Assembly: GCA_014239585.1 (NCBI GenBank)
Contig: JAAZYP010000001.1
Location: forward strand, 7,752 to 71,751
Length of the DNA: 64,000 nt
Source of the DNA: Nanobdellota archaeon
GTDB lineage: Archaea; Nanobdellota; Nanobdellia; UBA10117; ARS21
Direction of reading: 5' to 3'
Below are positions 1-64,000 of the stretch, piece by piece (the stretch's first letter is position 1; the number at the start of each line of letters is the position of its first letter). Under the pieces are notes generated by a model, which saw nothing but the letters and a program-made list of their open reading frames with translations, did not search any database and was not told the origin of the DNA. Made by a program: the position numbers and the translations under genes.

Positions 1-1062
1 TCCTGCACCTGATGCTCCTTTTCCCGCAACATATCTTGCCTTTGGAGCTAAATTTGAAATATATCTTAGCAAAATCGATTTACCTGCGCCAGGATCACCC
101 ATCAATAGAATGTGAATATCTCCTCGCCATTCAGTTCCATCATCCTTTACTTTACGAACACCGCCAAATAATTGTAATGCAACGGACTCTTTTATTTCAT
201 CATAACCATATATTACTGGCGCAATACTATTAATCAATTTTTCATAAATTTTAGGATCTTTGGCTAAGTCTTTAATCATTTTTTCTTCTTCAATATCAAT
301 TTCTAAAGATTCAAATTCTTCTTCAGAATTTTCTACAGAATTACATTCGAGAATAATATCAAATTGAGTAGATTGAGCACCGCCTTTGGAATTTATAGGA
401 ACTTCGCGTACAATACCTACAACTTTTACTTTGTTTCCTGGAAATCGTCTTCGTTCAGCGCTCGGTTCAAGTAAATCACCATTAAGAATACATCTAAGTC
501 GTTTTGGCTGTTCTCCACCATCTAATGATTCAGATAATTCTTCGATAATTAATTGTTGAACGTCAGTCAAAATTTTATCAACTAATTTAAATTTTCCTTT
601 ATGGCGACATTGGTTACATGAAGCAGGTTCTTTCATTTTACTGTCGATCTGATCAATTCTTAATTGAGCAGAACATTTTGGGCATTCAAAAGTTCCAACC
701 GTTACTCTTGGCCGAACATCAGATGCCTGCCTAATTAAACCATCTGCCGTAATCAATAATCCGAGATGCTCGCTTCGCAAATCTCGAATTTTTATTTTTT
801 GAGATGCAGGAAGGTTAAACATTCTTCCACGAATTTTGTAATTTAGATCACCTAAATCAAATTCCTGAATCGCAGCGTTGATAAATTCAAAACTTTCCTT
901 CGGATTTGTTAATAATTTTTCGGAAAGATGAGGATCAAATCTTGCCAAGTTTGTAAAATCAATTTCTAACGCTTTTCTGCCCTTCTGTGCAGCGATAGTT
1001 AGGTCTTTAGAGTAATATTTTTCGATAAAAGTTCTATATTTACTGAGAGTATTGGATTCCAT
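1..1062 (-). CDS. mcm: MCM replicative helicase, N-terminal 354 codons; the C-terminus lies beyond the left window edge
   Basis: Absent from the ORF track because there is no stop in the window. Own minus-strand translation from the ATG at 1062-1060 gives MESNTLSKYRTFIEKYYSKDL... It shows a zinc motif (CPKC...CNQC, about 610-690), the MCM Walker A context DIHILLMGDPGAGKS, and VAGKGASGAG at the edge. Confidence 0.9.
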   Translation of the reverse strand, partial: MESNTLSKYRTFIEKYYSKDLTIAAQKGRKALEIDFTNLARFDPHLSEKLLTNPKESFEFINAAIQEFDLGDLNYKIRGRMFNLPASQKIKIRDLRSEHLGLLITADGLIRQASDVRPRVTVGTFECPKCSAQLRIDQIDSKMKEPASCNQCRHKGKFKLVDKILTDVQQLIIEELSESLDGGEQPKRLRCILNGDLLEPSAERRRFPGNKVKVVGIVREVPINSKGGAQSTQFDIILECNSVENSEEEFESLEIDIEEEKMIKDLAKDPKIYEKLINSIAPVIYGYDEIKESVALQLFGGVRKVKDDGTEWRGDIHILLMGDPGAGKSILLRYISNLAPKARYVAGKGASGAG

Positions 1063-1104
1063 CTATAATCTTTCAAAAATTAGGGTTAAAAAGAATTTAT
1101 CTTA

Positions 1105-1698
1105 TTATTCGTCTAGTTCGCCGACATCAATCAACTGTTTTCTCAAAAATTTAACTGAATCTTTAATCTGTTTTTCTGATTTTGCACCAGCAATAACAAT
1201 CTTACCTGTTCCAAATAAAAGAAAAGTAATATTTTGAAGTTGATCTTCACCTTTTAGTTTGTAAACTAATCCGGGAAATTGTTCAGGCTCATATTCAGTA
1301 TTGTCGAATAAGAACACAATCTCATTCAAATTTAATCTACCGCCAACTGAACCAGATGCAACCATGTTTTGAACCACAATTTTAGGCTTCTTTGTAATTT
1401 CAATACCAACATCTTTCAAATCCTCAACAACGTGTTTTACTGCGTCTTTTGCTGCTTTTACGGATTTTGTTCCAGCACAAATAACTCGACCTGAACTAAA
1501 TAATAAGAAACTTGCCTTTTTGAAAGACAATTCTTCATCTTTTACCTTATAAATTAATCCCGGAAATGTTTCAGGAGTATAATCTGAATTATCTAAAATA
1601 ACTGCTAATTTTTCCAAAGGAAGTTTAGCAAAAATATTTGCAGAAACGACTACGTTTTGAACTTTAGACCAAACTCGTTTATCAACTTCTGGCGCCAT
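1105..1698 (-). CDS. tbp: TATA-box binding protein
   Basis: 197 aa with two internal TBP repeats (FPGLIYKVK...LLFSSGRVICAGTKS and FPGLVYKLK...LLFGTGKIVIAGAKS). Confidence 0.95.
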   Translation of the reverse strand: MAPEVDKRVWSKVQNVVVSANIFAKLPLEKLAVILDNSDYTPETFPGLIYKVKDEELSFKKASFLLFSSGRVICAGTKSVKAAKDAVKHVVEDLKDVGIEITKKPKIVVQNMVASGSVGGRLNLNEIVFLFDNTEYEPEQFPGLVYKLKGEDQLQNITFLLFGTGKIVIAGAKSEKQIKDSVKFLRKQLIDVGELDE

Positions 1699-1736
1699 TT
1701 TAAGTTATAAGTACGGAAAAGTATATAAATACTACT

Positions 1737-4700
1737 TTAAAAAGCAAATTCAATCTTCTTTCCACGTATAACGATTTTTTCAGATTTTTCCAAAGTATTA
1801 ACGAGTTCAATTGTATTGGCATTAACTTTATGTTGTATCTCATTTAAATTCAATTTAATTTCCGAAGAAAGCTTCAAATTGATTTTATCCGATTTATGTA
1901 ATTTAGTTAATTTACGATGATCTTGAACTTTTCGAATTACTTCACGAGTAAATCCACTAATTAGCATATCTGAGTCTTCAGTTTTATCTAAAATTAACAA
2001 GTAATTATCTTTTGCGATTCCAAACGCACCTTCTGGAAGAATAGGGGTTATTTGAATATTTGATTTAGTCAAAAATATATCTTTACCTCTAATTTTTGTA
2101 CGATAACCTTTAGTTAAGTCAGTTATTGAAGCAGATTTTATTTTCTTCGCAATATCTGAAGTTAATTTACCATATTTTTTCCCAACAGCACGATAATCAA
2201 TTTCAATCGAATATTTTACGTCATCAATATTCCGTCTAAATTTAATATTTGAAACATTTGTTTGTTTTTTCAATAATTCAAGATTATTTTTTAGACTTAC
2301 ATTTTTATTTGAGACAATTATTACATTTTTAATTGGCCATCTCAAATTACGTTTCATCTTATCTCTAAGAGCCAAAATATCAGTGATTACATCTCTTAAT
2401 AATTCGAATTCAGTTTCCAATTTATTATCAATTTGTCCCAAATTTGATTTAGGAAGTCGTTCCAAGTGAATACTCTTTTCAGAGATAGATGGATAATTTC
2501 TCAAATTAGTATATAATTTATCTGATACAAATGGCGAAATTGGGGCCAATAATTTTAGCGTAGTAATGAGACTTTTCAATAAAACATAACCTACTGTTGA
2601 ATCATTTTTACCAATTCGTTCTCTAACCAATTGAATATAAGTTCTACTCAAATCATTAACTATAAACTCATGAATTCCTCGACCCATTCGTTGATATTCA
2701 AATTCTTCAAATGATGAGTGATAAGTTTTAATCAAATTATTTAATCTAGATATAATCCATTTATCTTCCGGACGAGTTAATCTTTTATTCAACACCAAAG
2801 GATATTCAGTTTTAAGATAATTATGCAAATTCCAGAGTGTGTTTATGGTCGAATAAGTCTCACGTTTTACTTCATCGACATTAAATTTTGCCAGTTCGTA
2901 AGGCGGAGCATTACTTGTATAATAAAATCTAATTAAATCGGCACCCAAACTATCAATACCTTCGTTTGCCCAAACAACATTACCTACCGATTTAGACATT
3001 TTATTTCCGTGTGCATCAACAGTAAATGCGGGCATCGATACCGTACGATATGGCGCTTTACCAAAAATTGCAACAGAAGTGTAAAGTAATGAAAAGAACC
3101 AACCTCGTATTTGATCCGTACCTTCGTTAACTCGATCTACCGGAAAATATTTCATAAATTGAGCTTTATTTTTATTTGGTGCACCCATCCATGCCCAAGG
3201 AGCAACTCCTGAATCGAACCAAACATCAAAAATATCTTCAACTGAATTCATTAAATCACCACACGTACATTTTAATTTTAATTCTCTAACGTTATGTAAA
3301 TCATAATTTTCCGGCAAACGTTTTTTCAATTTTTGTTCCAATTCCCTTTTTGATCCCACTGCAAAATTTTTATCACACGATCTACATTCCCAAATTGGTA
3401 CAGGAATCCCCCAAAATCTTTGACGAGTAAAATTCCAATCTTCATAATTGCTTAACCAAGTTGCCATACGATCTTTGGCGAATTCAGGAAGCCAATTAAC
3501 TTTATCATTTTCAGATAGTAACTTTTTACGAATTTTATCTGTTTTGAAAAACCACTGAGTACTTAATCTAAATAATAACGGTGTTTTACATCGCCAACAA
3601 CAAGGATAAGCGTGTCTAATCTTTTCCGAAAATAAAAGTTTATTTTCTTTATCTAAATCAGAAATTATTTCAGAATCTGCATCTTTAACATATTTTCCTG
3701 AATATTTTCCCACGTCTTTAGTAAATTTACCTTCATCGTTAACTGGACTAACTGCAGTTAACCCCAACATTTTTCCAAATTCATTATCTGTTTTTCCATG
3801 TCCGGGAGCCATATGAACTAACCCAGTTCCGCTTTCAACAGTTACAAATTCGGCGTATACATCTCCTGCCTTTTTCCCAAGTTTCTCAGCAACCTTAGGC
3901 GCAATTCGCTCCTTCAGTAAAGGAACACTCAAATAAACTTTTCGTGAGTTAAGATATTGCCCAACAACATTTTGAATTTTATTATCGAACAACGGTTCAT
4001 ATTCTACGCCATTCAATGTTTTTCCTTTAAATTTCTCCAAAATTCGATATTTAATATTTTTATTTTTCAAAAGTTCTAAACGATTTTCTGCGAGTATTAG
4101 ATTACCATTTGAAGTTTTAACTTTTACATAATTATCTTTTCCCGAAACCGCAATTGCAACATTAGCAGGAAGAGTCCAAGGCGTAGTAGTATAGACTAAC
4201 AGAGATGTATCTTGATCTTTCAATTTAAATTTAACATAAACTGCGGGATCAGTTAATTCTTGATAAGAATCGGTGACTTCATAACCGGCGCTAGAGGTTC
4301 CACAATGAGTACACCAGTGAACTGGTTTTGTGCCTTTATAGATCATATTTTTGTTCCAAATTTGTTTGAAACCCCACCATCCACTCTCCAAATAAGAATT
4401 ATTATAAGTTAAATAAGGATCATCGTCCCAACCGACCCAACAACCATATTTATTATACAAATTTTTCCATGAATCCATGCTCTCTGAAGTTAATTTCTTA
4501 CATTCTCTGGCAAAATTTTTCAAGCCGAATTTCAAAATATCTTTCTTATTTTTGAAACCCAATTTTTTCTCAACCATATTCTCGATAGGTAATCCGTGTG
4601 TGTCAAAACCTGCAGTAAATAATACATCTCGACCCATCATGAATTGGTATCGTTGATTCAAATCTTTGTAAAAAATTCCTCGTAAATGTCCCACATGAGA

Positions 4701-4844
4701 CTCAGCATTAGCATAAGGTGGGCCCTCAAGCAAGAAGTAAGGTTTTCCGCCCTTATTTCGACGTTGAAGTAATTTTAGAAGATTCATATTTCTCCATTTT
4801 TTAGACAATTCCCTTTCAAGAGACTTAAAATTGTAATCGTTCAT
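1737..4844 (-). CDS. ileS: Isoleucyl-tRNA synthetase
   Basis: 1035 aa class I aaRS with a HIGH-type motif (HVGH), KMSKS, and IleRS-type editing and zinc regions. Confidence 0.95.
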   Translation of the reverse strand: MNDYNFKSLERELSKKWRNMNLLKLLQRRNKGGKPYFLLEGPPYANAESHVGHLRGIFYKDLNQRYQFMMGRDVLFTAGFDTHGLPIENMVEKKLGFKNKKDILKFGLKNFARECKKLTSESMDSWKNLYNKYGCWVGWDDDPYLTYNNSYLESGWWGFKQIWNKNMIYKGTKPVHWCTHCGTSSAGYEVTDSYQELTDPAVYVKFKLKDQDTSLLVYTTTPWTLPANVAIAVSGKDNYVKVKTSNGNLILAENRLELLKNKNIKYRILEKFKGKTLNGVEYEPLFDNKIQNVVGQYLNSRKVYLSVPLLKERIAPKVAEKLGKKAGDVYAEFVTVESGTGLVHMAPGHGKTDNEFGKMLGLTAVSPVNDEGKFTKDVGKYSGKYVKDADSEIISDLDKENKLLFSEKIRHAYPCCWRCKTPLLFRLSTQWFFKTDKIRKKLLSENDKVNWLPEFAKDRMATWLSNYEDWNFTRQRFWGIPVPIWECRSCDKNFAVGSKRELEQKLKKRLPENYDLHNVRELKLKCTCGDLMNSVEDIFDVWFDSGVAPWAWMGAPNKNKAQFMKYFPVDRVNEGTDQIRGWFFSLLYTSVAIFGKAPYRTVSMPAFTVDAHGNKMSKSVGNVVWANEGIDSLGADLIRFYYTSNAPPYELAKFNVDEVKRETYSTINTLWNLHNYLKTEYPLVLNKRLTRPEDKWIISRLNNLIKTYHSSFEEFEYQRMGRGIHEFIVNDLSRTYIQLVRERIGKNDSTVGYVLLKSLITTLKLLAPISPFVSDKLYTNLRNYPSISEKSIHLERLPKSNLGQIDNKLETEFELLRDVITDILALRDKMKRNLRWPIKNVIIVSNKNVSLKNNLELLKKQTNVSNIKFRRNIDDVKYSIEIDYRAVGKKYGKLTSDIAKKIKSASITDLTKGYRTKIRGKDIFLTKSNIQITPILPEGAFGIAKDNYLLILDKTEDSDMLISGFTREVIRKVQDHRKLTKLHKSDKINLKLSSEIKLNLNEIQHKVNANTIELVNTLEKSEKIVIRGKKIEFAF

Positions 4845-5010
4845 GCTCGAACCACTCCATTAAAATTTAAATAACTACTGCTAAACAAAAATTTACAAAT
4901 TTTGACTAACGGGATAACCACCTGACATAAATTTAATAGTTAAATCAAAATTATAACTCTTTTGAGTAAGCAAAACAAATGCTTTTAATTTGAAATCAAA
5001 ATCTGAAGCT

Positions 5011-6036
5011 ATGTCTAAGTTTGAAATCTGGACTGAAAAATATCGTCCGTCAAAATTATCTGAAGTAAAAGGTCAAGATGAGATTATTAATCGATTAAGC
5101 GCATTTATCAAAAGCGAATCGATGCCACATCTACTTTTTGCGGGAATGCAAGGAACTGGAAAGACAACTTCATTTTTGGCAATGGCAAAAGAAATGTATG
5201 GCGATAATTATCGAGATAATGTATTGGAATTAAATGCATCAGATGAACGAGGAATAAATATAGTCAGAACTTCAATTAAAGATTTTGCAAGAACAAAAAC
5301 TGTGACTGAAAACGTACCCTTCAAGTTAATTTTTTTAGATGAGGCAGATGCATTAACAAAAGATGCTCAACACGCATTGAGACGAATGATGGAAGATTAT
5401 ACTTCAAATGTAAGATTTTGTTTAAGTTGCAATTATTCTTCGCGAATCATACCTCCAATTCAATCTAGATGCGCAATTTTCAGATTCCAACCGATTAGAA
5501 AGGACGTCATGAAAGAAGTTATTTTATCAATTGCTCGAGAAGAAAAAATTGATTTAGATCATACTGCAATGGATTATATTTATGATGCAGCTGAAGGGGA
5601 TTTAAGAAAAGCGGAAAATATTTTTCAAGCTACAACTGCAATTGCAGATAAACCCTCAGATTCAATTCCGGGAACAATGAGAGTTACGATTAATGAAGTT
5701 CGCGAAGTTGTTTCGTTTGCAGAACCAACAGAACTGTATGAAATATTAAAATTAGGATTAAGTGGAAATTTCAAAGCCTCGAAAGATAAACTTTCCGATG
5801 TTTTAGTAAAATATGGTCTTTCAGGTGCAGATGCAATTTCTCAATTCCAAAAACAAATTTGGAATTCAGAAGAATTTGAAGATAAACTTAAAGTAAAATT
5901 GATAAAGTCTTGCGGAGAATATGATTTCAGAATTTCTGAGGGTTCAAATGAATTTATTCAATTGAATGCATTTCTTGCAGACGTAAACCTGATTGGCACA
6001 AACTCTAGATTCCAGAATAGAGATTCAAACATATAA
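5011..6036 (+). CDS. rfcS: Replication factor C small subunit
   Basis: EIWTEKYRP box, Walker A GMQGTGKTT, Walker B FLDEADAL, and the SRC motif (QSRC). The track ORF starts at TTG 4990. The first ATG at 5011 is preferred. Confidence 0.9.
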   Translation: MSKFEIWTEKYRPSKLSEVKGQDEIINRLSAFIKSESMPHLLFAGMQGTGKTTSFLAMAKEMYGDNYRDNVLELNASDERGINIVRTSIKDFARTKTVTENVPFKLIFLDEADALTKDAQHALRRMMEDYTSNVRFCLSCNYSSRIIPPIQSRCAIFRFQPIRKDVMKEVILSIAREEKIDLDHTAMDYIYDAAEGDLRKAENIFQATTAIADKPSDSIPGTMRVTINEVREVVSFAEPTELYEILKLGLSGNFKASKDKLSDVLVKYGLSGADAISQFQKQIWNSEEFEDKLKVKLIKSCGEYDFRISEGSNEFIQLNAFLADVNLIGTNSRFQNRDSNI

Positions 6037-6082
6037 AATAAAGGCGAATAATGCTTTTAAGTGAAACAAAATAAACAATCTA

Positions 6083-6499
6083 ATGAAGGCGAAATCCGGG
6101 AAAGATGTATCGTTACATTTTACAGGTTTTTTAGAAAATGGCGATGTTTTTGATACGTCTAAAGGAAAAAAGCCAATAAATTTTAAGTTAGGATCAACTG
6201 ATGTTATTTCGGGATTTAATGAAGGAGTTCTTGGAATGGAAATTGGAGAAATTAGAAGAATTGAGATTCCACCTGAGAGAGGATATGGAGTGTATCATGA
6301 CGATTTAATACGTAAATTTCCACACACTAATTTTGACGGGGGAGTCGGAGAAGGTTTGACCGTTCACGGAATGATTGAAGGAGAGATGGTAACGGGAAAA
6401 ATTATTGATGTGGCAAAGGAACAAGTTCTCGTAGATTTTAATCATCCACTAGCGGGCGAAAAATTAACTTTTGAAGTCAAATTACTTTCAGTTGATTAG
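6083..6499 (+). CDS. FKBP-type peptidyl-prolyl isomerase, short SlyD-like form with an insert-in-flap
   Basis: GFLENGDVFDTS...F.LG...VI.GFNEGVLGM, ending DFNHPLAGEKLTFEVKLL. Confidence 0.85.
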   Translation: MKAKSGKDVSLHFTGFLENGDVFDTSKGKKPINFKLGSTDVISGFNEGVLGMEIGEIRRIEIPPERGYGVYHDDLIRKFPHTNFDGGVGEGLTVHGMIEGEMVTGKIIDVAKEQVLVDFNHPLAGEKLTFEVKLLSVD

Positions 6500-6554
6500 T
6501 GGACACTGGACAAATATGTACGACTCTTTTTAATCAAAATTTTTAAATAAATTT

Positions 6555-6737
6555 ATGAAAAAAATTAATCTATTAAGCAAGGCCTTATTTAGAAAAGGTT
6601 ACGTCAAAATTAAAGACGATAAAACTGTTTTATTTCCGGCACAATTGAATCGTGTTTATAATATCGATCCAAATAAGATGAATAATCATGAAGTTGAAAT
6701 GATTTTCGGAAGAGTATTGAGAGGATTAGATTATTGA
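6555..6737 (+). CDS. Hypothetical small protein
   Basis: 60-aa ORF in an otherwise uncovered gap. Its stop overlaps the next start. No recognisable motif. Confidence 0.35.
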   Translation: MKKINLLSKALFRKGYVKIKDDKTVLFPAQLNRVYNIDPNKMNNHEVEMIFGRVLRGLDY

Positions 6738-6919
6738 TGGTGACTGTTAATCAAATTATTAATTTTGCAAATTCAAATCGTGATGCATTTCGTGAAATAA
6801 TAAATATCACCAAAGAAAAAGACCCATTAATAGATATTCTTGATGAACAAAGTTCTGAAATTAAATTTTTAAGAACTCAAGTATCTAGTCTGAGAACCAG
6901 ACTAAACACAAGTATATAA
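6734..6919 (+). CDS. Hypothetical small protein with a helical or coiled-coil C-terminus
   Basis: 61-aa ORF overlapping the preceding ORF by 4 nt. No recognisable motif. Confidence 0.35.
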   Translation: MMVTVNQIINFANSNRDAFREIINITKEKDPLIDILDEQSSEIKFLRTQVSSLRTRLNTSI

Positions 6920-6940
6920 ATTCAGTTCCAAAAATAATAT

Positions 6941-8101
6941 ATGCTTATCAAAAAGTATATTCCTAAAAAAATCAGCGAAATTGTTGGACAATATGCGGGA
7001 ATAACTAAATTAACAAATTTTGTTCAACGAAAATCCAAAAATGCTGCGATAATTTACGGTGAACCGGGTGTTGGTAAAACTCTTGCAGTTAGAGTTTATG
7101 CTTCAGAAATAGGATATGAACTTTATGAAATTCCACCATCCTCTACACGAAATAAATCTAGAATAATGGACCAATTAAAACCCGCTACAACTCAACCATC
7201 GTTATTGGGAGACAAAAAAATAATTTTAATTGATGAATTAGAATCATTTTCGGGTTCATCAGACCGAGGAGGGATAACAGCACTTATTGAAATAATTAAA
7301 AATACAAGATATCCAATTATTATTACTGCAAATGATCCATGGAACTCAAAATACAAAACTCTAAGAAAATATTGCGAATTAATAAAGTTTAATCCTGTAG
7401 AATATAAATCAATAGAAAGATATTTAGGAAAAGTATCTCAACTTGAAAAAATAGAAGTGGATCCGATTGTACTTAAAAAAATTGCAGCAAGATCTCAGGG
7501 AGATGTTCGTTCAGCATTAACTGATTTAGAAGTATTAAGTATACAAAAAGACAAAATTAGAAATGAAGATATTTATGATCTATTTAGAGAGCGAGAAGAA
7601 AGTATTTTTTACGCAGTTAAAATAACATTAAAATCATTTGATTCAAAATTAGCATTATCTACTTTTTCAGACGTAAAAGTTGATTCATCCGAATATACGT
7701 TATGGATTGATCAAAATATGTATCATGAATATTTGGATCCCGAAGCATTAAGGGAAGGATATATCAATATATCAGATTCAGACATTACTCGAAATCGAAT
7801 ATCTAAGAATCAGAATTGGAGTTTAGCATATTATGCAAATGTATCTGCAACTGCAGGCGTCCAACAATCAAAAACTGAAGTATCTCAAACAATTTCAACA
7901 TATAGACGACCTGAATTAATGTTAAAAATATTTTCATTAGCAGCAAAACGTAGAAAAGCAAAAGGAATATCTGAACAAATGTCAGATAAACTTCATACTT
8001 CTGCAAGATCATTAATTCGAGATTTTTATCCTTATTTTAATTTTATTAAAGAAAAAAATCCGAAGATGGGAAAAGAGTTGACTAAATATTTAGAGAGCTA
8101 A
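6941..8101 (+). CDS. rfcL: Replication factor C large subunit (short form, 386 aa)
   Basis: AAA+ clamp-loader motifs: GEPGVGKT, IDELE, and the sensor region SQGDVRSALTDLE. Confidence 0.8.
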   Translation: MLIKKYIPKKISEIVGQYAGITKLTNFVQRKSKNAAIIYGEPGVGKTLAVRVYASEIGYELYEIPPSSTRNKSRIMDQLKPATTQPSLLGDKKIILIDELESFSGSSDRGGITALIEIIKNTRYPIIITANDPWNSKYKTLRKYCELIKFNPVEYKSIERYLGKVSQLEKIEVDPIVLKKIAARSQGDVRSALTDLEVLSIQKDKIRNEDIYDLFREREESIFYAVKITLKSFDSKLALSTFSDVKVDSSEYTLWIDQNMYHEYLDPEALREGYINISDSDITRNRISKNQNWSLAYYANVSATAGVQQSKTEVSQTISTYRRPELMLKIFSLAAKRRKAKGISEQMSDKLHTSARSLIRDFYPYFNFIKEKNPKMGKELTKYLES

Positions 8102-8138
8102 TAATAATTCTTTTAAACTGAAAAATTCCGAGTTAAAT

Positions 8139-8400
8139 GGGCTAGACAGGCCGGGTAAGCGCGGCTGTTATCTTGTATGCTAAGATGTCGAAGCTTAGAG
8201 GGCGGCATGGACTGTATGCTTTGTCCCTGACATTTAATGTCGAAGCGTTGCCTTTTTCGGCGGGTTATTGTGAGAACCGGGTCAGACGGGGAACCGAGCA
8301 GCCATAATCATGTTTATTCGTGCTTTAGAGTAGCGGCGTGGAGTTATTTGTTAGTAAGATAAAGTTTTCAAGAATTGTCCACCTCTAAGTGTGCCCTTTC
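8139..8400 (+). ncRNA. Signal recognition particle RNA (archaeal 7S type); ends approximate
   Basis: GC-rich island in AT-rich DNA. The 5' end GGGCUAGACAGGCCGGG lies about 25 nt after the TATA-like TTTTAAA (8111-8117). The helix-8 signature is CCGGGUCAGACGGGGAACCGAGCAGCC, with a GGAA tetraloop and AGCAGCC. The 3' GCCC is followed by T-rich sequence. Confidence 0.8.
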
Positions 8401-8450
8401 TACTTTCAGATCACATAAAACTTTAATACTGTACTCCGTTTTTCTAAGCT

Positions 8451-8780
8451 ATGTCTTATAAAATTGGTAGTGGTGGAATTTTTCCATATATTGAAATGGA
8501 AGATTATGCAATACACATTATGACTAATTTTGACCAACCAAACTCCGAAATGGATTTTTCAATTACTTCAGGAAGAATTATTGCATTTCATAGATCAGAT
8601 ATACCTCAAAGTGATTTAATTGATTTAATTAAGGAAGATAAAATATATCCTGAATTAACAAATGCAAATTTATCAACATTAATTGAAAAAAATAAAAATA
8701 AAATTTTACATTTTGTTGAAAATCACGACGATTATATGCGTGGACCACCTTATCCAGATTATGAAAATATCAAAGACTGA
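8451..8780 (+). CDS. Hypothetical protein
   Basis: 109-aa ORF with no recognisable motif. Confidence 0.4.
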   Translation: MSYKIGSGGIFPYIEMEDYAIHIMTNFDQPNSEMDFSITSGRIIAFHRSDIPQSDLIDLIKEDKIYPELTNANLSTLIEKNKNKILHFVENHDDYMRGPPYPDYENIKD

Positions 8781-8846
8781 TTTGTTAAATTTTGGAAACT
8801 CAAAATATTTGATTTATGCCTCAATAATTATTTCAATTATGTGGGT

Positions 8847-9083
8847 TTATCTTCTCCCTAAATAAAATCCTGCAATATTAAAGATTATATCTGTAAATCG
8901 ATTAATGTTTGATTCAGGAAAGAAACTAGAATCACTGTAAAAACTGACTATAAATTCAAAAATTTCCCATACAATTGATAAAACAAAAAACCATTTCCAA
9001 GATAATTTTGTATATTTTGCAGCCAAAAACCATATCAAAAAATGAACTGGACTATATGCGCTGAATGGACCCATTGCTGTCAT
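8847..9083 (-). CDS. Hypothetical small membrane protein
   Basis: 78 aa with two or three hydrophobic segments. Confidence 0.45.
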   Translation of the reverse strand: MTAMGPFSAYSPVHFLIWFLAAKYTKLSWKWFFVLSIVWEIFEFIVSFYSDSSFFPESNINRFTDIIFNIAGFYLGRR

Positions 9084-9150
9084 GAGTTGATCAAGATATA
9101 TTAATTAAAATAATGTTCCGTTTTTGAGATCACTTTCACTAAAAGTGATA

Positions 9151-9233
9151 CGCCAGGGGTGGGATTTGAACCCACGCTCCCAATGGGACAGGATTAGCAA
9201 TCCTGCGCAATAACCAGACTATGCGACCCTGGC
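9151..9233 (-). tRNA. tRNA-Ser (anticodon GCU)
   Basis: Hand-folded reverse complement: acceptor GCCAGGG/CCCTGGC, anticodon arm CAGGA-TTGCTAA-TCCTG, long variable arm TCCC..GGGA, T arm GTGGG-TTCAAAT-CCCAC, discriminator G. No encoded CCA. Confidence 0.9.
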
Positions 9234-9286
9234 AGCGCCTCTTCTCCTCGGGGTTTGAGGGCCGAAAAACGGCGAAGAAGAGACAA

Positions 9287-9360
9287 TGGGACTGGCAGGA
9301 TTTGAACCAGCGACAACTCGATCTTCAGTCGAGCGCTCTTCCAGACTGAGCTACAGTCCC
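9287..9360 (-). tRNA. tRNA-Phe (anticodon GAA)
   Basis: Hand-folded: acceptor GGGACTG/CAGTCCC, D arm GCTC..GAGC, anticodon arm CTCGA-CTGAAGA-TCGAG, T loop TTCAAAT, discriminator A. Confidence 0.9.
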
Positions 9361-9440
9361 ATGGAAACTCGTTATATGACATTTATAAAATTTTGGATTA
9401 AGGTCATAATCGTTATATAATTTCATTGAGAGTGAAGTTT

Positions 9441-12125
9441 ATGTATTGGCATACCAAAGGAATTGACTCAATTTATTCAGAAATAAATTCTTCAAAAACA
9501 GGACTTACCGACCATGAAGCATCAAAACGATTAGAAAAATATGGTAAAAATAAATTAGTTAAAAAACAAAAATTTACTGCTCTCAAAATTTTTATTAATC
9601 AATTTAAATCATTTTTAGTTGCGTTGCTAACTGTCGCCGTATTTGTGTCATATTATCTCGGAGAAATGGTAGATGCGTATGTTATAGGAATAATTATAAT
9701 TTTAAATGCGATTTTAGGATTTGTTCAAGAGTATAAAGCAGAACGTGCAGTTGAAGCATTAAAAAAATTATCTACTACCAAAGCAAAAGTTTTACGCGAC
9801 GGAAAAGAGGAATTAATAAATTCTGAAGATTTAGTGCCAGGAGATATAATTTTACTTGAAGAGGGAGATAAAGTTCCGGCAGATTCGCGTTTAATCGAAG
9901 TCATTAATTTAGAGATTGATGAATCAACACTTACGGGAGAATCAACTTCAGTATCAAAAGAGAGTGTAGTTCTAAAAAAGGAAAAAATTGTTGTTGCTGA
10001 AATTAGAAACATGATTTTTATGAACACCTCCGTATCTAGAGGCAGAGCAACAGCAATTGTTGTAGAAACAGGAATGTCCACAGAGATAGGTAAAATTGCA
10101 AAAACAATTACTGAACAAAAAACTCCGGAAACACCATTACAGAAAAAATTAGAAGTTGTTGCCAAAAACTTAGGAATTGCCGCAATCATAATTTCAATAT
10201 TAGTTTTTGTTATAGGATTATTGAAAGGTGAGCTAATTATTCAAATGTTCACAACCGCAGTATCTTTGGCAGTCGCAGCAGTACCTGAAGGACTTCCTGC
10301 CGTTGTAACAATAACTCTCGCACTCGGATTGAGTAAAATGGCAAAAGTCAATGCAATCATACGAAGATTACCCGTGGTAGAAACATTAGGAAGTGCAACA
10401 GTTATTTGTTCAGATAAAACTGGCACTCTAACTAAAAATGAAATGACAGTTACTGAAGTTTATACAAATCATAATTTAATCAAATTAACTGGAACCGGAT
10501 ATGAACCTCGCGGAGAGTTTAATTTAGATGATAAAAAAATAGATCCAACAAAATCCAAAAATTTAGAGTTACTTTTGAGAAGCGGTGCATTATGTACAAC
10601 TGCTAAATTGAATCATGGTAAAAATGGATGGAGTATTATTGGCGATCCGACCGAAGGAGCATTACTTGTCTCATCCAGAAAATCTGGAAGAAGTAAAGAC
10701 GAGTTAATGAGCGAATATAAGTTCAAAAATGAGCTTCCATTTGATTCAAATCGGAAAATGATGAGCGTAATTTATGAATCTAAAGGAAAACAGATTGCGT
10801 ATATTAAAGGTGCACCAGAAATTTTCTTAGAAAATTGTTCACATATATATTTGAATGGAACAATTAAAAAATTAACAAAAGTAGATAAAGAAAAAATAAA
10901 AACACAAATTGATGAAATGGCCAAAAATGCATTAAGAGTTTTGGCAATGGGATATAAATATGTTAATCCTAAAAAGAAAGTAAATTCTCATAATATTGAA
11001 CAAGAAATAGTATTTGTAGGATTACAAGGAATGATTGATCCGCCAAGATCTGAAGTAAAACCAGCATTAGTGACGTGCGCGCGAGCAGGAATAACAACTA
11101 TGATGATTACGGGAGATCATGCGGAAACCGCACGTGCAATTGCAATAGAATTAGGTATAATTGATAATAAAGCACCATTTGTAACTGGTGAAGAATTAGA
11201 GAAAATGTCGCATGAAGATTTAATGAAAAAATTAGAAAATGTTAGAGTTTTTGCAAGAGTTTCACCAGAACATAAATTAAAAATTGTAAATGCACTAAAA
11301 TCTAGAGGAGAAGTTGTTGCAATGACGGGTGATGGAGTAAATGATGCACCTGCACTAAAGGCTGCAGATATCGGTGTGGCAATGGGTATCAAAGGAACAG
11401 ATGTCGCAAAAGATTCAGCAGATATGATATTACTCGACGATAATTTTGCATCAATTGTTAAAGCCGTAGAAGAAGGACGAAGTGTATTTGATAATATTCG
11501 AAATTTTATCAGATATTTAATTTCAAGTAATGTTGGAGAAGTACTCGCAATATTTGTTGCAATGTTGATCGGATTACCTTTACCCTTAATTGCAGTTCAA
11601 ATTCTTTGGATGAATCTATTAACTGACGGTTTACCTGCCTTAGCACTAGGAATGGATCCACCCGAGCCAGATATAATGGAACGTAAACCCAGACGATTGA
11701 AAGAAGGCGCAATATCAAAAGATACATGGATATTTTCAATAGTTGTGGGATTAATAATGATGATCGGTACAATTGCATTGTTTTATTGGAATTTAGACTC
11801 AGGAATAGAACATGCTCGATCTATCGCATTTTCCACAATTGTTATGTTTCAAATGTTCAACATATTTAATTCCAGAACTGATAAATCAGTATTAAAAAAT
11901 CTGAAAATGTTATTCAATAATAAATCTTTAATTTTGGCAATAATTGTATCAGTAGGATTGCAAATTGCAGTAGTTACACACCCATTTTTTCAAAAATATT
12001 TTGAGACTGTTGCTTTATCCGGATACGAATGGTTTTTAGTAGTAGCAATGGGATCTACAGTAATTATTGCGATAGAGATAATCAAAAACAACTTCAAAAC
12101 TATTTTAAACCTTAGTCAAAACTAA
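9441..12125 (+). CDS. Cation-transporting P-type ATPase (type II, Ca2+-ATPase-like)
   Basis: Motifs [20 protein letters not shown] and [12 protein letters not shown], with about 10 TM segments. The track ORF starts at TTG 9426. The first ATG is at 9441. Confidence 0.9.
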
Positions 12126-12130
12126 AAGCC

Positions 12131-12781
12131 ATGACAAAAATCAAAAAAGGAGATTTAATCGAATTAGATTTTATTGGAACCTTTAAAGATACAAATGAAA
12201 TTTTTGATTTAACAATTGAGAGTGAAGCAAAGAAAAATAAAATTTTTGATCCAAATTTTAAATATAAACCGATGAAAGTATTTGTCGGTTCAGGACAACT
12301 ATTGAAAGGAATTGAAAAAAAATTAGTTGGCGCTGAAATTGGAAAAAAAATGGAATTTGATTTAGAGCCTAAAGAAGCATTTGGAGTTAGAAGTTCAAAA
12401 TTAATTCAATTAATTTCACTAAGTAAATTAAGATCAAAGAAAGTCAATCCGATCGTGGGAATGAGATTGGATATCGATGGACAACAAGCTACCGTTCGTT
12501 CAGTAAACGGTGGAAGAGTATTGTTAGATTTCAATCATCCGTTTGCGGGAAAAAATGTTCATTATATGCTTAAACCCCTGAAAATTAATGCAGATATTAA
12601 AGATAAAGTTGAATTTTCTACAGAATTACTCGGATTTCAAGCAAATGGATTGAAAGTAGAAGGTAAGAAGGTAACTTTCAAATTACCTAATAAAGAAAAA
12701 TTAGGAAAACCTTTTTTGGATTTAATTGTAACTCAAGTTAAAAAACTAGTACCTGAAGTCACTGATGTTACTATTGCGTAG
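12131..12781 (+). CDS. FKBP-type peptidyl-prolyl isomerase, long archaeal form
   Basis: FKBP core with an insert-in-flap and DFNHPFAGKNVHY, followed by an extra C-terminal domain. Confidence 0.8.
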   Translation: MTKIKKGDLIELDFIGTFKDTNEIFDLTIESEAKKNKIFDPNFKYKPMKVFVGSGQLLKGIEKKLVGAEIGKKMEFDLEPKEAFGVRSSKLIQLISLSKLRSKKVNPIVGMRLDIDGQQATVRSVNGGRVLLDFNHPFAGKNVHYMLKPLKINADIKDKVEFSTELLGFQANGLKVEGKKVTFKLPNKEKLGKPFLDLIVTQVKKLVPEVTDVTIA

Positions 12782-12832
12782 TATCGCTTAAACAGTAATA
12801 ATGTTTATAAAAACGTGAAGAGACCTAAAATC

Positions 12833-14065
12833 ATGGATCCTTATGATGAATTTTCAGATAATGTCGATTTTAATACTGGTGCAGAAACCACACCAAACGA
12901 TGATTATTCAACAGACAGTACAAACAGTTACGATACATCAGTTACGCAAGCCGCAACTGAATCAAATTCTGAACAGACATTTAATGAATCTTATGATACC
13001 CAATCAGTATCAAAATTAAGCAAAGAAGATGAAGAATTAGAAAATATTTTATCAAATCGGCAAGCAAGGATCAAAGTTATTGGATGCGGAGGGGCAGGAA
13101 ATAATACAATTTCACGAATTTCAGATATTGGCGTAACTGGAGCCGAAATTATTGCAGTTAACACAGATGCTCAAGATTTATTGAATGCAAATGCAGATAA
13201 AAAAATATTATTAGGCAAAGATTTAACTCAAGGTTTAGGTGCAGGATCAGACCCAAGAATTGGAAAAGATGCAGCAAAAGAATCTCAAAAAGAAATCAAA
13301 GATGCAATTTCAGATGCACATTTAGTATTTATTACGGGTGGACTTGGAGGCGGTACCGGAACGGGATGTATGCCAGTTATAGCTGATATTGCTAAAAAGA
13401 AAGGTATTTTGACCGTAGCAGTAGTAACGTTACCTTTTGAAATGGAAGGAGTGCTCAGACATGAGAATGCCATGATCGGATTAGAAGAATTAGAAGGTCT
13501 TGTTGACACATTAATTTTAATTCCGAATGATAAATTGATTGAATTGGCACCAGATTTACCATTACATACTGCGTTTAAAGTTGCGGATGAAATTTTAACA
13601 AACGCCGTAAAAGGAATTGCAGAATTAATTACAAAACCGGGATTAATCAATTTAGATTTTGCAGATATTAAAGCAGTTATGTCTTCGGGCGGAATTGCAA
13701 TGATCGGATTAGGAGAATCCGATACGGAAAATAGAGCAGTAGAATCTGTCGAAAAGGCATTAAATAATCCATTATTGGATGTGGAAGTTACTGGCGCAAC
13801 AGGTGCATTAATCAATGTAATTGGCGGACCCGATATGACGCTAGATGAAGCCAAAAAAGTAGTCGAATCTGTAACTGATAAATTGGATGAAGGTGCAAAA
13901 ATAATCTGGGGTGCTCAATTAAGTCCAGAATTACAAAATTCTATTCGAACAATGTTAGTGATTGTAGGAGTCAAATCGCCACAAATATTTGGGCCTAAAC
14001 GAACTTTTTCAAGAAAAAAACAAGAAGACATGGAAGGCAGTTTCGGAATCAAATTTATTGATTAG
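12833..14065 (+). CDS. ftsZ: Cell division GTPase FtsZ with a low-complexity N-terminal extension of about 78 aa
   Basis: IKVIGCGGAGNN, the tubulin signature GGLGGGTGTG, and NTDAQ. The track ORF starts at GTG 12815. ATG 12833 sits about 25 nt after a TATA-like TTTATAAAA. Confidence 0.9.
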   Translation: MDPYDEFSDNVDFNTGAETTPNDDYSTDSTNSYDTSVTQAATESNSEQTFNESYDTQSVSKLSKEDEELENILSNRQARIKVIGCGGAGNNTISRISDIGVTGAEIIAVNTDAQDLLNANADKKILLGKDLTQGLGAGSDPRIGKDAAKESQKEIKDAISDAHLVFITGGLGGGTGTGCMPVIADIAKKKGILTVAVVTLPFEMEGVLRHENAMIGLEELEGLVDTLILIPNDKLIELAPDLPLHTAFKVADEILTNAVKGIAELITKPGLINLDFADIKAVMSSGGIAMIGLGESDTENRAVESVEKALNNPLLDVEVTGATGALINVIGGPDMTLDEAKKVVESVTDKLDEGAKIIWGAQLSPELQNSIRTMLVIVGVKSPQIFGPKRTFSRKKQEDMEGSFGIKFID

Positions 14066-14105
14066 GCTTCAAAAGGTTTATAAATGAACTAACGCAAAAT
14101 TTATC

Positions 14106-14342
14106 ATGGCTTCGCTAATTGAAATTAATCCTGATGATTTTAGGATACCTGGACCAAAAGAATGGCCCGGAATAATTAAAAAAAAATTGAGAGAATATAA
14201 ACGAGTTCTTTCAATTACGCGAAAACCAAAAATGAATGAGTTTCAAGCAGTTGTTAAAGTAACTGGACTTGGAATGGCAGTCATCGGATTGATCGGATTC
14301 ACGATTTTCGTGACAGTTCAATTAATTAAGAATTTAGCATAA
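14106..14342 (+). CDS. secE: Protein translocase subunit SecE / Sec61-gamma
   Basis: 78 aa with YKRVLSITRKPKMNEF followed by a single C-terminal TM. It sits in the conserved position upstream of spt5. Confidence 0.8.
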   Translation: MASLIEINPDDFRIPGPKEWPGIIKKKLREYKRVLSITRKPKMNEFQAVVKVTGLGMAVIGLIGFTIFVTVQLIKNLA

Positions 14343-14797
14343 TGGCAATATTTACAATACGAACAGGTGTAGGAAGAGAAGAACAAGTAATGGATTCATT
14401 AGCAACAAATGCACAAAAGGCTGAAGGAATTCATGCATTACTTTCACCCCACGGTGTAGTTGGATATATCTTTATTGAAGCAGATTCAGTAACAGAAGTT
14501 CAACAAATTACTTATCGAGTTCCATATGTCCGAGGAGTATTAACAAAGAAAGTTGATTTAGCGTCTTTAGACCATTTAATTGAATTTAATCCGGAAAATA
14601 TAGACATTCAATTAGGAGATATTGTTGAAATTGTTGGCGGACCATTTAAGGGAGAGAGAGGAAAAGTAACTCGATTAAATAAACAAAAATCAGAAGTTAT
14701 CGTTGAATTACTTGAAGCAGCAGTACCAATACCAATCACACTCAATTTAGATTCCATTAAAGTTGTTGGAAAAGAAAATAGAGGAGAATCGAAATAA
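14342..14797 (+). CDS. spt5: Transcription elongation factor Spt5 (NusG)
   Basis: NGN domain plus KOW motif (GDIVEIVGGPFKGERGKV). TAATG coupling on both sides. Confidence 0.9.
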   Translation: MAIFTIRTGVGREEQVMDSLATNAQKAEGIHALLSPHGVVGYIFIEADSVTEVQQITYRVPYVRGVLTKKVDLASLDHLIEFNPENIDIQLGDIVEIVGGPFKGERGKVTRLNKQKSEVIVELLEAAVPIPITLNLDSIKVVGKENRGESK

Positions 14798-15069
14798 TGA
14801 CAAAAACATCAGATTTAATTAGAGCAGAACTGAACCTCGAAAAAGGATCAGGAGCACCTGGAAAAGAATTTGTAGCAGATATGACTTTGCCGCAAGCATT
14901 GAATGTGGCAGATAAGAAAAAACCAGAATTACTTGCACGTTCAAGAAAAGCAGCATTACAAGAAATTGTGGGCGTCTGTGTAACGATGGGAATTAAAGTA
15001 AATGGTCGAAGACCAGAAACTGCGGCAAAATTGATCTCAGAAGGCAAATGGGACAAAGATATTAATTAA
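14797..15069 (+). CDS. rpl11: Ribosomal protein L11, C-terminal (rRNA-binding) domain only
   Basis: The 90 aa align to the L11 C-terminal domain (KGSGAPGKE..., ...GVCVTMGIKV). The N-terminal domain of about 65-70 aa has no coding space upstream, because spt5 ends at 14797. Confidence 0.8.
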   Translation: MTKTSDLIRAELNLEKGSGAPGKEFVADMTLPQALNVADKKKPELLARSRKAALQEIVGVCVTMGIKVNGRRPETAAKLISEGKWDKDIN

Positions 15070-15298
15070 GTTTACCACCTTTTTCTAATTTTTGCAAATC
15101 ATCGCAACCACCAATAAATTTTCCATTTAATAGAATTATTGGAACTGTTTGGTGATTATATTTATTTTTTATTTTTTCTAATTCTTCAGGTTTATTATCC
15201 ATAATATGTTCCTCAAAGTTAATATTATTTTTTCTCAAAATTTCTTCAGCCTTTCTACAAAAAGGACAATAACTCCAAGTCCATATTTCTGCTTTCAT
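15062..15298 (-). CDS. Glutaredoxin
   Basis: 78 aa with CPFC active site, TVP, and a GGCDD motif. Confidence 0.85.
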   Translation of the reverse strand: MKAEIWTWSYCPFCRKAEEILRKNNINFEEHIMDNKPEELEKIKNKYNHQTVPIILLNGKFIGGCDDLQKLEKGGKLN

Positions 15299-17823
15299 CG
15301 TTTCTTAAATTTTTTCAACTCTTTTCGTGTCTTTTTCCATAAAGTGAACAATTGTTCAACTGCTTTCGAAAGATTATTTGTATTAAACTTTAGCTCTCGT
15401 GAGATTTGAGTTTTTGATTGTCCCATTTGAGTTTTCATTTGAATCGTTTCCTTTCTAAATTTATCAATATTTTTTGGCAAATGAATTTTTTGAGTTTTTA
15501 ACATATTTGCTGCAATTTCGATTTGGTTGATGTCAGTAATTCCACGAGTACCAAATGCAGACATGACCGATTTACCAAGTTCTTTTTCTTCTAGGTCTAA
15601 GTTATTTGCAATATCACCTGCAACGTAATTTAATCGAATTAATCCATCCTGTATTTTTTTGGATCCAGTAATTCTTAGTTTCTTTAATTCTGAAGTATTT
15701 GAAAGATGAGTTCCACCACATGCTTGTGCATCAAAACCTTTAATATGCAAAACTCGAATTTCATTTCCCGGAATAAAACCACCTTGGTAGACTGTAAATC
15801 CATATTTTTTTTCTGCACGATCTTTAGATAATATTTCTTTATCAACAGGAATTCTTCGACTAATTATATCATTAGCAACCTTTTCAATTCGCTTTAATTG
15901 CAAAGGAGTAATAGTACTATAATGAGTTATATCTAATCGCCCTTTATCTTGACTTACTTCAGAACCACCTTGCCAGACGTGTTTACCTAAAACTTTTCTT
16001 GTCGCACCACCAATTACATGCGTCCCAGTATGATGTCTCATAGTTCGACTTCGTCGAATATCATTAATTTTTCCAATAACTAGATCTCCCTCTTTAAAAT
16101 TAATATTTTCAACTTCATGAAAAATATGAGGACCTCTATTTTCGACATTTACAACGTTTGAATTGTTCAAAAATCCAGTATCATTTAACTGACCACCTCC
16201 AGTAGCATAAAATAAAGTTTTATCAAGAATTACATATCGATTGTTAATTATTTTCAAAACCCGAGCTTCAAATTCACGCGCTTTTTCATCCATCCAAAAT
16301 AATTTTATTGTTGGGTCAATTCCCGGAAGTTCTTTTTCATCTTCCCTAATTTTGGGTGTATTTTTACGCTCATGTCTTTCTGAAACACGTGTATAGAAAT
16401 CTATTGGAACTTTAATTTTATTACCGATTTTATTACCTTCTTCAGCAAGAATTTCAGGAGAAATACCATGCGAATCATATAATTCAATTAGTTTTTTAGT
16501 ATCAAGTTTACCTTTCAATACACGTTGCATAATTTTAGTCCCGGTTTCTTTAGTATTGTAATATTTTGTCTCTTCAGATTTGATAATATCATTGACGGAT
16601 TTCACAGATTTAATTAATTCAGGATATTGAGGTTTCAGAAAATTAGCATGTAATTCAATTAATTTGTTATAATCCAATTTTAAATTATATTTGTTTGCTA
16701 AATCCATACTTCTTCGAAAAGTACTTCTCAAGTTGTAACCTCCTCCCGAATTAGAAGGAAGTGCACCGTCTGCCAATGCAAATAACATTGTTCGAGAGTG
16801 ATCAGCAATAGCATAAAGTGAAGAAATCGGATAAATCTCATTTTTTAATTTATTTTTTGAGTGCCCAATTTTTCTTGCAACACTTGTCCACATTTTCTCA
16901 ATATCATCAACTTCATCAATATTCAGATTTCCAGATAATGGAACAAATTTATTCCAAACAGACATATTTGGTTTACGGCCAGATTGTTTGTATAAATATT
17001 TAACCGTTTTAGGCATAGTCAATTCGTGGCTTAGTGCATTTCCCGAAGTTAACCACGGATATCGCTCTTGACCAGAACCCATATCTAAAACATTAATATT
17101 CAAATCTTTGTAACCATTAGGCGTAATCTTATATTTCATATACACTTGATTACCTAATTCCATTCCCCGTGAAAAATATTCTAAAGAAGTTCCGAGATTT
17201 CCGCCACCCCCCCATTGGTCTTCATGAAACTGAATTTCATTTAATGGCAGTTTAATGCCCTTATTTAACCAAGAGATTATATCTGATAAATATCTATCCG
17301 TATCATATTTTTCTTTTGGAACAAAGGCATGTTGACCCAAATGAAAATGAGTTGAATAATGTCTCCCCGTAATACCAACATTATCTAAATCATTAAATCT
17401 TAAACTTGGTTGAGACATAACTAACGGGTTAGCAGGAGGTTTTACTTGTCCACTAACTACAAATGGTTGAAAACAATATATTGATGCTTGAGTAAACCAC
17501 GTATCATCTCGCCAACGTGCAACAACAGGATAACGTTTGATAGGAGTATATCCCAATTTTTTGAAATGTTTAGAATATTTATCCCACGTTTGAAGATAAC
17601 CCAGCTTCGATTTTGTGGGAGCTTTGTTTATGAATGAATATCCACCATTACAATCAGGTTCCCCGCAAGTTCTCCGCTTTACTGTACTCCAAAATCGAGT
17701 TGAACAATTAGTACAGATATGTCTATTGAACCCCAAATTAGATAGAACTGAAATTGGATAGTATTGTTCCGGATTTTTATCCGTCTTTTTCTTCAAATCT
17801 CGTTTTAATGAGTTAAGGTTCAT
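15295..17823 (-). CDS. alaS: Alanyl-tRNA synthetase (archaeal type, unsplit)
   Basis: 842 aa with a class II core and editing-domain motifs HHTGTH and CGGTH. Confidence 0.95.
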   Translation of the reverse strand: MNLNSLKRDLKKKTDKNPEQYYPISVLSNLGFNRHICTNCSTRFWSTVKRRTCGEPDCNGGYSFINKAPTKSKLGYLQTWDKYSKHFKKLGYTPIKRYPVVARWRDDTWFTQASIYCFQPFVVSGQVKPPANPLVMSQPSLRFNDLDNVGITGRHYSTHFHLGQHAFVPKEKYDTDRYLSDIISWLNKGIKLPLNEIQFHEDQWGGGGNLGTSLEYFSRGMELGNQVYMKYKITPNGYKDLNINVLDMGSGQERYPWLTSGNALSHELTMPKTVKYLYKQSGRKPNMSVWNKFVPLSGNLNIDEVDDIEKMWTSVARKIGHSKNKLKNEIYPISSLYAIADHSRTMLFALADGALPSNSGGGYNLRSTFRRSMDLANKYNLKLDYNKLIELHANFLKPQYPELIKSVKSVNDIIKSEETKYYNTKETGTKIMQRVLKGKLDTKKLIELYDSHGISPEILAEEGNKIGNKIKVPIDFYTRVSERHERKNTPKIREDEKELPGIDPTIKLFWMDEKAREFEARVLKIINNRYVILDKTLFYATGGGQLNDTGFLNNSNVVNVENRGPHIFHEVENINFKEGDLVIGKINDIRRSRTMRHHTGTHVIGGATRKVLGKHVWQGGSEVSQDKGRLDITHYSTITPLQLKRIEKVANDIISRRIPVDKEILSKDRAEKKYGFTVYQGGFIPGNEIRVLHIKGFDAQACGGTHLSNTSELKKLRITGSKKIQDGLIRLNYVAGDIANNLDLEEKELGKSVMSAFGTRGITDINQIEIAANMLKTQKIHLPKNIDKFRKETIQMKTQMGQSKTQISRELKFNTNNLSKAVEQLFTLWKKTRKELKKFKKR

Positions 17824-17853
17824 TTAAAGATTAATCAAGGAGAATTATTAAAG

Positions 17854-18666
17854 TTATTTCTTCATTAATTTTCGTTGAAGTTTTAAAATATCATCTTTAG
17901 TTAGTTTTTCACCAGCCTTAATCTGTATTTTCTTTTCTTTTCCGGGCGTAAATAGATCTAATGCAGTTTTAGCAGCAGCTCCCGAAAATTTAGACATATC
18001 AGACAATACACCACCAAGTTTAGCATTCATTATGTTGATTTGATCTTTCATACCCCGAAGAATAACTTTAGCGAGATTTCTCTGATTTTTAATATCTGAA
18101 ATTTGATTAGAAATTTCAGTAAGTCTATCGAATATTTTACTGATCTCTTTAGCTTCAGTTTGTATCTTAAAATGAATTTTATCTGAAGCAATTTTTAATT
18201 TTTTAGTATCCCTACGAATTCGATTATAATCTGTTTTCGTAGAAGTATCTGAATCAGATAATTTTGTTTTTATTGAATTAATTTTCTTCATCAATTCTTT
18301 TTCTTTTTTCTGAGAAAGAGTTCCTGTCTCCAAATCAAAATTTAGATTTTCTAGATCTTTCTTCAATCGTTTAACATCAAATTTGGGTTTTCTTGATTCC
18401 CTAATGTATTTTGATCGAAGATCTTTCAATTTTGTCAGGCCTTCTTGAACAGATTTATTTTGTATATTCCGTTCATTTTTCAGAACAGAAATACGCTTTT
18501 GATAGTCACGCTTTTGAGTTTTCAACTCAACAGCTTCTTTAATTAATTTATTAAGTGCACTATCTAATCTAGTTTTCTCGCGATATTTTTGTTCTTTTTT
18601 TGAACCGAGATCACGTAAATTGTTGCTGATATCTCTTGCTTGCTTTTTCAGATTACTTATATCCAT
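17854..18666 (-). CDS. Coiled-coil protein (archaeal COG1340-like), function unknown
   Basis: 270 aa, Lys/Glu-rich, with heptad-like periodicity throughout. Confidence 0.5.
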   Translation of the reverse strand: MDISNLKKQARDISNNLRDLGSKKEQKYREKTRLDSALNKLIKEAVELKTQKRDYQKRISVLKNERNIQNKSVQEGLTKLKDLRSKYIRESRKPKFDVKRLKKDLENLNFDLETGTLSQKKEKELMKKINSIKTKLSDSDTSTKTDYNRIRRDTKKLKIASDKIHFKIQTEAKEISKIFDRLTEISNQISDIKNQRNLAKVILRGMKDQINIMNAKLGGVLSDMSKFSGAAAKTALDLFTPGKEKKIQIKAGEKLTKDDILKLQRKLMKK

Positions 18667-18707
18667 CAGTTATATCCTCTAATTTAGGTAAAGGCAAAGT
18701 GCACTAT

Positions 18708-19022
18708 TTATCCAAATAATGCACCAAGACCTTCAGATACTTCTTCATCTGCTGCTGCCTTAGGTTCTTCCTTTGCAGGTGCTTCTGATGCTGCTTCACC
18801 GCTTGCTTCTGCAGGTGCTGCCGCCGCTGGGGCTGCCGCGCTTGCAATTTGCGTTTCAGAAATTACTTTTTCAACATCGACATCTTTCAGAGCTGCTGCA
18901 GTTGCTTTAACTCTGGAATCATCAACCTTAATTCCTGCTGCGGACAAAGTTGCCTTCAAAGCGTCAGATGTAATATCTTTTCCAGCTTTGTGCAATAACA
19001 TTGCGCCATATATATATTCCAT
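18708..19022 (-). CDS. rpl12: Ribosomal stalk protein P1 (L12e)
   Basis: MEYIYGAMLLH start, Ala-rich hinge, and acidic tail ending GLGALFG. An alternative upstream ATG at 19034 would overlap the P0 stop. Confidence 0.85.
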   Translation of the reverse strand: MEYIYGAMLLHKAGKDITSDALKATLSAAGIKVDDSRVKATAAALKDVDVEKVISETQIASAAAPAAAAPAEASGEAASEAPAKEEPKAAADEEVSEGLGALFG

Positions 19023-19023
19023 T

Positions 19024-19881
19024 TTATTTTCCAAGTTCCCCCTTTAATTTAGTGGCTTCAGCTTCCGCCTTAACCAATAAAAGATCCTTTACTTTATCAG
19101 TAAGAATACTTTGAGAGTATGCTAATTTCATTGCATCAGTTTCAGCTTTTTGTAGCAATAGTTTTGCAGTTACTTCGTTTACTATTCCAACACTATATGC
19201 TAATTTGACTGCATCTGAATATGAGTTTTCAATATCTGTTGCAAATTCTTCAGGACTTACATCAAGTAATTTTCGTAAAAATAAAGTATCGTTTTCTAGA
19301 GATACCATAAGATTTAATCCCATTTTCATAGGCCGAATATTCAATCTTGAAAGAATTGCAGCTAATTTTTCATCAATTGAGTCCCCTTCTTTTACAACAA
19401 GAGAATCTTCTTTAATTTCAATTTTACCTGCATTGATTCCGGCTTTAATTCCAACGTCACCCAATTCTCCTAAAATCGGACCCGGTGCAAAACTAGTTGG
19501 TCCTGCAGGAACAATAATATCAAATGGTGCTTTTTGTCCAGCCTTTGCAGGAGATTTAGACATGTTTTCTTTGATTAATTGCCATAACGCAAATGAATCT
19601 AGCTCAGATAATAATAATGCAGGCATACCATCTTCAACATATTCTATTAATTTACTTGCACTTTTATTGCTCGTGTTATTTAATGCCAATTTTAAAAGGG
19701 TTTTTCGAGTCATTCTGAGAGTTACTTGATCACCGATATTCTCTCTGATTTTCTGAAGTTCGCGAGAAGGCAAATCTTCCATATTCAATACTGCAATAGT
19801 TTTTGAAGATGAAATTTCTTTAGCCAAGGTATCAACCATATCCTTTTTCCAAGTTGCAACCTTCGAAACATATTCAGCCAT
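19024..19881 (-). CDS. rpl10: Ribosomal stalk protein P0 (L10)
   Basis: 285 aa with an L10 N-terminal domain, in the conserved position between L1 and P1. Confidence 0.9.
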   Translation of the reverse strand: MAEYVSKVATWKKDMVDTLAKEISSSKTIAVLNMEDLPSRELQKIRENIGDQVTLRMTRKTLLKLALNNTSNKSASKLIEYVEDGMPALLLSELDSFALWQLIKENMSKSPAKAGQKAPFDIIVPAGPTSFAPGPILGELGDVGIKAGINAGKIEIKEDSLVVKEGDSIDEKLAAILSRLNIRPMKMGLNLMVSLENDTLFLRKLLDVSPEEFATDIENSYSDAVKLAYSVGIVNEVTAKLLLQKAETDAMKLAYSQSILTDKVKDLLLVKAEAEATKLKGELGK

Positions 19882-20522
19882 TATATTTGCACCGCCTTAG
19901 ACATTGTAGATTTAATATAGATTTTACCGATATTATTTTTACCATTTGGTAAAACATTTTCTACTGAATTCATAACTGTCACAATATTTTTAACTAATTC
20001 AGCATCAGTTTGAGTTTCAATCCCAACTGGAACTTGAAACATAGGAATTTTATTTGCAACTAATCTAATTGTATTTCTTAATCTACCAATAAGAGGTGCA
20101 ATATTTGATCGCGGAGGAATAACACAACCCGCTTTTGGACTAGGCATACGATTAATTGGACCAAAATATCTACCAAAAATTTGAGCAACTTTAGGCATCA
20201 TGTCTGCTTGAGCTACAAAATAATCAAATTCTCTAGCAAGTTTTTTGATATCACGTTTTTCTTTAAATTTATCAAAATTACTAGATAAAATAACTCGATC
20301 TGCACTTTTAGCACCATCTTCAGATTCATTACCCACTAAAGCACAAATCTTCATATCTTTTCCAAGACCCGAAGGTAAATTGACATATTGTTCTAATTTA
20401 GGAGCCTTAGTCATATCTATATCTTTGAAAGCTACGATTAAATCAATAGTTTGAGAAAATTTTCTTTTCTTAATAATGGTTCTTAATTCAGTGATTGCTT
20501 TTGTTATAGATTTTTCATCCAT
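19881..20522 (-). CDS. rpl1: Ribosomal protein L1
   Basis: 213 aa with the L1 fold signature (QTIDLIVAFKDID...; GK.NIGKIYIK). Confidence 0.9.
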   Translation of the reverse strand: MDEKSITKAITELRTIIKKRKFSQTIDLIVAFKDIDMTKAPKLEQYVNLPSGLGKDMKICALVGNESEDGAKSADRVILSSNFDKFKEKRDIKKLAREFDYFVAQADMMPKVAQIFGRYFGPINRMPSPKAGCVIPPRSNIAPLIGRLRNTIRLVANKIPMFQVPVGIETQTDAELVKNIVTVMNSVENVLPNGKNNIGKIYIKSTMSKAVQI

Positions 20523-20581
20523 TCGCTTGCGCTCCTGACTGAGTCAGTATTATTGCTTAGAATATAGGTTTATAAGAGTTA

Positions 20582-22690
20582 CTATATGTTCAGAGAATAA
20601 GATAGAGAATCAACAACTTTAGTTCCGTGACTTGTTTTTACACTATAAAATGGGATATAAGATTCTCGTTTAGCAATTAATTCATAACCGTTATTTTTCA
20701 AATATGTTGCGATTTTATTAACTGAAATCTTAGCTGGACGAGTTTCACCGACTAAATTAATATATTTTGGACGCATCAAAAAATTATATCGTTCTAGATT
20801 TAATCCTGAATTACCTAATCGAGTAATAATTTTATTTTCTACGCGAATTATATGATTACGAACCAATTGATTCAAAACTGAATTAACTTCACTAAAACCT
20901 AATCCGGATTTTACAAAAACTTCAGATACTGGCGTTCTATCACGTAATAGATCTACAATCTTTTTCTGGTTACCTGAAAATGCGAGCGTCGAACCCAAAT
21001 TAATTCGTTTTAATGTTTTATCTAAATTTAAAATTCCAAACTTTTCCAAATCAAAAACTAAATGTAAATTTTTGTTATCCTTTTTACAAATCGTACTTAA
21101 TACCGGTTTTAAAACATAAGACAAATCTTCAATTTTATTTGGTTCTAATGCTTCAATTTCGTTACGTTTTAATCTAGGTTCAAAAATACTTAATTGTTGA
21201 GTCGAAGGTTTAGTAATTATTTGCGAAGGAGCAGAAGGATGATTAGATTCGGGTTGAGTTGAATAATTAGGTGTGGATGATACGACCGCCTTTCTGGCTT
21301 TAGTTAAGGTAAATGATTTTGCAGCACCGCCGTGTTGAGATTTTCTAACTCTAATATCTACAAAAATTGGAAAATCTGTTGCACCAATAACCATCGCTTT
21401 TCCAATAGGCAGATTTTTAATTTCACTTTCAGCTTCAGAAGTAATCCCTTCAAAACTTTTCGAAATTGCACTTAAATCGCTCGGATTTGTAACCTGTAAG
21501 GCAATTTGACTGCTACATTGAGATAGAACAGATTTATCTACTCGTGCAGGACGTTGCGAGATGATGCATAATCCGACTCCAAATTTTCTGCCTTCAGATG
21601 CAACGGTTCGCATAATCTTCGAAGATTTAGTTTCACCAAATCCTCTTTCAGGACAATAATTGTGCGCTTCATCAACAACAATAAAGCAAGGAGGTATATT
21701 TTCTCTTTTCCGTTCTTCAAATATTCTTGAAAGAAGGCTTCCTGCAACAATACCTTGCATTTCGGGAGCAGCACCTTTGAAATTAATTATGGATAATTGT
21801 CCGGGTTTAACAATATCATCTATTGATGTTGCACCATGACTGAATAATCCGCTCTGTTCTAATTGTTGAATACCTCCAATTAATCTCCATTTGGCAGTTG
21901 ATTCGGAAATTTCTAACTCTTTGATTAACTCATCAAATTCAAAAATACCTTTGCGTTCATTTAAATCATTGACAATATTATATAATAATCCTCGTTGTGC
22001 ATCTGTTGGTTTGAAAGGCAATGTTTCAATAAGAGAAAAAGGATCTTTTGGAATCGGTAATCTAATTTGATGAGCATCAATATTTATTGAGGTATTTACT
22101 GCAAATTCCATAACTTTGTTACCAAATCCTTTTCCTTCAATACCAAATGTATCAAAATATTTTGTCTCTTCTTCAGTCTTATTTTCATATTTAATTGAAC
22201 TATATTCGCCATGCGGATCAATAATTACTATTGGAAGACCCATTTCCATTAACTCCTCCAAAATAACTCCCACAGCATATGATTTTCCTGCTCCCGACTT
22301 AGCTAAAATTGCCAAATGTTTAGTTATTAATTTTTTTGGATCCAAATATGCCTTAATGTCTTTACCCTGAAGTTTTCCAAGATAAATGCCATTCATTCTA
22401 AGATCCAAAATTGATTTAATTAAATTATCTTCTGCAACAAAAACTTCAGATCCGGGTTCAAAAGGCGTTCGAGGTTGCCGTAAGAAATTTCTTTCAGTAC
22501 GATAACCAATGATTAATCCTTCGGCTAAAATTTGCTCATTATTTCGTTCAATCTCAATAACTTGTGTCAGAACCGGACCAAGTTCATGATGATTCACCGT
22601 CACATAATCCCATTTGTTGATTTTAGATTCAACAATAAATTTAAATTGAGTTGTAGATGTTTTCCCAAAGATTTTTCCGATAGCAGACAT
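20582..22690 (-). CDS. HerA/FtsK-superfamily ATPase (HerA-like) with a C-terminal extension of about 240 aa
   Basis: N-terminal HAS-barrel-like segment, Walker A AKSGAGKSY, Walker B FIVVDEAHNY. The C-terminal 240 aa have no ATPase motifs. Confidence 0.7.
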   Translation of the reverse strand: MSAIGKIFGKTSTTQFKFIVESKINKWDYVTVNHHELGPVLTQVIEIERNNEQILAEGLIIGYRTERNFLRQPRTPFEPGSEVFVAEDNLIKSILDLRMNGIYLGKLQGKDIKAYLDPKKLITKHLAILAKSGAGKSYAVGVILEELMEMGLPIVIIDPHGEYSSIKYENKTEEETKYFDTFGIEGKGFGNKVMEFAVNTSINIDAHQIRLPIPKDPFSLIETLPFKPTDAQRGLLYNIVNDLNERKGIFEFDELIKELEISESTAKWRLIGGIQQLEQSGLFSHGATSIDDIVKPGQLSIINFKGAAPEMQGIVAGSLLSRIFEERKRENIPPCFIVVDEAHNYCPERGFGETKSSKIMRTVASEGRKFGVGLCIISQRPARVDKSVLSQCSSQIALQVTNPSDLSAISKSFEGITSEAESEIKNLPIGKAMVIGATDFPIFVDIRVRKSQHGGAAKSFTLTKARKAVVSSTPNYSTQPESNHPSAPSQIITKPSTQQLSIFEPRLKRNEIEALEPNKIEDLSYVLKPVLSTICKKDNKNLHLVFDLEKFGILNLDKTLKRINLGSTLAFSGNQKKIVDLLRDRTPVSEVFVKSGLGFSEVNSVLNQLVRNHIIRVENKIITRLGNSGLNLERYNFLMRPKYINLVGETRPAKISVNKIATYLKNNGYELIAKRESYIPFYSVKTSHGTKVVDSLSYSLNI

Positions 22691-22747
22691 ACCTAAAATT
22701 TTACTTGGGATTATATAAAAAAATATAGGATGAAGACTAGATTGGAT

Positions 22748-23728
22748 TCAGTTTATCCAAGTTATATTCACTTGATCAGTTCGCCATTTACCGTCAATTT
22801 CAGTTTCAATCAGTTCCTGTCGTTTCCCTGAAGTAAATTCTACAATCCCCTGCCATGCAATCATTGCACCATTATCGCCAGATAGTGAACGAGGACAAAC
22901 TTCAAATTTAACACCCCGATCATCACACATTTGTTTCAACATTGCAGTCAATCGCCTATTTGCGCCAACTCCGCCCGTCAATAAAACTTCATTTTTACCA
23001 ATATGTGCCAATGCACGTTCGGTCGATTCAGTTAACATTGCAAATACAGTTTCTTGGACAGAATAACATAAATTTTCATTAGATTCTTTGTTGATCAATT
23101 GTCTAACTTTGTTTTGAAGACCCGAAAAAGAAAAATCCATACCCTTTACAGTATAAGGTAATTCAATATATTTATTCCCTGTTGAAGCCAGTTTCTCAAT
23201 TTTTGGACCGCCAGGAAATCCCAATCCCATATATCTTCCGATATTATCTAAAAAATTTCCAATACCAATATCTAAAGTTTCGCCAAAAACTCGATATTTT
23301 TCACCAGCATAAGCAATGATTTGCGTATTCGCACCGGAAGCATATACTGTGACAGGATCAGTTAAACCAGTTTTCTGTTTTCCAATTTCAATATGTGCAA
23401 CACAATGGTTTATGCCAATAAGCGGAATATTTAACATTCCAGCTAAAGATCTTGCAGCTACAGCGCCAACTCTCAAACATTGTCCCAATCCCGGACCTTG
23501 TGAAAATGAAATTAAATCAATATTTTCTAACTTAAGTTTTGCATCTTTCAACGCAGATTTGATTAGCATATCATAATATAGAATATGTGCTTGTGCAGCT
23601 TTAATTGGGTGTATTCCACCCGTTTCAGTCTCTAAAGTATGTCGTGCATTAGCTAAAACGTTACCTTCACTATCAACGATACCAATTCCAAAAGTATGGG
23701 CAGTCGATTCAATACCTAAGCAGATCAT
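22748..23728 (-). CDS. kae1: tRNA N6-adenosine threonylcarbamoyltransferase Kae1 (not fused to Bud32)
   Basis: MICLGIESTAHTFGIGIV start, metal-binding HCVAHIE, and the GGVGAN motif. Confidence 0.9.
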   Translation of the reverse strand: MICLGIESTAHTFGIGIVDSEGNVLANARHTLETETGGIHPIKAAQAHILYYDMLIKSALKDAKLKLENIDLISFSQGPGLGQCLRVGAVAARSLAGMLNIPLIGINHCVAHIEIGKQKTGLTDPVTVYASGANTQIIAYAGEKYRVFGETLDIGIGNFLDNIGRYMGLGFPGGPKIEKLASTGNKYIELPYTVKGMDFSFSGLQNKVRQLINKESNENLCYSVQETVFAMLTESTERALAHIGKNEVLLTGGVGANRRLTAMLKQMCDDRGVKFEVCPRSLSGDNGAMIAWQGIVEFTSGKRQELIETEIDGKWRTDQVNITWIN

Positions 23729-23841
23729 AAGTTAATCCAGATATTATAATTTAAAAGACCTATTATTGGTTAATTGGAGCGCAGTAATACGTTTTTACAC
23801 CGAAAGCCTTTTAAATACATCAACTAACCTAAAATGTTACA

Positions 23842-24882
23842 ATGAATAATAGATTAACAAAAAATTTCAATCTAGAAGATGAGTCTCCTAGACAAAAGAT
23901 TAATATAACTTATCAACCAGCTGAAAAAGTTATGAATTTAAATTTAAATGGATTGGAAGATGATCAGTTAAGTACAGTTCGTGTTGCAGATACAGATCCA
24001 ATATCGATTTGGCCGAGTGATGAAGTTAAATTAATTTCACAAAATACTAAAATCGAATTATATAGTACGAACAATTTAGCAAGATTAATTACTGAATTAG
24101 ATTCAGATTATAAAACTCTCTCAACCACAAATCGAGAATTTGATTCATTAGAACTCTTACGCAATAATTTGGAATTAAATCGTAAAAATATGTACAACCG
24201 CGTTATTAAACAATTCAAAAAAACACCTGAATTAAGAGAAATAATTCAAGAATTAGGGGCAGTTACGCCCATAATTAAATTAAATCCGAAAGATTGGGCA
24301 GAATCATTATTGGCTTATCGATGGAAACCAGGAAATGAAGATTTCTTAATTAGAAAATCACGAGTTACTGAATCACCGAGACAACTCAAACGAAACCTGG
24401 AAGCAAATTTGGGAATTCATATTCTAAGAAGTGATGAATTTGAACAATATGTTGGATTAGCAATACAAATGTATTCAGGAGAAGGTTATCCTGCAACAGA
24501 TAGATCAAAAAGTTTAATGGGAAGAATAAAACACACATTAAATCCCGATTCACAATTTTTAAATTCATTAGATGAGATAATTGATACAGTAAATAACGGT
24601 AGATTGGATGACAGAATATATTCGTGGAAACGACCAGAAACTACAATTGATAAGTTAGGAAACATTGAAACCGAATATAATAACGCGTTAACTTTATCGC
24701 GATATAATCGTCCAAATACAAAAGTTGAAGAAAAAATAAAATCTTTGGCAAAAAAATATCTCGGAACAAATAAATTAACTAAAGAAAGTTTGGCTAAAGC
24801 ATACAATCTTGCTCGAAAAGAAATTACAAGTAATCAAGTAAAACGAATTTCGCGTAGAGTAAAAATTAAGCGAAGAGTATAA
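23842..24882 (+). CDS. Hypothetical protein with a basic C-terminal tail
   Basis: 346-aa ORF about 25 nt after a TATA-like CTTTTAAATA. No recognisable family. Confidence 0.5.
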   Translation: MNNRLTKNFNLEDESPRQKINITYQPAEKVMNLNLNGLEDDQLSTVRVADTDPISIWPSDEVKLISQNTKIELYSTNNLARLITELDSDYKTLSTTNREFDSLELLRNNLELNRKNMYNRVIKQFKKTPELREIIQELGAVTPIIKLNPKDWAESLLAYRWKPGNEDFLIRKSRVTESPRQLKRNLEANLGIHILRSDEFEQYVGLAIQMYSGEGYPATDRSKSLMGRIKHTLNPDSQFLNSLDEIIDTVNNGRLDDRIYSWKRPETTIDKLGNIETEYNNALTLSRYNRPNTKVEEKIKSLAKKYLGTNKLTKESLAKAYNLARKEITSNQVKRISRRVKIKRRV

Positions 24883-24920
24883 TCAACTATTTTTTTAAGT
24901 GTTGACTAGTTCAACTAATT

Positions 24921-25616
24921 ATGAATGTTCCAAACCATATCGGCATTATTCTTGACGGTAATCGAAGACTTGCAAAAAAATTGATGGTTAAACCTTGGAA
25001 AGGTCATGAATGGGGTGCAAAAAAAGTAGAAAAACTACTAGCGTGGGCATCAAATATAGGTGTTAAAGAATTAACATTATATTCACTTTCAATTGAAAAT
25101 TTTAACAGACCGAAATTAGAATTTGAGTATTTAATGAATTTATTCAAAAAGGAATTTAAACGAATTTCAGATGACCCAAGATTATTCAAAGATGATATCC
25201 GAGTTAATTTTATCGGAAGAACTTGGATGTTTGATGATGAACTTCAAAAAATTTTAACAGAATTATCTGAAAAAACTAAAAATAATTCAAAATTAATCGT
25301 AAATTTTGCAATGGCATATGGTGGACGACAAGAAGTTATTGATGCTACTCAAAGAATAGCTAAACAAGTTAAAGAAGGGAAATTAGAAATTAATAAAATT
25401 AATGAAGCTATATTTTCTGAAAATTTAGATCAAGCTTCTGAACCTGAATTAATAATTAGAACAGGTGGTGAAAAAAGAACTAGCAATTTTTTAAATTTCC
25501 AGTCAGCATACAGTGAATGGATTTTTTTAGATAAATATTGGCCCGAATTTGAAAAAGAAGATTTAATTTTAGCAATAAATGAATTTTCAAATCGTAAAAT
25601 TCGACGCGGTCTTTAA
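24921..25616 (+). CDS. uppS: cis-Prenyltransferase (undecaprenyl diphosphate synthase family)
   Basis: Motifs HIGIILDGNRRLAKK and RTGGEKRTSNFL. Confidence 0.9.
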   Translation: MNVPNHIGIILDGNRRLAKKLMVKPWKGHEWGAKKVEKLLAWASNIGVKELTLYSLSIENFNRPKLEFEYLMNLFKKEFKRISDDPRLFKDDIRVNFIGRTWMFDDELQKILTELSEKTKNNSKLIVNFAMAYGGRQEVIDATQRIAKQVKEGKLEINKINEAIFSENLDQASEPELIIRTGGEKRTSNFLNFQSAYSEWIFLDKYWPEFEKEDLILAINEFSNRKIRRGL

Positions 25617-26530
25617 ATAATAATTAAGGGAAGTAAAACTGTAACATCACCTTCAACAGTAACGTGAGTTGCATCCTTTTTTACTTTACCCCAAGAAATT
25701 GCTTCTCGTGTTTGTGCACCACTCAATGAACCATCATATTCTACTGCAGTACTTATTTGAATAGCGTAGTCAAGCCCTTCTCGAAATTGATTGAACCAAA
25801 TTACGTGATGTTTAGAAATTCCTCCGCCAAGCATTACTGCACCCGCAGTCTTGGCATCCGTTACACGAATAAAGAAATCTTGATCATCTTCGAATAAATT
25901 TAGATTAAAATCTCGATGCATTTGCCAAAAATTCCATAATTGTGCACCCCATGCGCCATCAAGTGGTCCAGGTAAATAGATTGGAATTTTATTTTTCCAA
26001 GCCCAATAAATGATCGTATCTTTAGCATGTGGTTCGTCTTTAATTGCTTCACCAAATGCCCAAATTAATTCGTGAACATTCCAAACCTTCTTTTGAGTAT
26101 ATAATTTTTTTATTATAGGTTGCAATTTTTCTTCAAGAACTTCACCATAACATTCGTTCGGAACAAGAATATTTCCTAAACGATTAATTCCCTTTTGGTG
26201 TAGTTCCGAATCATCCATATTGAATGCACCTTGATAATAATCTTTCCAAAGTCGAGCTAAATCATGATCTAAAGTACCACACGTAGTCATAATCGCATCA
26301 ACTTGTTTAGTTTTAATTAAATTTTTAATTACACCTCTAAGTCCGGTGGAAACAATACATGCTGGATGACTTAAAATTTTAAAACAATCTTTATCAGATT
26401 GCATTTTTTGATAAATTTTGCTAGCTTGAAAAACCTTTTTAGCAGAAAAACCACCTGCGTCTCCAAAATGTTTGACTAACTCTTTGATAGTTGTCTTGTC
26501 AGTGATAGTATAATCTTTAACTGATTTCAT
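25613..26530 (-). CDS. dys: Deoxyhypusine synthase
   Basis: 305 aa with the DHS motifs TCGTLDHD and LGGGISKHH. Confidence 0.9.
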   Translation of the reverse strand: MKSVKDYTITDKTTIKELVKHFGDAGGFSAKKVFQASKIYQKMQSDKDCFKILSHPACIVSTGLRGVIKNLIKTKQVDAIMTTCGTLDHDLARLWKDYYQGAFNMDDSELHQKGINRLGNILVPNECYGEVLEEKLQPIIKKLYTQKKVWNVHELIWAFGEAIKDEPHAKDTIIYWAWKNKIPIYLPGPLDGAWGAQLWNFWQMHRDFNLNLFEDDQDFFIRVTDAKTAGAVMLGGGISKHHVIWFNQFREGLDYAIQISTAVEYDGSLSGAQTREAISWGKVKKDATHVTVEGDVTVLLPLIII

Positions 26531-26563
26531 AATCTTGCCTTGGAAAGGACTTTAAAAAAGTGT

Positions 26564-26737
26564 TTATTTGTCGTTCTTTTCAGTATGTCCAGTTGTACCG
26601 CAATGTTTTCGATCAGAATGAACCGCCATAAATAAACCATTATCTTTTGGTGATCGAGGATTCTTTCGAATTAATTTTCCGTCTTTAACTTCATAAAGTT
26701 TGTATCTTTGATATGCTGGTTTTTTATCATCCGCCAT
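26564..26737 (-). CDS. rps27ae: Ribosomal protein S27ae (eS31) homolog lacking three of the four zinc-ribbon cysteines
   Basis: Not in the ORF track (57 aa). Own translation: MADDKKPAYQRYKLYEVKDGKLIRKNPRSPKDNGLFMAVHSDRKHCGTTGHTEKNDK. This aligns to the ..CPRCGPGVFMA.H.DR..CGKCGYT pattern. The start is TAATG-coupled to the S24e stop, in the conserved S24e-S27ae order. Confidence 0.8.
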   Translation of the reverse strand: MADDKKPAYQRYKLYEVKDGKLIRKNPRSPKDNGLFMAVHSDRKHCGTTGHTEKNDK

Positions 26738-27147
26738 TATTCGGAAACCCCTTCGGTAGAGTTTTCTTCAATTTTTTCAGATTCAGAAGTTTTAACTTCA
26801 ATAGGTTTCTCTGTTGTTTGTTCTTCAGCTTCTTTGGTAGCGTTAGCTGCTGCTGCTTCAGCTTTGAAAACATTATTTCTCCGATTAATTGTGTTTTTTG
26901 TTTCAACTTGCGATATAATTTTATCATTATCATAAACATATAACATTCCTTTTGCAGATTGTGCTCCGAAAGAAGTATTGAATTGTTTAAGAATCATATT
27001 TGTTTTTGGAGATTTAAATTTTGCAGAAAAATAAGTATAAATTGTACTTTTAGTCGGTGTACTTTCAGAGTTATGTTTTGCATTAAAACTAACTTCCTTT
27101 CTATGAAATAATTTATTATCGTTTTCGTTTAAAATTTTTATCTTCAT
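26737..27147 (-). CDS. rps24e: Ribosomal protein S24e with an acidic C-terminal extension
   Basis: MKIKILNENDNKLFHRKEVSF... is a typical S24e start, in the conserved position after spt4. Confidence 0.85.
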   Translation of the reverse strand: MKIKILNENDNKLFHRKEVSFNAKHNSESTPTKSTIYTYFSAKFKSPKTNMILKQFNTSFGAQSAKGMLYVYDNDKIISQVETKNTINRRNNVFKAEAAAANATKEAEEQTTEKPIEVKTSESEKIEENSTEGVSE

Positions 27148-27290
27148 CTTAATCCGTATTCTCCTGATTGGTTCACTTTAACCTTTTTAGCTATTTCGGA
27201 TTTTTCAGGATTTATAATTATTAATCGACCTTTCCAATTATCTGATTTTTTCATTCCTTTAGCGATGATAGGTAGCTCTCGTTTCGCCAT
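27144..27290 (-). CDS. spt4: Spt4 / RpoE''-like protein without the zinc ribbon (48 aa from ATG 27290)
   Basis: SDNWKGRLIIINPEKSEIAKKVKV..GEYGLR matches the Spt4 C-terminal half. The protein has no cysteine. The start is TAATG-coupled to the rpoE' stop. Confidence 0.7.
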   Translation of the reverse strand: MAKRELPIIAKGMKKSDNWKGRLIIINPEKSEIAKKVKVNQSGEYGLR

Positions 27291-27838
27291 TATGTAGATT
27301 CTCCATTTCTTATTTCGTCGATCCACTCTAATTTACCTAAATAAGGTTGTCGCATAGTCATTCCAATTTTAGGATCTTTAATATTTTTTATGCTAATTGC
27401 AATTATTCTTGATCGTACTTTATCTCCAACTTTCAATACTTTATTTGAATCTTTTCCAAGTAAAGTTCCATCCTTTGAAAATGAAACGAAATCATCCATT
27501 GTTTGTGAAATGTGAATCATTCCTTCAAATGCCCCAAAATCAATAAATGCTCCAAATTTAGCAATATCCTTAACTTCACCTTCAATCAACTCATTAATTT
27601 CAGGTAAATAATGTACTGCTTCGAAAGTTACATTGTAAAATGCAGCACCATCACCCGCAACAATCATACCTTCTCCAACTTTATCTACAGAATTAATTAC
27701 TAGAACTCTCCCTAATTCATCAATAATTCTATTTTCGTAAGTTTCACGTAATTCGCCTAGAATTACAGCCTTAAGATTTTCAGCGAATCGTTTTGGTTCG
27801 ACTCTAACTACACCCTCGACTTTTGATTTGTAATACAT
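27290..27838 (-). CDS. rpoE: RNA polymerase subunit E' (Rpo7)
   Basis: 182 aa: N-terminal Rpo7 domain plus a C-terminal S1 domain (GEVKDIAKFGAFIDFG.FEGMIHISQ). Confidence 0.9.
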   Translation of the reverse strand: MYYKSKVEGVVRVEPKRFAENLKAVILGELRETYENRIIDELGRVLVINSVDKVGEGMIVAGDGAAFYNVTFEAVHYLPEINELIEGEVKDIAKFGAFIDFGAFEGMIHISQTMDDFVSFSKDGTLLGKDSNKVLKVGDKVRSRIIAISIKNIKDPKIGMTMRQPYLGKLEWIDEIRNGEST

Positions 27839-27872
27839 CTTACTTTCCTTGATATTAGTACCTTTTTAAACC

Positions 27873-28250
27873 TTATGATGTAATTATCTTTTTATTACGA
27901 CTTAATGACAATACCGTAATCTTATTCGCAGTAAGTCTTTTTTTAAGTTCAGAATCATTAGTAATTACTAAATTTTTATTAGTTTTAGAATATGAAATTA
28001 TTGAATTATCGGTATGTCCGTCACCAATTTCAATTTTTATTACGTCAGAATAATTAATAATTTGAATTGCCAATTTTGCAGATTTTTTGTCTGAACCTTT
28101 AGCCGAACCTTTAGCTAATTGCTCTAATTCAGTAATAACTTTTATTGGAATTAATATTTTTGATGCTCCAAATTTTTTTAATTCATTAAATAAATCAAAT
28201 CCATTTTTTGCAGCGTAAATCAATACATTTGTATCTACTAATATTTGCAT
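27873..28250 (-). CDS. PIN-domain protein (Fcf1/Utp24-like, archaeal COG1412 type)
   Basis: ILVDTNVLIYA start and a ..VITNDSELKKRL end, in the conserved position upstream of rpoE'. Confidence 0.8.
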   Translation of the reverse strand: MQILVDTNVLIYAAKNGFDLFNELKKFGASKILIPIKVITELEQLAKGSAKGSDKKSAKLAIQIINYSDVIKIEIGDGHTDNSIISYSKTNKNLVITNDSELKKRLTANKITVLSLSRNKKIITS

Positions 28251-28298
28251 GAATTTTATCTTCGATTAGGTTATTAAAGCATATTGCTATAACGAAAC

Positions 28299-28790
28299 AT
28301 GCTTAATTCAAAAATTGCGCAAAAATTATATGATAAAACTGCAAATATTTACAACAATCGTTATCGTTCTGTTCAATTCGAAAAATATCGTATCGCATTA
28401 GATGATATTCAGCTTTCAGGTAAAATCCTGGATTTGGGAGCGGGAACGGGTCTCCTATCCAATTTTTTAAATAAAAAATTAGTTTCAATAGATATATCAA
28501 AAAAAATGTTATTAAAATCCAATTCAAAAAATATTTTGGGTGATATAGCTAAACTTCCTTTTAAAGATAATTCATTTGATACAGTTTTATCATTCTCGGC
28601 ATTAATGAATTCAAGTAGCCCCCAAAAAACAATTAGTGAAGTTCATCGGATATTAAAACCAAAAGGTATATTTGTTGTAACTTATTTGAAAAGTTTTGAT
28701 TTTACTAAAGATTTACAACATAAATTTAGAATCCATAAAAGTATAGATTGTAATGAAGATATTTGTTTTGTATTATACTCGAACAAATAA
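28299..28790 (+). CDS. Class I SAM-dependent methyltransferase
   Basis: Motif I ILDLGAGTG and post-I/II acidic residues. 163 aa. Confidence 0.75.
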   Translation: MLNSKIAQKLYDKTANIYNNRYRSVQFEKYRIALDDIQLSGKILDLGAGTGLLSNFLNKKLVSIDISKKMLLKSNSKNILGDIAKLPFKDNSFDTVLSFSALMNSSSPQKTISEVHRILKPKGIFVVTYLKSFDFTKDLQHKFRIHKSIDCNEDICFVLYSNK

Positions 28791-29345
28791 TTTGAATCTA
28801 TCTTTATCTTCTAATTCATCAAGAATTCTTTCAATAACTGCTTTTTTGGGATTGGGAACAGAACTAATTCGCGCTTTAATATTATCAAAATCAGTAAAAG
28901 GTTCTATCTCTCTTTCAGTTAAAATTTCCATGGCATGTTTTTTACCAATTCCTGGCAAGATTTCCAGTTGATGAGATCGTAATGAGATCGGACCAGAATT
29001 GTTAAAGAACTTAATATATCTTTCTTGATTTGATTCAACCAATTTTTCAATAATAAATCTCAGTTCATTTTTTGCAGTTTGCGTTAAAGTCTCAACCTTT
29101 AAACTACCTTTTATGTAGGCAATTTGATCTCGTTCTCCGTCCCCAATATATACTTCATCATTTGGTTTGAAAGATAAATCAGGTTTTGGAATTAATTCTA
29201 ATAGAACAAAATGATCTTTACCAATAACTTGTAAAATTGGTTCCTTCATATGGAACGGTCTGGAATCGTTAGAGTATCCGTGCTTTAGATAGTCCAAAAC
29301 TATCGCATATTCTTCCTTTGCACGTTGTTTTCTTTCCTTTTCCAT
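28773..29345 (-). CDS. DUF655 / COG1491-type nucleic-acid-binding protein
   Basis: EEYAIVLDYL...G start, OB-like N-terminus, and a helix-hairpin-helix-like LPGIGKKHA. Conserved neighbour of rpoF and rpl21e. Confidence 0.7.
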   Translation of the reverse strand: MEKERKQRAKEEYAIVLDYLKHGYSNDSRPFHMKEPILQVIGKDHFVLLELIPKPDLSFKPNDEVYIGDGERDQIAYIKGSLKVETLTQTAKNELRFIIEKLVESNQERYIKFFNNSGPISLRSHQLEILPGIGKKHAMEILTEREIEPFTDFDNIKARISSVPNPKKAVIERILDELEDKDRFKLFVRV

Positions 29346-29363
29346 TATATTTTGTCACGATTT

Positions 29364-29699
29364 TCATTGAGATTTGATTATATTTAGGATTTTATCCATA
29401 CCTTCCTTTGAAACAGTTAATTTATTTCGAACAAAAACTGTTTTTAATTCAGATTCATTTTTTGGAATTAAATTAACAATTTCAACTACGCAATCATTAG
29501 TCAATCGAGGAATCCCCGCAGTTTCAATTTCTTTAATTAATTTTGCAGCCTCAGATTTATTAAGTTTATTGAATTTGGCAGTAAAATCTCTAATTTTTTG
29601 TTGACTTCCGCTAAGTTCACCACTTTTTTCTAATTTGACCAATATGTCATTAACTTCCGCAATAGGAAGTGCTTCCTTTTTAATTATTTTTACTTTCAT
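29364..29699 (-). CDS. rpoF: RNA polymerase subunit F (Rpo4)
   Basis: 111 aa helical protein in the conserved slot after rpl21e, with an ATGA-type overlap. Confidence 0.65.
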   Translation of the reverse strand: MKVKIIKKEALPIAEVNDILVKLEKSGELSGSQQKIRDFTAKFNKLNKSEAAKLIKEIETAGIPRLTNDCVVEIVNLIPKNESELKTVFVRNKLTVSKEGMDKILNIIKSQ

Positions 29700-30004
29700 T
29701 TTAGTTTAACCAGATGAATCGCTCGAGAAACTATTTTCTTGAGTTTATTTCCATCTTTAATTTGTAGAGTGTAAGCATTTGAACCTTCTTTTGTCAGAAT
29801 AGTTCCTACAAGATTCTTGAATCGTGGATGAGGCATACCCATTTGAACTGCAGGTTCTTGTAATATTCTTACTCTATCGCCAATGCTAAATTTTCGTAGC
29901 AATCGAGTAATAGTTACTTTACCTTTAGTACCAGCTTTTTTCTTAAGCTTATATCTAGTATTGCTTCTGAAACCACCTTTTCTTCCTGTACCGCTTCCAG
30001 CCAT
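29696..30004 (-). CDS. rpl21e: Ribosomal protein L21e
   Basis: 102 aa with GTGRKGGFRSNTRYKLKKK and an SH3-like core (GDRVRI). Confidence 0.9.
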   Translation of the reverse strand: MAGSGTGRKGGFRSNTRYKLKKKAGTKGKVTITRLLRKFSIGDRVRILQEPAVQMGMPHPRFKNLVGTILTKEGSNAYTLQIKDGNKLKKIVSRAIHLVKLK

Positions 30005-30021
30005 GACTAATCCTAGATTAT

Positions 30022-30477
30022 TTACTTTTTAAATGTTTCGAGGTACCGTTTCGCCTCATTTCCCGAAACAATAATTCCATTCTCATCCCACAATTTAATT
30101 TGCATAGAATTTGTGAGTTTAGTAATCGAATTTATTTTTTGCTCCAAATTCGAATAATCGTTACTAATATGATAACTAAGTAATACTGTTGCCAGATCCA
30201 CAAAATAATCAGGAAAACCTTTTATTTTATTTTTATTAAATGTATCTACCGCATAATTCAATTGAGTATTAAATTTTGAAATTAGTTGCTTATGTTCGCG
30301 TTCAAATATTCGATCAAAAGATTTGAATTGATGCACTTCTTGCTCGACATTATTTATAATTTTTTCATGTAATTCATTTTGATATAATCGTTGATAGATT
30401 TGTCGAGTTGCATCTAATGTTTGTTTAACATCAATGAAAACCATTCTAAAAAAATCCGGGAAGTCCTTTTCCGCCAC
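30022..30477 (-). CDS. Hypothetical protein
   Basis: 151-aa ORF. The upstream ATG overlaps the srp54 end by 32 nt. An internal ATG at 30444 would remove that overlap. Confidence 0.45.
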   Translation of the reverse strand: MAEKDFPDFFRMVFIDVKQTLDATRQIYQRLYQNELHEKIINNVEQEVHQFKSFDRIFEREHKQLISKFNTQLNYAVDTFNKNKIKGFPDYFVDLATVLLSYHISNDYSNLEQKINSITKLTNSMQIKLWDENGIIVSGNEAKRYLETFKK

Positions 30478-31795
30478 GCAGTTTTTGCATCCGTTTCATC
30501 TTACGAGATTGGCCAGAAATTGTCTTCATCATTTTCTTCATTTGTTTATATTGTTTTATTAAATCTCGCATTTCGTCCAGAGATCTTCCCGAACCAATCG
30601 TTATTCTTTCAATCCGAGATTCATTCATCAAAGACGGATCATCTTTTTCTTCATTTGTCATGGAATCCATCAAATATTTCCACACTTTCATTTTTTCTTC
30701 TTGTTCGTTTAATGCACTTTTTGGAATATTCATTTTACTCATTCCGGGAATCATATTTGCAACTTGACCAAGTGGTCCCATTTTTTTTACTGCTTCCATC
30801 TGTTGATATAAATCATTAAACGACATTTCGCCCCTCATAATATTTTTGGCAGTTTTTTCCACAGTTTCGGAATCGATAGCATCTTTTGCTTTTTCTAAAA
30901 GAGTTTCAAGATCACCCATTCCCAATAATCTGGAAACAAAATTTTTTGGTTTAAATTCTTCAAGTGCGTCAAGTTTTTCACCGATACCTATAAATTTAAC
31001 TCTTGCATTAGTTACGGCTGCTGCTGAAAGAGATCCACCACCTTTTGCAGTACCATCTAATTTAGTAATGATTACACTAGTTACTCCGATATTATCGTGA
31101 AAATTTTGAGCAACTTTTTCAGCAGCCTGACCAATGTCTCCTGAAAGAACTAATATTTTTTCTTGAGCATTTACCGATTTATCGATAGATTTGATTTCAT
31201 CAGTTAATTCTGAATTCAGTGCATCTCTTCCGGCAGTATCAATAATTACCAATTCATATGTTGATAAATCTTTTTCAAAAGTTTTGTAAATTTTTGATGG
31301 ATCAGTTTCTTTTGGATCACCATAGAAATCAATCTTTAATGCGTCAGCTAGCTGTTTTAATTGAGCATATGCTGCGGGTCGCCAAGTATCTGTTTGAATC
31401 AACGCAATTTTTTTACCACGTTTTTTATAGAATTTTGCCAATTTTCCAGCAGTAGTAGTTTTACCTGCTCCAAAAAGTCCGACCAACATTATTTTTGTAG
31501 GTTTCGTTTCAGTATTAATTTCTTCAAATTTATCACCCAATAATGAAGTAAGTTCTTCGTAAACAATATTTAATGTGTGTTCTTTCGCAGTTAATCCACC
31601 CGCAACTTTCTCCTTTAATGCACGCTTTTGTATTTTTTCAGAAATTTCACGAGATAATTTGATAGAAACGTCCGCTGAAATAAGTGCTTTCTTTATTTCT
31701 TCGCCTAATGCTTCGACAGCGTCTTTGTCTACTTTCCCGGAAGTTAATTTCTTCAGTGCGTTCTTCAATGAATCGGATAATCGATCAAGTACCAT
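30446..31795 (-). CDS. srp54: Signal recognition particle protein SRP54
   Basis: NG domain (GLFGAGKTTT, DTAGR, TKLDG) and a Met-rich M domain. Confidence 0.95.
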   Translation of the reverse strand: MVLDRLSDSLKNALKKLTSGKVDKDAVEALGEEIKKALISADVSIKLSREISEKIQKRALKEKVAGGLTAKEHTLNIVYEELTSLLGDKFEEINTETKPTKIMLVGLFGAGKTTTAGKLAKFYKKRGKKIALIQTDTWRPAAYAQLKQLADALKIDFYGDPKETDPSKIYKTFEKDLSTYELVIIDTAGRDALNSELTDEIKSIDKSVNAQEKILVLSGDIGQAAEKVAQNFHDNIGVTSVIITKLDGTAKGGGSLSAAAVTNARVKFIGIGEKLDALEEFKPKNFVSRLLGMGDLETLLEKAKDAIDSETVEKTAKNIMRGEMSFNDLYQQMEAVKKMGPLGQVANMIPGMSKMNIPKSALNEQEEKMKVWKYLMDSMTNEEKDDPSLMNESRIERITIGSGRSLDEMRDLIKQYKQMKKMMKTISGQSRKMKRMQKLRGGKGLPGFF

Positions 31796-31819
31796 ATATT
31801 TCTCGGATTTTAGTGGTTT

Positions 31820-32689
31820 TTAAATTATTTGATTTAGGATTTTATCGGTATCAAATTCTTCGAGATCATTGTATCCCTGACCACTTCCTAAAAATAAAAT
31901 CGGTTTTCCAGACTCATGAGCAACCGATATAATCGCACCACCGCGTTCATCAGCATCAATTTTTGTCAAAATAACACCATCAATTCCAATTTTTTCACCA
32001 AATAATTTTGCTTGATCCACTACATCATTTCCAGTTAACGAATCAACAACTAAAATAGTATAATGTGGTTTTACAACCCGTTTAACTTTCGCCAATTCTC
32101 GCATTAAATCTTCATTAGCATGATTTCTTCCAGCAGTATCAATTAAAACATAATCCAAGTTTTTAGATTTAGCATGTTCTACTGCATCAAATGCCACTGC
32201 TGCTGAATCTGAGCCATAATTGTGAGATATAACTTTAACATCTAAATTTTTACCGTGCTGTTCTAGTTGTTCAATTGCTGCAGCTCTAAAAGTATCTCCT
32301 GCAGCCATAACACATTTCTTTTCAGTTTTCTTAATCTTTTGAGCGAGTTTTGCCAAAGTAGTAGTTTTACCCGCACCGTTTACTCCAATCAACATGATTA
32401 TTGTCGGATTTTTTGTATCCAAAATATTCAATTTTTCAGAAGATAATATTTCTTTTAATTTATTTTTTAAATCAAGCTTCAAATTTTTAGCATTTGAATT
32501 TTTTACAGCATCAAGAATCTCGTTAACTACACCATACGCAATATTATTTGAAAGTAATTCATCTTCCAAATCATTTGAAAGTTTTTTCAATTTAGAACTT
32601 TCAATCTGTTTGATAACATTAACTTTACTTGCTTCCTTTTTTACCTTACTCGAAATTTTTGAGAAGGTCTTTTTCAGTTTACTAAACAT
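31820..32689 (-). CDS. ftsY: SRP receptor FtsY
   Basis: Motifs GVNGAGKTTT, DTAGR and TKIDA. Confidence 0.9.
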   Translation of the reverse strand: MFSKLKKTFSKISSKVKKEASKVNVIKQIESSKLKKLSNDLEDELLSNNIAYGVVNEILDAVKNSNAKNLKLDLKNKLKEILSSEKLNILDTKNPTIIMLIGVNGAGKTTTLAKLAQKIKKTEKKCVMAAGDTFRAAAIEQLEQHGKNLDVKVISHNYGSDSAAVAFDAVEHAKSKNLDYVLIDTAGRNHANEDLMRELAKVKRVVKPHYTILVVDSLTGNDVVDQAKLFGEKIGIDGVILTKIDADERGGAIISVAHESGKPILFLGSGQGYNDLEEFDTDKILNQII

Positions 32690-33056
32690 TTTGTTTTTTA
32701 GCTTGTTCAGCTTTTAATTTCTTTTGAAATTCAATTATTTTTGAATTTAGATCATTAATTTCAGAAAGTTTGAGCTGTTCGGACTTTTCAATTTCACCAA
32801 TTCTTCGTTTTAATAAATCCAAAACTTCATTTTTTGTTTTTTCAACAATATTTCCAGCACCAACATTTAATAGAAATTTATCAGATACAACCCTCGATTT
32901 GAAATAAATTCCTCCACCTAGCGGCGAATTTAAAGTTTCATTAAGTTTGACTGCAGACATCGTTTCGATTAATGCAAATATCTCGGATTTTTGTCGCCCG
33001 AAAAATTCAAATTCTTCTTGTGCTTGACTAATTTTTTGTTGTATTAAATGATCCAT
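32682..33056 (-). CDS. pfdA: Prefoldin alpha subunit
   Basis: 124 aa with a coiled-coil / beta-hairpin / coiled-coil layout (..PLGGGIYFKSRV...LLNVGAGNIVEK). Conserved position between eif6 and ftsY. Confidence 0.7.
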   Translation of the reverse strand: MDHLIQQKISQAQEEFEFFGRQKSEIFALIETMSAVKLNETLNSPLGGGIYFKSRVVSDKFLLNVGAGNIVEKTKNEVLDLLKRRIGEIEKSEQLKLSEINDLNSKIIEFQKKLKAEQAKKQNV

Positions 33057-33057
33057 T

Positions 33058-33735
33058 TTAAATAAATCCTAAACTTTCGTCAATTCTACCCATTTCAAAT
33101 CCAGTTGAATTTGATGAAACTAAGAATCCGTTTGAGTTTGCAATAATTCCTGAACCCATAATGGAACTACCTGTTGAAACAGTTCCAACACCGAGTTCAA
33201 AACCGATTAATTTTTCAGAAGTTTTAATTTCAGAATTTTGAACAATTGAACCAAAAATCCCACCTTTATTTGTAAGAATTCCGTATGATCCGGGAACATC
33301 TCCCTCTGCAAGTTTCATATTTTTTGTCTTAACTGAGAGCGCCTGTTGAATATCTTTTGACTCCTTTTCACTAAATTCCTGACTCAAAATTGCAATTTTA
33401 TCATTACAAAGAATATTATTACCTAGTGCAGTCTTTAAAGTTTTAATTTTTTTAATTTCAGCAATACCTTTTAATTGTTTTTTAAGATTTTCAAATTCAT
33501 CATCAAAGATTATATCGGGAACTAAAACCGTATTTGAATTTGCCACACAAAATATACCCATGAATGGAGTTCCATAAATTTTTGAAGTAATTATTGGAAC
33601 ATTTAACACTTCCTCTAAAATTTTTAATTTAGTTTTACTAAGTTCTTCACCTAGAATTGCATACTTATCTGTTGCGACACAATATAATCCAATATTTGGG
33701 TCACCCTTAAAATTAACTTTGTCTACGTGGACCAT
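33058..33735 (-). CDS. eif6: Translation initiation factor 6 (aIF6)
   Basis: 225 aa with pentein repeats, starting F.G.PNIGLY. Confidence 0.9.
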   Translation of the reverse strand: MVHVDKVNFKGDPNIGLYCVATDKYAILGEELSKTKLKILEEVLNVPIITSKIYGTPFMGIFCVANSNTVLVPDIIFDDEFENLKKQLKGIAEIKKIKTLKTALGNNILCNDKIAILSQEFSEKESKDIQQALSVKTKNMKLAEGDVPGSYGILTNKGGIFGSIVQNSEIKTSEKLIGFELGVGTVSTGSSIMGSGIIANSNGFLVSSNSTGFEMGRIDESLGFI

Positions 33736-34172
33736 TACTTTGTTTTCTTAGTTGCCTTTTTAATTATTTTGGGTTTTTCGGCAGGAGATTTTGAAGTCTT
33801 TTTTACAGGTTTAGATTTCTGTTTTTTAACTTTTTCAGTTACTTTTGGTTTAGTTACGGGTTTGGTTTCAGATTTAACTTCTTCTGGAATTTCCTTTGTT
33901 TTAGCTTTTCGTGGTAATTCAGATAATTCAACCATAACAATATCTTCTATTCGTTTAATATCAACTCTTACTCGAGAAGGTGGATTTTTTGCACCACGTT
34001 TCCAGATTGATTCATTTACCCATTTACCAATTTTAATATCTTCAACTTTGGAATGTCTTTCAACAAAAGATCTTAATGTTGAGACTGCTTTCTCTGCACG
34101 TCTCCATTTTGGAGTTTTCAAATATTCCTTTCGTAAAGGAACCGTATATGTTCGCGTTTCTCCGTTTTTCAT
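33735..34172 (-). CDS. rpl31e: Ribosomal protein L31e with a Lys-rich C-terminal extension
   Basis: RTYTVPLRKEYLKTPKWRRAEKAV... is the L31e signature. Confidence 0.85.
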   Translation of the reverse strand: MKNGETRTYTVPLRKEYLKTPKWRRAEKAVSTLRSFVERHSKVEDIKIGKWVNESIWKRGAKNPPSRVRVDIKRIEDIVMVELSELPRKAKTKEIPEEVKSETKPVTKPKVTEKVKKQKSKPVKKTSKSPAEKPKIIKKATKKTK

Positions 34173-34174
34173 TT

Positions 34175-34351
34175 TTATCCTCGTTGAATGCTAGATTTTC
34201 GCCATCTTCGTTTTTTTCTAGTTAAAGCTGACGGGTGAACTCTTCTACCTACACCAAAAACTTTCGGAATTATCCAAAATGGTGCCCATCTAGTTTGTCG
34301 TCCTGCACTAATCAATCTGTTTTTTCTACCTGAAGGTTTTCGAGAACTCAT
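34175..34351 (-). CDS. rpl39e: Ribosomal protein L39e
   Basis: Not in the ORF track (58 aa). Own translation: MSSRKPSGRKNRLISAGRQTRWAPFWIIPKVFGVGRRVHPSALTRKKRRWRKSSIQRG. ATGA-coupled to the rps19e stop, in the conserved L39e-L31e order. Confidence 0.8.
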   Translation of the reverse strand: MSSRKPSGRKNRLISAGRQTRWAPFWIIPKVFGVGRRVHPSALTRKKRRWRKSSIQRG

Positions 34352-34806
34352 TTCTTGTCCTCCTTCTTAGTTAAAACTTTTTTAGGTTTTGATTTAGTGA
34401 GACTAACTTTGTCTAAAAGCGATTGACCTTTAGGTGCAATTATTCTGCCTTTATGCTGAGTAGTAGATTGTTTAATTAAATCTGCAGATTCCAATTGTTG
34501 AACTATTTTTCGAATAATATTCCCTGAAGCCTTTGCAAATCGTTCAGGTCTTCGTCCTCGATTCTTTCGTCCACCATATCGTGTTCTCATTTTAGAGACA
34601 CCAACTGGACCGTGAGTATAAATATTTTTTAGAATTGAAGCAGCTCTAACAAACCACCAATCCGGATTTTCTGGAGGCCTTTCATTATGATTACCAGTTT
34701 TAACAAAATCTGCCCAGCTAGGAGGAGTAATCTTTTCGATTTTCTTCAATTCACCCGCTAGTACTTGATTGGCCCTTTCTGGACTAATGTCATTAATGGA
34801 CGCCAT
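34348..34806 (-). CDS. rps19e: Ribosomal protein S19e
   Basis: 152 aa with WFVRAASILKNIY and YGGRKNRG motifs. Confidence 0.9.
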   Translation of the reverse strand: MASINDISPERANQVLAGELKKIEKITPPSWADFVKTGNHNERPPENPDWWFVRAASILKNIYTHGPVGVSKMRTRYGGRKNRGRRPERFAKASGNIIRKIVQQLESADLIKQSTTQHKGRIIAPKGQSLLDKVSLTKSKPKKVLTKKEDKK

Positions 34807-34842
34807 AATTAATGAGTGACTGGCGTACTTTTAAAAAGATTA

Positions 34843-35175
34843 CTAATTCGACATAAGCACCAAACCAATGGCTCCAAATAACAAAAATATACCAATTTGT
34901 TTAAACATTGAACTTATTGCTTGTCTTTTATTGAATTCTAAATTTAGTGAAGAATAAACAATTAAAATCCCATAAATCGTAATAATTGAAGTAGTTGAGG
35001 GAGAGGGACCGATTGCAAGTCCGCCAAGTGCAGAAATTAAATATTTAAGTCTTCCAAATGGATTTTTATGTTTAGATTGAAACCATTTATATTCACTTTT
35101 TGCTAAATTTTTTAATAAAAATCCTGCAAAATAAGCAGAAGACATAAATGTAATAATTAATATTGTTCTAAGCAT
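34843..35175 (-). CDS. Hypothetical membrane protein
   Basis: 110 aa with 3-4 hydrophobic segments. Confidence 0.45.
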   Translation of the reverse strand: MLRTILIITFMSSAYFAGFLLKNLAKSEYKWFQSKHKNPFGRLKYLISALGGLAIGPSPSTTSIITIYGILIVYSSLNLEFNKRQAISSMFKQIGIFLLFGAIGLVLMSN

Positions 35176-35208
35176 AGATTTATAATTAGATTATAATATT
35201 TAATTTTA

Positions 35209-35718
35209 ATGGAAATAATAGATTCAGTTTATAAACCAAGAGAAGATTCATTTCTTCTAAAAAAGGAATTAATAAAATATATTCAGAAAAATAATCCCAA
35301 ATCAGTATTAGATATGGGAACCGGTTCAGGAATTCAGGCAATTACAACAAAAGAAGCGGATATCGACAAAGTTGTTGCATCAGACATAAATCCAGAAGCA
35401 ATAAAATGTGCAAAAATTAATTCTAAAAATTTGGATATAAGCTTTATCCAGTCAGATTTATTCTCAAATATATATGAAAAATTTGATTTAATTGTGTTTA
35501 ATACACCGTATCTTCCACCCGAACCACCTTTGGATCCTCAATGGAGCGGAGGTAAAGTGTTTATTAAAAAATTCTTAAGTGAAGCCAAAAAATATCTAAA
35601 TCCAAAGGGTAAAATCTTATTTGTACATTCATCAGAATCACCAATTTCAGTAAAACATAAAATTTTAGCTCAAGAAAAAATGTCGAATGGTGAAGTATTA
35701 TACATTTCATTAAGATAA
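35209..35718 (+). CDS. HemK/Mtq2-like N5-glutamine methyltransferase family protein
   Basis: Motif I LDMGTGSGIQAI and an NPPY-type motif, here NTPYLP. Confidence 0.75.
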   Translation: MEIIDSVYKPREDSFLLKKELIKYIQKNNPKSVLDMGTGSGIQAITTKEADIDKVVASDINPEAIKCAKINSKNLDISFIQSDLFSNIYEKFDLIVFNTPYLPPEPPLDPQWSGGKVFIKKFLSEAKKYLNPKGKILFVHSSESPISVKHKILAQEKMSNGEVLYISLR

Positions 35719-35746
35719 TTTTATATTGAATCAATACTTTTTTGTT

Positions 35747-36048
35747 GTAGAAAGGCGGGGCTAACCTCGTGAATTGTCTGAGTTAAATTTCAATCTTCGC
35801 GAATGAAATAAATGGGCAATAAGGAAACAAGAGCAACTGTTAAGTGCTTAAAGCAGCGTTTAAAGATAATAGGCCGCGATATGCGAACTTTATTCGATCT
35901 GTTTGACCCTTCTTAGCATCTCTTGAATTCAGTCGAGGCTTACGACCTCATATGCTTGAGCAACTGGTCATCACGTATGGCGCAGTGGGGCAGCAATGAT
36001 GCGTTGGACCTTGACCGCGTGGGCCTATACGCCTTTCAAACTCTTTTT
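35747..36048 (+). ncRNA. Structured ncRNA candidate of about 300 nt; possibly an atypical RNase P RNA
   Basis: GC-rich island. A TATA-like TTTTATATT (35719-35727) lies about 25 nt upstream. The terminal helix GAAAGGCG (35750-57) / CGCCTTTC (36030-37) is followed by oligo-T (36041-48). CR-I-, CR-IV- and CR-V-like motifs sit at 35802-17, 35863-75 and 35883-99. See finding. Confidence 0.5.
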
Positions 36049-36075
36049 AAATTTATTCGGACATACATATGTCCG

Positions 36076-36321
36076 ATGTTAAGCGCATATATCTTAATTG
36101 AAGCAGATGCTGGAAAAGAACGAGAAATCCTTGAAGCTTTGAATGAAAATGAAAGTGTAGTGGACGTAAGTATTGTTTATGGACAATACGATATAATTGC
36201 AAAAATAGTACTTAATGAAGGTGACGAATTACCTAAATTTATGATGGATTTAATTAGACCAATTGAAGGTATTAGAGGAACATCTACTTTACTTTCGGCT
36301 TACGACCCGTCCCGACCTTAA
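36076..36321 (+). CDS. Stand-alone Lrp/AsnC ligand-binding (RAM) domain protein, 81 aa
   Basis: MLSAYILIEADAGKEREILEALNENESVVDVSIVYGQYDIIAKI... is a typical RAM-domain pattern. The track ORF (from TTG 35923) is trimmed to the in-frame ATG. Confidence 0.7.
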   Translation: MLSAYILIEADAGKEREILEALNENESVVDVSIVYGQYDIIAKIVLNEGDELPKFMMDLIRPIEGIRGTSTLLSAYDPSRP

Positions 36322-36853
36322 TTATTAAATTTTTAACTAAGTAGGAATTCGGTATCAACATTGTATTTCGACTATTCATCTCTAGTTGAGTATTTAGTAA
36401 ATTAATTTTCTTAATAACGCCATTAAAATCTTTAAACTTGATTTCATCGCCCTTCTCCAACTTTTTAGTTGAGATAATATACAATCCAGCAACTATGTTT
36501 GGAACAAAATCTCTTAATGCTAAGGAAAACGATATCAAAATAATTCCTGCAAATACAAATAACAAAAAGTTCATTACGCTAATTGCAATTCCAATTTGAA
36601 TTAATGCCGCAATCACTGCAATCAAAATAATTGTGTATTTTACAAATTTATATGCGATTGCCTCGGGATCAAATTCAATACCAAGTGTTTTCTTCAAATT
36701 ACCATTCAAATTAATTCGCTTTACAATCCTTTTTGTGAAATTACCAAATAGATTTCCTAAAAAAATACCTGAAATAAATATAATTCCTGCTAGACCGAAA
36801 GTCAGACTTGCGTATTTTAATGCAGAATAGGCTGCAGGTGACATACTAAACAT
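36284..36853 (-). CDS. Small-conductance mechanosensitive channel family protein (short MscS-like)
   Basis: Three TM segments followed by the beta domain GDEIKFKDFNGVIKKINLLNTQL. Confidence 0.7.
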   Translation of the reverse strand: MFSMSPAAYSALKYASLTFGLAGIIFISGIFLGNLFGNFTKRIVKRINLNGNLKKTLGIEFDPEAIAYKFVKYTIILIAVIAALIQIGIAISVMNFLLFVFAGIILISFSLALRDFVPNIVAGLYIISTKKLEKGDEIKFKDFNGVIKKINLLNTQLEMNSRNTMLIPNSYLVKNLIIKVGTGRKPKVK

Positions 36854-36899
36854 TGCGGTTAATCAGTTATTTTTATTAATTTAAACCTTTCCCTTTAAT

Positions 36900-37784
36900 A
36901 TGGCAACCAATGTCGGTCACGAATATGTTAATGCAGAAAAAGAATACCATGATGCAAAAAATTCTCCTGAAAAACTTAAAGCATTGAAGACAATGCTTAC
37001 AGCGATCCCGAAACATAAGGGAACTGAGAAAATGCAGGCTCAAATAAAGAAACAAATATCCAAAATGACAGACCAGATTTCTTTTGAAAAGAAACAAGGA
37101 AAAGGATCTTCTCGAAGTTCTATTAAGAAAGAAGGCGCAGGTCAATGTGCAATCTTTGGAAGAACTAATTCCGGAAAATCAACACTTCTAAAACTTCTTT
37201 CTGGAAAAGATGTTAAAATTTCAGAATATGAATATACGACTCGAGTACCAATTCAAAAAATGATTTCATTTGAAAATATAAAAATCCAAGGAATTGAAAT
37301 TCCCGGAATGTATGACGGATTTTATGAAAGTAAAAACGGTCGCCAAATCATGAGTTTAGCAAGAATAGCCGAAGTTGCAATAATACTTTCAGAAAATAAA
37401 GCAGATTTTGATATGATTAAATCAGAATTGGAAAAATCAGGAATTTTCTTGACTCGAAAAAGATCAAATAATATTTTTACAAAAAATCTGCCATATATTC
37501 GAACATCTAAGGCCAAATTTGACAAAAACATGATACCAAAAATATGGAAATTACTAAACAAAATTCGAGTTCAGACCAAAACTTCTAAAAAAATTGCGAA
37601 GAAACCAATTGTTTTGGAATCGGGTTCACGTGTTGAAGATGTAGCACGGACAATTCACCAAGATTTTGTTAAAAACTTTAGATATGCGAGATTATGGGGT
37701 CCGTCCGCAAAATTCGCCGGACAACAAGTTGGCCTTGAACACGTCTGCAAAGACGGCGACATAATTGAAATATTTACAAAATAA
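36900..37784 (+). CDS. DRG-family GTPase with a C-terminal TGS domain
   Basis: N-terminal helical KHKGTEK..QAQIKKQI, G1 GRTNSGKST, NKAD-like ENKAD, and the TGS end GDIIEI. Confidence 0.8.
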   Translation: MATNVGHEYVNAEKEYHDAKNSPEKLKALKTMLTAIPKHKGTEKMQAQIKKQISKMTDQISFEKKQGKGSSRSSIKKEGAGQCAIFGRTNSGKSTLLKLLSGKDVKISEYEYTTRVPIQKMISFENIKIQGIEIPGMYDGFYESKNGRQIMSLARIAEVAIILSENKADFDMIKSELEKSGIFLTRKRSNNIFTKNLPYIRTSKAKFDKNMIPKIWKLLNKIRVQTKTSKKIAKKPIVLESGSRVEDVARTIHQDFVKNFRYARLWGPSAKFAGQQVGLEHVCKDGDIIEIFTK

Positions 37785-37811
37785 TTTAACTAATCAACGT
37801 TTCAGAGTTTT

Positions 37812-38192
37812 ATGAAAGCTAAAGGTTCTAATGCTGAACGGCAACTTGTTGAGATGTTTTGGGAGAAAGGTTATGCTGCTATTCGAGTTGCGGGTTCTGG
37901 GTCTTCTCGATTTCCCTGTCCAGATGTTTTGGCATCAAATGGACAAAAAACTTTTGCGGTAGAGGCGAAAGCCACCAAAACAAATTATCAATATTTTAGA
38001 AAGGATCAAATTGAACAATTGATTAATTTTTCTCAAACGTTTAATTCCGAACCGATTTTGGCAGTCAAATTTTCGACTAAATGGTATTTTTTCTATTTAA
38101 CTAATCTATCTATCACTAAAAACGGCGAATATGCTATTAAGAAAAAAGATGCTGAGGAAATAAGTATATCTTTTGAAGAATTAATCTCTTGA
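37812..38192 (+). CDS. hjc: Holliday junction resolvase Hjc
   Basis: KGSNAERQLV...GYAAIRVAGSG...PDVLA....FAVEAKATK catalytic pattern. Confidence 0.85.
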   Translation: MKAKGSNAERQLVEMFWEKGYAAIRVAGSGSSRFPCPDVLASNGQKTFAVEAKATKTNYQYFRKDQIEQLINFSQTFNSEPILAVKFSTKWYFFYLTNLSITKNGEYAIKKKDAEEISISFEELIS

Positions 38193-38441
38193 ACCAGTTA
38201 AAAATTCAGATAGTTCTTGAAGTATTTGTTCCTTACCAACGAAAATTACTGCAAATAGAATAAGGACTGAAAATAGTACTGGAGCAGCAATCAAATAGGT
38301 CAAAAGTGAATATTTTGTACCTTCGACTGTTGTCCAAAAAATTGAAGTCATATAAGAAAAAGAAATTGCGACAAAGGAAGTAAATGCTAATAGTGCAAAG
38401 TAGAATTGATTCTTATAATTATTGAACGTTTCTTTTCTCAT
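38181..38441 (-). CDS. Hypothetical small membrane protein
   Basis: 86 aa with 2-3 TM segments. ATGA-coupled to the upstream permease gene. Confidence 0.4.
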   Translation of the reverse strand: MRKETFNNYKNQFYFALLAFTSFVAISFSYMTSIFWTTVEGTKYSLLTYLIAAPVLFSVLILFAVIFVGKEQILQELSEFLTGSRD

Positions 38442-39385
38442 TTTTCTATTAATGCCAAGTCCTTAAAGAAAACTTGAGCGATTGATAATATGATTGGACC
38501 GATAATTATTCCAACAAGTCCGAGTATGCTCATTCCGCCGAATACTCCGACAAAAATAATTAGTGGATGTAATCGTGCTTTTCGACTCATTAAAATTGGT
38601 CTTAATGAATAATCTAAGATACTACCAATGATTATACCGTAAAGTATCAAACCAATTGAAGTCATTGTATCTCCAGCTGCAAAAATGATTAGACCTGCAA
38701 CTAAATAAAGCGCATAAGGTCCTACGACAGGTAAGAAGGATAGAATTCCGGCAACAAGTCCGGCCATTAGCGGGTAACCCAAATCAAACATATAAAATCC
38801 GAATCCCGCAACAAATGCTTGAATCATACCGATAAATAGCGTAACATAAACAAATGCATCTACGTTTTGTTGAATATTTGTGAGAACTTGCATTTTCTTT
38901 CGAGCAGGTAGAGGTAATGCATCTTCTGCCCAATTAATGACTTTTCGCCCATCCTTTAAGAAATAGAATAGAGATATGAAAAAGATTACACTGGAAAGCA
39001 TGAAGTAGGGTAATTGCAAGATTAAATTAGACAAATATTGAGACGTATTCAATACAAAGAATCTAATAATTTCATACGTGCTTGAAGAAAGATTATCTGT
39101 TTTAGAAGTTATAGTGTCATAAATATTCCAAATTTCATTCAAAATGAAATCGATACCGTTGTTGAATAAATATGCGATCACTCCAATAAAAAATATACAA
39201 ATTATCAGCGCAGATAAGGTTGGATTCAATTTATTATTCAATTTATTAAAGATCGGGTATGAAAAATAAGCAACGATTCCTGCGAAAATTAGTGGAGTTA
39301 AATAAGGCCAAGCAACAATAAATGCGAGAATACCAACAAACAAAGTTAGTCCCAATTCAGCTAGTTGTTTGTTCTGCAAAGCCAT
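38438..39385 (-). CDS. AI-2E family transporter (PerM/UPF0118-type permease)
   Basis: 315 aa with about 8 TM segments and a conserved G/P-rich region (LSFLPVVGPY). Confidence 0.8.
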   Translation of the reverse strand: MALQNKQLAELGLTLFVGILAFIVAWPYLTPLIFAGIVAYFSYPIFNKLNNKLNPTLSALIICIFFIGVIAYLFNNGIDFILNEIWNIYDTITSKTDNLSSSTYEIIRFFVLNTSQYLSNLILQLPYFMLSSVIFFISLFYFLKDGRKVINWAEDALPLPARKKMQVLTNIQQNVDAFVYVTLFIGMIQAFVAGFGFYMFDLGYPLMAGLVAGILSFLPVVGPYALYLVAGLIIFAAGDTMTSIGLILYGIIIGSILDYSLRPILMSRKARLHPLIIFVGVFGGMSILGLVGIIIGPIILSIAQVFFKDLALIEK

Positions 39386-39407
39386 GCTTAATTTTAGTTA
39401 TTCATAT

Positions 39408-40031
39408 TTATAATAGTTCTGCTAATTCAGATAAATCATTAATTATTATGTCGGGATTTTCAAGAATTATTTCTTTATGATTTCTTGAACCGAGCAAAAT
39501 TATTGATTTTGTCCCATACGCCTTTGCAGTTTTTACATCAACTTCGATATCGCCAATATATGCAACTATCTCTTGTTCAAGAATATCGGCCAATTTCTTA
39601 AGTGGTTCAGGATCTGGTTTCGGATTAACTACATCATCAACTGCAACAATCGCCTTGAAAAGTTTAGGATCAATACCTACAATTTTCAAATTATCAATAA
39701 CTTGTTGATGTTTTGCATTAGAAACTATTGCCAAATCATATTTTGATTTCAAGCGCAATAATGTTAAATTTACATTAGGTTTTAATTTAAATTTTGTAAC
39801 ATCCAATAACGATTGTTTATCCTCGAGAATTTTGTTCAATTTTCGACTAGTGAGATTGGGATAAAATTCTTGAACTAATTCTTTGGCAGGAACACCAATT
39901 AATGATTTTATCATATTTTTATCTACACGTAATAAATTATTTTTATGAAATGATTCATTAAATGCTGCAGCAAGTGCATCTTTACTATCCACAAGCGTAC
40001 CATCAAAATCAAATGCAACTATTTGTTTCAT
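39408..40031 (-). CDS. HAD-superfamily phosphatase
   Basis: Motif I FDFDGTLVDS, motif II SNA, and motif III/IV K...GD.E.D. Confidence 0.85.
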   Translation of the reverse strand: MKQIVAFDFDGTLVDSKDALAAAFNESFHKNNLLRVDKNMIKSLIGVPAKELVQEFYPNLTSRKLNKILEDKQSLLDVTKFKLKPNVNLTLLRLKSKYDLAIVSNAKHQQVIDNLKIVGIDPKLFKAIVAVDDVVNPKPDPEPLKKLADILEQEIVAYIGDIEVDVKTAKAYGTKSIILLGSRNHKEIILENPDIIINDLSELAELL

Positions 40032-41065
40032 AATTTAAACCTTAATTTAGCAAGTATACCTTTGAGTCCATTTAACTTTTTACCTGCTGAACTAGTTGAA
40101 TTAATAATTGTTATAGATCCACCATTATTTTCAACACTATCTAAGATTTTACCCATCTCTTCTGAATCCATCAATTTTTCAGTCAAAACTAATTCATCAA
40201 TCGCGCCCAAATCGGTAGCAGATTTAACATTCTTTAAACCGTAAATAATAAGTTCTGAACGTTTGGCGATTAATTCAAGAAATTCGTTAACAATTTTCTC
40301 ATCTTTAGCAAGTTTACTATCTTTAATTATTCGTTCAAGGACTTTACCTGAAATTATTTCACGAATTCCGGATTCGTCTCCATCTGAAACATCTTCCAAA
40401 TTAATTTTGCTTGCAACATCCTTATTTAATTCAAGAACTTTTTTCTGAACGATTTCTTTCCAGAAAAGTGGACTACCCAAAATTATTGTATCCACTTCGT
40501 AAGATTCATAATTTTTTATAATATTTTTTGCTACGCGAGCAATATCCTTTTCGCCCTGATTTTTATTTTCTTTATATCTTTTTTTAGATAATCGTAAATT
40601 TAATTGACCGAGTTTAGTGTAACCAGATGCAGTAATGTGTGCAAAAGATGAAATTTCATCATCTAAAACACAGATAAGTGCCTTTGGAGCTTTTGAAGCT
40701 AATTCAGCTTCCTTAATTAATGTTAATTGATAAGGTTTCCAGGATTCTTTATTGATTTCAATTTCACTACCTTCTTCAAAATCAATTGAATGAGATGAAT
40801 TGAAAGCAATACCTTCAATTTCACTTTCTACAGATCCATTAATTCTAAATTTTGATCCAATTTCTATCTGTTTAACGCGCACTGAAACCCATATTGATTT
40901 TTTAACTGATTTTTGACGACCACCTTCGGCACCAAATTTGATTTTTCTACTACTTTTTCCGCGAACAATATCTTCCTTTTCAATGATTTGTTTTAGATAT
41001 AGAAAATCATCCATCGAATCGAGTCTAAGTACAACGCGGTTCTCGCTTTTTGACAAGAATTCCAT
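40028..41065 (-). CDS. pelA: Pelota (Dom34-like mRNA surveillance factor)
   Basis: From ATG 41065 the protein starts MEFLSKSENRVVLRLDSMDDFLYLKQII. It has an eRF1-like central and C-terminal domain. The track ORF's 32 extra N-terminal codons were rejected. Confidence 0.85.
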   Translation of the reverse strand: MEFLSKSENRVVLRLDSMDDFLYLKQIIEKEDIVRGKSSRKIKFGAEGGRQKSVKKSIWVSVRVKQIEIGSKFRINGSVESEIEGIAFNSSHSIDFEEGSEIEINKESWKPYQLTLIKEAELASKAPKALICVLDDEISSFAHITASGYTKLGQLNLRLSKKRYKENKNQGEKDIARVAKNIIKNYESYEVDTIILGSPLFWKEIVQKKVLELNKDVASKINLEDVSDGDESGIREIISGKVLERIIKDSKLAKDEKIVNEFLELIAKRSELIIYGLKNVKSATDLGAIDELVLTEKLMDSEEMGKILDSVENNGGSITIINSTSSAGKKLNGLKGILAKLRFKL

Positions 41066-41081
41066 GGTTTTTAAACAAAAA

Positions 41082-41094
41082 CTATATATTAAAA
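41082..41094. promoter_or_regulatory. TATA-like element placed to serve both divergent genes (pelota and the envelope operon)
   Basis: CTATATATTAAAA is centred about 23 nt from the pelota ATG (41065, minus strand) and about 24 nt from the ATG at 41112 (plus strand). The intergenic region is only 46 bp. Confidence 0.5.
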
Positions 41095-41111
41095 GGTTGC
41101 CAGATAAGTTT

Positions 41112-42272
41112 ATGCGTAAACGAGGTGTCCAGACGTTACCGAGCCCGACTGCATCAGTCACTGTGTTAGTCGTTTTGGCAGGATTTTTATTATTCGTTTT
41201 ATCTATCCCAGAAATTGATAGACAAGAATTAATTACAAATAATCAGGCTTCAATCGAAGAAATTGTATTATTTTCTAAAGAAAACATTAAATTTGATGGA
41301 TATTCGGGATTGACTAAAGATATATTAAATTTTTCAGACTTTACGCTAGACGGGACCAATCGTCTGGAAAAAACATTAATTGCTTCAGATTTTGAATTAA
41401 ACTCAAATTTATTTAAAACATCAAATTTCGAGTTTTCATTTACTCCCAATTATGATTCGACAACAATTGGACACCAAATCACCTTTGATGTTGATTCAGT
41501 AAATGGATACGGAAAAATTAAAGTATATCTAAATGGTGATGAAATTGGATCATTTGAACCCAATGAGGGACAAACTTTAAATTTAGAATTACCAAATTCA
41601 GAATTAATTGGTGGATTAAATCAAATTAAAATAAGTGGAAAATATATTGGATTAAATCCATTTAATGGTCTAAAATTAGCTCTTACTAATTTAGCAATTT
41701 TAGAAAAGAAACAAGGAATTGAGCTTGAAAAAACTCTAATGTTTTACTTACCTGAAGATCAAATAATTGATTCAGCAAAAGTTAACTTTTTGATGAGAAA
41801 TTTGGGAGAAACAATGCAATCGCCAATTATTGTTTATTTGAATTCTAATGAAATATTCCAAATTAGTTCCCCAGGTTCAGTATATTTTTCATTACCTGTT
41901 TCAAAAATTAGTTCCGAAATGAATATTATAAAATTTGTAATTGATAGAGGAAGCGAATTTGAAGTTTTGTTCCCAAAAATTACCACTTATACTTCTCGAG
42001 AATCAGCGGTAAAAAATTACCAATTTAATATAGATCAAACGGAGGCGAGATTAGTTACTGAAGGAAGAGCAAGTTGCAGTTTAAATTTAAACTCAGATGA
42101 TGAAGATGCTGAAATCGAAGTAGTTATTAATGGATTTTCAAAATTAATACATTTGGAAAATGAAAATTATGAAGAAAATATTTGTGATAATTTAGTTTAT
42201 GGAACAAATAATATTTATTTATCTTCAGATAAGTCCTTCGATCTAAACGAAATCGTAATTAAATTATATTAA
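41112..42272 (+). CDS. Envelope operon protein 1: signal-anchored protein with three internal repeats
   Basis: From ATG 41112: MRKRG, then a hydrophobic anchor (VTVLVVLAGFLLFVLS). It has three modules sharing an I.V(Y/V)(L/I)N(G/S)..I ... N.I(K/Y). pattern. No family recognised. Confidence 0.6.
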   Translation: MRKRGVQTLPSPTASVTVLVVLAGFLLFVLSIPEIDRQELITNNQASIEEIVLFSKENIKFDGYSGLTKDILNFSDFTLDGTNRLEKTLIASDFELNSNLFKTSNFEFSFTPNYDSTTIGHQITFDVDSVNGYGKIKVYLNGDEIGSFEPNEGQTLNLELPNSELIGGLNQIKISGKYIGLNPFNGLKLALTNLAILEKKQGIELEKTLMFYLPEDQIIDSAKVNFLMRNLGETMQSPIIVYLNSNEIFQISSPGSVYFSLPVSKISSEMNIIKFVIDRGSEFEVLFPKITTYTSRESAVKNYQFNIDQTEARLVTEGRASCSLNLNSDDEDAEIEVVINGFSKLIHLENENYEENICDNLVYGTNNIYLSSDKSFDLNEIVIKLY

Positions 42273-42273
42273 T

Positions 42274-44193
42274 ATGGGACTTAAAGATTGGTTCAAAAAT
42301 AAAGCATCTTCACTAAATAAAGATAAAATTAAAGAAAAAACAAAAGATGCAGTTTCGTGGAGTTGGTCAGGAACTAAAAAAGCCGCACCAGTTGCAGGTG
42401 CTTACGTGCTAGGAAAAGCCGCAGCTGCTAAAGATACCACTAAATCTTTCTTTTTTACGGGAATTGGCGGAAGAATTACGGGGGTATTAATCGTATTTTT
42501 ATTTGCAAGCATGGGTTTCGTGAGCGGATATCCATTATATGTTGTGGCATGGATGGGTGGTCAAATCTGGGGAGGATTTAATTTAATAGCTTATCAAGTT
42601 CCATCTCTTATGCCGGTACCAGACTTCTTTTTTACTTCAGCAGCACAATTTACAAAGGGCTCAGTTGGTGCAATTTTAAATGCAATTTTCGGAATGCAAA
42701 TAATAAAACAAAGTAGCATTAGGGGGTTCATAAGGTCATTATTGTCAGTATCGTTCATGTGGGTTTGGATAAGTATGGTGTTTGTAACAGTATATACTGG
42801 ATACTATCCAGTTATTGCTGATGGACCATCACCCATAGGATTGTGCGGATTACATCAAACCGCAAACGATATGATTGGTGCTGACCCAATAAGTTGTGAT
42901 CCATATGACTTAGGATTACAAACAAATCGATTTGCAGATCAATTAGAAGATAATGAATTTATCGATTTACTCTTCAGTCCATTGTTGATAAAAACCGATC
43001 AAGGATCTTATTTTGAATCAGATCGCATAGATACGAATTATTTGACAAATGAAGATGCGGGATCAACAATTAGTAATTTGGGTTCAACTGAATCAACATA
43101 TTCATATTATGAAGGTGAAATACCAGTGGAAACACAAGATATTGAAATTTCAGGGAAATTAACTTCAAAAACATTGTTTATTGGCGGAAGTGGCACAGGT
43201 GAACAATACATAAACATAACTTTGACTCCGGAAATTGATCAGATACAATGTTCTTGTGAAGATTTAACTTGTAAACCATTAAGTGACGAAGTAGTTGACG
43301 GATTCAGATCTATAATCTCACAAAATGAATATAATATTGATAATGCGAATACTTGGTGTTCAATGCCTTGGACATGTAATATTCCTGGAGCAGAAAAAAT
43401 TGAAGATAACACATTTAGAGTAAAAAGCGCAGTTAACCAACAAATTGAATGTATTCATGACGGATTAGCGATAAATGATTCAAAATTAACAAGTTCTAAG
43501 ACTGGAAGGAAAAGATATGGCGGATTGGGAAGACAATTTTATGTAGATCTGGGATTCGCTTACGATACTTCAGCAATTGTCACAAAACAACTATTAATCA
43601 TAGATAGATCGGTTGTAGAATCGCACGAAGATCCAATAACATATTTGAATTTAGATAATAGTGTAACTGAATCTAAATCAGTAACTGATGGAAAAGTAGA
43701 ATTCGGAATAGGTATAGATAAATCTGAAGATTATTTGGTACCGAATTATGCGGGAGATTCAATTCCAAATACTGTAAAATTAGGAATAAGTATAAACAAC
43801 CCGAGATCTTCAAAAGGAGATATATCTAATTTAAAGATTATTTTGAAAGTTTATCCAGCTAATGAACATATACAATTTGTATGTGATTCTCCAGATTTCA
43901 GCAATGTGGCAGAAGAATGGAGTTTAAATAACCCCTGTTCAGTAGGCGAAAATACAGGAAATTTCAAGTTTAACGGAAATAAAGATGGATATTCAGAATT
44001 TGTTTTAGAGTCATCACGGGCAATAGACTTTGTAAACTCAGATGATAGTGAGACATTTTTCTTAACAATGTTTGTTGATGAAGACTCATTAGTAAGTGCG
44101 AGTTATCAAGGAATATATGTTAGATCGGACGTATCATATACTTTTGAAAGTATCTTATCTACAGATTTCCGTGTATCTCCAAGCAAGTTTTAG
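42274..44193 (+). CDS. Envelope operon protein 2: polytopic membrane protein with a Cys-containing ectodomain of about 450 aa
   Basis: 639 aa. The start is 1 nt after the previous stop. It has a basic amphipathic N-terminus, 3-5 hydrophobic segments (aa 65-185), then a long hydrophilic domain with many Cys. No family recognised. Confidence 0.6.
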   Translation: MGLKDWFKNKASSLNKDKIKEKTKDAVSWSWSGTKKAAPVAGAYVLGKAAAAKDTTKSFFFTGIGGRITGVLIVFLFASMGFVSGYPLYVVAWMGGQIWGGFNLIAYQVPSLMPVPDFFFTSAAQFTKGSVGAILNAIFGMQIIKQSSIRGFIRSLLSVSFMWVWISMVFVTVYTGYYPVIADGPSPIGLCGLHQTANDMIGADPISCDPYDLGLQTNRFADQLEDNEFIDLLFSPLLIKTDQGSYFESDRIDTNYLTNEDAGSTISNLGSTESTYSYYEGEIPVETQDIEISGKLTSKTLFIGGSGTGEQYINITLTPEIDQIQCSCEDLTCKPLSDEVVDGFRSIISQNEYNIDNANTWCSMPWTCNIPGAEKIEDNTFRVKSAVNQQIECIHDGLAINDSKLTSSKTGRKRYGGLGRQFYVDLGFAYDTSAIVTKQLLIIDRSVVESHEDPITYLNLDNSVTESKSVTDGKVEFGIGIDKSEDYLVPNYAGDSIPNTVKLGISINNPRSSKGDISNLKIILKVYPANEHIQFVCDSPDFSNVAEEWSLNNPCSVGENTGNFKFNGNKDGYSEFVLESSRAIDFVNSDDSETFFLTMFVDEDSLVSASYQGIYVRSDVSYTFESILSTDFRVSPSKF

Positions 44194-44230
44194 ACATAAG
44201 ATATAAAAACAATGAAGAACATTCAAACAC

Positions 44231-45256
44231 ATGATAAAACCGGCAAAATTAGCCATACTGTTCGTTTTGATAGTATTATTTAGTGGATGTACTGATACTA
44301 CAACTGAAGATACTACTACGTCAGATGCAAATGGTGTCGATTTTGATATTTATGCGGATACTTTACAAGCAAAACAATATGAGGGGCAAGCATTCGGATT
44401 TCAAGTTCTAGCAGAAAATGAAGGTAGTTATAATATACCTCAAACTCATTTCAAATTATTCCTGGAAGGAATAAATCCAATAACGTATGGATTAACCGTA
44501 GAAGATTTCATTAAAGAAAATACATTGGAATTAACTTCCATTGGAATATATAATGATGAATTATCAATTCGAGGACAGGAAGTATTTTCATTTGAAAATT
44601 TATGTTATAAAAACGATTTAGATAGTAATCTTAAATTAGATATACATCTCAGATCCTGTTATAGTTATGAAACAAGTGCAAAGGTTGGAGCATGTTTTGG
44701 TGAAGCATATTCTCAATTTAATGAAATTTGTACTGTAACTGAGAGCAAAACCGTAACTAATTCAATTTCACCAGTAAAAGTAACTGAAATTTATGAAAGT
44801 GGTGCAGGAGGAGATGACTATAGATTTATTGTAAAAGTTGCAAATCAGGGTGACGGAAAAGTATTTTCAAGATATGCTACTGCACGAGATAATCCGACAA
44901 CACCTTTGGACACCACAATTTCAAATTCAATGAAATCCTGTACTGATCTATCACCGGGATTAAATGATATGGTTTATGTCGAAAGTATAAAATTAGACGG
45001 TGCAGAATTACTTGGAACATCAGAACTTGTACTTGAAACAAAACTTACTGACGCGAATGTAGCGAGTAATAATCCGAATAAAGGTAATTATTTCAATTTA
45101 GTTGATGGCAGAGGACAATTTATATTCAAATTAACAGAAGTAACAGATGTAGATTACGTCGGAACATTAGAAATAGTTTTAGGATACGGATACACTGAAA
45201 CTACAGTTCGAAATACAGAACTGATTGCATTGCCTGATGTAGTTCCAGAGTGTTAA
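44231..45256 (+). CDS. Envelope operon protein 3: predicted lipobox-anchored surface protein
   Basis: MIKPAKLAILFVLIVLFSGC signal with a lipobox-like LFSGC. Paralogous to the next gene. Confidence 0.6.
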   Translation: MIKPAKLAILFVLIVLFSGCTDTTTEDTTTSDANGVDFDIYADTLQAKQYEGQAFGFQVLAENEGSYNIPQTHFKLFLEGINPITYGLTVEDFIKENTLELTSIGIYNDELSIRGQEVFSFENLCYKNDLDSNLKLDIHLRSCYSYETSAKVGACFGEAYSQFNEICTVTESKTVTNSISPVKVTEIYESGAGGDDYRFIVKVANQGDGKVFSRYATARDNPTTPLDTTISNSMKSCTDLSPGLNDMVYVESIKLDGAELLGTSELVLETKLTDANVASNNPNKGNYFNLVDGRGQFIFKLTEVTDVDYVGTLEIVLGYGYTETTVRNTELIALPDVVPEC

Positions 45257-45258
45257 CT

Positions 45259-46206
45259 ATGAAATTAAAACAGATATTTTCAGTATTGTTAGTAATATTA
45301 ATTAGTGGATGTATTGGCGGTGGAGTTGAATCAGAATCACCAGTTATACAGGGAGACTCAGGAGTAGAATTTGAAATCCAAAATCTTCCTAGCGGAGTAA
45401 GAAGTAATACAGATTTAGCGTTTACAGTATTAGCAACAAATTATGGCGGATATTCAGTACCGATTGGCGCAATTCAAATCAGATTAGCCAATACAAATTT
45501 CTTTGAAACAATTCTAACCGAAGATTTAGATCAAAGTAAATTGACGGGGAGTACAAATGCTCTAACAAACGCAGTACCTTTATCAAAAAGAATTCCCGAG
45601 TTAAATAGAGGAGATGTAATCTTTTTTGAGTATGATCCAGTAAAATTCAAATTACCCGGAATTCCGGGTGATAAAACTTCATTATCGGTAGATACGTGTT
45701 ATTATTATCAAACAGATGGATTAACTGATATTTGTATATCTGATGATAGTTATGGTGAAATCTGTAATGCGGTTGGAGCGAAAGAAACATTTTCTTCAGC
45801 ATCATCATTAAAAATTGTGGGAGTAGAACAATTGAATAGTCTAAAAACTGGACCCCCTGCTTTAGCTAATATCCGTTCAACAATTAAATTCAAAATCAAA
45901 TATGTGGGAGATGGAACAATTAACTCAAAATCAAATGACTTTACTTGTTCAGATATAGACTTAACTCCAAATTCAATAAGATTAAATTCAATAAAAATTG
46001 GAAGCCAAATTGTTGAAGATATTGATGATTCTTGCGGAGGATCGGATGTAATTTATTTAGATGAACTCGGTGAAGCGTCAATCACATGTAGTTTATTGAC
46101 ATATGCTGGATGGACAACTCAATTGGGCGAATTCAATGAACGTTTAACTTTTAGCGTAGACTATGTTGAAAATAAAATAATTTCAAAAGATTTATCAATT
46201 ATATAA
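45259..46206 (+). CDS. Envelope operon protein 4: predicted lipobox-anchored surface protein, paralog of protein 3
   Basis: From ATG 45259: MKLKQIFSVLLVILISGC. Motifs shared with protein 3 are GV(D/E)F(D/E)I, F.VLA.N.G.Y..P and CY.Y.T. Confidence 0.6.
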   Translation: MKLKQIFSVLLVILISGCIGGGVESESPVIQGDSGVEFEIQNLPSGVRSNTDLAFTVLATNYGGYSVPIGAIQIRLANTNFFETILTEDLDQSKLTGSTNALTNAVPLSKRIPELNRGDVIFFEYDPVKFKLPGIPGDKTSLSVDTCYYYQTDGLTDICISDDSYGEICNAVGAKETFSSASSLKIVGVEQLNSLKTGPPALANIRSTIKFKIKYVGDGTINSKSNDFTCSDIDLTPNSIRLNSIKIGSQIVEDIDDSCGGSDVIYLDELGEASITCSLLTYAGWTTQLGEFNERLTFSVDYVENKIISKDLSII

Positions 46207-46219
46207 TTCATTGAAAGTT

Positions 46220-46777
46220 ATGCACCCTTTAGATAATATTTATTCGTGTAATTTATGTCAAGACCTTACTAAAAATCGCATTCAAGTTGTTGTCGGAGAC
46301 GGTAATTTAACTCCAAACATACTCTTTATTGGTGAAGCACCTGGAGCACAAGAAGATATTGAAGGAAAACCCTTTGTTGGACGTTCAGGAAAAATTCTCA
46401 GAAATGCACTCTCAGAATTGAAAATTAGTGATTTTTATATTACCAATTTAGTAAAATGTAGGCCTACAAATAATAGAGACCCAACTTCAGAAGAATCAAA
46501 AAATTGTTTTCCTTATTTAAAGTTACAACTTAAACAATTAAATCCAAAAATAATTTGTACACTGGGAAGACATTCAACTAAAAAACTTCTAACGGCAAGT
46601 GGAATTGATATGAAAACAATTACTGCTCACCGGGGAACTAAAATTGATATATCTATTGACGGGGTAAAATATTTGTTATTGCCAATGTATCATCCTGCTG
46701 CAACAATTTATAATCAAAAATTAAAAGAAAATTTTATTTCTGATCTAAAGAAATTATCCGATATAGCTGGTATCTGA
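46220..46777 (+). CDS. udg: Uracil-DNA glycosylase, family 4 type
   Basis: Motifs GEAPGAQEDIEGKPFVGRSGKIL and HPAA, with four Cys spaced as in Fe-S family-4 UDGs. The first ATG is at 46220; the track ORF starts at TTG 46211. Confidence 0.85.
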   Translation: MHPLDNIYSCNLCQDLTKNRIQVVVGDGNLTPNILFIGEAPGAQEDIEGKPFVGRSGKILRNALSELKISDFYITNLVKCRPTNNRDPTSEESKNCFPYLKLQLKQLNPKIICTLGRHSTKKLLTASGIDMKTITAHRGTKIDISIDGVKYLLLPMYHPAATIYNQKLKENFISDLKKLSDIAGI

Positions 46778-47557
46778 AGATTTGTTATACATTCGCTTTA
46801 CTGTTTTTGAAAGAACTTTCTTTTGATCTTCAATACTTTTAACTTTCTCTTTAGCTTCACGTTTAATTTCTTTATCTAAATCAGATAATTTTACATCAAC
46901 TTCTAAAATATCTTTCAAAGCTTTCAATAAAGCTTTAGATTCCTTTAAACCTATATGAAATTGATGTCCAAAAGTTTCAACTAATAGCGAAATACCATAT
47001 ATTTTTTTGAATTTACTGAGACCCAAAATTAAACCAGTTGCACCAATAATTGCATCTGCCTTTATTTTTTTGAAATTTACTTTATTTGTTAATTTTGCAA
47101 ATCGTTCTTTAGCAAGTTCACTATTTGCAACACCATAAACTTTGGGATTATCTGGTTCAGTTCCAAGACCAATTCCTCCCAGAGTTATAAGTTCCTTACA
47201 ACCATGTTTATGTGCCAATTCAACAATTAAATTGCTGAATTCATAACTTGATTCTTCATCAACAGGTTGTACATCACCCGATAATAACATTAAATCACGA
47301 TTTTTTAATTTAACAGAATATAAAGTTACAGAAGGTAGTTCGATTAAATTATCATCATTAACAAAAACTGAATGCGGAAAACTTGTTGAGTAGATATTAT
47401 ACATGATTTTATGATCTAATTGATCTATTAAAAAATCAACTGCAATTTTACCCACATTACCTATCCCAGGAAGACCTTCGATCAAAATGGGATTTTTTAA
47501 TTTTCTTGAAGCTTCAATTTGCCGCTTAACAATCCATTTATTCATAATTTTAGTCAT
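46754..47557 (-). CDS. PAC2-family (proteasome assembly chaperone-like, COG1938) protein
   Basis: IEGLPGIGNVGKIAVDFLI motif. Confidence 0.75.
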   Translation of the reverse strand: MTKIMNKWIVKRQIEASRKLKNPILIEGLPGIGNVGKIAVDFLIDQLDHKIMYNIYSTSFPHSVFVNDDNLIELPSVTLYSVKLKNRDLMLLSGDVQPVDEESSYEFSNLIVELAHKHGCKELITLGGIGLGTEPDNPKVYGVANSELAKERFAKLTNKVNFKKIKADAIIGATGLILGLSKFKKIYGISLLVETFGHQFHIGLKESKALLKALKDILEVDVKLSDLDKEIKREAKEKVKSIEDQKKVLSKTVKRMYNKSSDTSYIG

Positions 47558-48321
47558 TTCATAATTAAAGATCCATTTTTTAGATGTTTAGTTAATCTTA
47601 CCTCCAAACTTGAAATTAATTTTTGAGCGATTTTACCATTCTCGTGCTCCAGTATAAATTTGTATTTAGGTGCACCGATATATTTAACTTTAAGAGTACC
47701 ACCTTCCCTTTTTATGAATGAAATTGAATCACTTATACCTTTTCTAATTTTAGATAAACCGTTTGAATCTTTAGATTCCATTAATACGTTCACTTTGAGA
47801 ATTGTATTTTTTGGCTTAATTCTGGAAGATATAACTTTCAGTAAATTAGTTTTTGTAACTTTATCTAATTTTAATTCATCAATTAATAATTCATCTCTAA
47901 TTAGTTCTTCAAAAAAAGGGTAGATCAAATTATATTTTTTCGAAACCGGAAGTCCAATTTTTTTGAATAATTCTGAATACTTTTTGTTAGTTGATTTAGC
48001 TAATTGTGAGATAATTTCATCTGCAATTTTTTCGTTCTTAAATTCCTCTTGTTTAGTTCGTTCTTGACCAGCACCAACTTTTCTTAAGGACAAATTTATT
48101 CCACTTTTATCTGAAGATATAACCTTGCATACAAATTTTCTACCCCGTTTAAACAACACACGCATAGTTCTAACTTGTTTTCTGTGCATTTCTGAAGTAT
48201 ATAAAATTCCCTTAATTTTATTGTATTCATCCAAATTAAATTCGATTTGATGTTGTGATATTTTTGATACTGTTCCAATTACAAAATCGTCAATATCGGG
48301 TAAATCATCTCGAAGATACAT
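47554..48321 (-). CDS. eif2a: Translation initiation factor 2 alpha subunit
   Basis: N-terminal S1 domain, then helical and alpha-beta domains. Conserved position after rps27e. Confidence 0.9.
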   Translation of the reverse strand: MYLRDDLPDIDDFVIGTVSKISQHQIEFNLDEYNKIKGILYTSEMHRKQVRTMRVLFKRGRKFVCKVISSDKSGINLSLRKVGAGQERTKQEEFKNEKIADEIISQLAKSTNKKYSELFKKIGLPVSKKYNLIYPFFEELIRDELLIDELKLDKVTKTNLLKVISSRIKPKNTILKVNVLMESKDSNGLSKIRKGISDSISFIKREGGTLKVKYIGAPKYKFILEHENGKIAQKLISSLEVRLTKHLKNGSLIMK

Positions 48322-48326
48322 TGAAT

Positions 48327-48515
48327 TTAATTAAGTTCTTTAATCACTTTTCCACCAGTAATATTTATTTTTCCACCAGTAGAATATGCAAGCTTAGTTT
48401 TACACACCAAACAAACTAGTTCTTTACTTGATGCTCGTTCAAATAGAACTTGCTCATTTTTACATTTTGAACATTTAATTTTCAAAAATTTTGTTGAAGT
48501 TTCATCTAATTTCAT
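48327..48515 (-). CDS. rps27e: Ribosomal protein S27e
   Basis: C4 zinc ribbon: CSKCKNEQVLF......CLVCKTKLA. Confidence 0.9.
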   Translation of the reverse strand: MKLDETSTKFLKIKCSKCKNEQVLFERASSKELVCLVCKTKLAYSTGGKINITGGKVIKELN

Positions 48516-48811
48516 TATACTAAATTTGCCTTTTTAATTCGACTAAATGCTTTTACGTGCGCCTTATTACAAATATCGCAAGTATATACAAATGTTGCTT
48601 TCGTAGTTTGTTTATGTTTTGTAGCAGCTTTAGCTCGAGGCATTCCTCCATAACCAGCCATAATTTTGAAAATTCTTCTAGCTCCACTATTCAGTGCGTT
48701 CTTTTTTGTTTTTGGACGAGCTTTGTTCTTCAAAAGTTTGATCTTGTGCATTGTGTGTTTCTTGCACTTTTTTGAAGGACAGAATGTCCGTGTTTGTTTT
48801 GGAAATTTCAT
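48515..48811 (-). CDS. rpl44e: Ribosomal protein L44e
   Basis: MKFPKQTRTFCPSKKCKKHTMHK ... GYGG ... CDICNK. Confidence 0.9.
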   Translation of the reverse strand: MKFPKQTRTFCPSKKCKKHTMHKIKLLKNKARPKTKKNALNSGARRIFKIMAGYGGMPRAKAATKHKQTTKATFVYTCDICNKAHVKAFSRIKKANLV

Positions 48812-49484
48812 TTTGACTATCTATATCACCTGTGATCACTTCATTTTTAAGTTCTTCGATAGGTTGATTTAAGTCAGATGGATCTAAGTCTAATGGTTTT
48901 TTATCTCCAATTTTTCCCTGAGTCAATAATATATCAGATATCGATTGAGGTATAGATACAATATCTCCGCGCGAAAAAGGCCCAAATTTGTTCATATCTG
49001 GACCAAAAAATTCAGGAATGGTTTCTTGAGCATAATATTCCGTTGATTTAATTTCAGATTTATTCACCGAGGTTAGGCTATCACTTTTTTCAATAGTCTC
49101 CAATATTGATTTTCGAGATGTTTGTAAGAGTTTAATCAATTGATCATACAATATTTCTTCAGCATTCAGCATGTTACTCGTATCTCGCATCGAATCATCG
49201 CTTCTACTATTAAATACTGCACGTGAAATAACTTTTCGCTCTCTTCGCTCTAACATATCTTTAACTACGCGTGTAGCATTAGATAATTCAACTTGAATTT
49301 TAGCTCGATTCGTAGTAGAAAATAAATTTAATGATTGATCTTGATTTTTTGTTTCATCATTTTTTTCTTCGAAATATTTCTTGATACGTTTAAGATCATC
49401 AATAGTCAAAGTTTGTAAGTCTGAAGAGTATTGTTCATTTCTAAACAGTTCATAAATATCTTCGTAAGTAAATGCATCACCCAT
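48687..49484 (-). CDS. GINS-like protein (Gins51/15 type) with a long C-terminal tail that overlaps rpl44e
   Basis: Helical N-terminal domain plus a B-domain-like ..FGPFSRGDIVSIPQSISDILLTQGKI. It sits next to the primase gene, as gins15 does in other archaea. The last 125 nt overlap rpl44e in another frame. Confidence 0.55.
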   Translation of the reverse strand: MGDAFTYEDIYELFRNEQYSSDLQTLTIDDLKRIKKYFEEKNDETKNQDQSLNLFSTTNRAKIQVELSNATRVVKDMLERRERKVISRAVFNSRSDDSMRDTSNMLNAEEILYDQLIKLLQTSRKSILETIEKSDSLTSVNKSEIKSTEYYAQETIPEFFGPDMNKFGPFSRGDIVSIPQSISDILLTQGKIGDKKPLDLDPSDLNQPIEELKNEVITGDIDSQNEISKTNTDILSFKKVQETHNAQDQTFEEQSSSKNKKERTE

Positions 49485-49532
49485 AGTTATTTGTCAAAGA
49501 TTACTTTAAGTACATTCATATATTTCAGAATA

Positions 49533-50783
49533 TTATTTGGATTTGAAAGAAACATAAGTTAATGGGTTTTTTATTTTTTTACAAGTATTATCTGGAAAAC
49601 ACACACCTATTTCTTGATAATGAGCTTTACAATTCGGAGGCGGAACGACTTTATTCTGTTTTTGATGCCAAGATAGTTGAGATTTTATATACCCCTTTTT
49701 CAAAGGAGGTTTGTTTTTAGAATTCCAATCATATATTTTAGCTTCCAAATCATGCCAATCCATATCAAAATTTTTGTAAAAATTAATTAATGAAAATAAC
49801 GCTCGTTTACGACCATCCTCCAACCCATTCAAAATTCGTTTCATGCAAGGCGGGAATATTTCATCCTTAAGTTCCAATTTAACAAAATCATATTTTTTTG
49901 TTGAAGATTCTTCTTCATCCAAATTTATGCCTGTAAATAAGTTTTTAGCTTCATTCTTTACAGATTTTGATCTATCCAAAAATATTTTCATATTATCGAC
50001 ATTTTCGGGTTTAGCATCATCAAATTCAAATTTTTCAATATTTTTCTCATCGATTACTATTGAGACTAAGCCCCTTTTTTCATGAAGACTATATGGGCTC
50101 CGTATAAGATGTCTGGGACTTGCCATTGCGAGATCAATATCCATCAATTTCAAAAAATTTATTTTATTATTTTTACTTATTTCATCTTTACTCTTACTTG
50201 TTTTTCTAAGAATCTCACTTAAATTAGATTCATAATAACTGGAATTTATATTATTGAGATAATCATTCAAATCAGTCTTTATTTTTTTCAAAATTCTGTC
50301 TAATAAAATAGGAAATGTTTTCCTAATTTCAACTTTTCCTGCAAAGATATATTCTGGAAATGACTCGGCAGGAACACCAATGTGCCAACCCTTATTTCCT
50401 GAAAATTTAACGCCAATATTTTTCACACCCTGACTCTTTAGATATTCAACTATCAATCTTGCAGTTTTTCGAGAATATTCAAACCACGGACAGTCGATAT
50501 CTATGATTAAATCCCAACTTTCACGTAATTCCGACATAAAATGTTCAGTGCTTTCACTACTCAATCTTAACGGATCAGACCAGTTTTCAACAGAAATATG
50601 AAATGAAGTAACTCCAGATCTTGCAAAATTAGAAACATCTTTTGGAAACTGTAAAACGTTTGGACGTTTACCAAATCCACCTGAAACCAATCTTACTGCA
50701 ACTTCTTTATTTTCTGAAGCTTTAACTATTGCCAATCCGACATCTTGACGCGAATACCAACGAATAATATCGGATTGTTTCAT
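49533..50783 (-). CDS. priS: DNA primase: PriS catalytic domain fused to a PriL-CTD-like Fe-S module
   Basis: AEP catalytic motif DLIIDIDCP with downstream SGNKGWHI. The C-terminal module is FPPCMKRILNGLEDGRKRALFSLINFY plus Cys in PPPNC, GVC and NTC. Confidence 0.8.
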   Translation of the reverse strand: MKQSDIIRWYSRQDVGLAIVKASENKEVAVRLVSGGFGKRPNVLQFPKDVSNFARSGVTSFHISVENWSDPLRLSSESTEHFMSELRESWDLIIDIDCPWFEYSRKTARLIVEYLKSQGVKNIGVKFSGNKGWHIGVPAESFPEYIFAGKVEIRKTFPILLDRILKKIKTDLNDYLNNINSSYYESNLSEILRKTSKSKDEISKNNKINFLKLMDIDLAMASPRHLIRSPYSLHEKRGLVSIVIDEKNIEKFEFDDAKPENVDNMKIFLDRSKSVKNEAKNLFTGINLDEEESSTKKYDFVKLELKDEIFPPCMKRILNGLEDGRKRALFSLINFYKNFDMDWHDLEAKIYDWNSKNKPPLKKGYIKSQLSWHQKQNKVVPPPNCKAHYQEIGVCFPDNTCKKIKNPLTYVSFKSK

Positions 50784-50808
50784 AAAACTTTTTCATAGTT
50801 AAGAGTTA

Positions 50809-51807
50809 TTAATTCTTCTCTACTGAAAACGCACGAAATTCATTTCCGCCTATTCTGCGTTCGGGAGGAATCAATTTTAAACCTAATCTTAGATATATTG
50901 ATCTCTCAGTTTTTGCTTCAATTTGATTACCAGTTTTACGGTCAAATAATCCCCATTCCGAAAGTTTGTAACCTTGTTTTATTGCAATTTTTCTTAAAAG
51001 TACATTATGTTCAACACTTCCCGTAAAATATTGTGCAGCCGCACCATATGAGTTGGGTGGAACAACTCTTAGATCTATTTGTAAATATCCTTCAAAAATA
51101 ATTGAACTTTTAGTATCACCTTGAACCAAAATTTTAGTAACCGTAGACATTTGTGTAAAAAAATCCATAACTTTCTTCGGATTATTTGAGGAAACTAAAA
51201 TATCGATATCTCCAATCGTTGCCTTTTTTCGTCGCAGAGATCCCATATAATTTACTTTCTGAATAGCATTATGATTTTTTAATATCTTAACAATTCTTTT
51301 TGCAATAGGAAGAGCATCCGTTATTGAAATTCTATTTTGCGATTTCTTTTTGCGATTTAAATTATTCAAAATTTCAGTTTCAGTTCGTTCTCCAAATCCA
51401 TCTAATTTCCGGATATTACCCTTTTTTGCTGCAAGCCTCAATTTAGTAATTGTATCTATTTTCAATTCATAATAAAGTCGTTTAACCTTTTTAGGACCTA
51501 ACCCAGGAATTTGAAGTATATCTAAAACTCCCTTTGATATTTCTTTGAATAAATTATTTAGTTTGTCAGATTTACCTTTATTTGTTAAGATATATTCTAT
51601 ATTTTTTGATATCCCCTTTCCAACACCATCCAATTCCCTTAATGCCGCGACGCCACCTAATTTGTATAATTTATTCAGATTTTGAGATTCATCTTCAACA
51701 GAACGTGCAGCACGACGATACGCAATTGGCTCAAATTGAATATCTTGTATATCTAAAAGATCTGCAATTTGATATAATTTTTCTGCCACGTCTTTATTTG
51801 TAACCAT
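50809..51807 (-). CDS. polX: Family X DNA polymerase (Pol beta-like core, no PHP domain)
   Basis: From ATG 51807: MVTNKDVAEKLYQIADLL. It has HhH motifs (GVGKGISKNI, IPGLGPKKVKRLY) and the nucleotidyltransferase motif GSLRRKKATIGDIDILV. Confidence 0.8.
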   Translation of the reverse strand: MVTNKDVAEKLYQIADLLDIQDIQFEPIAYRRAARSVEDESQNLNKLYKLGGVAALRELDGVGKGISKNIEYILTNKGKSDKLNNLFKEISKGVLDILQIPGLGPKKVKRLYYELKIDTITKLRLAAKKGNIRKLDGFGERTETEILNNLNRKKKSQNRISITDALPIAKRIVKILKNHNAIQKVNYMGSLRRKKATIGDIDILVSSNNPKKVMDFFTQMSTVTKILVQGDTKSSIIFEGYLQIDLRVVPPNSYGAAAQYFTGSVEHNVLLRKIAIKQGYKLSEWGLFDRKTGNQIEAKTERSIYLRLGLKLIPPERRIGGNEFRAFSVEKN

Positions 51808-51973
51808 ATTAATGAGATTGCGATATTGATTAATTAAGATTGCCCTAAAGCTTTTAAATCTCAAATTTAACGAAAAAACATGAATCGAGTTGATTACCCC
51901 CACATTCTGGAATAATCTTTCTAGCTCGATTTCTCGTAAATCTTTTAAACGGAACAATTTAGAAGTAGATAGT

Positions 51974-52048
51974 GGAGAAGGTGGGGTAGCTTGGTTATCC
52001 TCTCTGTTTGTGGTGCGGAGGACCCGTGTTCAAATCACGGCCTTCTCC
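51974..52048 (+). tRNA. tRNA-His (anticodon GUG) with a genome-encoded G-1
   Basis: Hand-folded: G-1 pairs with C73, acceptor GAGAAGG/CCTTCTC, U8, A14, G18G19, anticodon arm TCTGT-TTGTGGT-GCGGA (two G-U pairs), T arm CCGTG-TTCAAAT-CACGG. Confidence 0.85.
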
Positions 52049-52104
52049 CTCTTAATCAAATTTTTTAACCCAAATTTTAATAAGATTGGAGGGATAAATT
52101 AAAT

Positions 52105-53331
52105 ATGAAATTACAAACACCAAAAGGAACATCAGATTATATTGGTAATAGAGCCGAAGATTTAAATCGAATAATTAATGCATTTCAAACCAGTTTTGAT
52201 TTATTCGGATTTAATCCAATTAAAACACCAATTTTTGAATATGCATCTACCTTAAAAGGTAAATACGGTACTGATGAAAAATTAATTTACGAATTTAAAG
52301 ATAAAGGAAATCGCGAACTTGCATTAAGATATGATTTAACAGTACCTTTGGCAAGAATTGCAGGAACCAATCAGTTTTCATTACCATCAAAATTTTATAA
52401 TATTGGAAGCGTATTTAGATATGACCGACCGCAAAAAGGAAGAACTAGAGAATTTATGCAAGCAGATATCGATATCATTGGTTCAACAGATATAGCTTGT
52501 GATGCAGAATTAATTGCATGTATGAGTTACGGTTTTGATAGCTTAAATTTAAAACCAACATTCAAAATAAATAATCGAAATGTAATGAATCAGATTTTTA
52601 ACCAACTAAATATTACTGAATCCAAATATAATCTAGTATTAAGAATAATTGATAAATTTGATAAAATTGGTCTAGCGGGAATTAAATCTGAACTCGCATC
52701 AGAAGGAATTGAGTCATCAAAATTATTAAAATTAGTTTTTATCAAAGGTTCACCTAAAAAAGTTAAATCTGAATTGAATAAACTCAAATTAAAAATAGAT
52801 TTTTCTGAAATAGAAACGTTATTTAATAAAATCAATAATATTGAATTAAATCCCACAAAAGTAAAGTTAGATTTAAGTTTAGCAAGAGGGTTAGAATATT
52901 ATACTGGAACTGTCTACGAAATTGACGTTGGTGTAGGTATGTCTGTAGGAGGCGGAGGAAGGTATGATCAGTTAATTTTTGATCTAACAGGAAAAGAATT
53001 AACTGGAGTAGGAATATCTGTCGGTTTAACCAGATTATTGGATTTAGTGTTATTAACAAAATCCAAATCTAATAAATTATTTATTATTTCGATCGAATCA
53101 GATATTTCAAAAATTATTACTGAATTAAGAAAAGAAGGAATAATTTGTGCATATAATCTTAATGCACGAAATTTGAAAAGTTCCCTAAATTATGCAAACA
53201 AACAAAAATTTGAAAATGTACTTATCATTGGAAAAAAGGAACGCTTAACTAAAAAATATATTTTGAAGAATATTCTTTCAGGAAAGGAAGAAAAATTATC
53301 TATAAATCAAATAATCTCAAAGTTTAAATAA
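52105..53331 (+). CDS. hisS: Histidyl-tRNA synthetase
   Basis: 408 aa class II aaRS (..RYDLTVPLAR.., FRYDRPQKGRTREF, GGGGRYD). Confidence 0.95.
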   Translation: MKLQTPKGTSDYIGNRAEDLNRIINAFQTSFDLFGFNPIKTPIFEYASTLKGKYGTDEKLIYEFKDKGNRELALRYDLTVPLARIAGTNQFSLPSKFYNIGSVFRYDRPQKGRTREFMQADIDIIGSTDIACDAELIACMSYGFDSLNLKPTFKINNRNVMNQIFNQLNITESKYNLVLRIIDKFDKIGLAGIKSELASEGIESSKLLKLVFIKGSPKKVKSELNKLKLKIDFSEIETLFNKINNIELNPTKVKLDLSLARGLEYYTGTVYEIDVGVGMSVGGGGRYDQLIFDLTGKELTGVGISVGLTRLLDLVLLTKSKSNKLFIISIESDISKIITELRKEGIICAYNLNARNLKSSLNYANKQKFENVLIIGKKERLTKKYILKNILSGKEEKLSINQIISKFK

Positions 53332-53351
53332 TAAGCTTTAGAATAGGAACT

Positions 53352-53882
53352 ATGCCCGTAAAAGATCAAAAAATTGGACGAGATAATGCAGTAGTTCTAG
53401 CAAATTCAGTTTTTGATTTAGATGAAGTAATAAATGCAATAAGATATTGGGCAAATAGGCAAAGTTACCAATTATTTAAAGTAAAATCATATGATGAAAT
53501 AATTACCTCTCGAGGAGTAAGATCTAAAGTTAAGATTCATTTTAAGAAAGATATTGATTTTTATTTAAGACAGGAATTTGATATAGAATTAAATGTTAAA
53601 CGCGGAAAAAAATCAAAATATATTTCTGACGATGGAGAAATTAAAATTTTGACACGAGGACATCTTTCTGCAGCGATTAATTCAAAATTAGTACCTGATT
53701 ACGATGATACCTTTACTAAGCGAGGGAAATTTTGGAATATCATCCATAATTTATTTTTCGAATTAATTTACAAACCAAAATTTATGAAATTTAAAATTCA
53801 AACCGGAATTGGTACAGGAAAAACAATGAACATAATAAAAAATAAAGTAAAAAGTTACGAAAAATTTAAACCCAATTCTTAA
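53352..53882 (+). CDS. Hypothetical protein
   Basis: 176-aa ORF with no recognisable motif. Confidence 0.45.
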   Translation: MPVKDQKIGRDNAVVLANSVFDLDEVINAIRYWANRQSYQLFKVKSYDEIITSRGVRSKVKIHFKKDIDFYLRQEFDIELNVKRGKKSKYISDDGEIKILTRGHLSAAINSKLVPDYDDTFTKRGKFWNIIHNLFFELIYKPKFMKFKIQTGIGTGKTMNIIKNKVKSYEKFKPNS

Positions 53883-54789
53883 TTCTAAAATATGAATAAG
53901 TACCTATAATTGAAATTGCCATTAAACCCAATGAGAAAATATAACCATATTTCCAAGTTAGTTCAGGCATATTATATGGTGATGTGCTTGGTTTAAAATT
54001 CATACCGTAAATACTAGCAATTAAGGTAGGTAATAATATGAATGAACCTACAATTGTTAATCGTTGTATAATTTTATTCATCTCATGTGAAATATTTGAG
54101 TTATAAATTTCTACAGCATTACTTAATATTTCTCGATAAATCGCCATAGTTTCAGCAAGTTGAATTTGATCAGTATGAATTTCAGATAAATCTAATTTCT
54201 CCAATTTATTTAATTTGAATACAGCTGCATTTGAAATCATACTATTAATTACATCACGATTACCAGCTACACTCCGTGTTAAAAATACCAAATTTTTTCT
54301 GACTTTAAATAATTTTGAAATAGTAGATTTAGATGAACTTGAACTAATCCTTTCTTCAATCTTTGAAACTTCTTCTTCTAAACGATCAGTTTCAACAAAA
54401 AAAGTCTTAGTAATTTCTTGAATTGTTCTAATCATCAAATTATTTATACTTTTAATCGTTTCAGGATGATTAACAATATCCAATACAAAAGGACAATTTG
54501 AACCATGAACCGTAACAAATTTTTTATCAAAAAGAAACATACCAATCGTTGAACTTCTATTTGTTTTTTTTGAATTTATTTTAAGTAAAATCAAATTATA
54601 ATTTTCTCTAACAACAATACGTGAGCGTTCGAGCCGATCTATACAAGATTTAAAATCTTGTTTTCTAATTTTTAATTCCTTTATCGAATCAAAATCTACC
54701 GATTTAGCATTTTCTAAATGAACCCAATTTGATTTATTTAGTTCGGTGCGATTTAAACCACGCGAACCTATTTTGTAAGATTTAAGCAT
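53866..54789 (-). CDS. corA: Magnesium transporter CorA family
   Basis: YGMNF signature followed by two C-terminal TM segments. Confidence 0.85.
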   Translation of the reverse strand: MLKSYKIGSRGLNRTELNKSNWVHLENAKSVDFDSIKELKIRKQDFKSCIDRLERSRIVVRENYNLILLKINSKKTNRSSTIGMFLFDKKFVTVHGSNCPFVLDIVNHPETIKSINNLMIRTIQEITKTFFVETDRLEEEVSKIEERISSSSSKSTISKLFKVRKNLVFLTRSVAGNRDVINSMISNAAVFKLNKLEKLDLSEIHTDQIQLAETMAIYREILSNAVEIYNSNISHEMNKIIQRLTIVGSFILLPTLIASIYGMNFKPSTSPYNMPELTWKYGYIFSLGLMAISIIGTYSYFRIKNWV

Positions 54790-54841
54790 ACTTATTTTTC
54801 TAAATAATAATATAAAACCTTGAGTTGTAATTACGCAGTAG

Positions 54842-57286
54842 TTATTCTAAATATATTCCGGGTTTTCCGGGCTTAGCCTTTTTTGACTTGTTTTCCGGAT
54901 CAATTTTAGTTGAATCATTAACTGCGAATACTCTAACTTCTGAATTTAGTTTAGAAGATAATTCGGAAGATACTAAAGTATAATTTTTTAATTCAGACGG
55001 GATCACATATAAATAAATTATTTTTGCACGTTTACCTGTAATTTTTAATATTTGTTTTATATCAGATACAGTTTTTCTAATTGATTCTTCATTTTGTTCA
55101 GCTTTTTTATTTATTTTAGATTTATCAAATTTTGGCCAAGACGATTTTGCAAGCATGGTTCTAATTCCCATCCGCTCCCATACTTCTTCAGAGATATGTG
55201 GCGCAAAAGGAGATAACATTCGTAAAAATGAATTTAATGCAAATTTAGACGGATATTTTTCAATCTCTGAATAAAAATCCATCAATTCGATTAAAACTTT
55301 GTTTAATTCCAATTTTTCAAAATGTTCAGTACAATTCAATATTTTTGTTTGAGTGAGACTTTCAATATATTTACGTTTTATTGAACCAAATTTCAATTTT
55401 GGAGAGTCCAATATTTTATTTAAAAATTTATGAACACCCTTAATATCTTTATCTGACCATTCAAAAGGAGTTGAAGGTGATGCAATAAATAGTAGATATG
55501 TCCTTAATGTATCTGCACCATATTCATTTATCGTGTCGAGTGGATCGATAACATTTCCTTTTGATTTTGACATTTTTGAACCACCCCTATTTACCATACC
55601 TTGATTCAAAAGATTCAAAAAAGGTTCATCAAAGTTGATATAACCTAATTTTTTCAAGAATTTAGTAATAAATCTAGAATATAGTAGGTGTCCAACTGCA
55701 TGTTCAGTTCCACCAATATATTGATTTATTGGCATCCAATATCCAATTTTGGTTTTATCAAAAATTGATTTATTGTTATTCGGATCACAATAGCGGAAAT
55801 AGTACCATGCCGAATCTACGAAAGTAGTCATAGTATCAGTTTCACGTTTTGCACGACCACCGCAAGAAGGACATTTAACATTAACAAATGAAGAATTTGT
55901 TTCTAAAGGTGATTTTGCTAGAGTATTATAATCAACAGTTTTTGGTAATTTAACGGGTAAGTCTTTTTCCGGGACCGGGACCATATCACACTTATTGCAA
56001 TAAATAATCGGAATTGGAGTGCCCCAATATCTTTGCCGAGATATATTCCAATCTCTAATTTTATAATTAATTTTTTTCTTAGCGAGATTTTTTTTAATTA
56101 ATTCAACACCAATTTTTTCTCTTGCGTTATCTGAAAATAATCCAGTATATTTTCCGGAATTAATTAATTTTCCTTCACCAGAATATGATTTATCGATTGA
56201 AGTATTCTTATTTTGAATAACTTGTTTTATAGGAAGTTTATACTTTTTAGCAAATTCATAATCACGTGTATCATGCGCTGGAACGGACATTATTGCACCC
56301 GTACCATACCCCATTAAAACAAAATTTGCAATGAAAATAGGTATTTTTTTATCATTTATCGGGTTTATCGCGTATTTACCGATGAATAAGCCCTCCTTTT
56401 CTTTAGATATTCGTTCAAGTTCATTTTGTTTAGATAATTTATTTATAAATTTATTAAATTTAGGTTCAATTTTAGTTCCCGAAACTAAATCTTTAACTAA
56501 CGGATGTTCTGGCGCAAGAACCATATATGTACATCCAAATAAAGTATCGGGACGAGTAGTAAAAACCGAGATATCTTGTTTATTTTCTATTTTGAATTTT
56601 ATTTCATATCCCTCACTTTTACCTATCCAATTTCGTTGTAGTGATTTAAGATGATTGGACCAATTTATTTTGTTTAATCCAGATAATAATTGATTAGAAA
56701 ATTTTGTTATTCTAAAGAACCACTGATCAATATCTTTTTGAACTACTTCCGAATCACATCTCCAACAGAGCCCATCTTTAACATCCTCATTTGCCAAAGT
56801 AGTATTACAACCCGGACACCAGTTTCCAGATGTTTTTTTCTTATATGCTAATTTATTTTCAAGTAATTTTAAAAAAAGCCATTGATTCCAACGATAATAT
56901 TCGGGGTTATGTGTACTTATTTCGCGATCCCAATCATAACTTAAACCCATAGCATTCATTTGTTTTTTGAAAGTTGCAATGTTTTGTTTGATACTAATTG
57001 TTGGATGAACACCCCGTTTAATTGCTTCATTTTCAGAAGGTAATCCGAAAGAATCCCAACCCATAGGATATATTACATTAAATCCTCTCATTCGTTTATA
57101 TCTTGCGAGCGCATCGCCGAGCGAATAATTTCGCGCATGACCGGTATGAAGACCAGTTCCTGAAGGATAAGGTAACATCTCAAGATTGTAAAATTTATTT
57201 CGCTTTGAATTTATTCTGGCAGAAAATACTTTATTATCTCGCCAACGTTTTTGCCATTTTTTCTCGATTTGTGCAAAGCTGCTCAT
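54842..57286 (-). CDS. leuS: Leucyl-tRNA synthetase
   Basis: Class I aaRS with a HIGH-type LHTGHARNY, KMSKSKGN and a CP1 editing domain. The first ATG is at 57286; the track ORF starts at TTG 57304. Confidence 0.95.
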   Translation of the reverse strand: MSSFAQIEKKWQKRWRDNKVFSARINSKRNKFYNLEMLPYPSGTGLHTGHARNYSLGDALARYKRMRGFNVIYPMGWDSFGLPSENEAIKRGVHPTISIKQNIATFKKQMNAMGLSYDWDREISTHNPEYYRWNQWLFLKLLENKLAYKKKTSGNWCPGCNTTLANEDVKDGLCWRCDSEVVQKDIDQWFFRITKFSNQLLSGLNKINWSNHLKSLQRNWIGKSEGYEIKFKIENKQDISVFTTRPDTLFGCTYMVLAPEHPLVKDLVSGTKIEPKFNKFINKLSKQNELERISKEKEGLFIGKYAINPINDKKIPIFIANFVLMGYGTGAIMSVPAHDTRDYEFAKKYKLPIKQVIQNKNTSIDKSYSGEGKLINSGKYTGLFSDNAREKIGVELIKKNLAKKKINYKIRDWNISRQRYWGTPIPIIYCNKCDMVPVPEKDLPVKLPKTVDYNTLAKSPLETNSSFVNVKCPSCGGRAKRETDTMTTFVDSAWYYFRYCDPNNNKSIFDKTKIGYWMPINQYIGGTEHAVGHLLYSRFITKFLKKLGYINFDEPFLNLLNQGMVNRGGSKMSKSKGNVIDPLDTINEYGADTLRTYLLFIASPSTPFEWSDKDIKGVHKFLNKILDSPKLKFGSIKRKYIESLTQTKILNCTEHFEKLELNKVLIELMDFYSEIEKYPSKFALNSFLRMLSPFAPHISEEVWERMGIRTMLAKSSWPKFDKSKINKKAEQNEESIRKTVSDIKQILKITGKRAKIIYLYVIPSELKNYTLVSSELSSKLNSEVRVFAVNDSTKIDPENKSKKAKPGKPGIYLE

Positions 57287-57335
57287 AAGAATTCTAGCAG
57301 TCAAAAGTTTTTAACTCTTAGTATAAAATGTGGGA

Positions 57336-57410
57336 CGGGCCCAACGGGATTTGAACCCGCGACCTACAGCTTAGAAGGCTGTCGCTCTATCCAAACTGAG
57401 CTATGGACCC
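57336..57410 (-). tRNA. tRNA-Arg (anticodon UCU)
   Basis: Hand-folded: acceptor GGGTCCA/TGGGCCC (one G-U pair), D arm GCTC..GAGC, anticodon arm ACAGC-CTTCTAA-GCTGT, T arm GCGGG-TTCAAAT-CCCGT. Confidence 0.9.
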
Positions 57411-57527
57411 AATTTAACGCCGTAAATTTGATTTAAATAAGTTTCGACTTCGAAAGCTCGAGCACTTTTTAAGTGTTACTGGGCAGTAAGAAAAATACGG
57501 AGTGTAACGACTCTCCGGTACGTACAA

Positions 57528-59555
57528 ATGGTAAAATCAAAAAAATTGTTGAGTATATTACTGTTAATTCTAGTAAGTTTAACTGCAGTAGCTGCAACCG
57601 TGGTATCAAATGTATCTGTTAGTACAGATATTAATAATTCAAATGTAAATCATGCGGGAAGCAAATCCGGAACATTAACATTTTCAAATGATGATTTATC
57701 TTCAAATTATACTGTAGATATAAGTGGAACAACTTCAAATTCAGGAATCACTTTAACGTTAGATACAACTTCCTTATTTGTTAATACTAATTCTTCAAGC
57801 ACCGCAACATATTCGGTAGCCGCAGATCAATACACGCCAAATGCAACATATACATATACTATTAATTATTCAGATAGCTCAAATTCATCAGATACTAATT
57901 CAGAAACATTTTATTTAATTGTACCTGAAGACAAAACAATTACAAAAACTGTTGATTCGGAAGAAACAATTTCTAGAGGAAATTCAGAAACATTTTCAAT
58001 TTTATTAAATAATACGGGAAATGTAAATGCAGGTTGGACTAACATATCATACCCCAATTTGAAATTAAATTGGGATCAGGAAGTTAATTTAACTGGTTCA
58101 AATACAAATACGCCATCAACTTTAACGGCAGGAAATTCAGAGTATTTGAATGTAACATATACAACTTTCAATACAAGTAATAGTAAAACTGAATACGGTA
58201 TTTATTCTGGAATATTAACCTACGATGACGAAGATGGAGCATCACAATCCATAAATTTAGAATTATCTGTATTTGAAAATTCACACGATTCTCGATTGGA
58301 AATCACTGCAAATTTTGAAGATATAACAAATGATGATACGGATACATATCCTGGAGACATAGTGCGGATTGAAGATATTGAAATAAATAACGATTATACG
58401 AACAATAATGATGATAGCATAACCGATATTGAATTAGAATATCGAGTATATTTAGCTGCAGACGGTGATGATATGGTTGATGAAACATATTCAGAAACCT
58501 TTGATTTAGAAGAAAACGAAGATTCAAATAACTTTGATATTGATTTTCAAATTCCTTTTGATGCAAAAGAAGGAGATTATATTATTGAATTAGTTGCAAC
58601 CGGGGAGGTTTCTTCAGATGGAACCGATGATGGTGATGAAATATCTAATAGACTTTACCTTGAATTTAATGTTGATAAAGAATCAAGACATATGATTCCA
58701 AAAACACTAATTTCTGATGATTATTGTCCTGGTGAAATTGCAGAATTAAATATCGAATTAGTAAATATTGGAACAAACGATCTAGATGAAGATGACGATA
58801 TGTTGGTTCGAGTAAAGATACCGAGTTTTGAGTATGACCAATGGCACAATTACACTGAAAATATTGATGCAGGAGATACTGAAACAACAACAATTAATGT
58901 AGCTATTCCTTCGAACGCAGCAACAGGAAATCATGAAGTTAAAATTTATTCAAGACATGATGGAAACTCAAATTCTAATAAAGATGGTTCGTATTTATTA
59001 CAAACTTTAACTCTGAGTTCAACATGTGCGGGAACTGCAAGTTCAGATACAACAATACTTTCCGGACAAAGTTCAGAAGAAGGTACACAAGGAATGAACA
59101 CTAAGTATATTTTAACAGTTACAAATAACGGAGATTCAGCAGTAACTTATGAAGTTGAAGCAATAGGTGTTGACGCATGGGGTGCAGCAGTAATAACTCC
59201 TGAAACATTAAGTGTTCCAGCAGGTGAAACTTCAACGTTCAGTGTTTATTTACAACCTGGCGAAAATGCACAATCAACGAATAACGCAGTAATTAACTTG
59301 AAATCCGGAGGTGAAGTTGTCGCATCAAAAACATTAACTCTAACAATTTCAGGAATAAGTATTTCAACATTTACCGATGCATTGTTTGGAAACACTTTTT
59401 CTGAATTAGGAGATACATCAATTGTAACACTTATTTCATTATTGATTGTTCTTGGAACAGCAGGCGGTGCAATTTGGTTAGTGCATGGCGATCAAATCAG
59501 ATCTTCACAAAAAAAGAAAAAAAGAAAATCTTCAAAGAAAAAATCACGAAGATAA
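57528..59555 (+). CDS. Surface (S-layer-like) protein 1: signal peptide, N-X-S/T-rich, acidic CARDB-like domains, C-terminal TM and polybasic tail
   Basis: Signal MVKSKKLLSILLLILVSLTAVAA, very many N-X-S/T sequons, ..LLNNTGNVNAG.. type beta-sandwich motifs, and the end ..IVLGTAGGAIWLV..KKKKRKSSKKKSRR. Confidence 0.65.
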   Translation: MVKSKKLLSILLLILVSLTAVAATVVSNVSVSTDINNSNVNHAGSKSGTLTFSNDDLSSNYTVDISGTTSNSGITLTLDTTSLFVNTNSSSTATYSVAADQYTPNATYTYTINYSDSSNSSDTNSETFYLIVPEDKTITKTVDSEETISRGNSETFSILLNNTGNVNAGWTNISYPNLKLNWDQEVNLTGSNTNTPSTLTAGNSEYLNVTYTTFNTSNSKTEYGIYSGILTYDDEDGASQSINLELSVFENSHDSRLEITANFEDITNDDTDTYPGDIVRIEDIEINNDYTNNNDDSITDIELEYRVYLAADGDDMVDETYSETFDLEENEDSNNFDIDFQIPFDAKEGDYIIELVATGEVSSDGTDDGDEISNRLYLEFNVDKESRHMIPKTLISDDYCPGEIAELNIELVNIGTNDLDEDDDMLVRVKIPSFEYDQWHNYTENIDAGDTETTTINVAIPSNAATGNHEVKIYSRHDGNSNSNKDGSYLLQTLTLSSTCAGTASSDTTILSGQSSEEGTQGMNTKYILTVTNNGDSAVTYEVEAIGVDAWGAAVITPETLSVPAGETSTFSVYLQPGENAQSTNNAVINLKSGGEVVASKTLTLTISGISISTFTDALFGNTFSELGDTSIVTLISLLIVLGTAGGAIWLVHGDQIRSSQKKKKRKSSKKKSRR

Positions 59556-59567
59556 ATCATACTCCGT

Positions 59568-59583
59568 TCCGAAGTACTTCGGA
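59568..59583 (+). promoter_or_regulatory. 16-nt perfect palindrome between surface genes 1 and 2, overlapping a GGAGG ribosome-binding-like motif
   Basis: TCCGAAGTACTTCGGA. GGAGG at 59581-59585 lies 10 nt upstream of ATG 59595. Confidence 0.5.
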
Positions 59584-59594
59584 GGAAATATAAA

Positions 59595-60881
59595 ATGGAA
59601 AAAATATTACAAAAAACAATGACAGCATTTCTGGTATTATTAACTTTAATGATTCCAGTAAGTGCAGGTACTGCTGGCGTAGGAAGCGCAGGCACAATCA
59701 CTGAAGGTGATAGTACAGTAACTATCTCTTTCCCATATACGGGAGTAACTTCAGCTGCGGCAGAGTCCGTAACTTTAGTAGTTAGTGGCGCAGCATTACC
59801 AACACAAACACAAACGGTTACATTAGATCCAGTTAGCTCTGGTGCTAGCGGAACTGCAAGTGCAACATTCGTTGTTAATAGCGATTTAGCTGCTTCAAGC
59901 AGTCCTTATTCTATTACATTAGTTGCAACAAGTGCAGGTACCAATACAACTGTAGTTACTGATCTTTCAGGAACCGTTAGTTTGACTGTAAACGCTGCAA
60001 CTTCAGAAGAAGCTTGTTCAGCATTGATTACAAATGATGGCGAACTTGAAGATGAATACAACCCAGGTGACACTGTTACGATCGAACTCGAATTAGAGAA
60101 CGAAGAATGTGGCGGATCAACTTGGACAGACGTAGTTTTTGAAGCATGGTTAACGGATAGCAATGGAAGAATTTCTAGTGTTGACGATACTGCAGAATTC
60201 AATCTAGGCGACGAAGAAGAAGATACGCTTCGATTCAGTTTTGATCTAGAAGATGATGCAGATGCAGATGAAACTTATCAAGTAGTTGTAAGAGCAACAG
60301 CAGATGAAGCTGCAGAATATTTGTGGATGTCCGCAGATAATGAATTCAGTTTCGATGTTGAAAGAGATGAACATAGTATTTTAGTTACTTCTGTTCAATA
60401 TGATGCAAGTACACAAGCAGGTGAAACTGTTGATGTAGCTGTAACAATATTGAATAATGGAGAAGGCGACGAAGAAAATGTTCAAGTAACTCTTTCAGTA
60501 GCTGGAGCAACACAAACTTCAAGTTACTTCACTATTGAAGAAGACGAAGAAGTAGTTCGATACTTTACTTTAACTGTTCCAAATGGAGCAAGTGGTGAAG
60601 ATTTATTGGTAGTTCGAGCAGCTAACGCAGATGCATCAGATTCCTATTCAGGAAGCATCAGTGTTAACGCAGCAGCAAGTGGTTCAGATAGTTTAACTGA
60701 AGAACAAATCGAAGCATTACTAGACGCAAGATTGTCAAGTGGTGACGGAGACGAAGGTATCTCAGTTGCATGGATTATTGCAGGTCTATTAATTGTTTGG
60801 ATGTTACATCAAAACGGTTGTGGATTAAGAAGAACTAAACCAACTCGTGGACGAAAAAAGTCTAAGAAAGTTTACTATTAA
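59595..60881 (+). CDS. Surface (S-layer-like) protein 2: signal peptide, Ala/Thr/Ser/Asp/Glu-rich, C-terminal TM and basic tail
   Basis: Signal ..AFLVLLTLMIPVSAG. It shares two domains with protein 1 (PGD.V.IE..., ...ATADE/ATGE; F.V.....H...). The end is ISVAWIIAGLLIVWML..RRTKPTRGRKKSKKVYY. Confidence 0.65.
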   Translation: MEKILQKTMTAFLVLLTLMIPVSAGTAGVGSAGTITEGDSTVTISFPYTGVTSAAAESVTLVVSGAALPTQTQTVTLDPVSSGASGTASATFVVNSDLAASSSPYSITLVATSAGTNTTVVTDLSGTVSLTVNAATSEEACSALITNDGELEDEYNPGDTVTIELELENEECGGSTWTDVVFEAWLTDSNGRISSVDDTAEFNLGDEEEDTLRFSFDLEDDADADETYQVVVRATADEAAEYLWMSADNEFSFDVERDEHSILVTSVQYDASTQAGETVDVAVTILNNGEGDEENVQVTLSVAGATQTSSYFTIEEDEEVVRYFTLTVPNGASGEDLLVVRAANADASDSYSGSISVNAAASGSDSLTEEQIEALLDARLSSGDGDEGISVAWIIAGLLIVWMLHQNGCGLRRTKPTRGRKKSKKVYY

Positions 60882-60885
60882 AGTT

Positions 60886-60918
60886 GAGGGATTTTTCCCT
60901 CTCTTTTTATTTTTTATT
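60886..60918 (+). terminator. Hairpin plus oligo-T terminator candidate after surface gene 2
   Basis: GAGGGA-TTTT-TCCCTC followed by TCTTTTTATTTTTTATT. A TATA-like ATATTTATATAT then precedes the next gene. Confidence 0.6.
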
Positions 60919-60974
60919 ATGACTAGTTTATAGCATAAATATTTATATATCGTTTTCATTAAATCTCAAGTGAT

Positions 60975-63317
60975 ATGAAACGTCTTATAATCGTACTTAC
61001 GTTCTTAATGCTGGCGAGTCCAGTATATGCAGGATTTACAATTAGTGCAGATACAGTAAATCATTCTATTTGTCCAACAACAACTGAATTAGTGACTATC
61101 GAAATAATCAATCAAGATGATTCATATAAATCCTATAATTTTGGTCTTTCAGGAGATGCAAGTCAATGGACAGTTATGGCACCATCGGGAATAACGTTAG
61201 CACCCAATGAAAGAGGAAATGTCTATCTGTATGTGACTCCATCTATGTACGCACAAACTGGAACTCATAATCTCAAATTTACTGCATCTTCATCAGGTAG
61301 AACTGAACAAATTAGTTTTAATATTGAAGTTCCAGAATGTAACGGATTAAGTCTTTCGGTACAAAATAGTCAAAGAACAGTTTGTTCGGGAACCACCGGA
61401 GATTTTTCATTAAATCTAAACAACGACGGAAGATGGACTGAAACATATGATTTACTAATTTCAGGAGAGGTAGCACAATGGGGAAGTTTAAGTAAAACAT
61501 CAATGACGTTATCTGCCGGAGAAAGCGAAGAATTTAATTTATATGTACTTCCCGAAGATGGAGAATATGGCGATTTTTCCGTAACAGTTACTGCACAATC
61601 AAGAACAACAGATGCAGTTGTTTCAAAAGAGTTAATGCTAAATTCAGAAGATTGTTTCGATTTCGATTTAATCGCATCTGAAAATTTTGCCTCATTTTGC
61701 GATAATTCGGAAGTTAAAATTCCATTAACTGTTGAAAATTTTGGATCAGAACAAAATAATTTTGGATTAGAATTAAATGGAAATTCTTGGTCCTCAATTA
61801 GTTCAGATCAATTTTCAATTCCAGCAAGATCATCAAAAACTTTCGATTTAATATTGGTTCCAGGAACGGGAACAGTAGGAAATTATCAGTTTGAAGTTAT
61901 TACAAAGTCATTAAACAGCGATAAGACTGATTCAACAACAATAACTGCTAATGTATTGAGTTGTCGCAAATCTACAATGACAGTAGCAACAGATTCAATA
62001 GAATTATGTCCCGGAGATAGTAAAACTGTTGATGTATTGTTGCTAAATTCAGGTAGATTTGAAGAGACATATGCGTTAAGTATGAAGGGAACTCCGTGGT
62101 CAAAATTAGATGAGTCGTTAGTTAGATTAAATTCCGAAGAATCAAAAATAGTACAATTAACCCTTTCAACAGATTATTCTACACCATCCGGGAAATTTAA
62201 ATCATCAATTGTTGCAAACATACAAAATATCGAAGGTAAAAAATTAGAATCAGTAATCGATGTAACGGTAAACGATGAAAATTCATGTTATTCTGTTTCA
62301 GCAAATTCAAAATCGACTGTCGAGTTAGGAATTGGAACGGGAACATTAATCCCGATAACTTTGAAAAATACGGGAACTCGATCAGATAATTACCAATTAA
62401 CATTAACGGGTGATGCCACACAATATGCGCAATTAAATCCAGGAACGGTAACAATTGATGGCAATTCCGAAGAGACAATATATTTATTTGTATCTTTACC
62501 ACGAGATGCAGAATTAGGACTATATAATGTTGAATTAATTGCTGAATCAGATAGATCTTCAACTAAATTATCCATAAATATACTTGCAAAACAAGGTGGA
62601 ATTGATCGTGTATTCTCAAATATTAATGAACTAACTGGCGAAACAACATCAAAAATTACCTCAGCGTTTAATTCATTTACTTCAAAAGTTTCAAGTTTTA
62701 TTGGAACATCATCAAGTTATATTACGAATTTAGTAATATCTGAAAATAGTTATCTTGTTAGATATTGGTATATTTTTCCAATAATTTTAGTTATGATGAT
62801 TCTTTCAATGTTCAGAAATAATAATGATTCGTGGATGAAGGATTTAGAATTATTAGAAAAAGATTTAGATCTAAAACCAAAAAAACGTAAAACCATTTTT
62901 TCTAAAATTAGAGATAATTGGATCAAATATCAAAAAAATCGAAAAAGAACTAAAGTTGTAACTAAAGTAATTTCAAAACCAAAGAAAAATAAAGTCAAAT
63001 CAAAGAAACCGTCACAATTAACACGTTATTGGAAGAAATTTAATAAATGGATGAATGAAGAAATTGAGGTACCGATTAAACAAAAGAAAAATAAATCCAA
63101 ACAAAAACCAAAGAAAATCAAATCGATCAAGAAAAAAGTAAAATCAACAAAACAAAATGGATTTTGGCAAAAATTCCTAAAATGGTTGGATTCTGAACCT
63201 AAAACTAAAGTAAAAATTAAAAAAACAAAACCAAAGAAAAATAAAGTCAAATCAAAGAAAACTAAATCTTCAAAATCAATCTGGCAAAAATTCCTAGATT
63301 GGCTAGATGAAGAATGA
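60975..63317 (+). CDS. Surface protein 3: signal peptide, five tandem ~100-aa Cys-bracketed beta-sandwich repeats, one TM, and a 167-aa polybasic cytoplasmic tail with tandem Trp motifs
   Basis: Signal MKRLIIVLTFLMLASPVYA. Five repeats follow the pattern C..(8-10)..v.l.N.G.....Y.L.l.G...W. TM segment YWYIFPIILVMMILSMF. The tail is described in the findings. Confidence 0.7.
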   Translation: MKRLIIVLTFLMLASPVYAGFTISADTVNHSICPTTTELVTIEIINQDDSYKSYNFGLSGDASQWTVMAPSGITLAPNERGNVYLYVTPSMYAQTGTHNLKFTASSSGRTEQISFNIEVPECNGLSLSVQNSQRTVCSGTTGDFSLNLNNDGRWTETYDLLISGEVAQWGSLSKTSMTLSAGESEEFNLYVLPEDGEYGDFSVTVTAQSRTTDAVVSKELMLNSEDCFDFDLIASENFASFCDNSEVKIPLTVENFGSEQNNFGLELNGNSWSSISSDQFSIPARSSKTFDLILVPGTGTVGNYQFEVITKSLNSDKTDSTTITANVLSCRKSTMTVATDSIELCPGDSKTVDVLLLNSGRFEETYALSMKGTPWSKLDESLVRLNSEESKIVQLTLSTDYSTPSGKFKSSIVANIQNIEGKKLESVIDVTVNDENSCYSVSANSKSTVELGIGTGTLIPITLKNTGTRSDNYQLTLTGDATQYAQLNPGTVTIDGNSEETIYLFVSLPRDAELGLYNVELIAESDRSSTKLSINILAKQGGIDRVFSNINELTGETTSKITSAFNSFTSKVSSFIGTSSSYITNLVISENSYLVRYWYIFPIILVMMILSMFRNNNDSWMKDLELLEKDLDLKPKKRKTIFSKIRDNWIKYQKNRKRTKVVTKVISKPKKNKVKSKKPSQLTRYWKKFNKWMNEEIEVPIKQKKNKSKQKPKKIKSIKKKVKSTKQNGFWQKFLKWLDSEPKTKVKIKKTKPKKNKVKSKKTKSSKSIWQKFLDWLDEE
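62974..63260 (+). repeat. In-frame direct repeats within the tail-coding region of surface gene 3
   Basis: The 35-nt exact repeat CAAAACCAAAGAAAAATAAAGTCAAATCAAAGAAA occurs at 62974-63008 and 63226-63260, 252 nt (84 codons) apart. TGGCAAAAATTCCTA is also shared between the second and third motif units. Confidence 0.85.
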
Positions 63318-64000
63318 ATTTTTTAGATGATCTCTTGGAAGTAAAATATACTATTTCGCAATGGTATATTAATAATTCAGATTTTGATAATATTGATTTT
63401 GCACCAGTAACATTTAATTTAGATAAGTTGTTAGTTGATGATTTTGCACGAGAAGCAAGAGATTACAAAACGAGTGATAATAAACCGTCTAGAGCTAGAC
63501 GAAATAAAGATGGAAGATTAATAATTAAACGACCATTTGACGGAATCATAAAACGATTAAGAAAAGTTAATGATACAAAATATATGTTGGTAGGAAATAA
63601 AATAATTGATAAACAACGAATTCCGCCTGAAAAAGCAATTTTCAATTTTAGATCTTTTGAACACGAATATTTGTTGGATTTAAATATTCGTTCAAATATA
63701 AATTTTAATCCATTTTTAGAATCATTATCTTCCACTGAACCGAATCCTCAGTTTTTAGAATGTACATTAAGAAAACAAAACACATTTACTAAAGAAATTA
63801 TTTCTGAAGAATCAAAATATTTAATTGATATGACAAATAAATATTGGAATTCGAGCAATAATAAATACGATTGGTTATCCATATTATATCTTTTAGATTC
63901 AAAAGATGAACTTAAATCGATTATATTGGATAATTTGGATAAATCTTCAAGACGACGAAGAGAAAATTATTTAATCGATAGATTATTGGCAGAAGAGTCT
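63314..64000 (+). CDS. Hypothetical cytoplasmic protein, N-terminal 229 codons; continues beyond the right window edge
   Basis: Not in the ORF track (no stop in window). Own translation from ATG 63314: MNFLDDLLEVKYTISQWYINNSDF... The frame is open to position 64000. ATGA overlap with the stop of surface gene 3. Confidence 0.6.
   Translation, partial: MNFLDDLLEVKYTISQWYINNSDFDNIDFAPVTFNLDKLLVDDFAREARDYKTSDNKPSRARRNKDGRLIIKRPFDGIIKRLRKVNDTKYMLVGNKIIDKQRIPPEKAIFNFRSFEHEYLLDLNIRSNINFNPFLESLSSTEPNPQFLECTLRKQNTFTKEIISEESKYLIDMTNKYWNSSNNKYDWLSILYLLDSKDELKSIILDNLDKSSRRRRENYLIDRLLAEES

Follow-up and report, generated by a model that had tools for sequence, protein, structure and literature searches.

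The window analysed in this study is a 64-kb stretch of DNA from the very small genome (G000 below) of a marine archaeon of the DPANN group (Woesearchaeota-like). In it, a region of raised GC content adjoins the gene of a HemK2/MTQ2-type protein methyltransferase (TIGR00537) and is followed on the same strand by an AsnC-like gene (36076-36321). In 100-nt segments across 35750-36049 the GC content is 0.38-0.51, compared with 0.18-0.39 upstream and 0.26-0.35 downstream, and in the part that we read below as the mature RNA (35764-36028) it is 0.445 vs 0.324 in the flanks. Hence the GC enrichment noted in the original prediction is borne out, and so is the absence of a coding signal: the sole overlapping ORF (35923-36321, TTG start) belongs to the AsnC-like frame, which it extends upstream of the ATG at 36076. 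What had been noticed at the borders of the region holds as well. The upstream TATA box (TTTATATT, Table 1) is unchanged in 9/9 aligned family-level homologues, in which the surrounding bases vary, and a simple regular expression found a TATA-like word, of a kind frequent in AT-rich DNA, 31-54 nt 5' of helix H2 in 17/20 homologues. The ends pair perfectly (GAAAGGCG with CGCCTTTC) in a terminal helix, H1, that shows compensatory change at 8/8 pairs among 20 homologues. An oligo-T tract follows, and T-runs are found 3' of the RNA end in most homologues; in the window the T-run overlaps a second TATA-like word (36044-36057), which lies some 25 nt 5' of the next ATG and may serve as promoter of the downstream gene. 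Since the TATA box is invariant, the terminal helix covaries throughout and a T-run follows the 3' end, the region is a discrete, structured and independently transcribed RNA gene.

In our analysis we found one copy each in 23/39 genomes of the same order, a count that rests on a covariance model (R2) built for this RNA. The other 16/39 genomes (52-93% complete) gave no match, so that the RNA is either not universal in the order or has diverged beyond the model, and covariance models detected it in none of 132 sampled genomes from other orders of the class. A pattern scan of metagenomes returned 41 stretches, 30 of which were confirmed by R2 and 11 of which were not. The RNA was also sought by synteny through the adjoining methyltransferase gene: 80 loci were fetched, R2 was run on the 20 archaeal ones and the RNA was present in 1/20 (L052), while 13 of the other 19 loci were mapped for ORFs and all 13 carry genes without an RNA-sized gap after the methyltransferase. 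Because the enzyme is a protein methyltransferase of the HemK2/MTQ2 type, we see synteny in this adjacency rather than a functional link. Neither an antisense target nor a paralogue was evident when the RNA (35764-36028) was compared with the whole genome by blastn-short (best word 19 nt, E 0.09). In the full-text literature searched, which lacks most subscription journals, and in PMC12918454, no RNA of this kind was found to be described for DPANN or Woesearchaeota.

Folding of the single sequence is only marginal (z = -1.98, with 4/100 shuffles as good), and the real structural support therefore comes from comparison with relatives. In a MAFFT alignment of nine sequences, RNAalifold called 77 pairs, of which 27 show compensatory change. 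When 20 sequences are aligned to the model, pairing is seen in 94.5% of 1355 cells vs 38.8-49.4% when the strands are slid against each other, and 50/73 pairs change on both sides, a level reached by 0/500 shuffles; with 41 distinct sequences, 30 of them metagenome copies, compensatory change is seen in 54/73 pairs, where both the 20- and the 41-sequence counts come from alignments fitted to the model's own structure. The RNA is read from the + strand, as 224 G.U cells stand against 15 A.C cells. Covariation among homologues, the comparison that had been proposed along with the original prediction, thus revealed a conserved structure, but one that contains neither the P4 nor the P2 helix drawn there.

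The structure has four arms: a stem (H3) with the junction loop, and arms I, II and III (Table 1). Arm I varies in length, and its basal helix changes by eye from UUGUCU/GGGCAA to UCACUU/GAGUGA between genera. This hairpin had first been taken for an RNase P-like P3; it is real, but nothing about it is specific to RNase P. Arm II, with 5, 5, 7, 3 and 3 covarying pairs in helices S5, S6, S7, S8 and S9 (41 distinct sequences), holds a near-invariant core, AAGRGCAACUGU / RCAUCUCUU, with a 4x1 asymmetric loop, and an invariant wobble pair G35824.U35929 (alignment columns 88/212), which is G.U in 41/41 sequences. A likeness of 35848-35876 to the GTPase-centre sequence of 23S rRNA, seen by eye, was discarded, as the bases in question form covarying stems and differ in the sister genus. 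In arm III the base is conserved (GGCU / GGACC, in which an A is bulged) and the tip varies.

Table 1. Features of the RNA gene, in window coordinates
Feature	Position	Strand	Basis or remark
TATA box TTTATATT, for the RNA gene	35720-35727	+	Read from sequence; ~26 nt 5' of the first paired base, G35750
H1 5' strand GAAAGGCG, outer helix, in the putative 5' leader	35750-35757	+	Pairs with 36030-36037
H2 5' strand GGGC, central 4-bp helix	35758-35761	+	Pairs with GCCU 36023-36026
5' bulge UAA, 3 nt	35762-35764	+	Predicted cleavage 35763/35764
Mature RNA, 265 nt, probably circular, 36028 joined to 35764	35764-36028	+	Metatranscriptome contigs
H3 5' strand CCUCGUG	35765-35771	+	Pairs with 36016-36022; 5/6 pairs covary
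Arm I, hairpin of variable length (24-55 nt in homologues)	35772-35822	+	RNAfold hairpin in 20/20 homologues
Arm II, long irregular hairpin, helices S5-S9	35823-35930	+	Covariation in 41 sequences
AUAGGCC, near-invariant internal-loop sequence in arm II	35869-35875	+	Complementary to GGCCUAU
Arm III, hairpin, helices S10-S12	35932-36015	+	Covarying pairs 6, 6, 2 (S10, S11, S12)
H3 3' strand CGCGUGG	36016-36022	+	Pairs with 35765-35771
GGCCUAU	36022-36028	+	Precursor: in H3, H2 and 3' bulge; circle: loop across the ligation junction
3' bulge AUA, 3 nt	36027-36029	+	Predicted cleavage 36028/36029
H1 3' strand CGCCUUUC, outer helix, in the putative 3' trailer	36030-36037	+	Pairs with 35750-35757
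T-run TTTTT, likely archaeal terminator	36044-36048	+	Read from sequence

A motif of the bulge-helix-bulge (BHB) type, as described in PMC7714728 and PMC5829648, consists of a 4-bp helix with a 3-nt bulge on each side, on opposite strands, and outer helices. In G000 the order H1 (8 bp), 3-nt bulge, H2 (4 bp), 3-nt bulge and H3 agrees with this description, and judged by its pairing the terminal stem is a canonical BHB motif. Among the 20 aligned homologues the 5' bulge has 3 nt in 20/20 (UAA, AAA, AUA or AGA) and H2 has 4 bp in 19/20. A strict 3-4-3 motif with an H1 of at least 5 bp is seen in 12/20, and 8/20 carry a relaxed motif, three of them with a 2-nt 3' bulge and five without an adjacent H1; these homologues may need an endonuclease of broad specificity, or their processing may differ. 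The genome encodes both a splicing endonuclease EndA (PF01974, 89.1 bits, a 157-aa ORF) and the ligase RtcB (PF01139, 274.7 bits). An internal control for the cleavage positions is provided by the tRNA-Tyr intron of the same genome, where the 7-nt anticodon loop demands cuts between nucleotides 2 and 3 of each bulge. By the same rule the joint of the new RNA should lead from 36028 to 35764, and this is exactly the joint seen in RNA contigs. Both the BHB site and the circular product had been overlooked when the locus was first described.

The contigs come from four public marine metatranscriptomes of four studies (runs X7, X17, X18 and X19). A joint that goes back 265 nt, from 36028 to 35764, is present in contigs of X7 (with a side of 126 nt) and X19 (with a side of 40 nt), and contigs of X17 and X18 have matching loose ends, with sequence ending at 36028 or starting near 35766. 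The X7 contig is 295 nt long, that is 265 nt plus an overlap of 30 nt, and thus closes on itself. Because this single contig spans and closes the entire 265-nt unit, the proposal that two adjacent RNAs lie here is rejected. The joint has an ambiguity of 2 nt, so that the cuts on the two strands could both be shifted onwards by one or two positions. The RNA contigs fall only within 35764-36030, and the missing cover of the flanking genes carries no weight. As assembled sequences the contigs give no strand, ends or abundance, and RNA libraries may contain contaminating DNA.

It might be possible that the joint is an artefact of a tandem DNA duplication, an assembly loop or template switching by reverse transcriptase, and that the RNA is linear and ends at the stem; the evidence consists of contigs, after all, and De Bruijn assemblers can loop short repeats. 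We nevertheless hold this for extremely improbable. The joint, or ends that match it, recur in runs of all four studies and in several strains (91-99% identity to the window), the joint lies precisely where the BHB motif and the tRNA-Tyr control place it, and the bases of leader and trailer, which a tandem copy in DNA would carry, are absent from it. Moreover, all genome and metagenome copies with both flanks are single and linear, between the flanking genes. The best reading of the mature product is therefore a circular RNA of 265 nt with four arms, in which H3 would form a stem capped by the junction loop.

The sequence GGCCUAU, which in the precursor is divided between H3, H2 and the 3' bulge, would be free once the leader is removed and can then, by complementarity, pair with the near-invariant AUAGGCC of arm II. 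At these positions 95.7% of 139 cells pair vs 7-49% in slid controls, and two pairs change on both sides; the support is limited because most positions are invariant. In one homologue (L135) the H3 partner is altered without a matching change in AUAGGCC, and two others (L051 and L136) have GACGGCU in its place. The metagenome copies cannot serve as a test of this contact, since the scan pattern fixed TAGGCY and GGGCCTAT, and they were left out of the counts for it.

A junction-spanning loop that is complementary to a near-invariant internal sequence suggests that the joined form is the one that is folded and selected, and this bears on the question whether the circle is merely passed through. 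Archaeal rRNAs go through BHB-generated circles and are then linearised again (PMC7714728, PMC12918454), and the circular share of the new RNA is not measurable from contigs. By analogy, the circle might be a short-lived intermediate, and the functional RNA might be linear, either reopened elsewhere or identical with the linear precursor. We regard this as unlikely, although less so than the other alternatives discussed here. Against it stand the self-closing contig and the joint or matching ends in 4/4 runs, as well as the complementarity of the junction loop, and permanence has a precedent in some archaeal 23S rRNAs that remain circular or permuted (PMC7758197, PMC12918454). The likeness to the pre-16S and pre-23S circles is otherwise close: as described in PMC7714728, PMC12918454 and PMC7758197, these share with the new RNA a promoter, inverted flanks that form the BHB stem and, on our reading, excision by EndA and ligation. 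In contrast to them it is no rRNA fragment, as LSU, SSU and 5S models do not match it, and it is 265 nt long, has its own transcription and occurs in one order only.

The original prediction had offered three readings of the region: a minimised or rearranged RNase P RNA, two adjacent RNAs, or an unrelated new RNA. The RNase P reading drew on short strings that look by eye like CR-I, CR-IV and CR-V, and archaeal RNase P RNA (RF00373) is indeed similar in its length of about 300 nt, its paired ends and its high GC content in an AT-rich genome. In RNase P a long-range helix, P4, is made by the conserved CR-I and CR-V strands. The strings in question are present in the window, but they are not conserved beyond genus or family, with the exception of AUAGGCC. 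The P4 strands said to co-vary (35807-12 with 35889-94) show 0 compensatory changes; 72.2% of 54 cells are paired, and 284/500 shuffles equal this value. The P2-like pairing (35765-69 with 35934-38) likewise has 0 compensatory changes, and it competes with H3. Unlike RF00373, the RNA has a four-arm junction, no model match, and neither conserved CR-I/CR-V nor a covarying P4.

Searches with Rfam models point the same way. With cmscan, the whole 64-kb window gave only three tRNAs at the gathering threshold, and 35600-36200 gave four chance-level hits at E<=10, none of them to an RNase P (clan CL00002) or SRP family, with the sequence taken in its linear gene order. There was no match to LSU, SSU or 5S models in the RNA region, and no Rfam match at 11 homologue loci (E<=0.1 or 0.01). 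A minus-strand look-alike of the C/D-box RNA sR9 (35927-35978, 17.8 bits, E 0.74) loses its box C in the sister genus, and is also ruled out by the G.U counts that put the RNA on the + strand. A canonical archaeal RNase P RNA (RF00373, model positions 1-288) lies on another contig of the genome (G000:C14:54698-54996); it scores 82.4 bits (E 5e-24; the gathering score is 84) and carries the GGAAAGTCC and GGTGGCTTAT motifs. A full-length canonical copy elsewhere, together with no model match here, is what the original prediction had itself named as evidence against its RNase P reading. RF00373 matches 23/39 genomes of the order, every time at loci other than that of the new RNA. Archaeal SRP RNA (RF01857) is found in the window at 8135-8400 (84.8 bits, E 3e-20) and matches 30/39 genomes of the order, again at other loci, and 5S rRNA is also present elsewhere in G000. 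Relatives likewise have RNase P RNA, SRP RNA and 5S rRNA at other places (in G005 at C1:79739, C1:22492 and C1:53009, respectively). Since all three are present in canonical form, no universal RNA is missing from G000.

A circularly permuted gene can evade covariance models, and the permuted SRP RNA of Thermoproteus, with its BHB maturation, offers a precedent (PMC4731332). That the circle is a minimised, rearranged or permuted RNase P RNA, or another universal RNA in permuted form, nevertheless seems to us barely conceivable: arms II and III, which are intact hairpin domains roughly 100 nt in size, still gave no local RNase P or SRP match at E<=10, the look-alike strings are unconserved in the family, the proposed P4 does not covary, and the canonical RNAs are all in the same genome. 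The region is thus neither RNase P RNA nor SRP RNA, and of the three readings the unrelated new RNA is the supported one. With the Thermoproteus RNA (PMC4731332) it would share that a structured RNA, neither ribosomal nor tRNA, gains its functional form by circularisation. That RNA, however, belongs to a universal family, of which it is a rearranged form, whereas the circle matches no known family and the SRP RNA of G000 is separate and canonical.

In G000 and in its sister genus the downstream gene runs in the same direction as the RNA, with its start some 40-50 nt past the stem. The circle could hence be the by-product of a BHB intron in the 5' UTR of the AsnC-like gene, whose excision would regulate the mRNA, and such an intron has been demonstrated for HVO_1309 of Haloferax volcanii (PMC7714728). 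The gene order in relatives makes this very unlikely: G006, G021 and G025 have a convergent gene downstream of the RNA, so that no mRNA follows, and in G023 the order is inverted, with the AsnC-like gene upstream of the RNA. In addition, the 54/73 covarying pairs lie inside the excised part, where a by-product would not need them, and the T-run and a conserved TATA-like word stand between the stem and the ATG. Archaeal tRNA introns and the HVO_1309 intron have the 3-4-3 motif, the cleavage positions and, on our reading, the circularised excised part in common with the new RNA (PMC7714728). Splicing of those introns, however, has the ligated exons as its product and leaves the circle mostly as a by-product, whereas the 'exons' of the new RNA are a leader of about 14 nt and a trailer of about 20 nt, which covary only in keeping a stem paired, and it is the excised part that is under selection. 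The RNA is not a cis-regulator.

Taken together, we consider it highly probable that this stand-alone gene of the very small marine DPANN genome encodes a structured non-coding RNA of a new family, and that this RNA matures into a circle of 265 nt. For its formation we propose the following pathway. Transcription would start near 35748-35751, about 26 nt past the TATA box, and would run to the T-run at 36044-48. The transcript ends then pair into the BHB processing stem, as both sequence and covariation show. EndA would cut between bulge nucleotides 2 and 3 (35763|35764 and 36028|36029), and RtcB would ligate U36028 to A35764; the junction itself is seen in RNA contigs, and the enzymes are suggested by the genome and by the known pathway. 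The circle would fold into its four arms, the H3 stem with the junction loop and then I, II and III. Removal of the leader would also free GGCCUAU, and its pairing with AUAGGCC, for which covariation is slight, might lock a compact core.

As to function, we predict that the RNA works in trans and most likely serves either as a ribozyme or as a scaffold, resistant to exonucleases, in a ribonucleoprotein (RNP), because it is present in single copy, its structure is under strong purifying selection, its core with the asymmetric loop is near-invariant, and it is kept in genomes of 0.4-1 Mb. Large structured RNAs without known relatives have been described in bacteria, for example OLE, GOLLD, ROOL and raiA, which are known as linear molecules. 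The new RNA resembles them in being lineage-restricted, with strong covariation, a complex fold and near-invariant internal loops, and in that their function was unknown at discovery; it differs in being archaeal and in its probable maturation by BHB excision and circularisation. A more far-reaching and rather doubtful possibility is that the circle is the RNA core of an unrecognised RNP or ribozyme of one marine DPANN order, a structured RNA of housekeeping type in addition to rRNA, RNase P RNA and SRP RNA, and the first whose active fold (GGCCUAU:AUAGGCC) forms only after BHB excision and circularisation. If this were true, the tRNA-splicing machinery would be an obligatory folding switch for the active fold of the circle.

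In conclusion, we characterized a new RNA family that is probably made via a known maturation route. For GC-rich islands in AT-rich archaeal genomes that look 'RNase P-like', our results imply that covariance-model and covariation checks are needed before a name is given. The case lends itself to direct tests: junction, cleavage sites and candidate tertiary contact are placed with single-nucleotide precision. To our knowledge, the BHB-made circles of archaea known so far are rRNA intermediates, introns of tRNAs and UTRs, and one permuted universal RNA. The tRNA-splicing machinery would gain a further known use from a dedicated gene whose one evident product is a conserved circle, intricate in its fold and of a new family, and such a gene would add a new class of structured RNA to the reduced genomes of DPANN archaea, where each gene that is kept likely matters.

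In this genome (a 444 kb assembly in 21 contigs, 87% complete, of which the window is part) the RNA stands out by its composition: GC per 100-nt window is 0.38-0.51 in 35750-36049 versus 0.18-0.39 before and 0.26-0.35 after, and the 265-nt core has a GC of 0.445 compared with 0.324 in its flanks. This enrichment, a TATA-like word, perfectly pairing ends and a T-run were already noted in the original prediction and were borne out. Folding of the single sequence is little proof of structure, since the z-scores against shuffles are marginal (z = -1.98 on the + strand, which is only marginally better, and -0.80 on the - strand). Using blastn, we found full-length homologues (69-97% identity) in 8 more genomes of the same family, and a MAFFT alignment of the 9 copies, evaluated with RNAalifold, gave a structure of 77 pairs, with compensatory changes at 27. 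From this alignment we built a first covariance model, R1, and a second, R2, from 15 copies. The RNA occurs once each in 23 of the order's 39 genomes (9/10 other genomes in its own family, 6/6, 1/1 and 6/17 in others, 0/1 in each of four further families) and was not found in 132 genomes of other orders (class-wide sample of 151; stricter filters), a distribution that reflects one covariance model and incomplete genomes. Scanned for a motif, metagenome contigs yielded 41 stretches, and R2 confirms 30 of them. The 20 genome copies have pairs in 94.5% of their 1355 cells, versus 39-49% in slid controls; both-side changes occur in 50/73 pairs there and in 54/73 among 41 distinct sequences, counts that come from model-fitted alignments and with which the independent MAFFT result agrees in direction. 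G.U cells outnumber A.C cells by 224 to 15, which places the RNA on the + strand. These comparisons indicate a conserved structured RNA.

The original prediction had offered an RNase P RNA as one of three readings, and this reading did not hold: its P4 pairs in 72.2% of cells and lacks compensatory changes (284/500 shuffles are equal), its P2-like helix lacks them too, and a canonical full-length archaeal RNase P RNA lies elsewhere in the genome (82.4 bits, model 1-288, E 5e-24), with no model match here. That gene, at C14:54698-54996 (+) (locus L001:1501-1799), contains GGAAAGTCC and GGTGGCTTAT and starts 626 nt past the 3' end of the 23S rRNA gene (L001:1-875). Its score falls just below the gathering cut-off, and its length of 299 nt exceeds by ~36 nt that of its counterparts in two genomes of the genus (263 nt, 111.8 bits). 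In one relative, G007, RNase P RNA is matched twice over the same length (C21:4022-4279 and C22:1746-2003; 105.7 and 104.0 bits), the explanation being either duplication in the assembly or a bin that mixes two strains. When the full window was scanned with Rfam cmscan at gathering thresholds, it returned three tRNAs and nothing else; at E<=10 the region of the RNA gave four chance-level matches, the RNase P and SRP models not among them, and 0/11 homologue loci match any family, all scanned in linear genomic order. RF00373 matches 23/39 genomes of the order and RF01857 30/39, never at this locus. The SRP RNA lies at window 8135-8400 (+) (266 nt, 84.8 bits; Rfam gathering score 96.5); archaeal SRP RNA scores are 79-94 bits throughout this family versus 95-142 in the order's other families, hence the family's SRP RNA is divergent or reduced. 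5S rRNA is also present. The RNA is thus neither an RNase P nor an SRP RNA and falls in no Rfam family. An sR9 C/D-box look-alike on the opposite strand (35927-35978 (-), 17.8 bits, E 0.74) was taken as chance because the sister genus has not kept its box C.

Features of the RNA gene in window coordinates
Feature	Position	Strand	Description
TATA-like word	35720-27	+	TTTATATT, read from sequence
Terminal pairing	35750-57 / 36030-37		GAAAGGCG with CGCCTTTC, perfect, read from sequence
H1	35750-57 / 36030-37		8 bp
H2	35758-61 / 36023-26		4 bp
5'-strand bulge	35762-64		UAA
H3	35765-71 / 36016-22		helix
Arm I	35772-35822	+	hairpin in 20/20 homologues; length 24-55 nt
Arm II	35823-35930	+	carries most conserved part of circle
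Arm III	35932-36015	+	base conserved, tip variable
3'-strand bulge	36027-29		AUA
T-run	36044-48	+	read from sequence

The 3-4-3 bulge-helix-bulge (BHB) motif is described in PMC7714728 and PMC5829648 as the substrate of archaeal splicing endonucleases, and the closing stem of the RNA has this motif. We aligned assembled contigs from four metatranscriptome runs (four studies, with marine or seawater metagenome labels) to 35200-36600, at contig level only. One 295-nt contig of run X7 reads 35903-36028 and then 35764-35932, so that the 265-nt unit closes on itself and 30 nt are read twice, and two contigs of X19 carry the joint 36028->35764, which is ambiguous by 2 nt. Contigs of X17 and X18 break off at 35764 or 36030 and continue in loose ends whose sequence ends at 36028 or starts near 35766. 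Some RNA contigs diverge by 1-9% from the window sequence and hence stem from other strains. As an internal control we used the intron-bearing tRNA-Tyr of the same genome, in which a 7-nt anticodon loop places the cuts between bulge nucleotides 2 and 3; this rule predicts 35763|35764 and 36028|36029 in the RNA, exactly the reported joint. EndA (a 157-aa ORF) and RtcB are both encoded in the genome. Among 20 homologues H2 has 4 bp in 19, a strict BHB flanked directly by an H1 of 5 bp or more occurs in 12, the 3' bulge has 2 nt in three and an adjacent H1 is lacking in five; relaxed BHB forms may suit some DPANN endonucleases, according to PMC5829648. Taking biogenesis and identity as one claim, we consider it very probable that this is a structured RNA outside Rfam, excised at a BHB and circularised. 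ARAGORN predicts intron-bearing tRNAs at C11:176543-176646, C11:172756-172871 and C14:34757-34864 (types Tyr-GTA, Thr-GGT and Ile-TAT), and the tRNA-Tyr intron is located in a canonical 3-4-3 BHB.

Upstream, the neighbouring gene encodes a HemK2/MTQ2-type protein methyltransferase; the RNA comes after this gene in 7/9 loci examined, an order not kept at 19 other archaeal methyltransferase loci tested. Downstream, in this genome and the sister genus, lies a co-directional gene for an AsnC-type ligand-binding-domain protein (ATG 36076), and the RNA might be read as a BHB intron in the 5' UTR of that gene. Against this, the downstream gene is convergent in three relatives (G006, G021, G025), the arrangement is inverted in G023, and there is covariation inside the excised part. 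An inverted repeat, CGGACAT ... ATGTCCG (36058-36075 (+)), abuts the AsnC-type ATG after a TATA-like word at 36044-36057; it pairs more poorly in same-genus relatives and may serve as an operator or form a 5' hairpin in the mRNA. An ORF of 110 aa between the S19e and methyltransferase genes (34843-35175 (-)) has similar-sized counterparts in this position in several relatives and no Pfam or NCBIfam match.

In the excised circle, joining would turn H3 into a stem with the junction-spanning loop GCCUAUA as its cap, and arms I, II and III would radiate from the same junction. The core of arm II has AAGRGCAACUGU facing RCAUCUCUU, a 4x1 asymmetric loop and an internal AUAGGCC; its wobble G35824.U35929 is invariant (41/41 sequences). 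AUAGGCC (35869-75) and GGCCUAU (36022-28) are complementary to each other, with 95.7% of 139 cells paired versus 7-49% when slid and both-side changes in two pairs. At two loci (L042, L046) the 3' position has changed from G to A, with corresponding C-to-U changes both in H3 and in AUAGGCC; L135 breaks this pattern, and L051 and L136 differ in the internal sequence. In the precursor the leader holds GCCU in H2, and excision would release it for pairing with AUAGGCC. Since most bases are invariant, we regard this contact as a candidate.

The RNA has no conserved C/D or H/ACA features, and blastn-short of the circle against its own genome found neither paralogues nor extended antisense targets. 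By the linear-order Rfam scans the circle appears to belong to no described family, and full-text searches of mainly non-subscription literature turned up no description of a comparable RNA in DPANN or Woesearchaeota. Because it is single-copy, strongly constrained, near-invariant in its core and retained in genomes of 0.4-1 Mb, we favor, at less than even odds and far less firmly than the claim on biogenesis and identity, a trans-acting ribonucleoprotein scaffold or ribozyme to which circularisation would give exonuclease resistance and the final fold. The maturation route matches that known from archaeal rRNAs (PMC7714728, PMC12918454), tRNA introns and one Haloferax 5'-UTR intron (PMC7714728) and the permuted Thermoproteus SRP RNA (PMC4731332). 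Unlike those systems, this gene seems to have no other product, and it would be the excised circle itself that is selected.

Follow-up and report, generated by a model that had tools for sequence, protein, structure and literature searches.

Four adjacent genes, P1 to P4 (Table 1), encode surface-type proteins which belong to no described family, and are kept together in all the related archaeal loci recovered. We regard it as an evenly balanced proposition that the four products form a lineage-specific, non-enzymatic surface assembly of Woesearchaeota-type DPANN, involved in glycan binding, adhesion or envelope scaffolding. The genes reside in a 64-kb stretch of DNA, hereafter called the window. 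None of the native P1-P4 sequences reaches the threshold of a Pfam or NCBIfam family, and profile and fold searches gave no confident match to S-layer, pilus or ABC-binding families. The statement of the preliminary description that no families are recognisable stands for curated families; at the fold level it goes too far, as the P1 repeats look galactose-binding-like and the first domain of P3 and P4 CARDB-like.

Table 1. Features of the four-gene module and of its surroundings (window positions)
Feature	Position	Strand	Remarks
Pelota gene	40028..41065	-	Conserved divergent neighbour, outside the module; ORF and start codon
Pelota/P1 divergent spacer	41066..41111	.	46 bp; A/T-rich TATA-like box
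P1	41112..42272	+	386 aa; N-terminal signal-anchor, then three jelly-roll-like repeats
P1 transmembrane anchor	41151..41207	+	aa 14-32; hydropathy 2.68
P1 repeat 1	41409..41696	+	aa ~100-195; galactose-binding-domain-like
P1 repeat 2	41709..41987	+	aa ~200-292; hhalign to repeat 1
P1 repeat 3	42003..42269	+	aa ~298-386; invariant Cys322/Cys358 pair
P2	42274..44193	+	639 aa; Lys-rich tail (predicted cytoplasmic), membrane domain, Cys-rich ectodomain
P2 membrane domain	42463..42798	+	aa 64-175; AlphaFold secondary structure and hydropathy
P2 ectodomain	42799..44190	+	aa 176-639; family-wide conserved core
P2-P3 spacer	44194..44230	.	37 nt; TATA-like box gatataaaaa
P3	44231..45256	+	341 aa, predicted lipoprotein; signal peptide, CARDB-like domain 1, second beta-sandwich
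P4	45259..46206	+	315 aa, predicted lipoprotein; P3 paralog
Uracil-DNA glycosylase (UDG, family 4-type)	46211..46777	+	4-13 nt downstream of P4
Second surface-protein cluster	57528-63317		Three further anchored Ig-like proteins

ORFs and junctions confirm that the four genes lie on the same strand, are separated by 1, 37 and 2 nt, and start 46 bp from the divergent pelota gene, whose start codon is the minus-strand ATG 41065. P1 and P2 are joined by TAA-t-ATG, P3 and P4 by TAA-ct-ATG, taking ATG 45259, and not GTG 45250, as the P4 start. The sequence ctatatattaaaa, read directly at about 41082-41095, is a TATA-like box ~25 nt upstream of the P1 ATG, and may be the promoter of a leaderless P1-P2 transcript. 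The box gatataaaaa, similarly found ~25 nt upstream of the P3 ATG, is a possible internal promoter for P3-P4, and perhaps for UDG as well. The UDG gene, on the same strand right behind P4, had passed unmentioned in the preliminary description. It is probably co-transcribed with P4, but is not a member of the module, because other genes take its place in loci L014 and L017. As this DNA repair gene is packed equally tight behind P4, close spacing here need not signal a common function.

All four products are predicted to be membrane-bound or extracytoplasmic, in line with what had been proposed, on the basis of the anchor of P1, the helices of P2, and the signal peptides and lipoboxes of P3 and P4. 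The ectodomains are acidic, whereas a net basic charge prevails in the sample of cytoplasmic proteins from the window, the tRNA synthetases among them (FtsZ is an exception). Cysteines occur in even numbers in the ectodomains of P2 (10), P3 and P4 (6 each), and N-glycosylation sequons are only 0-2 in P1-P4. The 64 kb further encode a P-type ATPase and an AI-2E transporter. Proteins of the second surface cluster, likewise passed over in the preliminary description, feature a signal peptide, Ig-like domains of the NPCBM_assoc/FixG_C type, and a C-terminal TM helix followed by a basic tail; one of them, 675 aa long, carries 13 sequons. The notion that the module is the lone surface system of a reduced genome is contradicted by the presence of all these genes.

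P1 orthologues are present in all loci. The single hydrophobic anchor and the three internal repeats previously proposed were both recovered, the latter by hhalign. Repeats 1 and 2 align with 96% probability (E 1.5e-9); repeat 3 aligns less well (E 0.003-0.008), yet keeps the same LNG...G.N register. Family-invariant residues fall at equivalent positions of the repeats (N141/N244/N340 and N170/N271/N366). Among close relatives, the best-conserved stretch comprises the anchor and the juxtamembrane IPE.DRQE motif, with invariant columns from P10 to E39. Sub-threshold Pfam matches of repeat 1 to BetaGal_gal-bd, BetaGal_ABD2, CBM-like and BcsB recur in the native protein, the consensus of the family and three distant orthologues; CE2_N matched similarly at repeat 3, and repeat 1 has a weak match to CBM35 (E 0.15) in PDB. 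The best scores approach the gathering cutoffs (25.4 vs 27.3 for BetaGal_gal-bd, 26.1 vs 27 for CBM-like, 21.7 vs 23 for BetaGal_ABD2, 14.6 vs 21 for BcsB), but no Pfam family of the galactose-binding superfamily reaches its threshold, and native-sequence matches all lie below curated cutoffs. The repeats likely resemble the galactose-binding-domain jelly-roll in fold, family membership not being implied by sub-threshold scores. P1 was also considered as a type IV pilin or archaellin, and discarded because the K/R-G motif of the window protein, which would recall a class III signal peptide cleaved at [KR]-G/A right before the hydrophobic helix, is missing in the L006, L014, L016 and L017 orthologues; neither a type IV pilus assembly ATPase nor a PilC-type platform gene was found in the loci examined.

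The basic N-terminus, TM segments and Cys-containing ectodomain attributed to P2 were all found: a charged, Lys-rich tail is followed by about three TM helices, out of four predicted helices (64-83, 88-108, 118-145, amphipathic, and 148-175), and the 10 cysteines all lie beyond the last one. By hydropathy, a long K/R-rich tail precedes one or three TM segments in many relatives, an odd count which would place the ectodomain outside; the segment caller gives self-overlapping calls, and several proteins, close relatives included, yield other or even totals. Family members have between 1 and about 5 helices, and homologues at larger distances align to profile positions ~250-639 only, which sets the membrane part outside the conserved core. 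The core includes a conserved WC...W.C motif; GLCG.HQ is clade-specific. Strict invariance in the wide family is limited to Cys368, Cys393 and Gly480, with W366, F564, Y622 and Y624 nearly invariant. A C-terminal beta-sandwich is found at aa ~430-627. AlphaFold yielded a poor model (pLDDT 49, with 60-83 reached by the last domain alone), the ectodomain of which has no recognisable fold match; no relatives of the ectodomain were detected in Pfam or PDB. An HMMER scan of 1.84 billion proteins retrieved only 36 P2 relatives, and those named belong to Candidatus Woesearchaeota.

That P3 and P4 are paralogs is shown by BLASTP (2e-8) and hhalign (99.8%, E 2e-28 across 280 columns); their signal peptides end in LFSGC (nt 44276-44290) and LISGC (nt 45298-45312), respectively. 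Both points agree with what was first noticed by eye. A prevalence of lipobox proteins in DPANN has been predicted, and the motif is defined as [L/V/I]-3 [A/S/T/V/I]-2 [G/A/S]-1 C+1 (PMC12462473). P4 carries I-S-G-C, P3 F-S-G-C, the Phe at -3 deviating from the strict [LVI] consensus; L, V or F are found at this position in P3 orthologues, and S-G-C is kept in 15 of the 16 aligned P3/P4 sequences. A TM helix replaces the lipobox in the P4 of L018, which suggests that tethering itself is the conserved property. Either protein has 6 cysteines after that of the lipobox. Cys125 and the C-terminal Cys of P3 are both present or both absent in each orthologue, the pattern expected of a disulfide. At each locus P3 and P4 best match their own paralog type, and the duplication hence predates the sampled lineages. 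The AlphaFold model of P3 (pTM 0.68) is all-beta, with two beta-sandwiches resembling integrin legs, Fabs and complement MG domains. CARDB (PF07705) matched an artificial P3-family HMM consensus above the cutoff (24.8 bits vs 22.7, E 2.6e-5, profile positions 8-48 of 101), and a P4 consensus below it (19.6 bits, E 1.1e-3); native P3 and P4 have no CARDB match at E <= 1 in Pfam. The first domain of both proteins accordingly looks CARDB-like, as far as such profile matches can tell. ABC substrate-binding lipoproteins were rejected as an identity for P3 and P4, given the all-beta P3 model and the lack of SBP matches in Pfam and of ABC genes at the loci. The kinship earlier perceived among the C-terminal parts of P2, P3 and P4 found no support in profile comparison, hhalign giving only 0.1-1.7% probability with narrow and wide profiles.

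In every locus long enough, P1-P4 occur in the same order beside pelota, recognized by Pelota_N/eRF1 domains at the orthologous position; about ten divergent loci carry the complete, ordered set. The order holds even where pelota is only 37-44% identical, and is kept down to about 25-30% protein identity. P1-P4 evolve fast, a pattern typical of surface proteins: their identity is 55-70% where that of the flanks is 78-90%, and 25-36% where it is 36-56%. A mobile or viral origin was dismissed, since no relatives were found in IMG/VR, GC is like that of the rest of the window, and the place on the chromosome does not vary among the loci. The conserved order, which the preliminary description had proposed as a test, is real. 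In these genomes, however, Hjc, AI-2E, HAD, pelota, the four genes, PAC2, eIF2alpha, S27e, GINS and primase are collinear, and the flanks are conserved over 15-20 kb at the same evolutionary depth as the module. As the entire neighbourhood is collinear, gene order neither singles out P1-P4 nor proves a complex, and synteny is a weaker support for a machine than earlier assumed. P1-P4 might be unrelated surface proteins, adjacent merely through lineage-wide collinearity, with neither a complex nor a common function. The flanking order, the functionally unrelated UDG right behind P4, and the variable P2-P3 spacer (30-382 nt in relatives, hosting an opposite-strand 94-aa ORF in L014) fit this explanation. 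We hold it unlikely because the P1-P2 gap is always -1 to 6 nt, P3 and P4 have been adjacent since before the lineages diverged, partial loss occurred at no locus, and the block is intact although its right-hand neighbour varies (UDG or an MJ0043_C protein) and gene insertions or losses have occurred towards pelota in L014 and L016.

Other readings assign the module a defined role. That P1-P4 are the S-layer of these archaea, or a membrane-proximal scaffold anchoring it, would agree with the CARDB-like Ig domains of P3/P4, as S-layers in archaea are typically built from lineage-specific, fast-evolving, acidic Ig-like arrays, and with the occurrence of the set in every sufficiently long locus, as expected of a core envelope part. 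The proteins are nonetheless small (315-639 aa), poor in sequons, and anchored N-terminally rather than at the usual C-terminus; the genes of the second cluster are better candidates, and we consider an S-layer role quite improbable. Still less credit is given to an uptake or exchange machine for host-derived lipids, glycans or nutrients, in which substrate captured by P1, P3 and P4 would be handed to an oligomeric P2 conduit in the membrane. Many biosynthetic pathways are missing in Woesearchaeota, for which a dependence on hosts or the environment is assumed (PMC11606122). The set resembles core equipment, uptake systems usually pair a lipoprotein with a membrane protein, and the P2 membrane domain is conserved in the window clade, with small-residue motifs (S79, G81, G85, P87, G129, G132, N136). 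Against this, ATPase, permease or energy-coupling genes are absent in or beside the cluster at the loci examined, the membrane part of P2 is variable in the wide family, and the all-beta fold modelled for P3 is not that of a Venus-flytrap binding protein.

In the surface assembly that we favor, P1 and P2 would be made from a translationally coupled gene pair, and inserted in the cytoplasmic membrane, P1 via one N-terminal helix, P2 via about three, with the charged tail in the cytoplasm. Both would extend beta-rich, disulfide-stabilised ectodomains outward. P3 and P4 would be exported, attached to the outer leaflet through a lipid which the lipobox cysteine carries at their N-terminus, and folded into two Ig-like beta-sandwiches each; retained as ancient paralogs, they most likely act as a hetero-pair. 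The three jelly-rolls of P1 could provide a lectin-type surface, the most likely task being to bind glycans, whether those of a partner or host cell or those in the glycoprotein coat of the cell itself. Such a role would imply an adhesion and envelope-organising complex, not an enzyme or a classical transporter. A non-enzymatic nature is the best reading of the few invariant residues, Cys and Gly plus near-invariant aromatics in P2, Cys, Tyr, Asn and Gly in P3/P4. Host attachment, or a new envelope machine, as the preliminary description suggested, is plausible. The bolder version, that P1-P4 are an undescribed envelope machine and core Woesearchaeota equipment, an anchored lectin-like complex which holds partner cells or takes material, the P2 tail coupling it to the interior, is doubtful. 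If true, reduced, host-dependent archaea would recognise and hold partner cells, or take their material, via P1-P4.

Several known systems resemble parts of the module. P3 and P4 share with archaeal CARDB surface proteins, of the 'COG1361 S-layer domain' type, the f.v.v.N.G... strand pattern of domain 1 and, according to the P3 model, the extracellular Ig-like beta-sandwich fold. CARDB proteins have a C-terminal TM anchor in place of the N-terminal lipobox; only 40 of the 101 profile positions are matched, and the second domain and four conserved cysteines are specific to the P3/P4 family. Each P1 repeat carries the v.v.LNG..v ... L..G.N.i.v signature of galactose-binding jelly-rolls, and near-threshold matches to five families of this superfamily converge in four orthologues and the consensus. 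Comparators are the sugar-binding domains of beta-galactosidases, the 'CBM-like' domain of polysaccharide lyases, and the carbohydrate-binding domains of the cellulose synthase subunit BcsB. The latter is, as P1, a single-pass membrane-anchored protein with tandem jelly-rolls outside the cell; BcsB is anchored C-terminally, P1 N-terminally, and the P1 cluster lacks a glycosyltransferase partner. Unlike P3 and P4, most known archaeal lipoproteins are solute-binding proteins. The Sec-type signal peptides of P3/P4, ending in [LVIF]-S-G-C, recall substrates of the AliA/AliB lipidation pathway of Haloferax volcanii; lipidation at archaeal lipoboxes has been demonstrated only in Haloferax, and is predicted for P3/P4. 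AliA (arCOG02177) has been found in DPANN (PMC12462473). A further parallel is Nanobdella aerobiophila, a cultivated DPANN in which an Ig-like S-layer candidate and lectin-like extracellular proteins have been proposed to mediate host interaction (bioRxiv 10.1101/2023.10.27.564410). There too orphan Ig-like and lectin-like extracellular proteins, recognisable by structure only, are found in a reduced ectosymbiont-type archaeon. No sequence relationship to P1-P4 was detected, and those are single genes chosen by expression and fold, whereas P1-P4 are a four-gene set defined by deep conservation in an uncultivated marine lineage.

The coordinates of P1 to P4, the four plus-strand genes next to the divergent pelota gene, and of the other features considered are collected in the table. 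Junctions were read directly from the sequence (TAA-t-ATG between P1 and P2, a 37-nt spacer between P2 and P3, TAA-ct-ATG between P3 and P4), as was the pelota start codon at 41065 on the minus strand, 46 bp from P1; the tight packing with gaps of 1, 37 and 2 nt reported in the preliminary description is thus borne out. TATA-like A/T-rich boxes about 25 nt upstream of the start codons of P1 and P3 suggest, indirectly, leaderless P1-P2 and P3-P4 transcripts. The closeness of the uracil-DNA glycosylase gene (UDG) to the P4 stop codon indicates that transcription probably continues past P4, with UDG likely on the same transcript as the surface genes. UDG is found here in the close clade as well as in the related locus L016, whereas in L014 and L017 a gene encoding an MJ0043_C domain takes its place. 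At about 32% GC the window is AT-rich, composition is unbroken across the four-gene locus, and gene content is typical of DPANN (aminoacyl-tRNA synthetases, FtsZ, SRP54, HerA-like ATPase, pelota, eIF2alpha, GINS, primase, PolX).

Coordinates of the four genes, their surroundings and features of related loci (L-numbers)
Feature	Sequence	Coordinates	Strand	Remarks
Order-stable region	window	~37800-50800		~13-20 kb
Two-helix membrane protein	window	38181-38441	-	86 aa; no Pfam match; overlaps end of AI-2E transporter gene
P1	window	41112-42272	+	ORF, 386 aa
P2	window	42274-44193	+	ORF, 639 aa
P3	window	44231-45256	+	ORF
P4	window	45259-46206	+	ORF from ATG; GTG at 45250 likewise open
UDG	window	46211-46777	+	family-4-type; start 4 nt (TTG) or 13 nt (ATG) past P4 stop
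Second surface cluster	window	57528-59555	+	ORF, 675 aa
Second surface cluster	window	59595-60881	+	ORF, 428 aa
Second surface cluster	window	60975-63317	+	ORF, 780 aa
ORF between P2 and P3	L014	11689-11973	-	94 aa; no Pfam match
P4 with extra Cys-rich region	L014	13152-14912
P2 (P0074) and P3 with Cys-rich tails	L018	8001-10986
P4 lacking lipobox cysteine	L018	11047-12132
Apparent P1-P2 fusion	L007	~5900-6000		artefact of masked N run

Marine and salt-marsh metagenomes are the source of the related loci, and those with a name are MAGs of 'Candidatus Woesearchaeota archaeon'. Word-indexed searches of 5.8 billion proteins returned 8 relatives of P2 and 18 of P3/P4, all unannotated. Exhaustive HMMER analysis of 1.84 billion cluster representatives with a P2 profile gave 36 matches (E <= 0.001), the distant members of which align to the ectodomain only; scanning metagenomes with distant P2 patterns returned none. 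Genomic context was taken from close, intermediate and distant family members. The layout pelota (-) / P1 P2 P3 P4 (+) is found in every locus of sufficient length. HMM searches verified all four orthologues, and every P3 and P4 had its own paralog as best match. The test of gene order proposed in the preliminary description had therefore a positive outcome, and the flanks proved collinear too. The P1-P2 junction measures -1 to 6 nt in all loci and the P2-P3 spacer 30-382 nt; the 94-aa ORF found in the latter is restricted to the L014 clade. The gap in P4 of L008 and the fusion in L007 are artefacts of N runs in GTDB genome copies.

Collinearity extends from the Hjc resolvase gene through those for the 86-aa membrane protein, AI-2E transporter, HAD hydrolase, pelota, P1-P4, PAC2, eIF2alpha, S27e and GINS to primase, with PolX next in most loci. 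Synteny of this block is unusually stable for archaea. Order is kept in L001, L004, L014, L016, L017 and L018, where proteins are only 36-56% identical, and a counterpart of the 86-aa protein (83-89 aa) occupies the same position in all related loci. Since these loci share the order of the entire neighbourhood, the conserved arrangement argues less strongly for a functional unit than it would in a genome with shuffled genes, and P1-P4 could be four independent coat proteins, kept together only through general collinearity. Yet, while the right neighbour varies and genes on the pelota side have been inserted or lost, P1-P4 remain together and complete throughout. Such integrity despite changing neighbours is in favour of a unit, and makes the independence of the four proteins unlikely. 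In the farthest loci, where pelota is 37-44% identical to that of the window, identity is 25-36% for P1-P4 versus 36-56% for the flanks; among close relatives the figures are 55-70% and 78-90%. P1-P4 identity lying below that of the flanks at both depths indicates that the four genes evolve faster than their neighbours. Surface proteins usually evolve fast.

The signal anchor and three internal repeats attributed by eye to P1 are both recognizable. The protein has a single strongly hydrophobic segment (aa 14-32), which together with the IPE.DRQE motif right after is the best-conserved part among close relatives, and the remainder consists of the repeats. In a seven-sequence alignment including distant orthologues, hhalign aligned repeats 1 and 2 (96%, E 1.5e-9), with repeat 3 in the same register (E 0.003-0.008); family-invariant residues fall at matching positions (N141/N244/N340, N170/N271/N366, G168/G364). 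In their signature, v.v.LNG..i ... L..G.N.i.i, the repeats match galactose-binding-domain jelly-rolls. Near-threshold matches to the Pfam families BetaGal_gal-bd, BetaGal_ABD2, CBM-like, CE2_N and BcsB came from native P1, from three distant orthologues and from the consensus of the family. None of these passed the curated cutoff, and the repeats therefore likely share the fold, rather than family membership. A pilin-like nature of P1, evoked by the MRKRG... start, was ruled out, the motif not being conserved.

P2 begins with a Lys-rich stretch, followed by predicted helices (64-83, 88-108, 118-145, 148-175) and a region of about 460 aa holding all ten cysteines, in keeping with the basic N-terminus, membrane segments and Cys-containing ectodomain originally described. 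In many relatives, a long charged tail precedes one or three segments scored as hydrophobic, though the caller used is crude, and several relatives give other or even totals; the number of ectodomain cysteines is even in most. An N-in, C-out topology would fit. The AlphaFold2 model, built on eight sequences, is poor (pLDDT 49), the last beta-sandwich alone (aa ~430-627) reaching pLDDT 60-83; Foldseek found no PDB match below 1e-3 for the model, and generic sandwiches only for the last domain. The ectodomain has no relative in Pfam, NCBIfam or PDB, even when the family consensus is used, and 27 family members gave spurious low-complexity or transmembrane Pfam matches only. The GLCG.HQ / SCD motif had made P2 a candidate enzyme, which was ruled out: GLCG.HQ is clade-specific and absent from distant members, a pattern that speaks against an active site.

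Paralogy of P3 and P4 and their lipobox-like signal peptides, also noticed by eye, are well supported (BLASTP 2e-8; hhalign with wide profiles 99.8%, E 2e-28, 280 columns), the signal peptides ending in S-G-C in 15 of 16 aligned sequences. The exception is P4 of L018, in which the hydrophobic helix LILIIIIAVAVGAVIYL replaces the lipobox cysteine; the swap of predicted anchor type points to membrane tethering itself as what is kept. No variation is seen in four other cysteines, a CY.Y.T motif and an E-N-.-G strand. The AlphaFold model of P3 (pLDDT 66, pTM 0.68) shows two beta-sandwiches; its Foldseek matches are generic tandem Ig-like structures (integrin legs, Fabs, complement MG domains, factor XIII barrels), all with TM-score < 0.25, and hence identify no specific relative. 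The family consensus of P3 matched CARDB with 24.8 bits (cutoff 22.7), that of P4 with 19.6 bits. The kinship suspected among the C-terminal portions of P2, P3 and P4 found no support, as hhalign gave no signal with either narrow or wide profiles; nor did P1 align by these means with the other three. In L018, P2 and P3 both end in a similar Cys-rich tail (...GCAWGES / ...GCNWES), and P4 of the L014/L019/L021 clade is extended at its C-terminus by a Cys-rich stretch of about 270 aa. Such extensions might serve as a common module for docking or sorting.

Residues invariant across the P1-P4 families are solely Cys, Trp, Gly, Asn and aromatics, and the four proteins are acidic and rich in paired cysteines, unlike most sampled cytoplasmic proteins of the window. 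All this fits outward-facing, membrane-tethered, non-catalytic beta-sandwich proteins. These features, together with the absence of GLCG.HQ from distant P2 members, favour a surface complex, to which we assign an even chance, in which a P1/P2 pair would be embedded in the membrane and a P3/P4 pair lipid-anchored; the P1 jelly-rolls would supply lectin-type binding, and the complex would adhere to glycans of a partner cell, or organise the cell's own coat. That the membrane-tethered beta-sandwich assembly is a distinct envelope machine is a tentative proposal, leaning to the doubtful side, and nothing yet points to an unexpected mechanism.

P1-P4 might otherwise be the S-layer or its anchor. 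The second surface cluster resembles classical archaeal coat glycoproteins more closely, making this role improbable. Each of its three proteins has a signal peptide, Thr/Ser/Asn-rich Ig-like regions, a C-terminal transmembrane helix and a Lys/Arg-rich tail; the 675-aa and 780-aa proteins match NPCBM_assoc and FixG_C, and the former has 13 N-glycosylation sequons. Judged from these traits, they are stronger candidates than P1-P4 for an S-layer or coat. An uptake machine is highly improbable, since neither ATPase nor permease is encoded in or beside the cluster, and the helix number of P2 varies. A viral or mobile origin was excluded, as the viral contigs searched hold no relatives of P1-P4 and base composition shows no break.

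Woesearchaeota, an abundant and uncultivated group of archaea with reduced genomes, presumably rely on other cells, and we know of no molecular-level account of how they attach to, or exchange with, their partners. The four-protein set stands at the same locus in every relative recovered, though housekeeping proteins are only about 40% identical, and P1-P4 therefore look like core envelope equipment, not strain-specific decoration. Such striking conservation provides testable targets in an uncultivated lineage, concretely for metaproteomics, for imaging with antibodies or coupled to FISH, for assays of glycan binding by the P1 ectodomain and for cryo-ET fitting. Should the proteins be merely a scaffold or independent coat components, the annotation would be useful, and no surprise. 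Either way, the DPANN 'dark matter' worth structural solution gains four protein families, including one whose 460-aa ectodomain is unrecognisable.

The P1-P4 families are absent from Pfam, NCBIfam and PDB. Native proteins score below threshold throughout Pfam and NCBIfam, in line with the preliminary description, and profile searches with all families against PDB sequences gave nothing significant (best match a CBM35 module, E 0.15). No paper describing the four-gene cluster emerged from a literature search. The parts seem familiar at the fold level, as jelly-rolls of galactose-binding-like type, CARDB-like Ig domains and lipobox anchors, for which a common occurrence in DPANN has been predicted (PMC12462473). 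In the literature, the nearest analogues are orphan surface proteins of Nanobdella aerobiophila, Ig-like and lectin-like, which have been proposed to act in host interaction (bioRxiv 10.1101/2023.10.27.564410).
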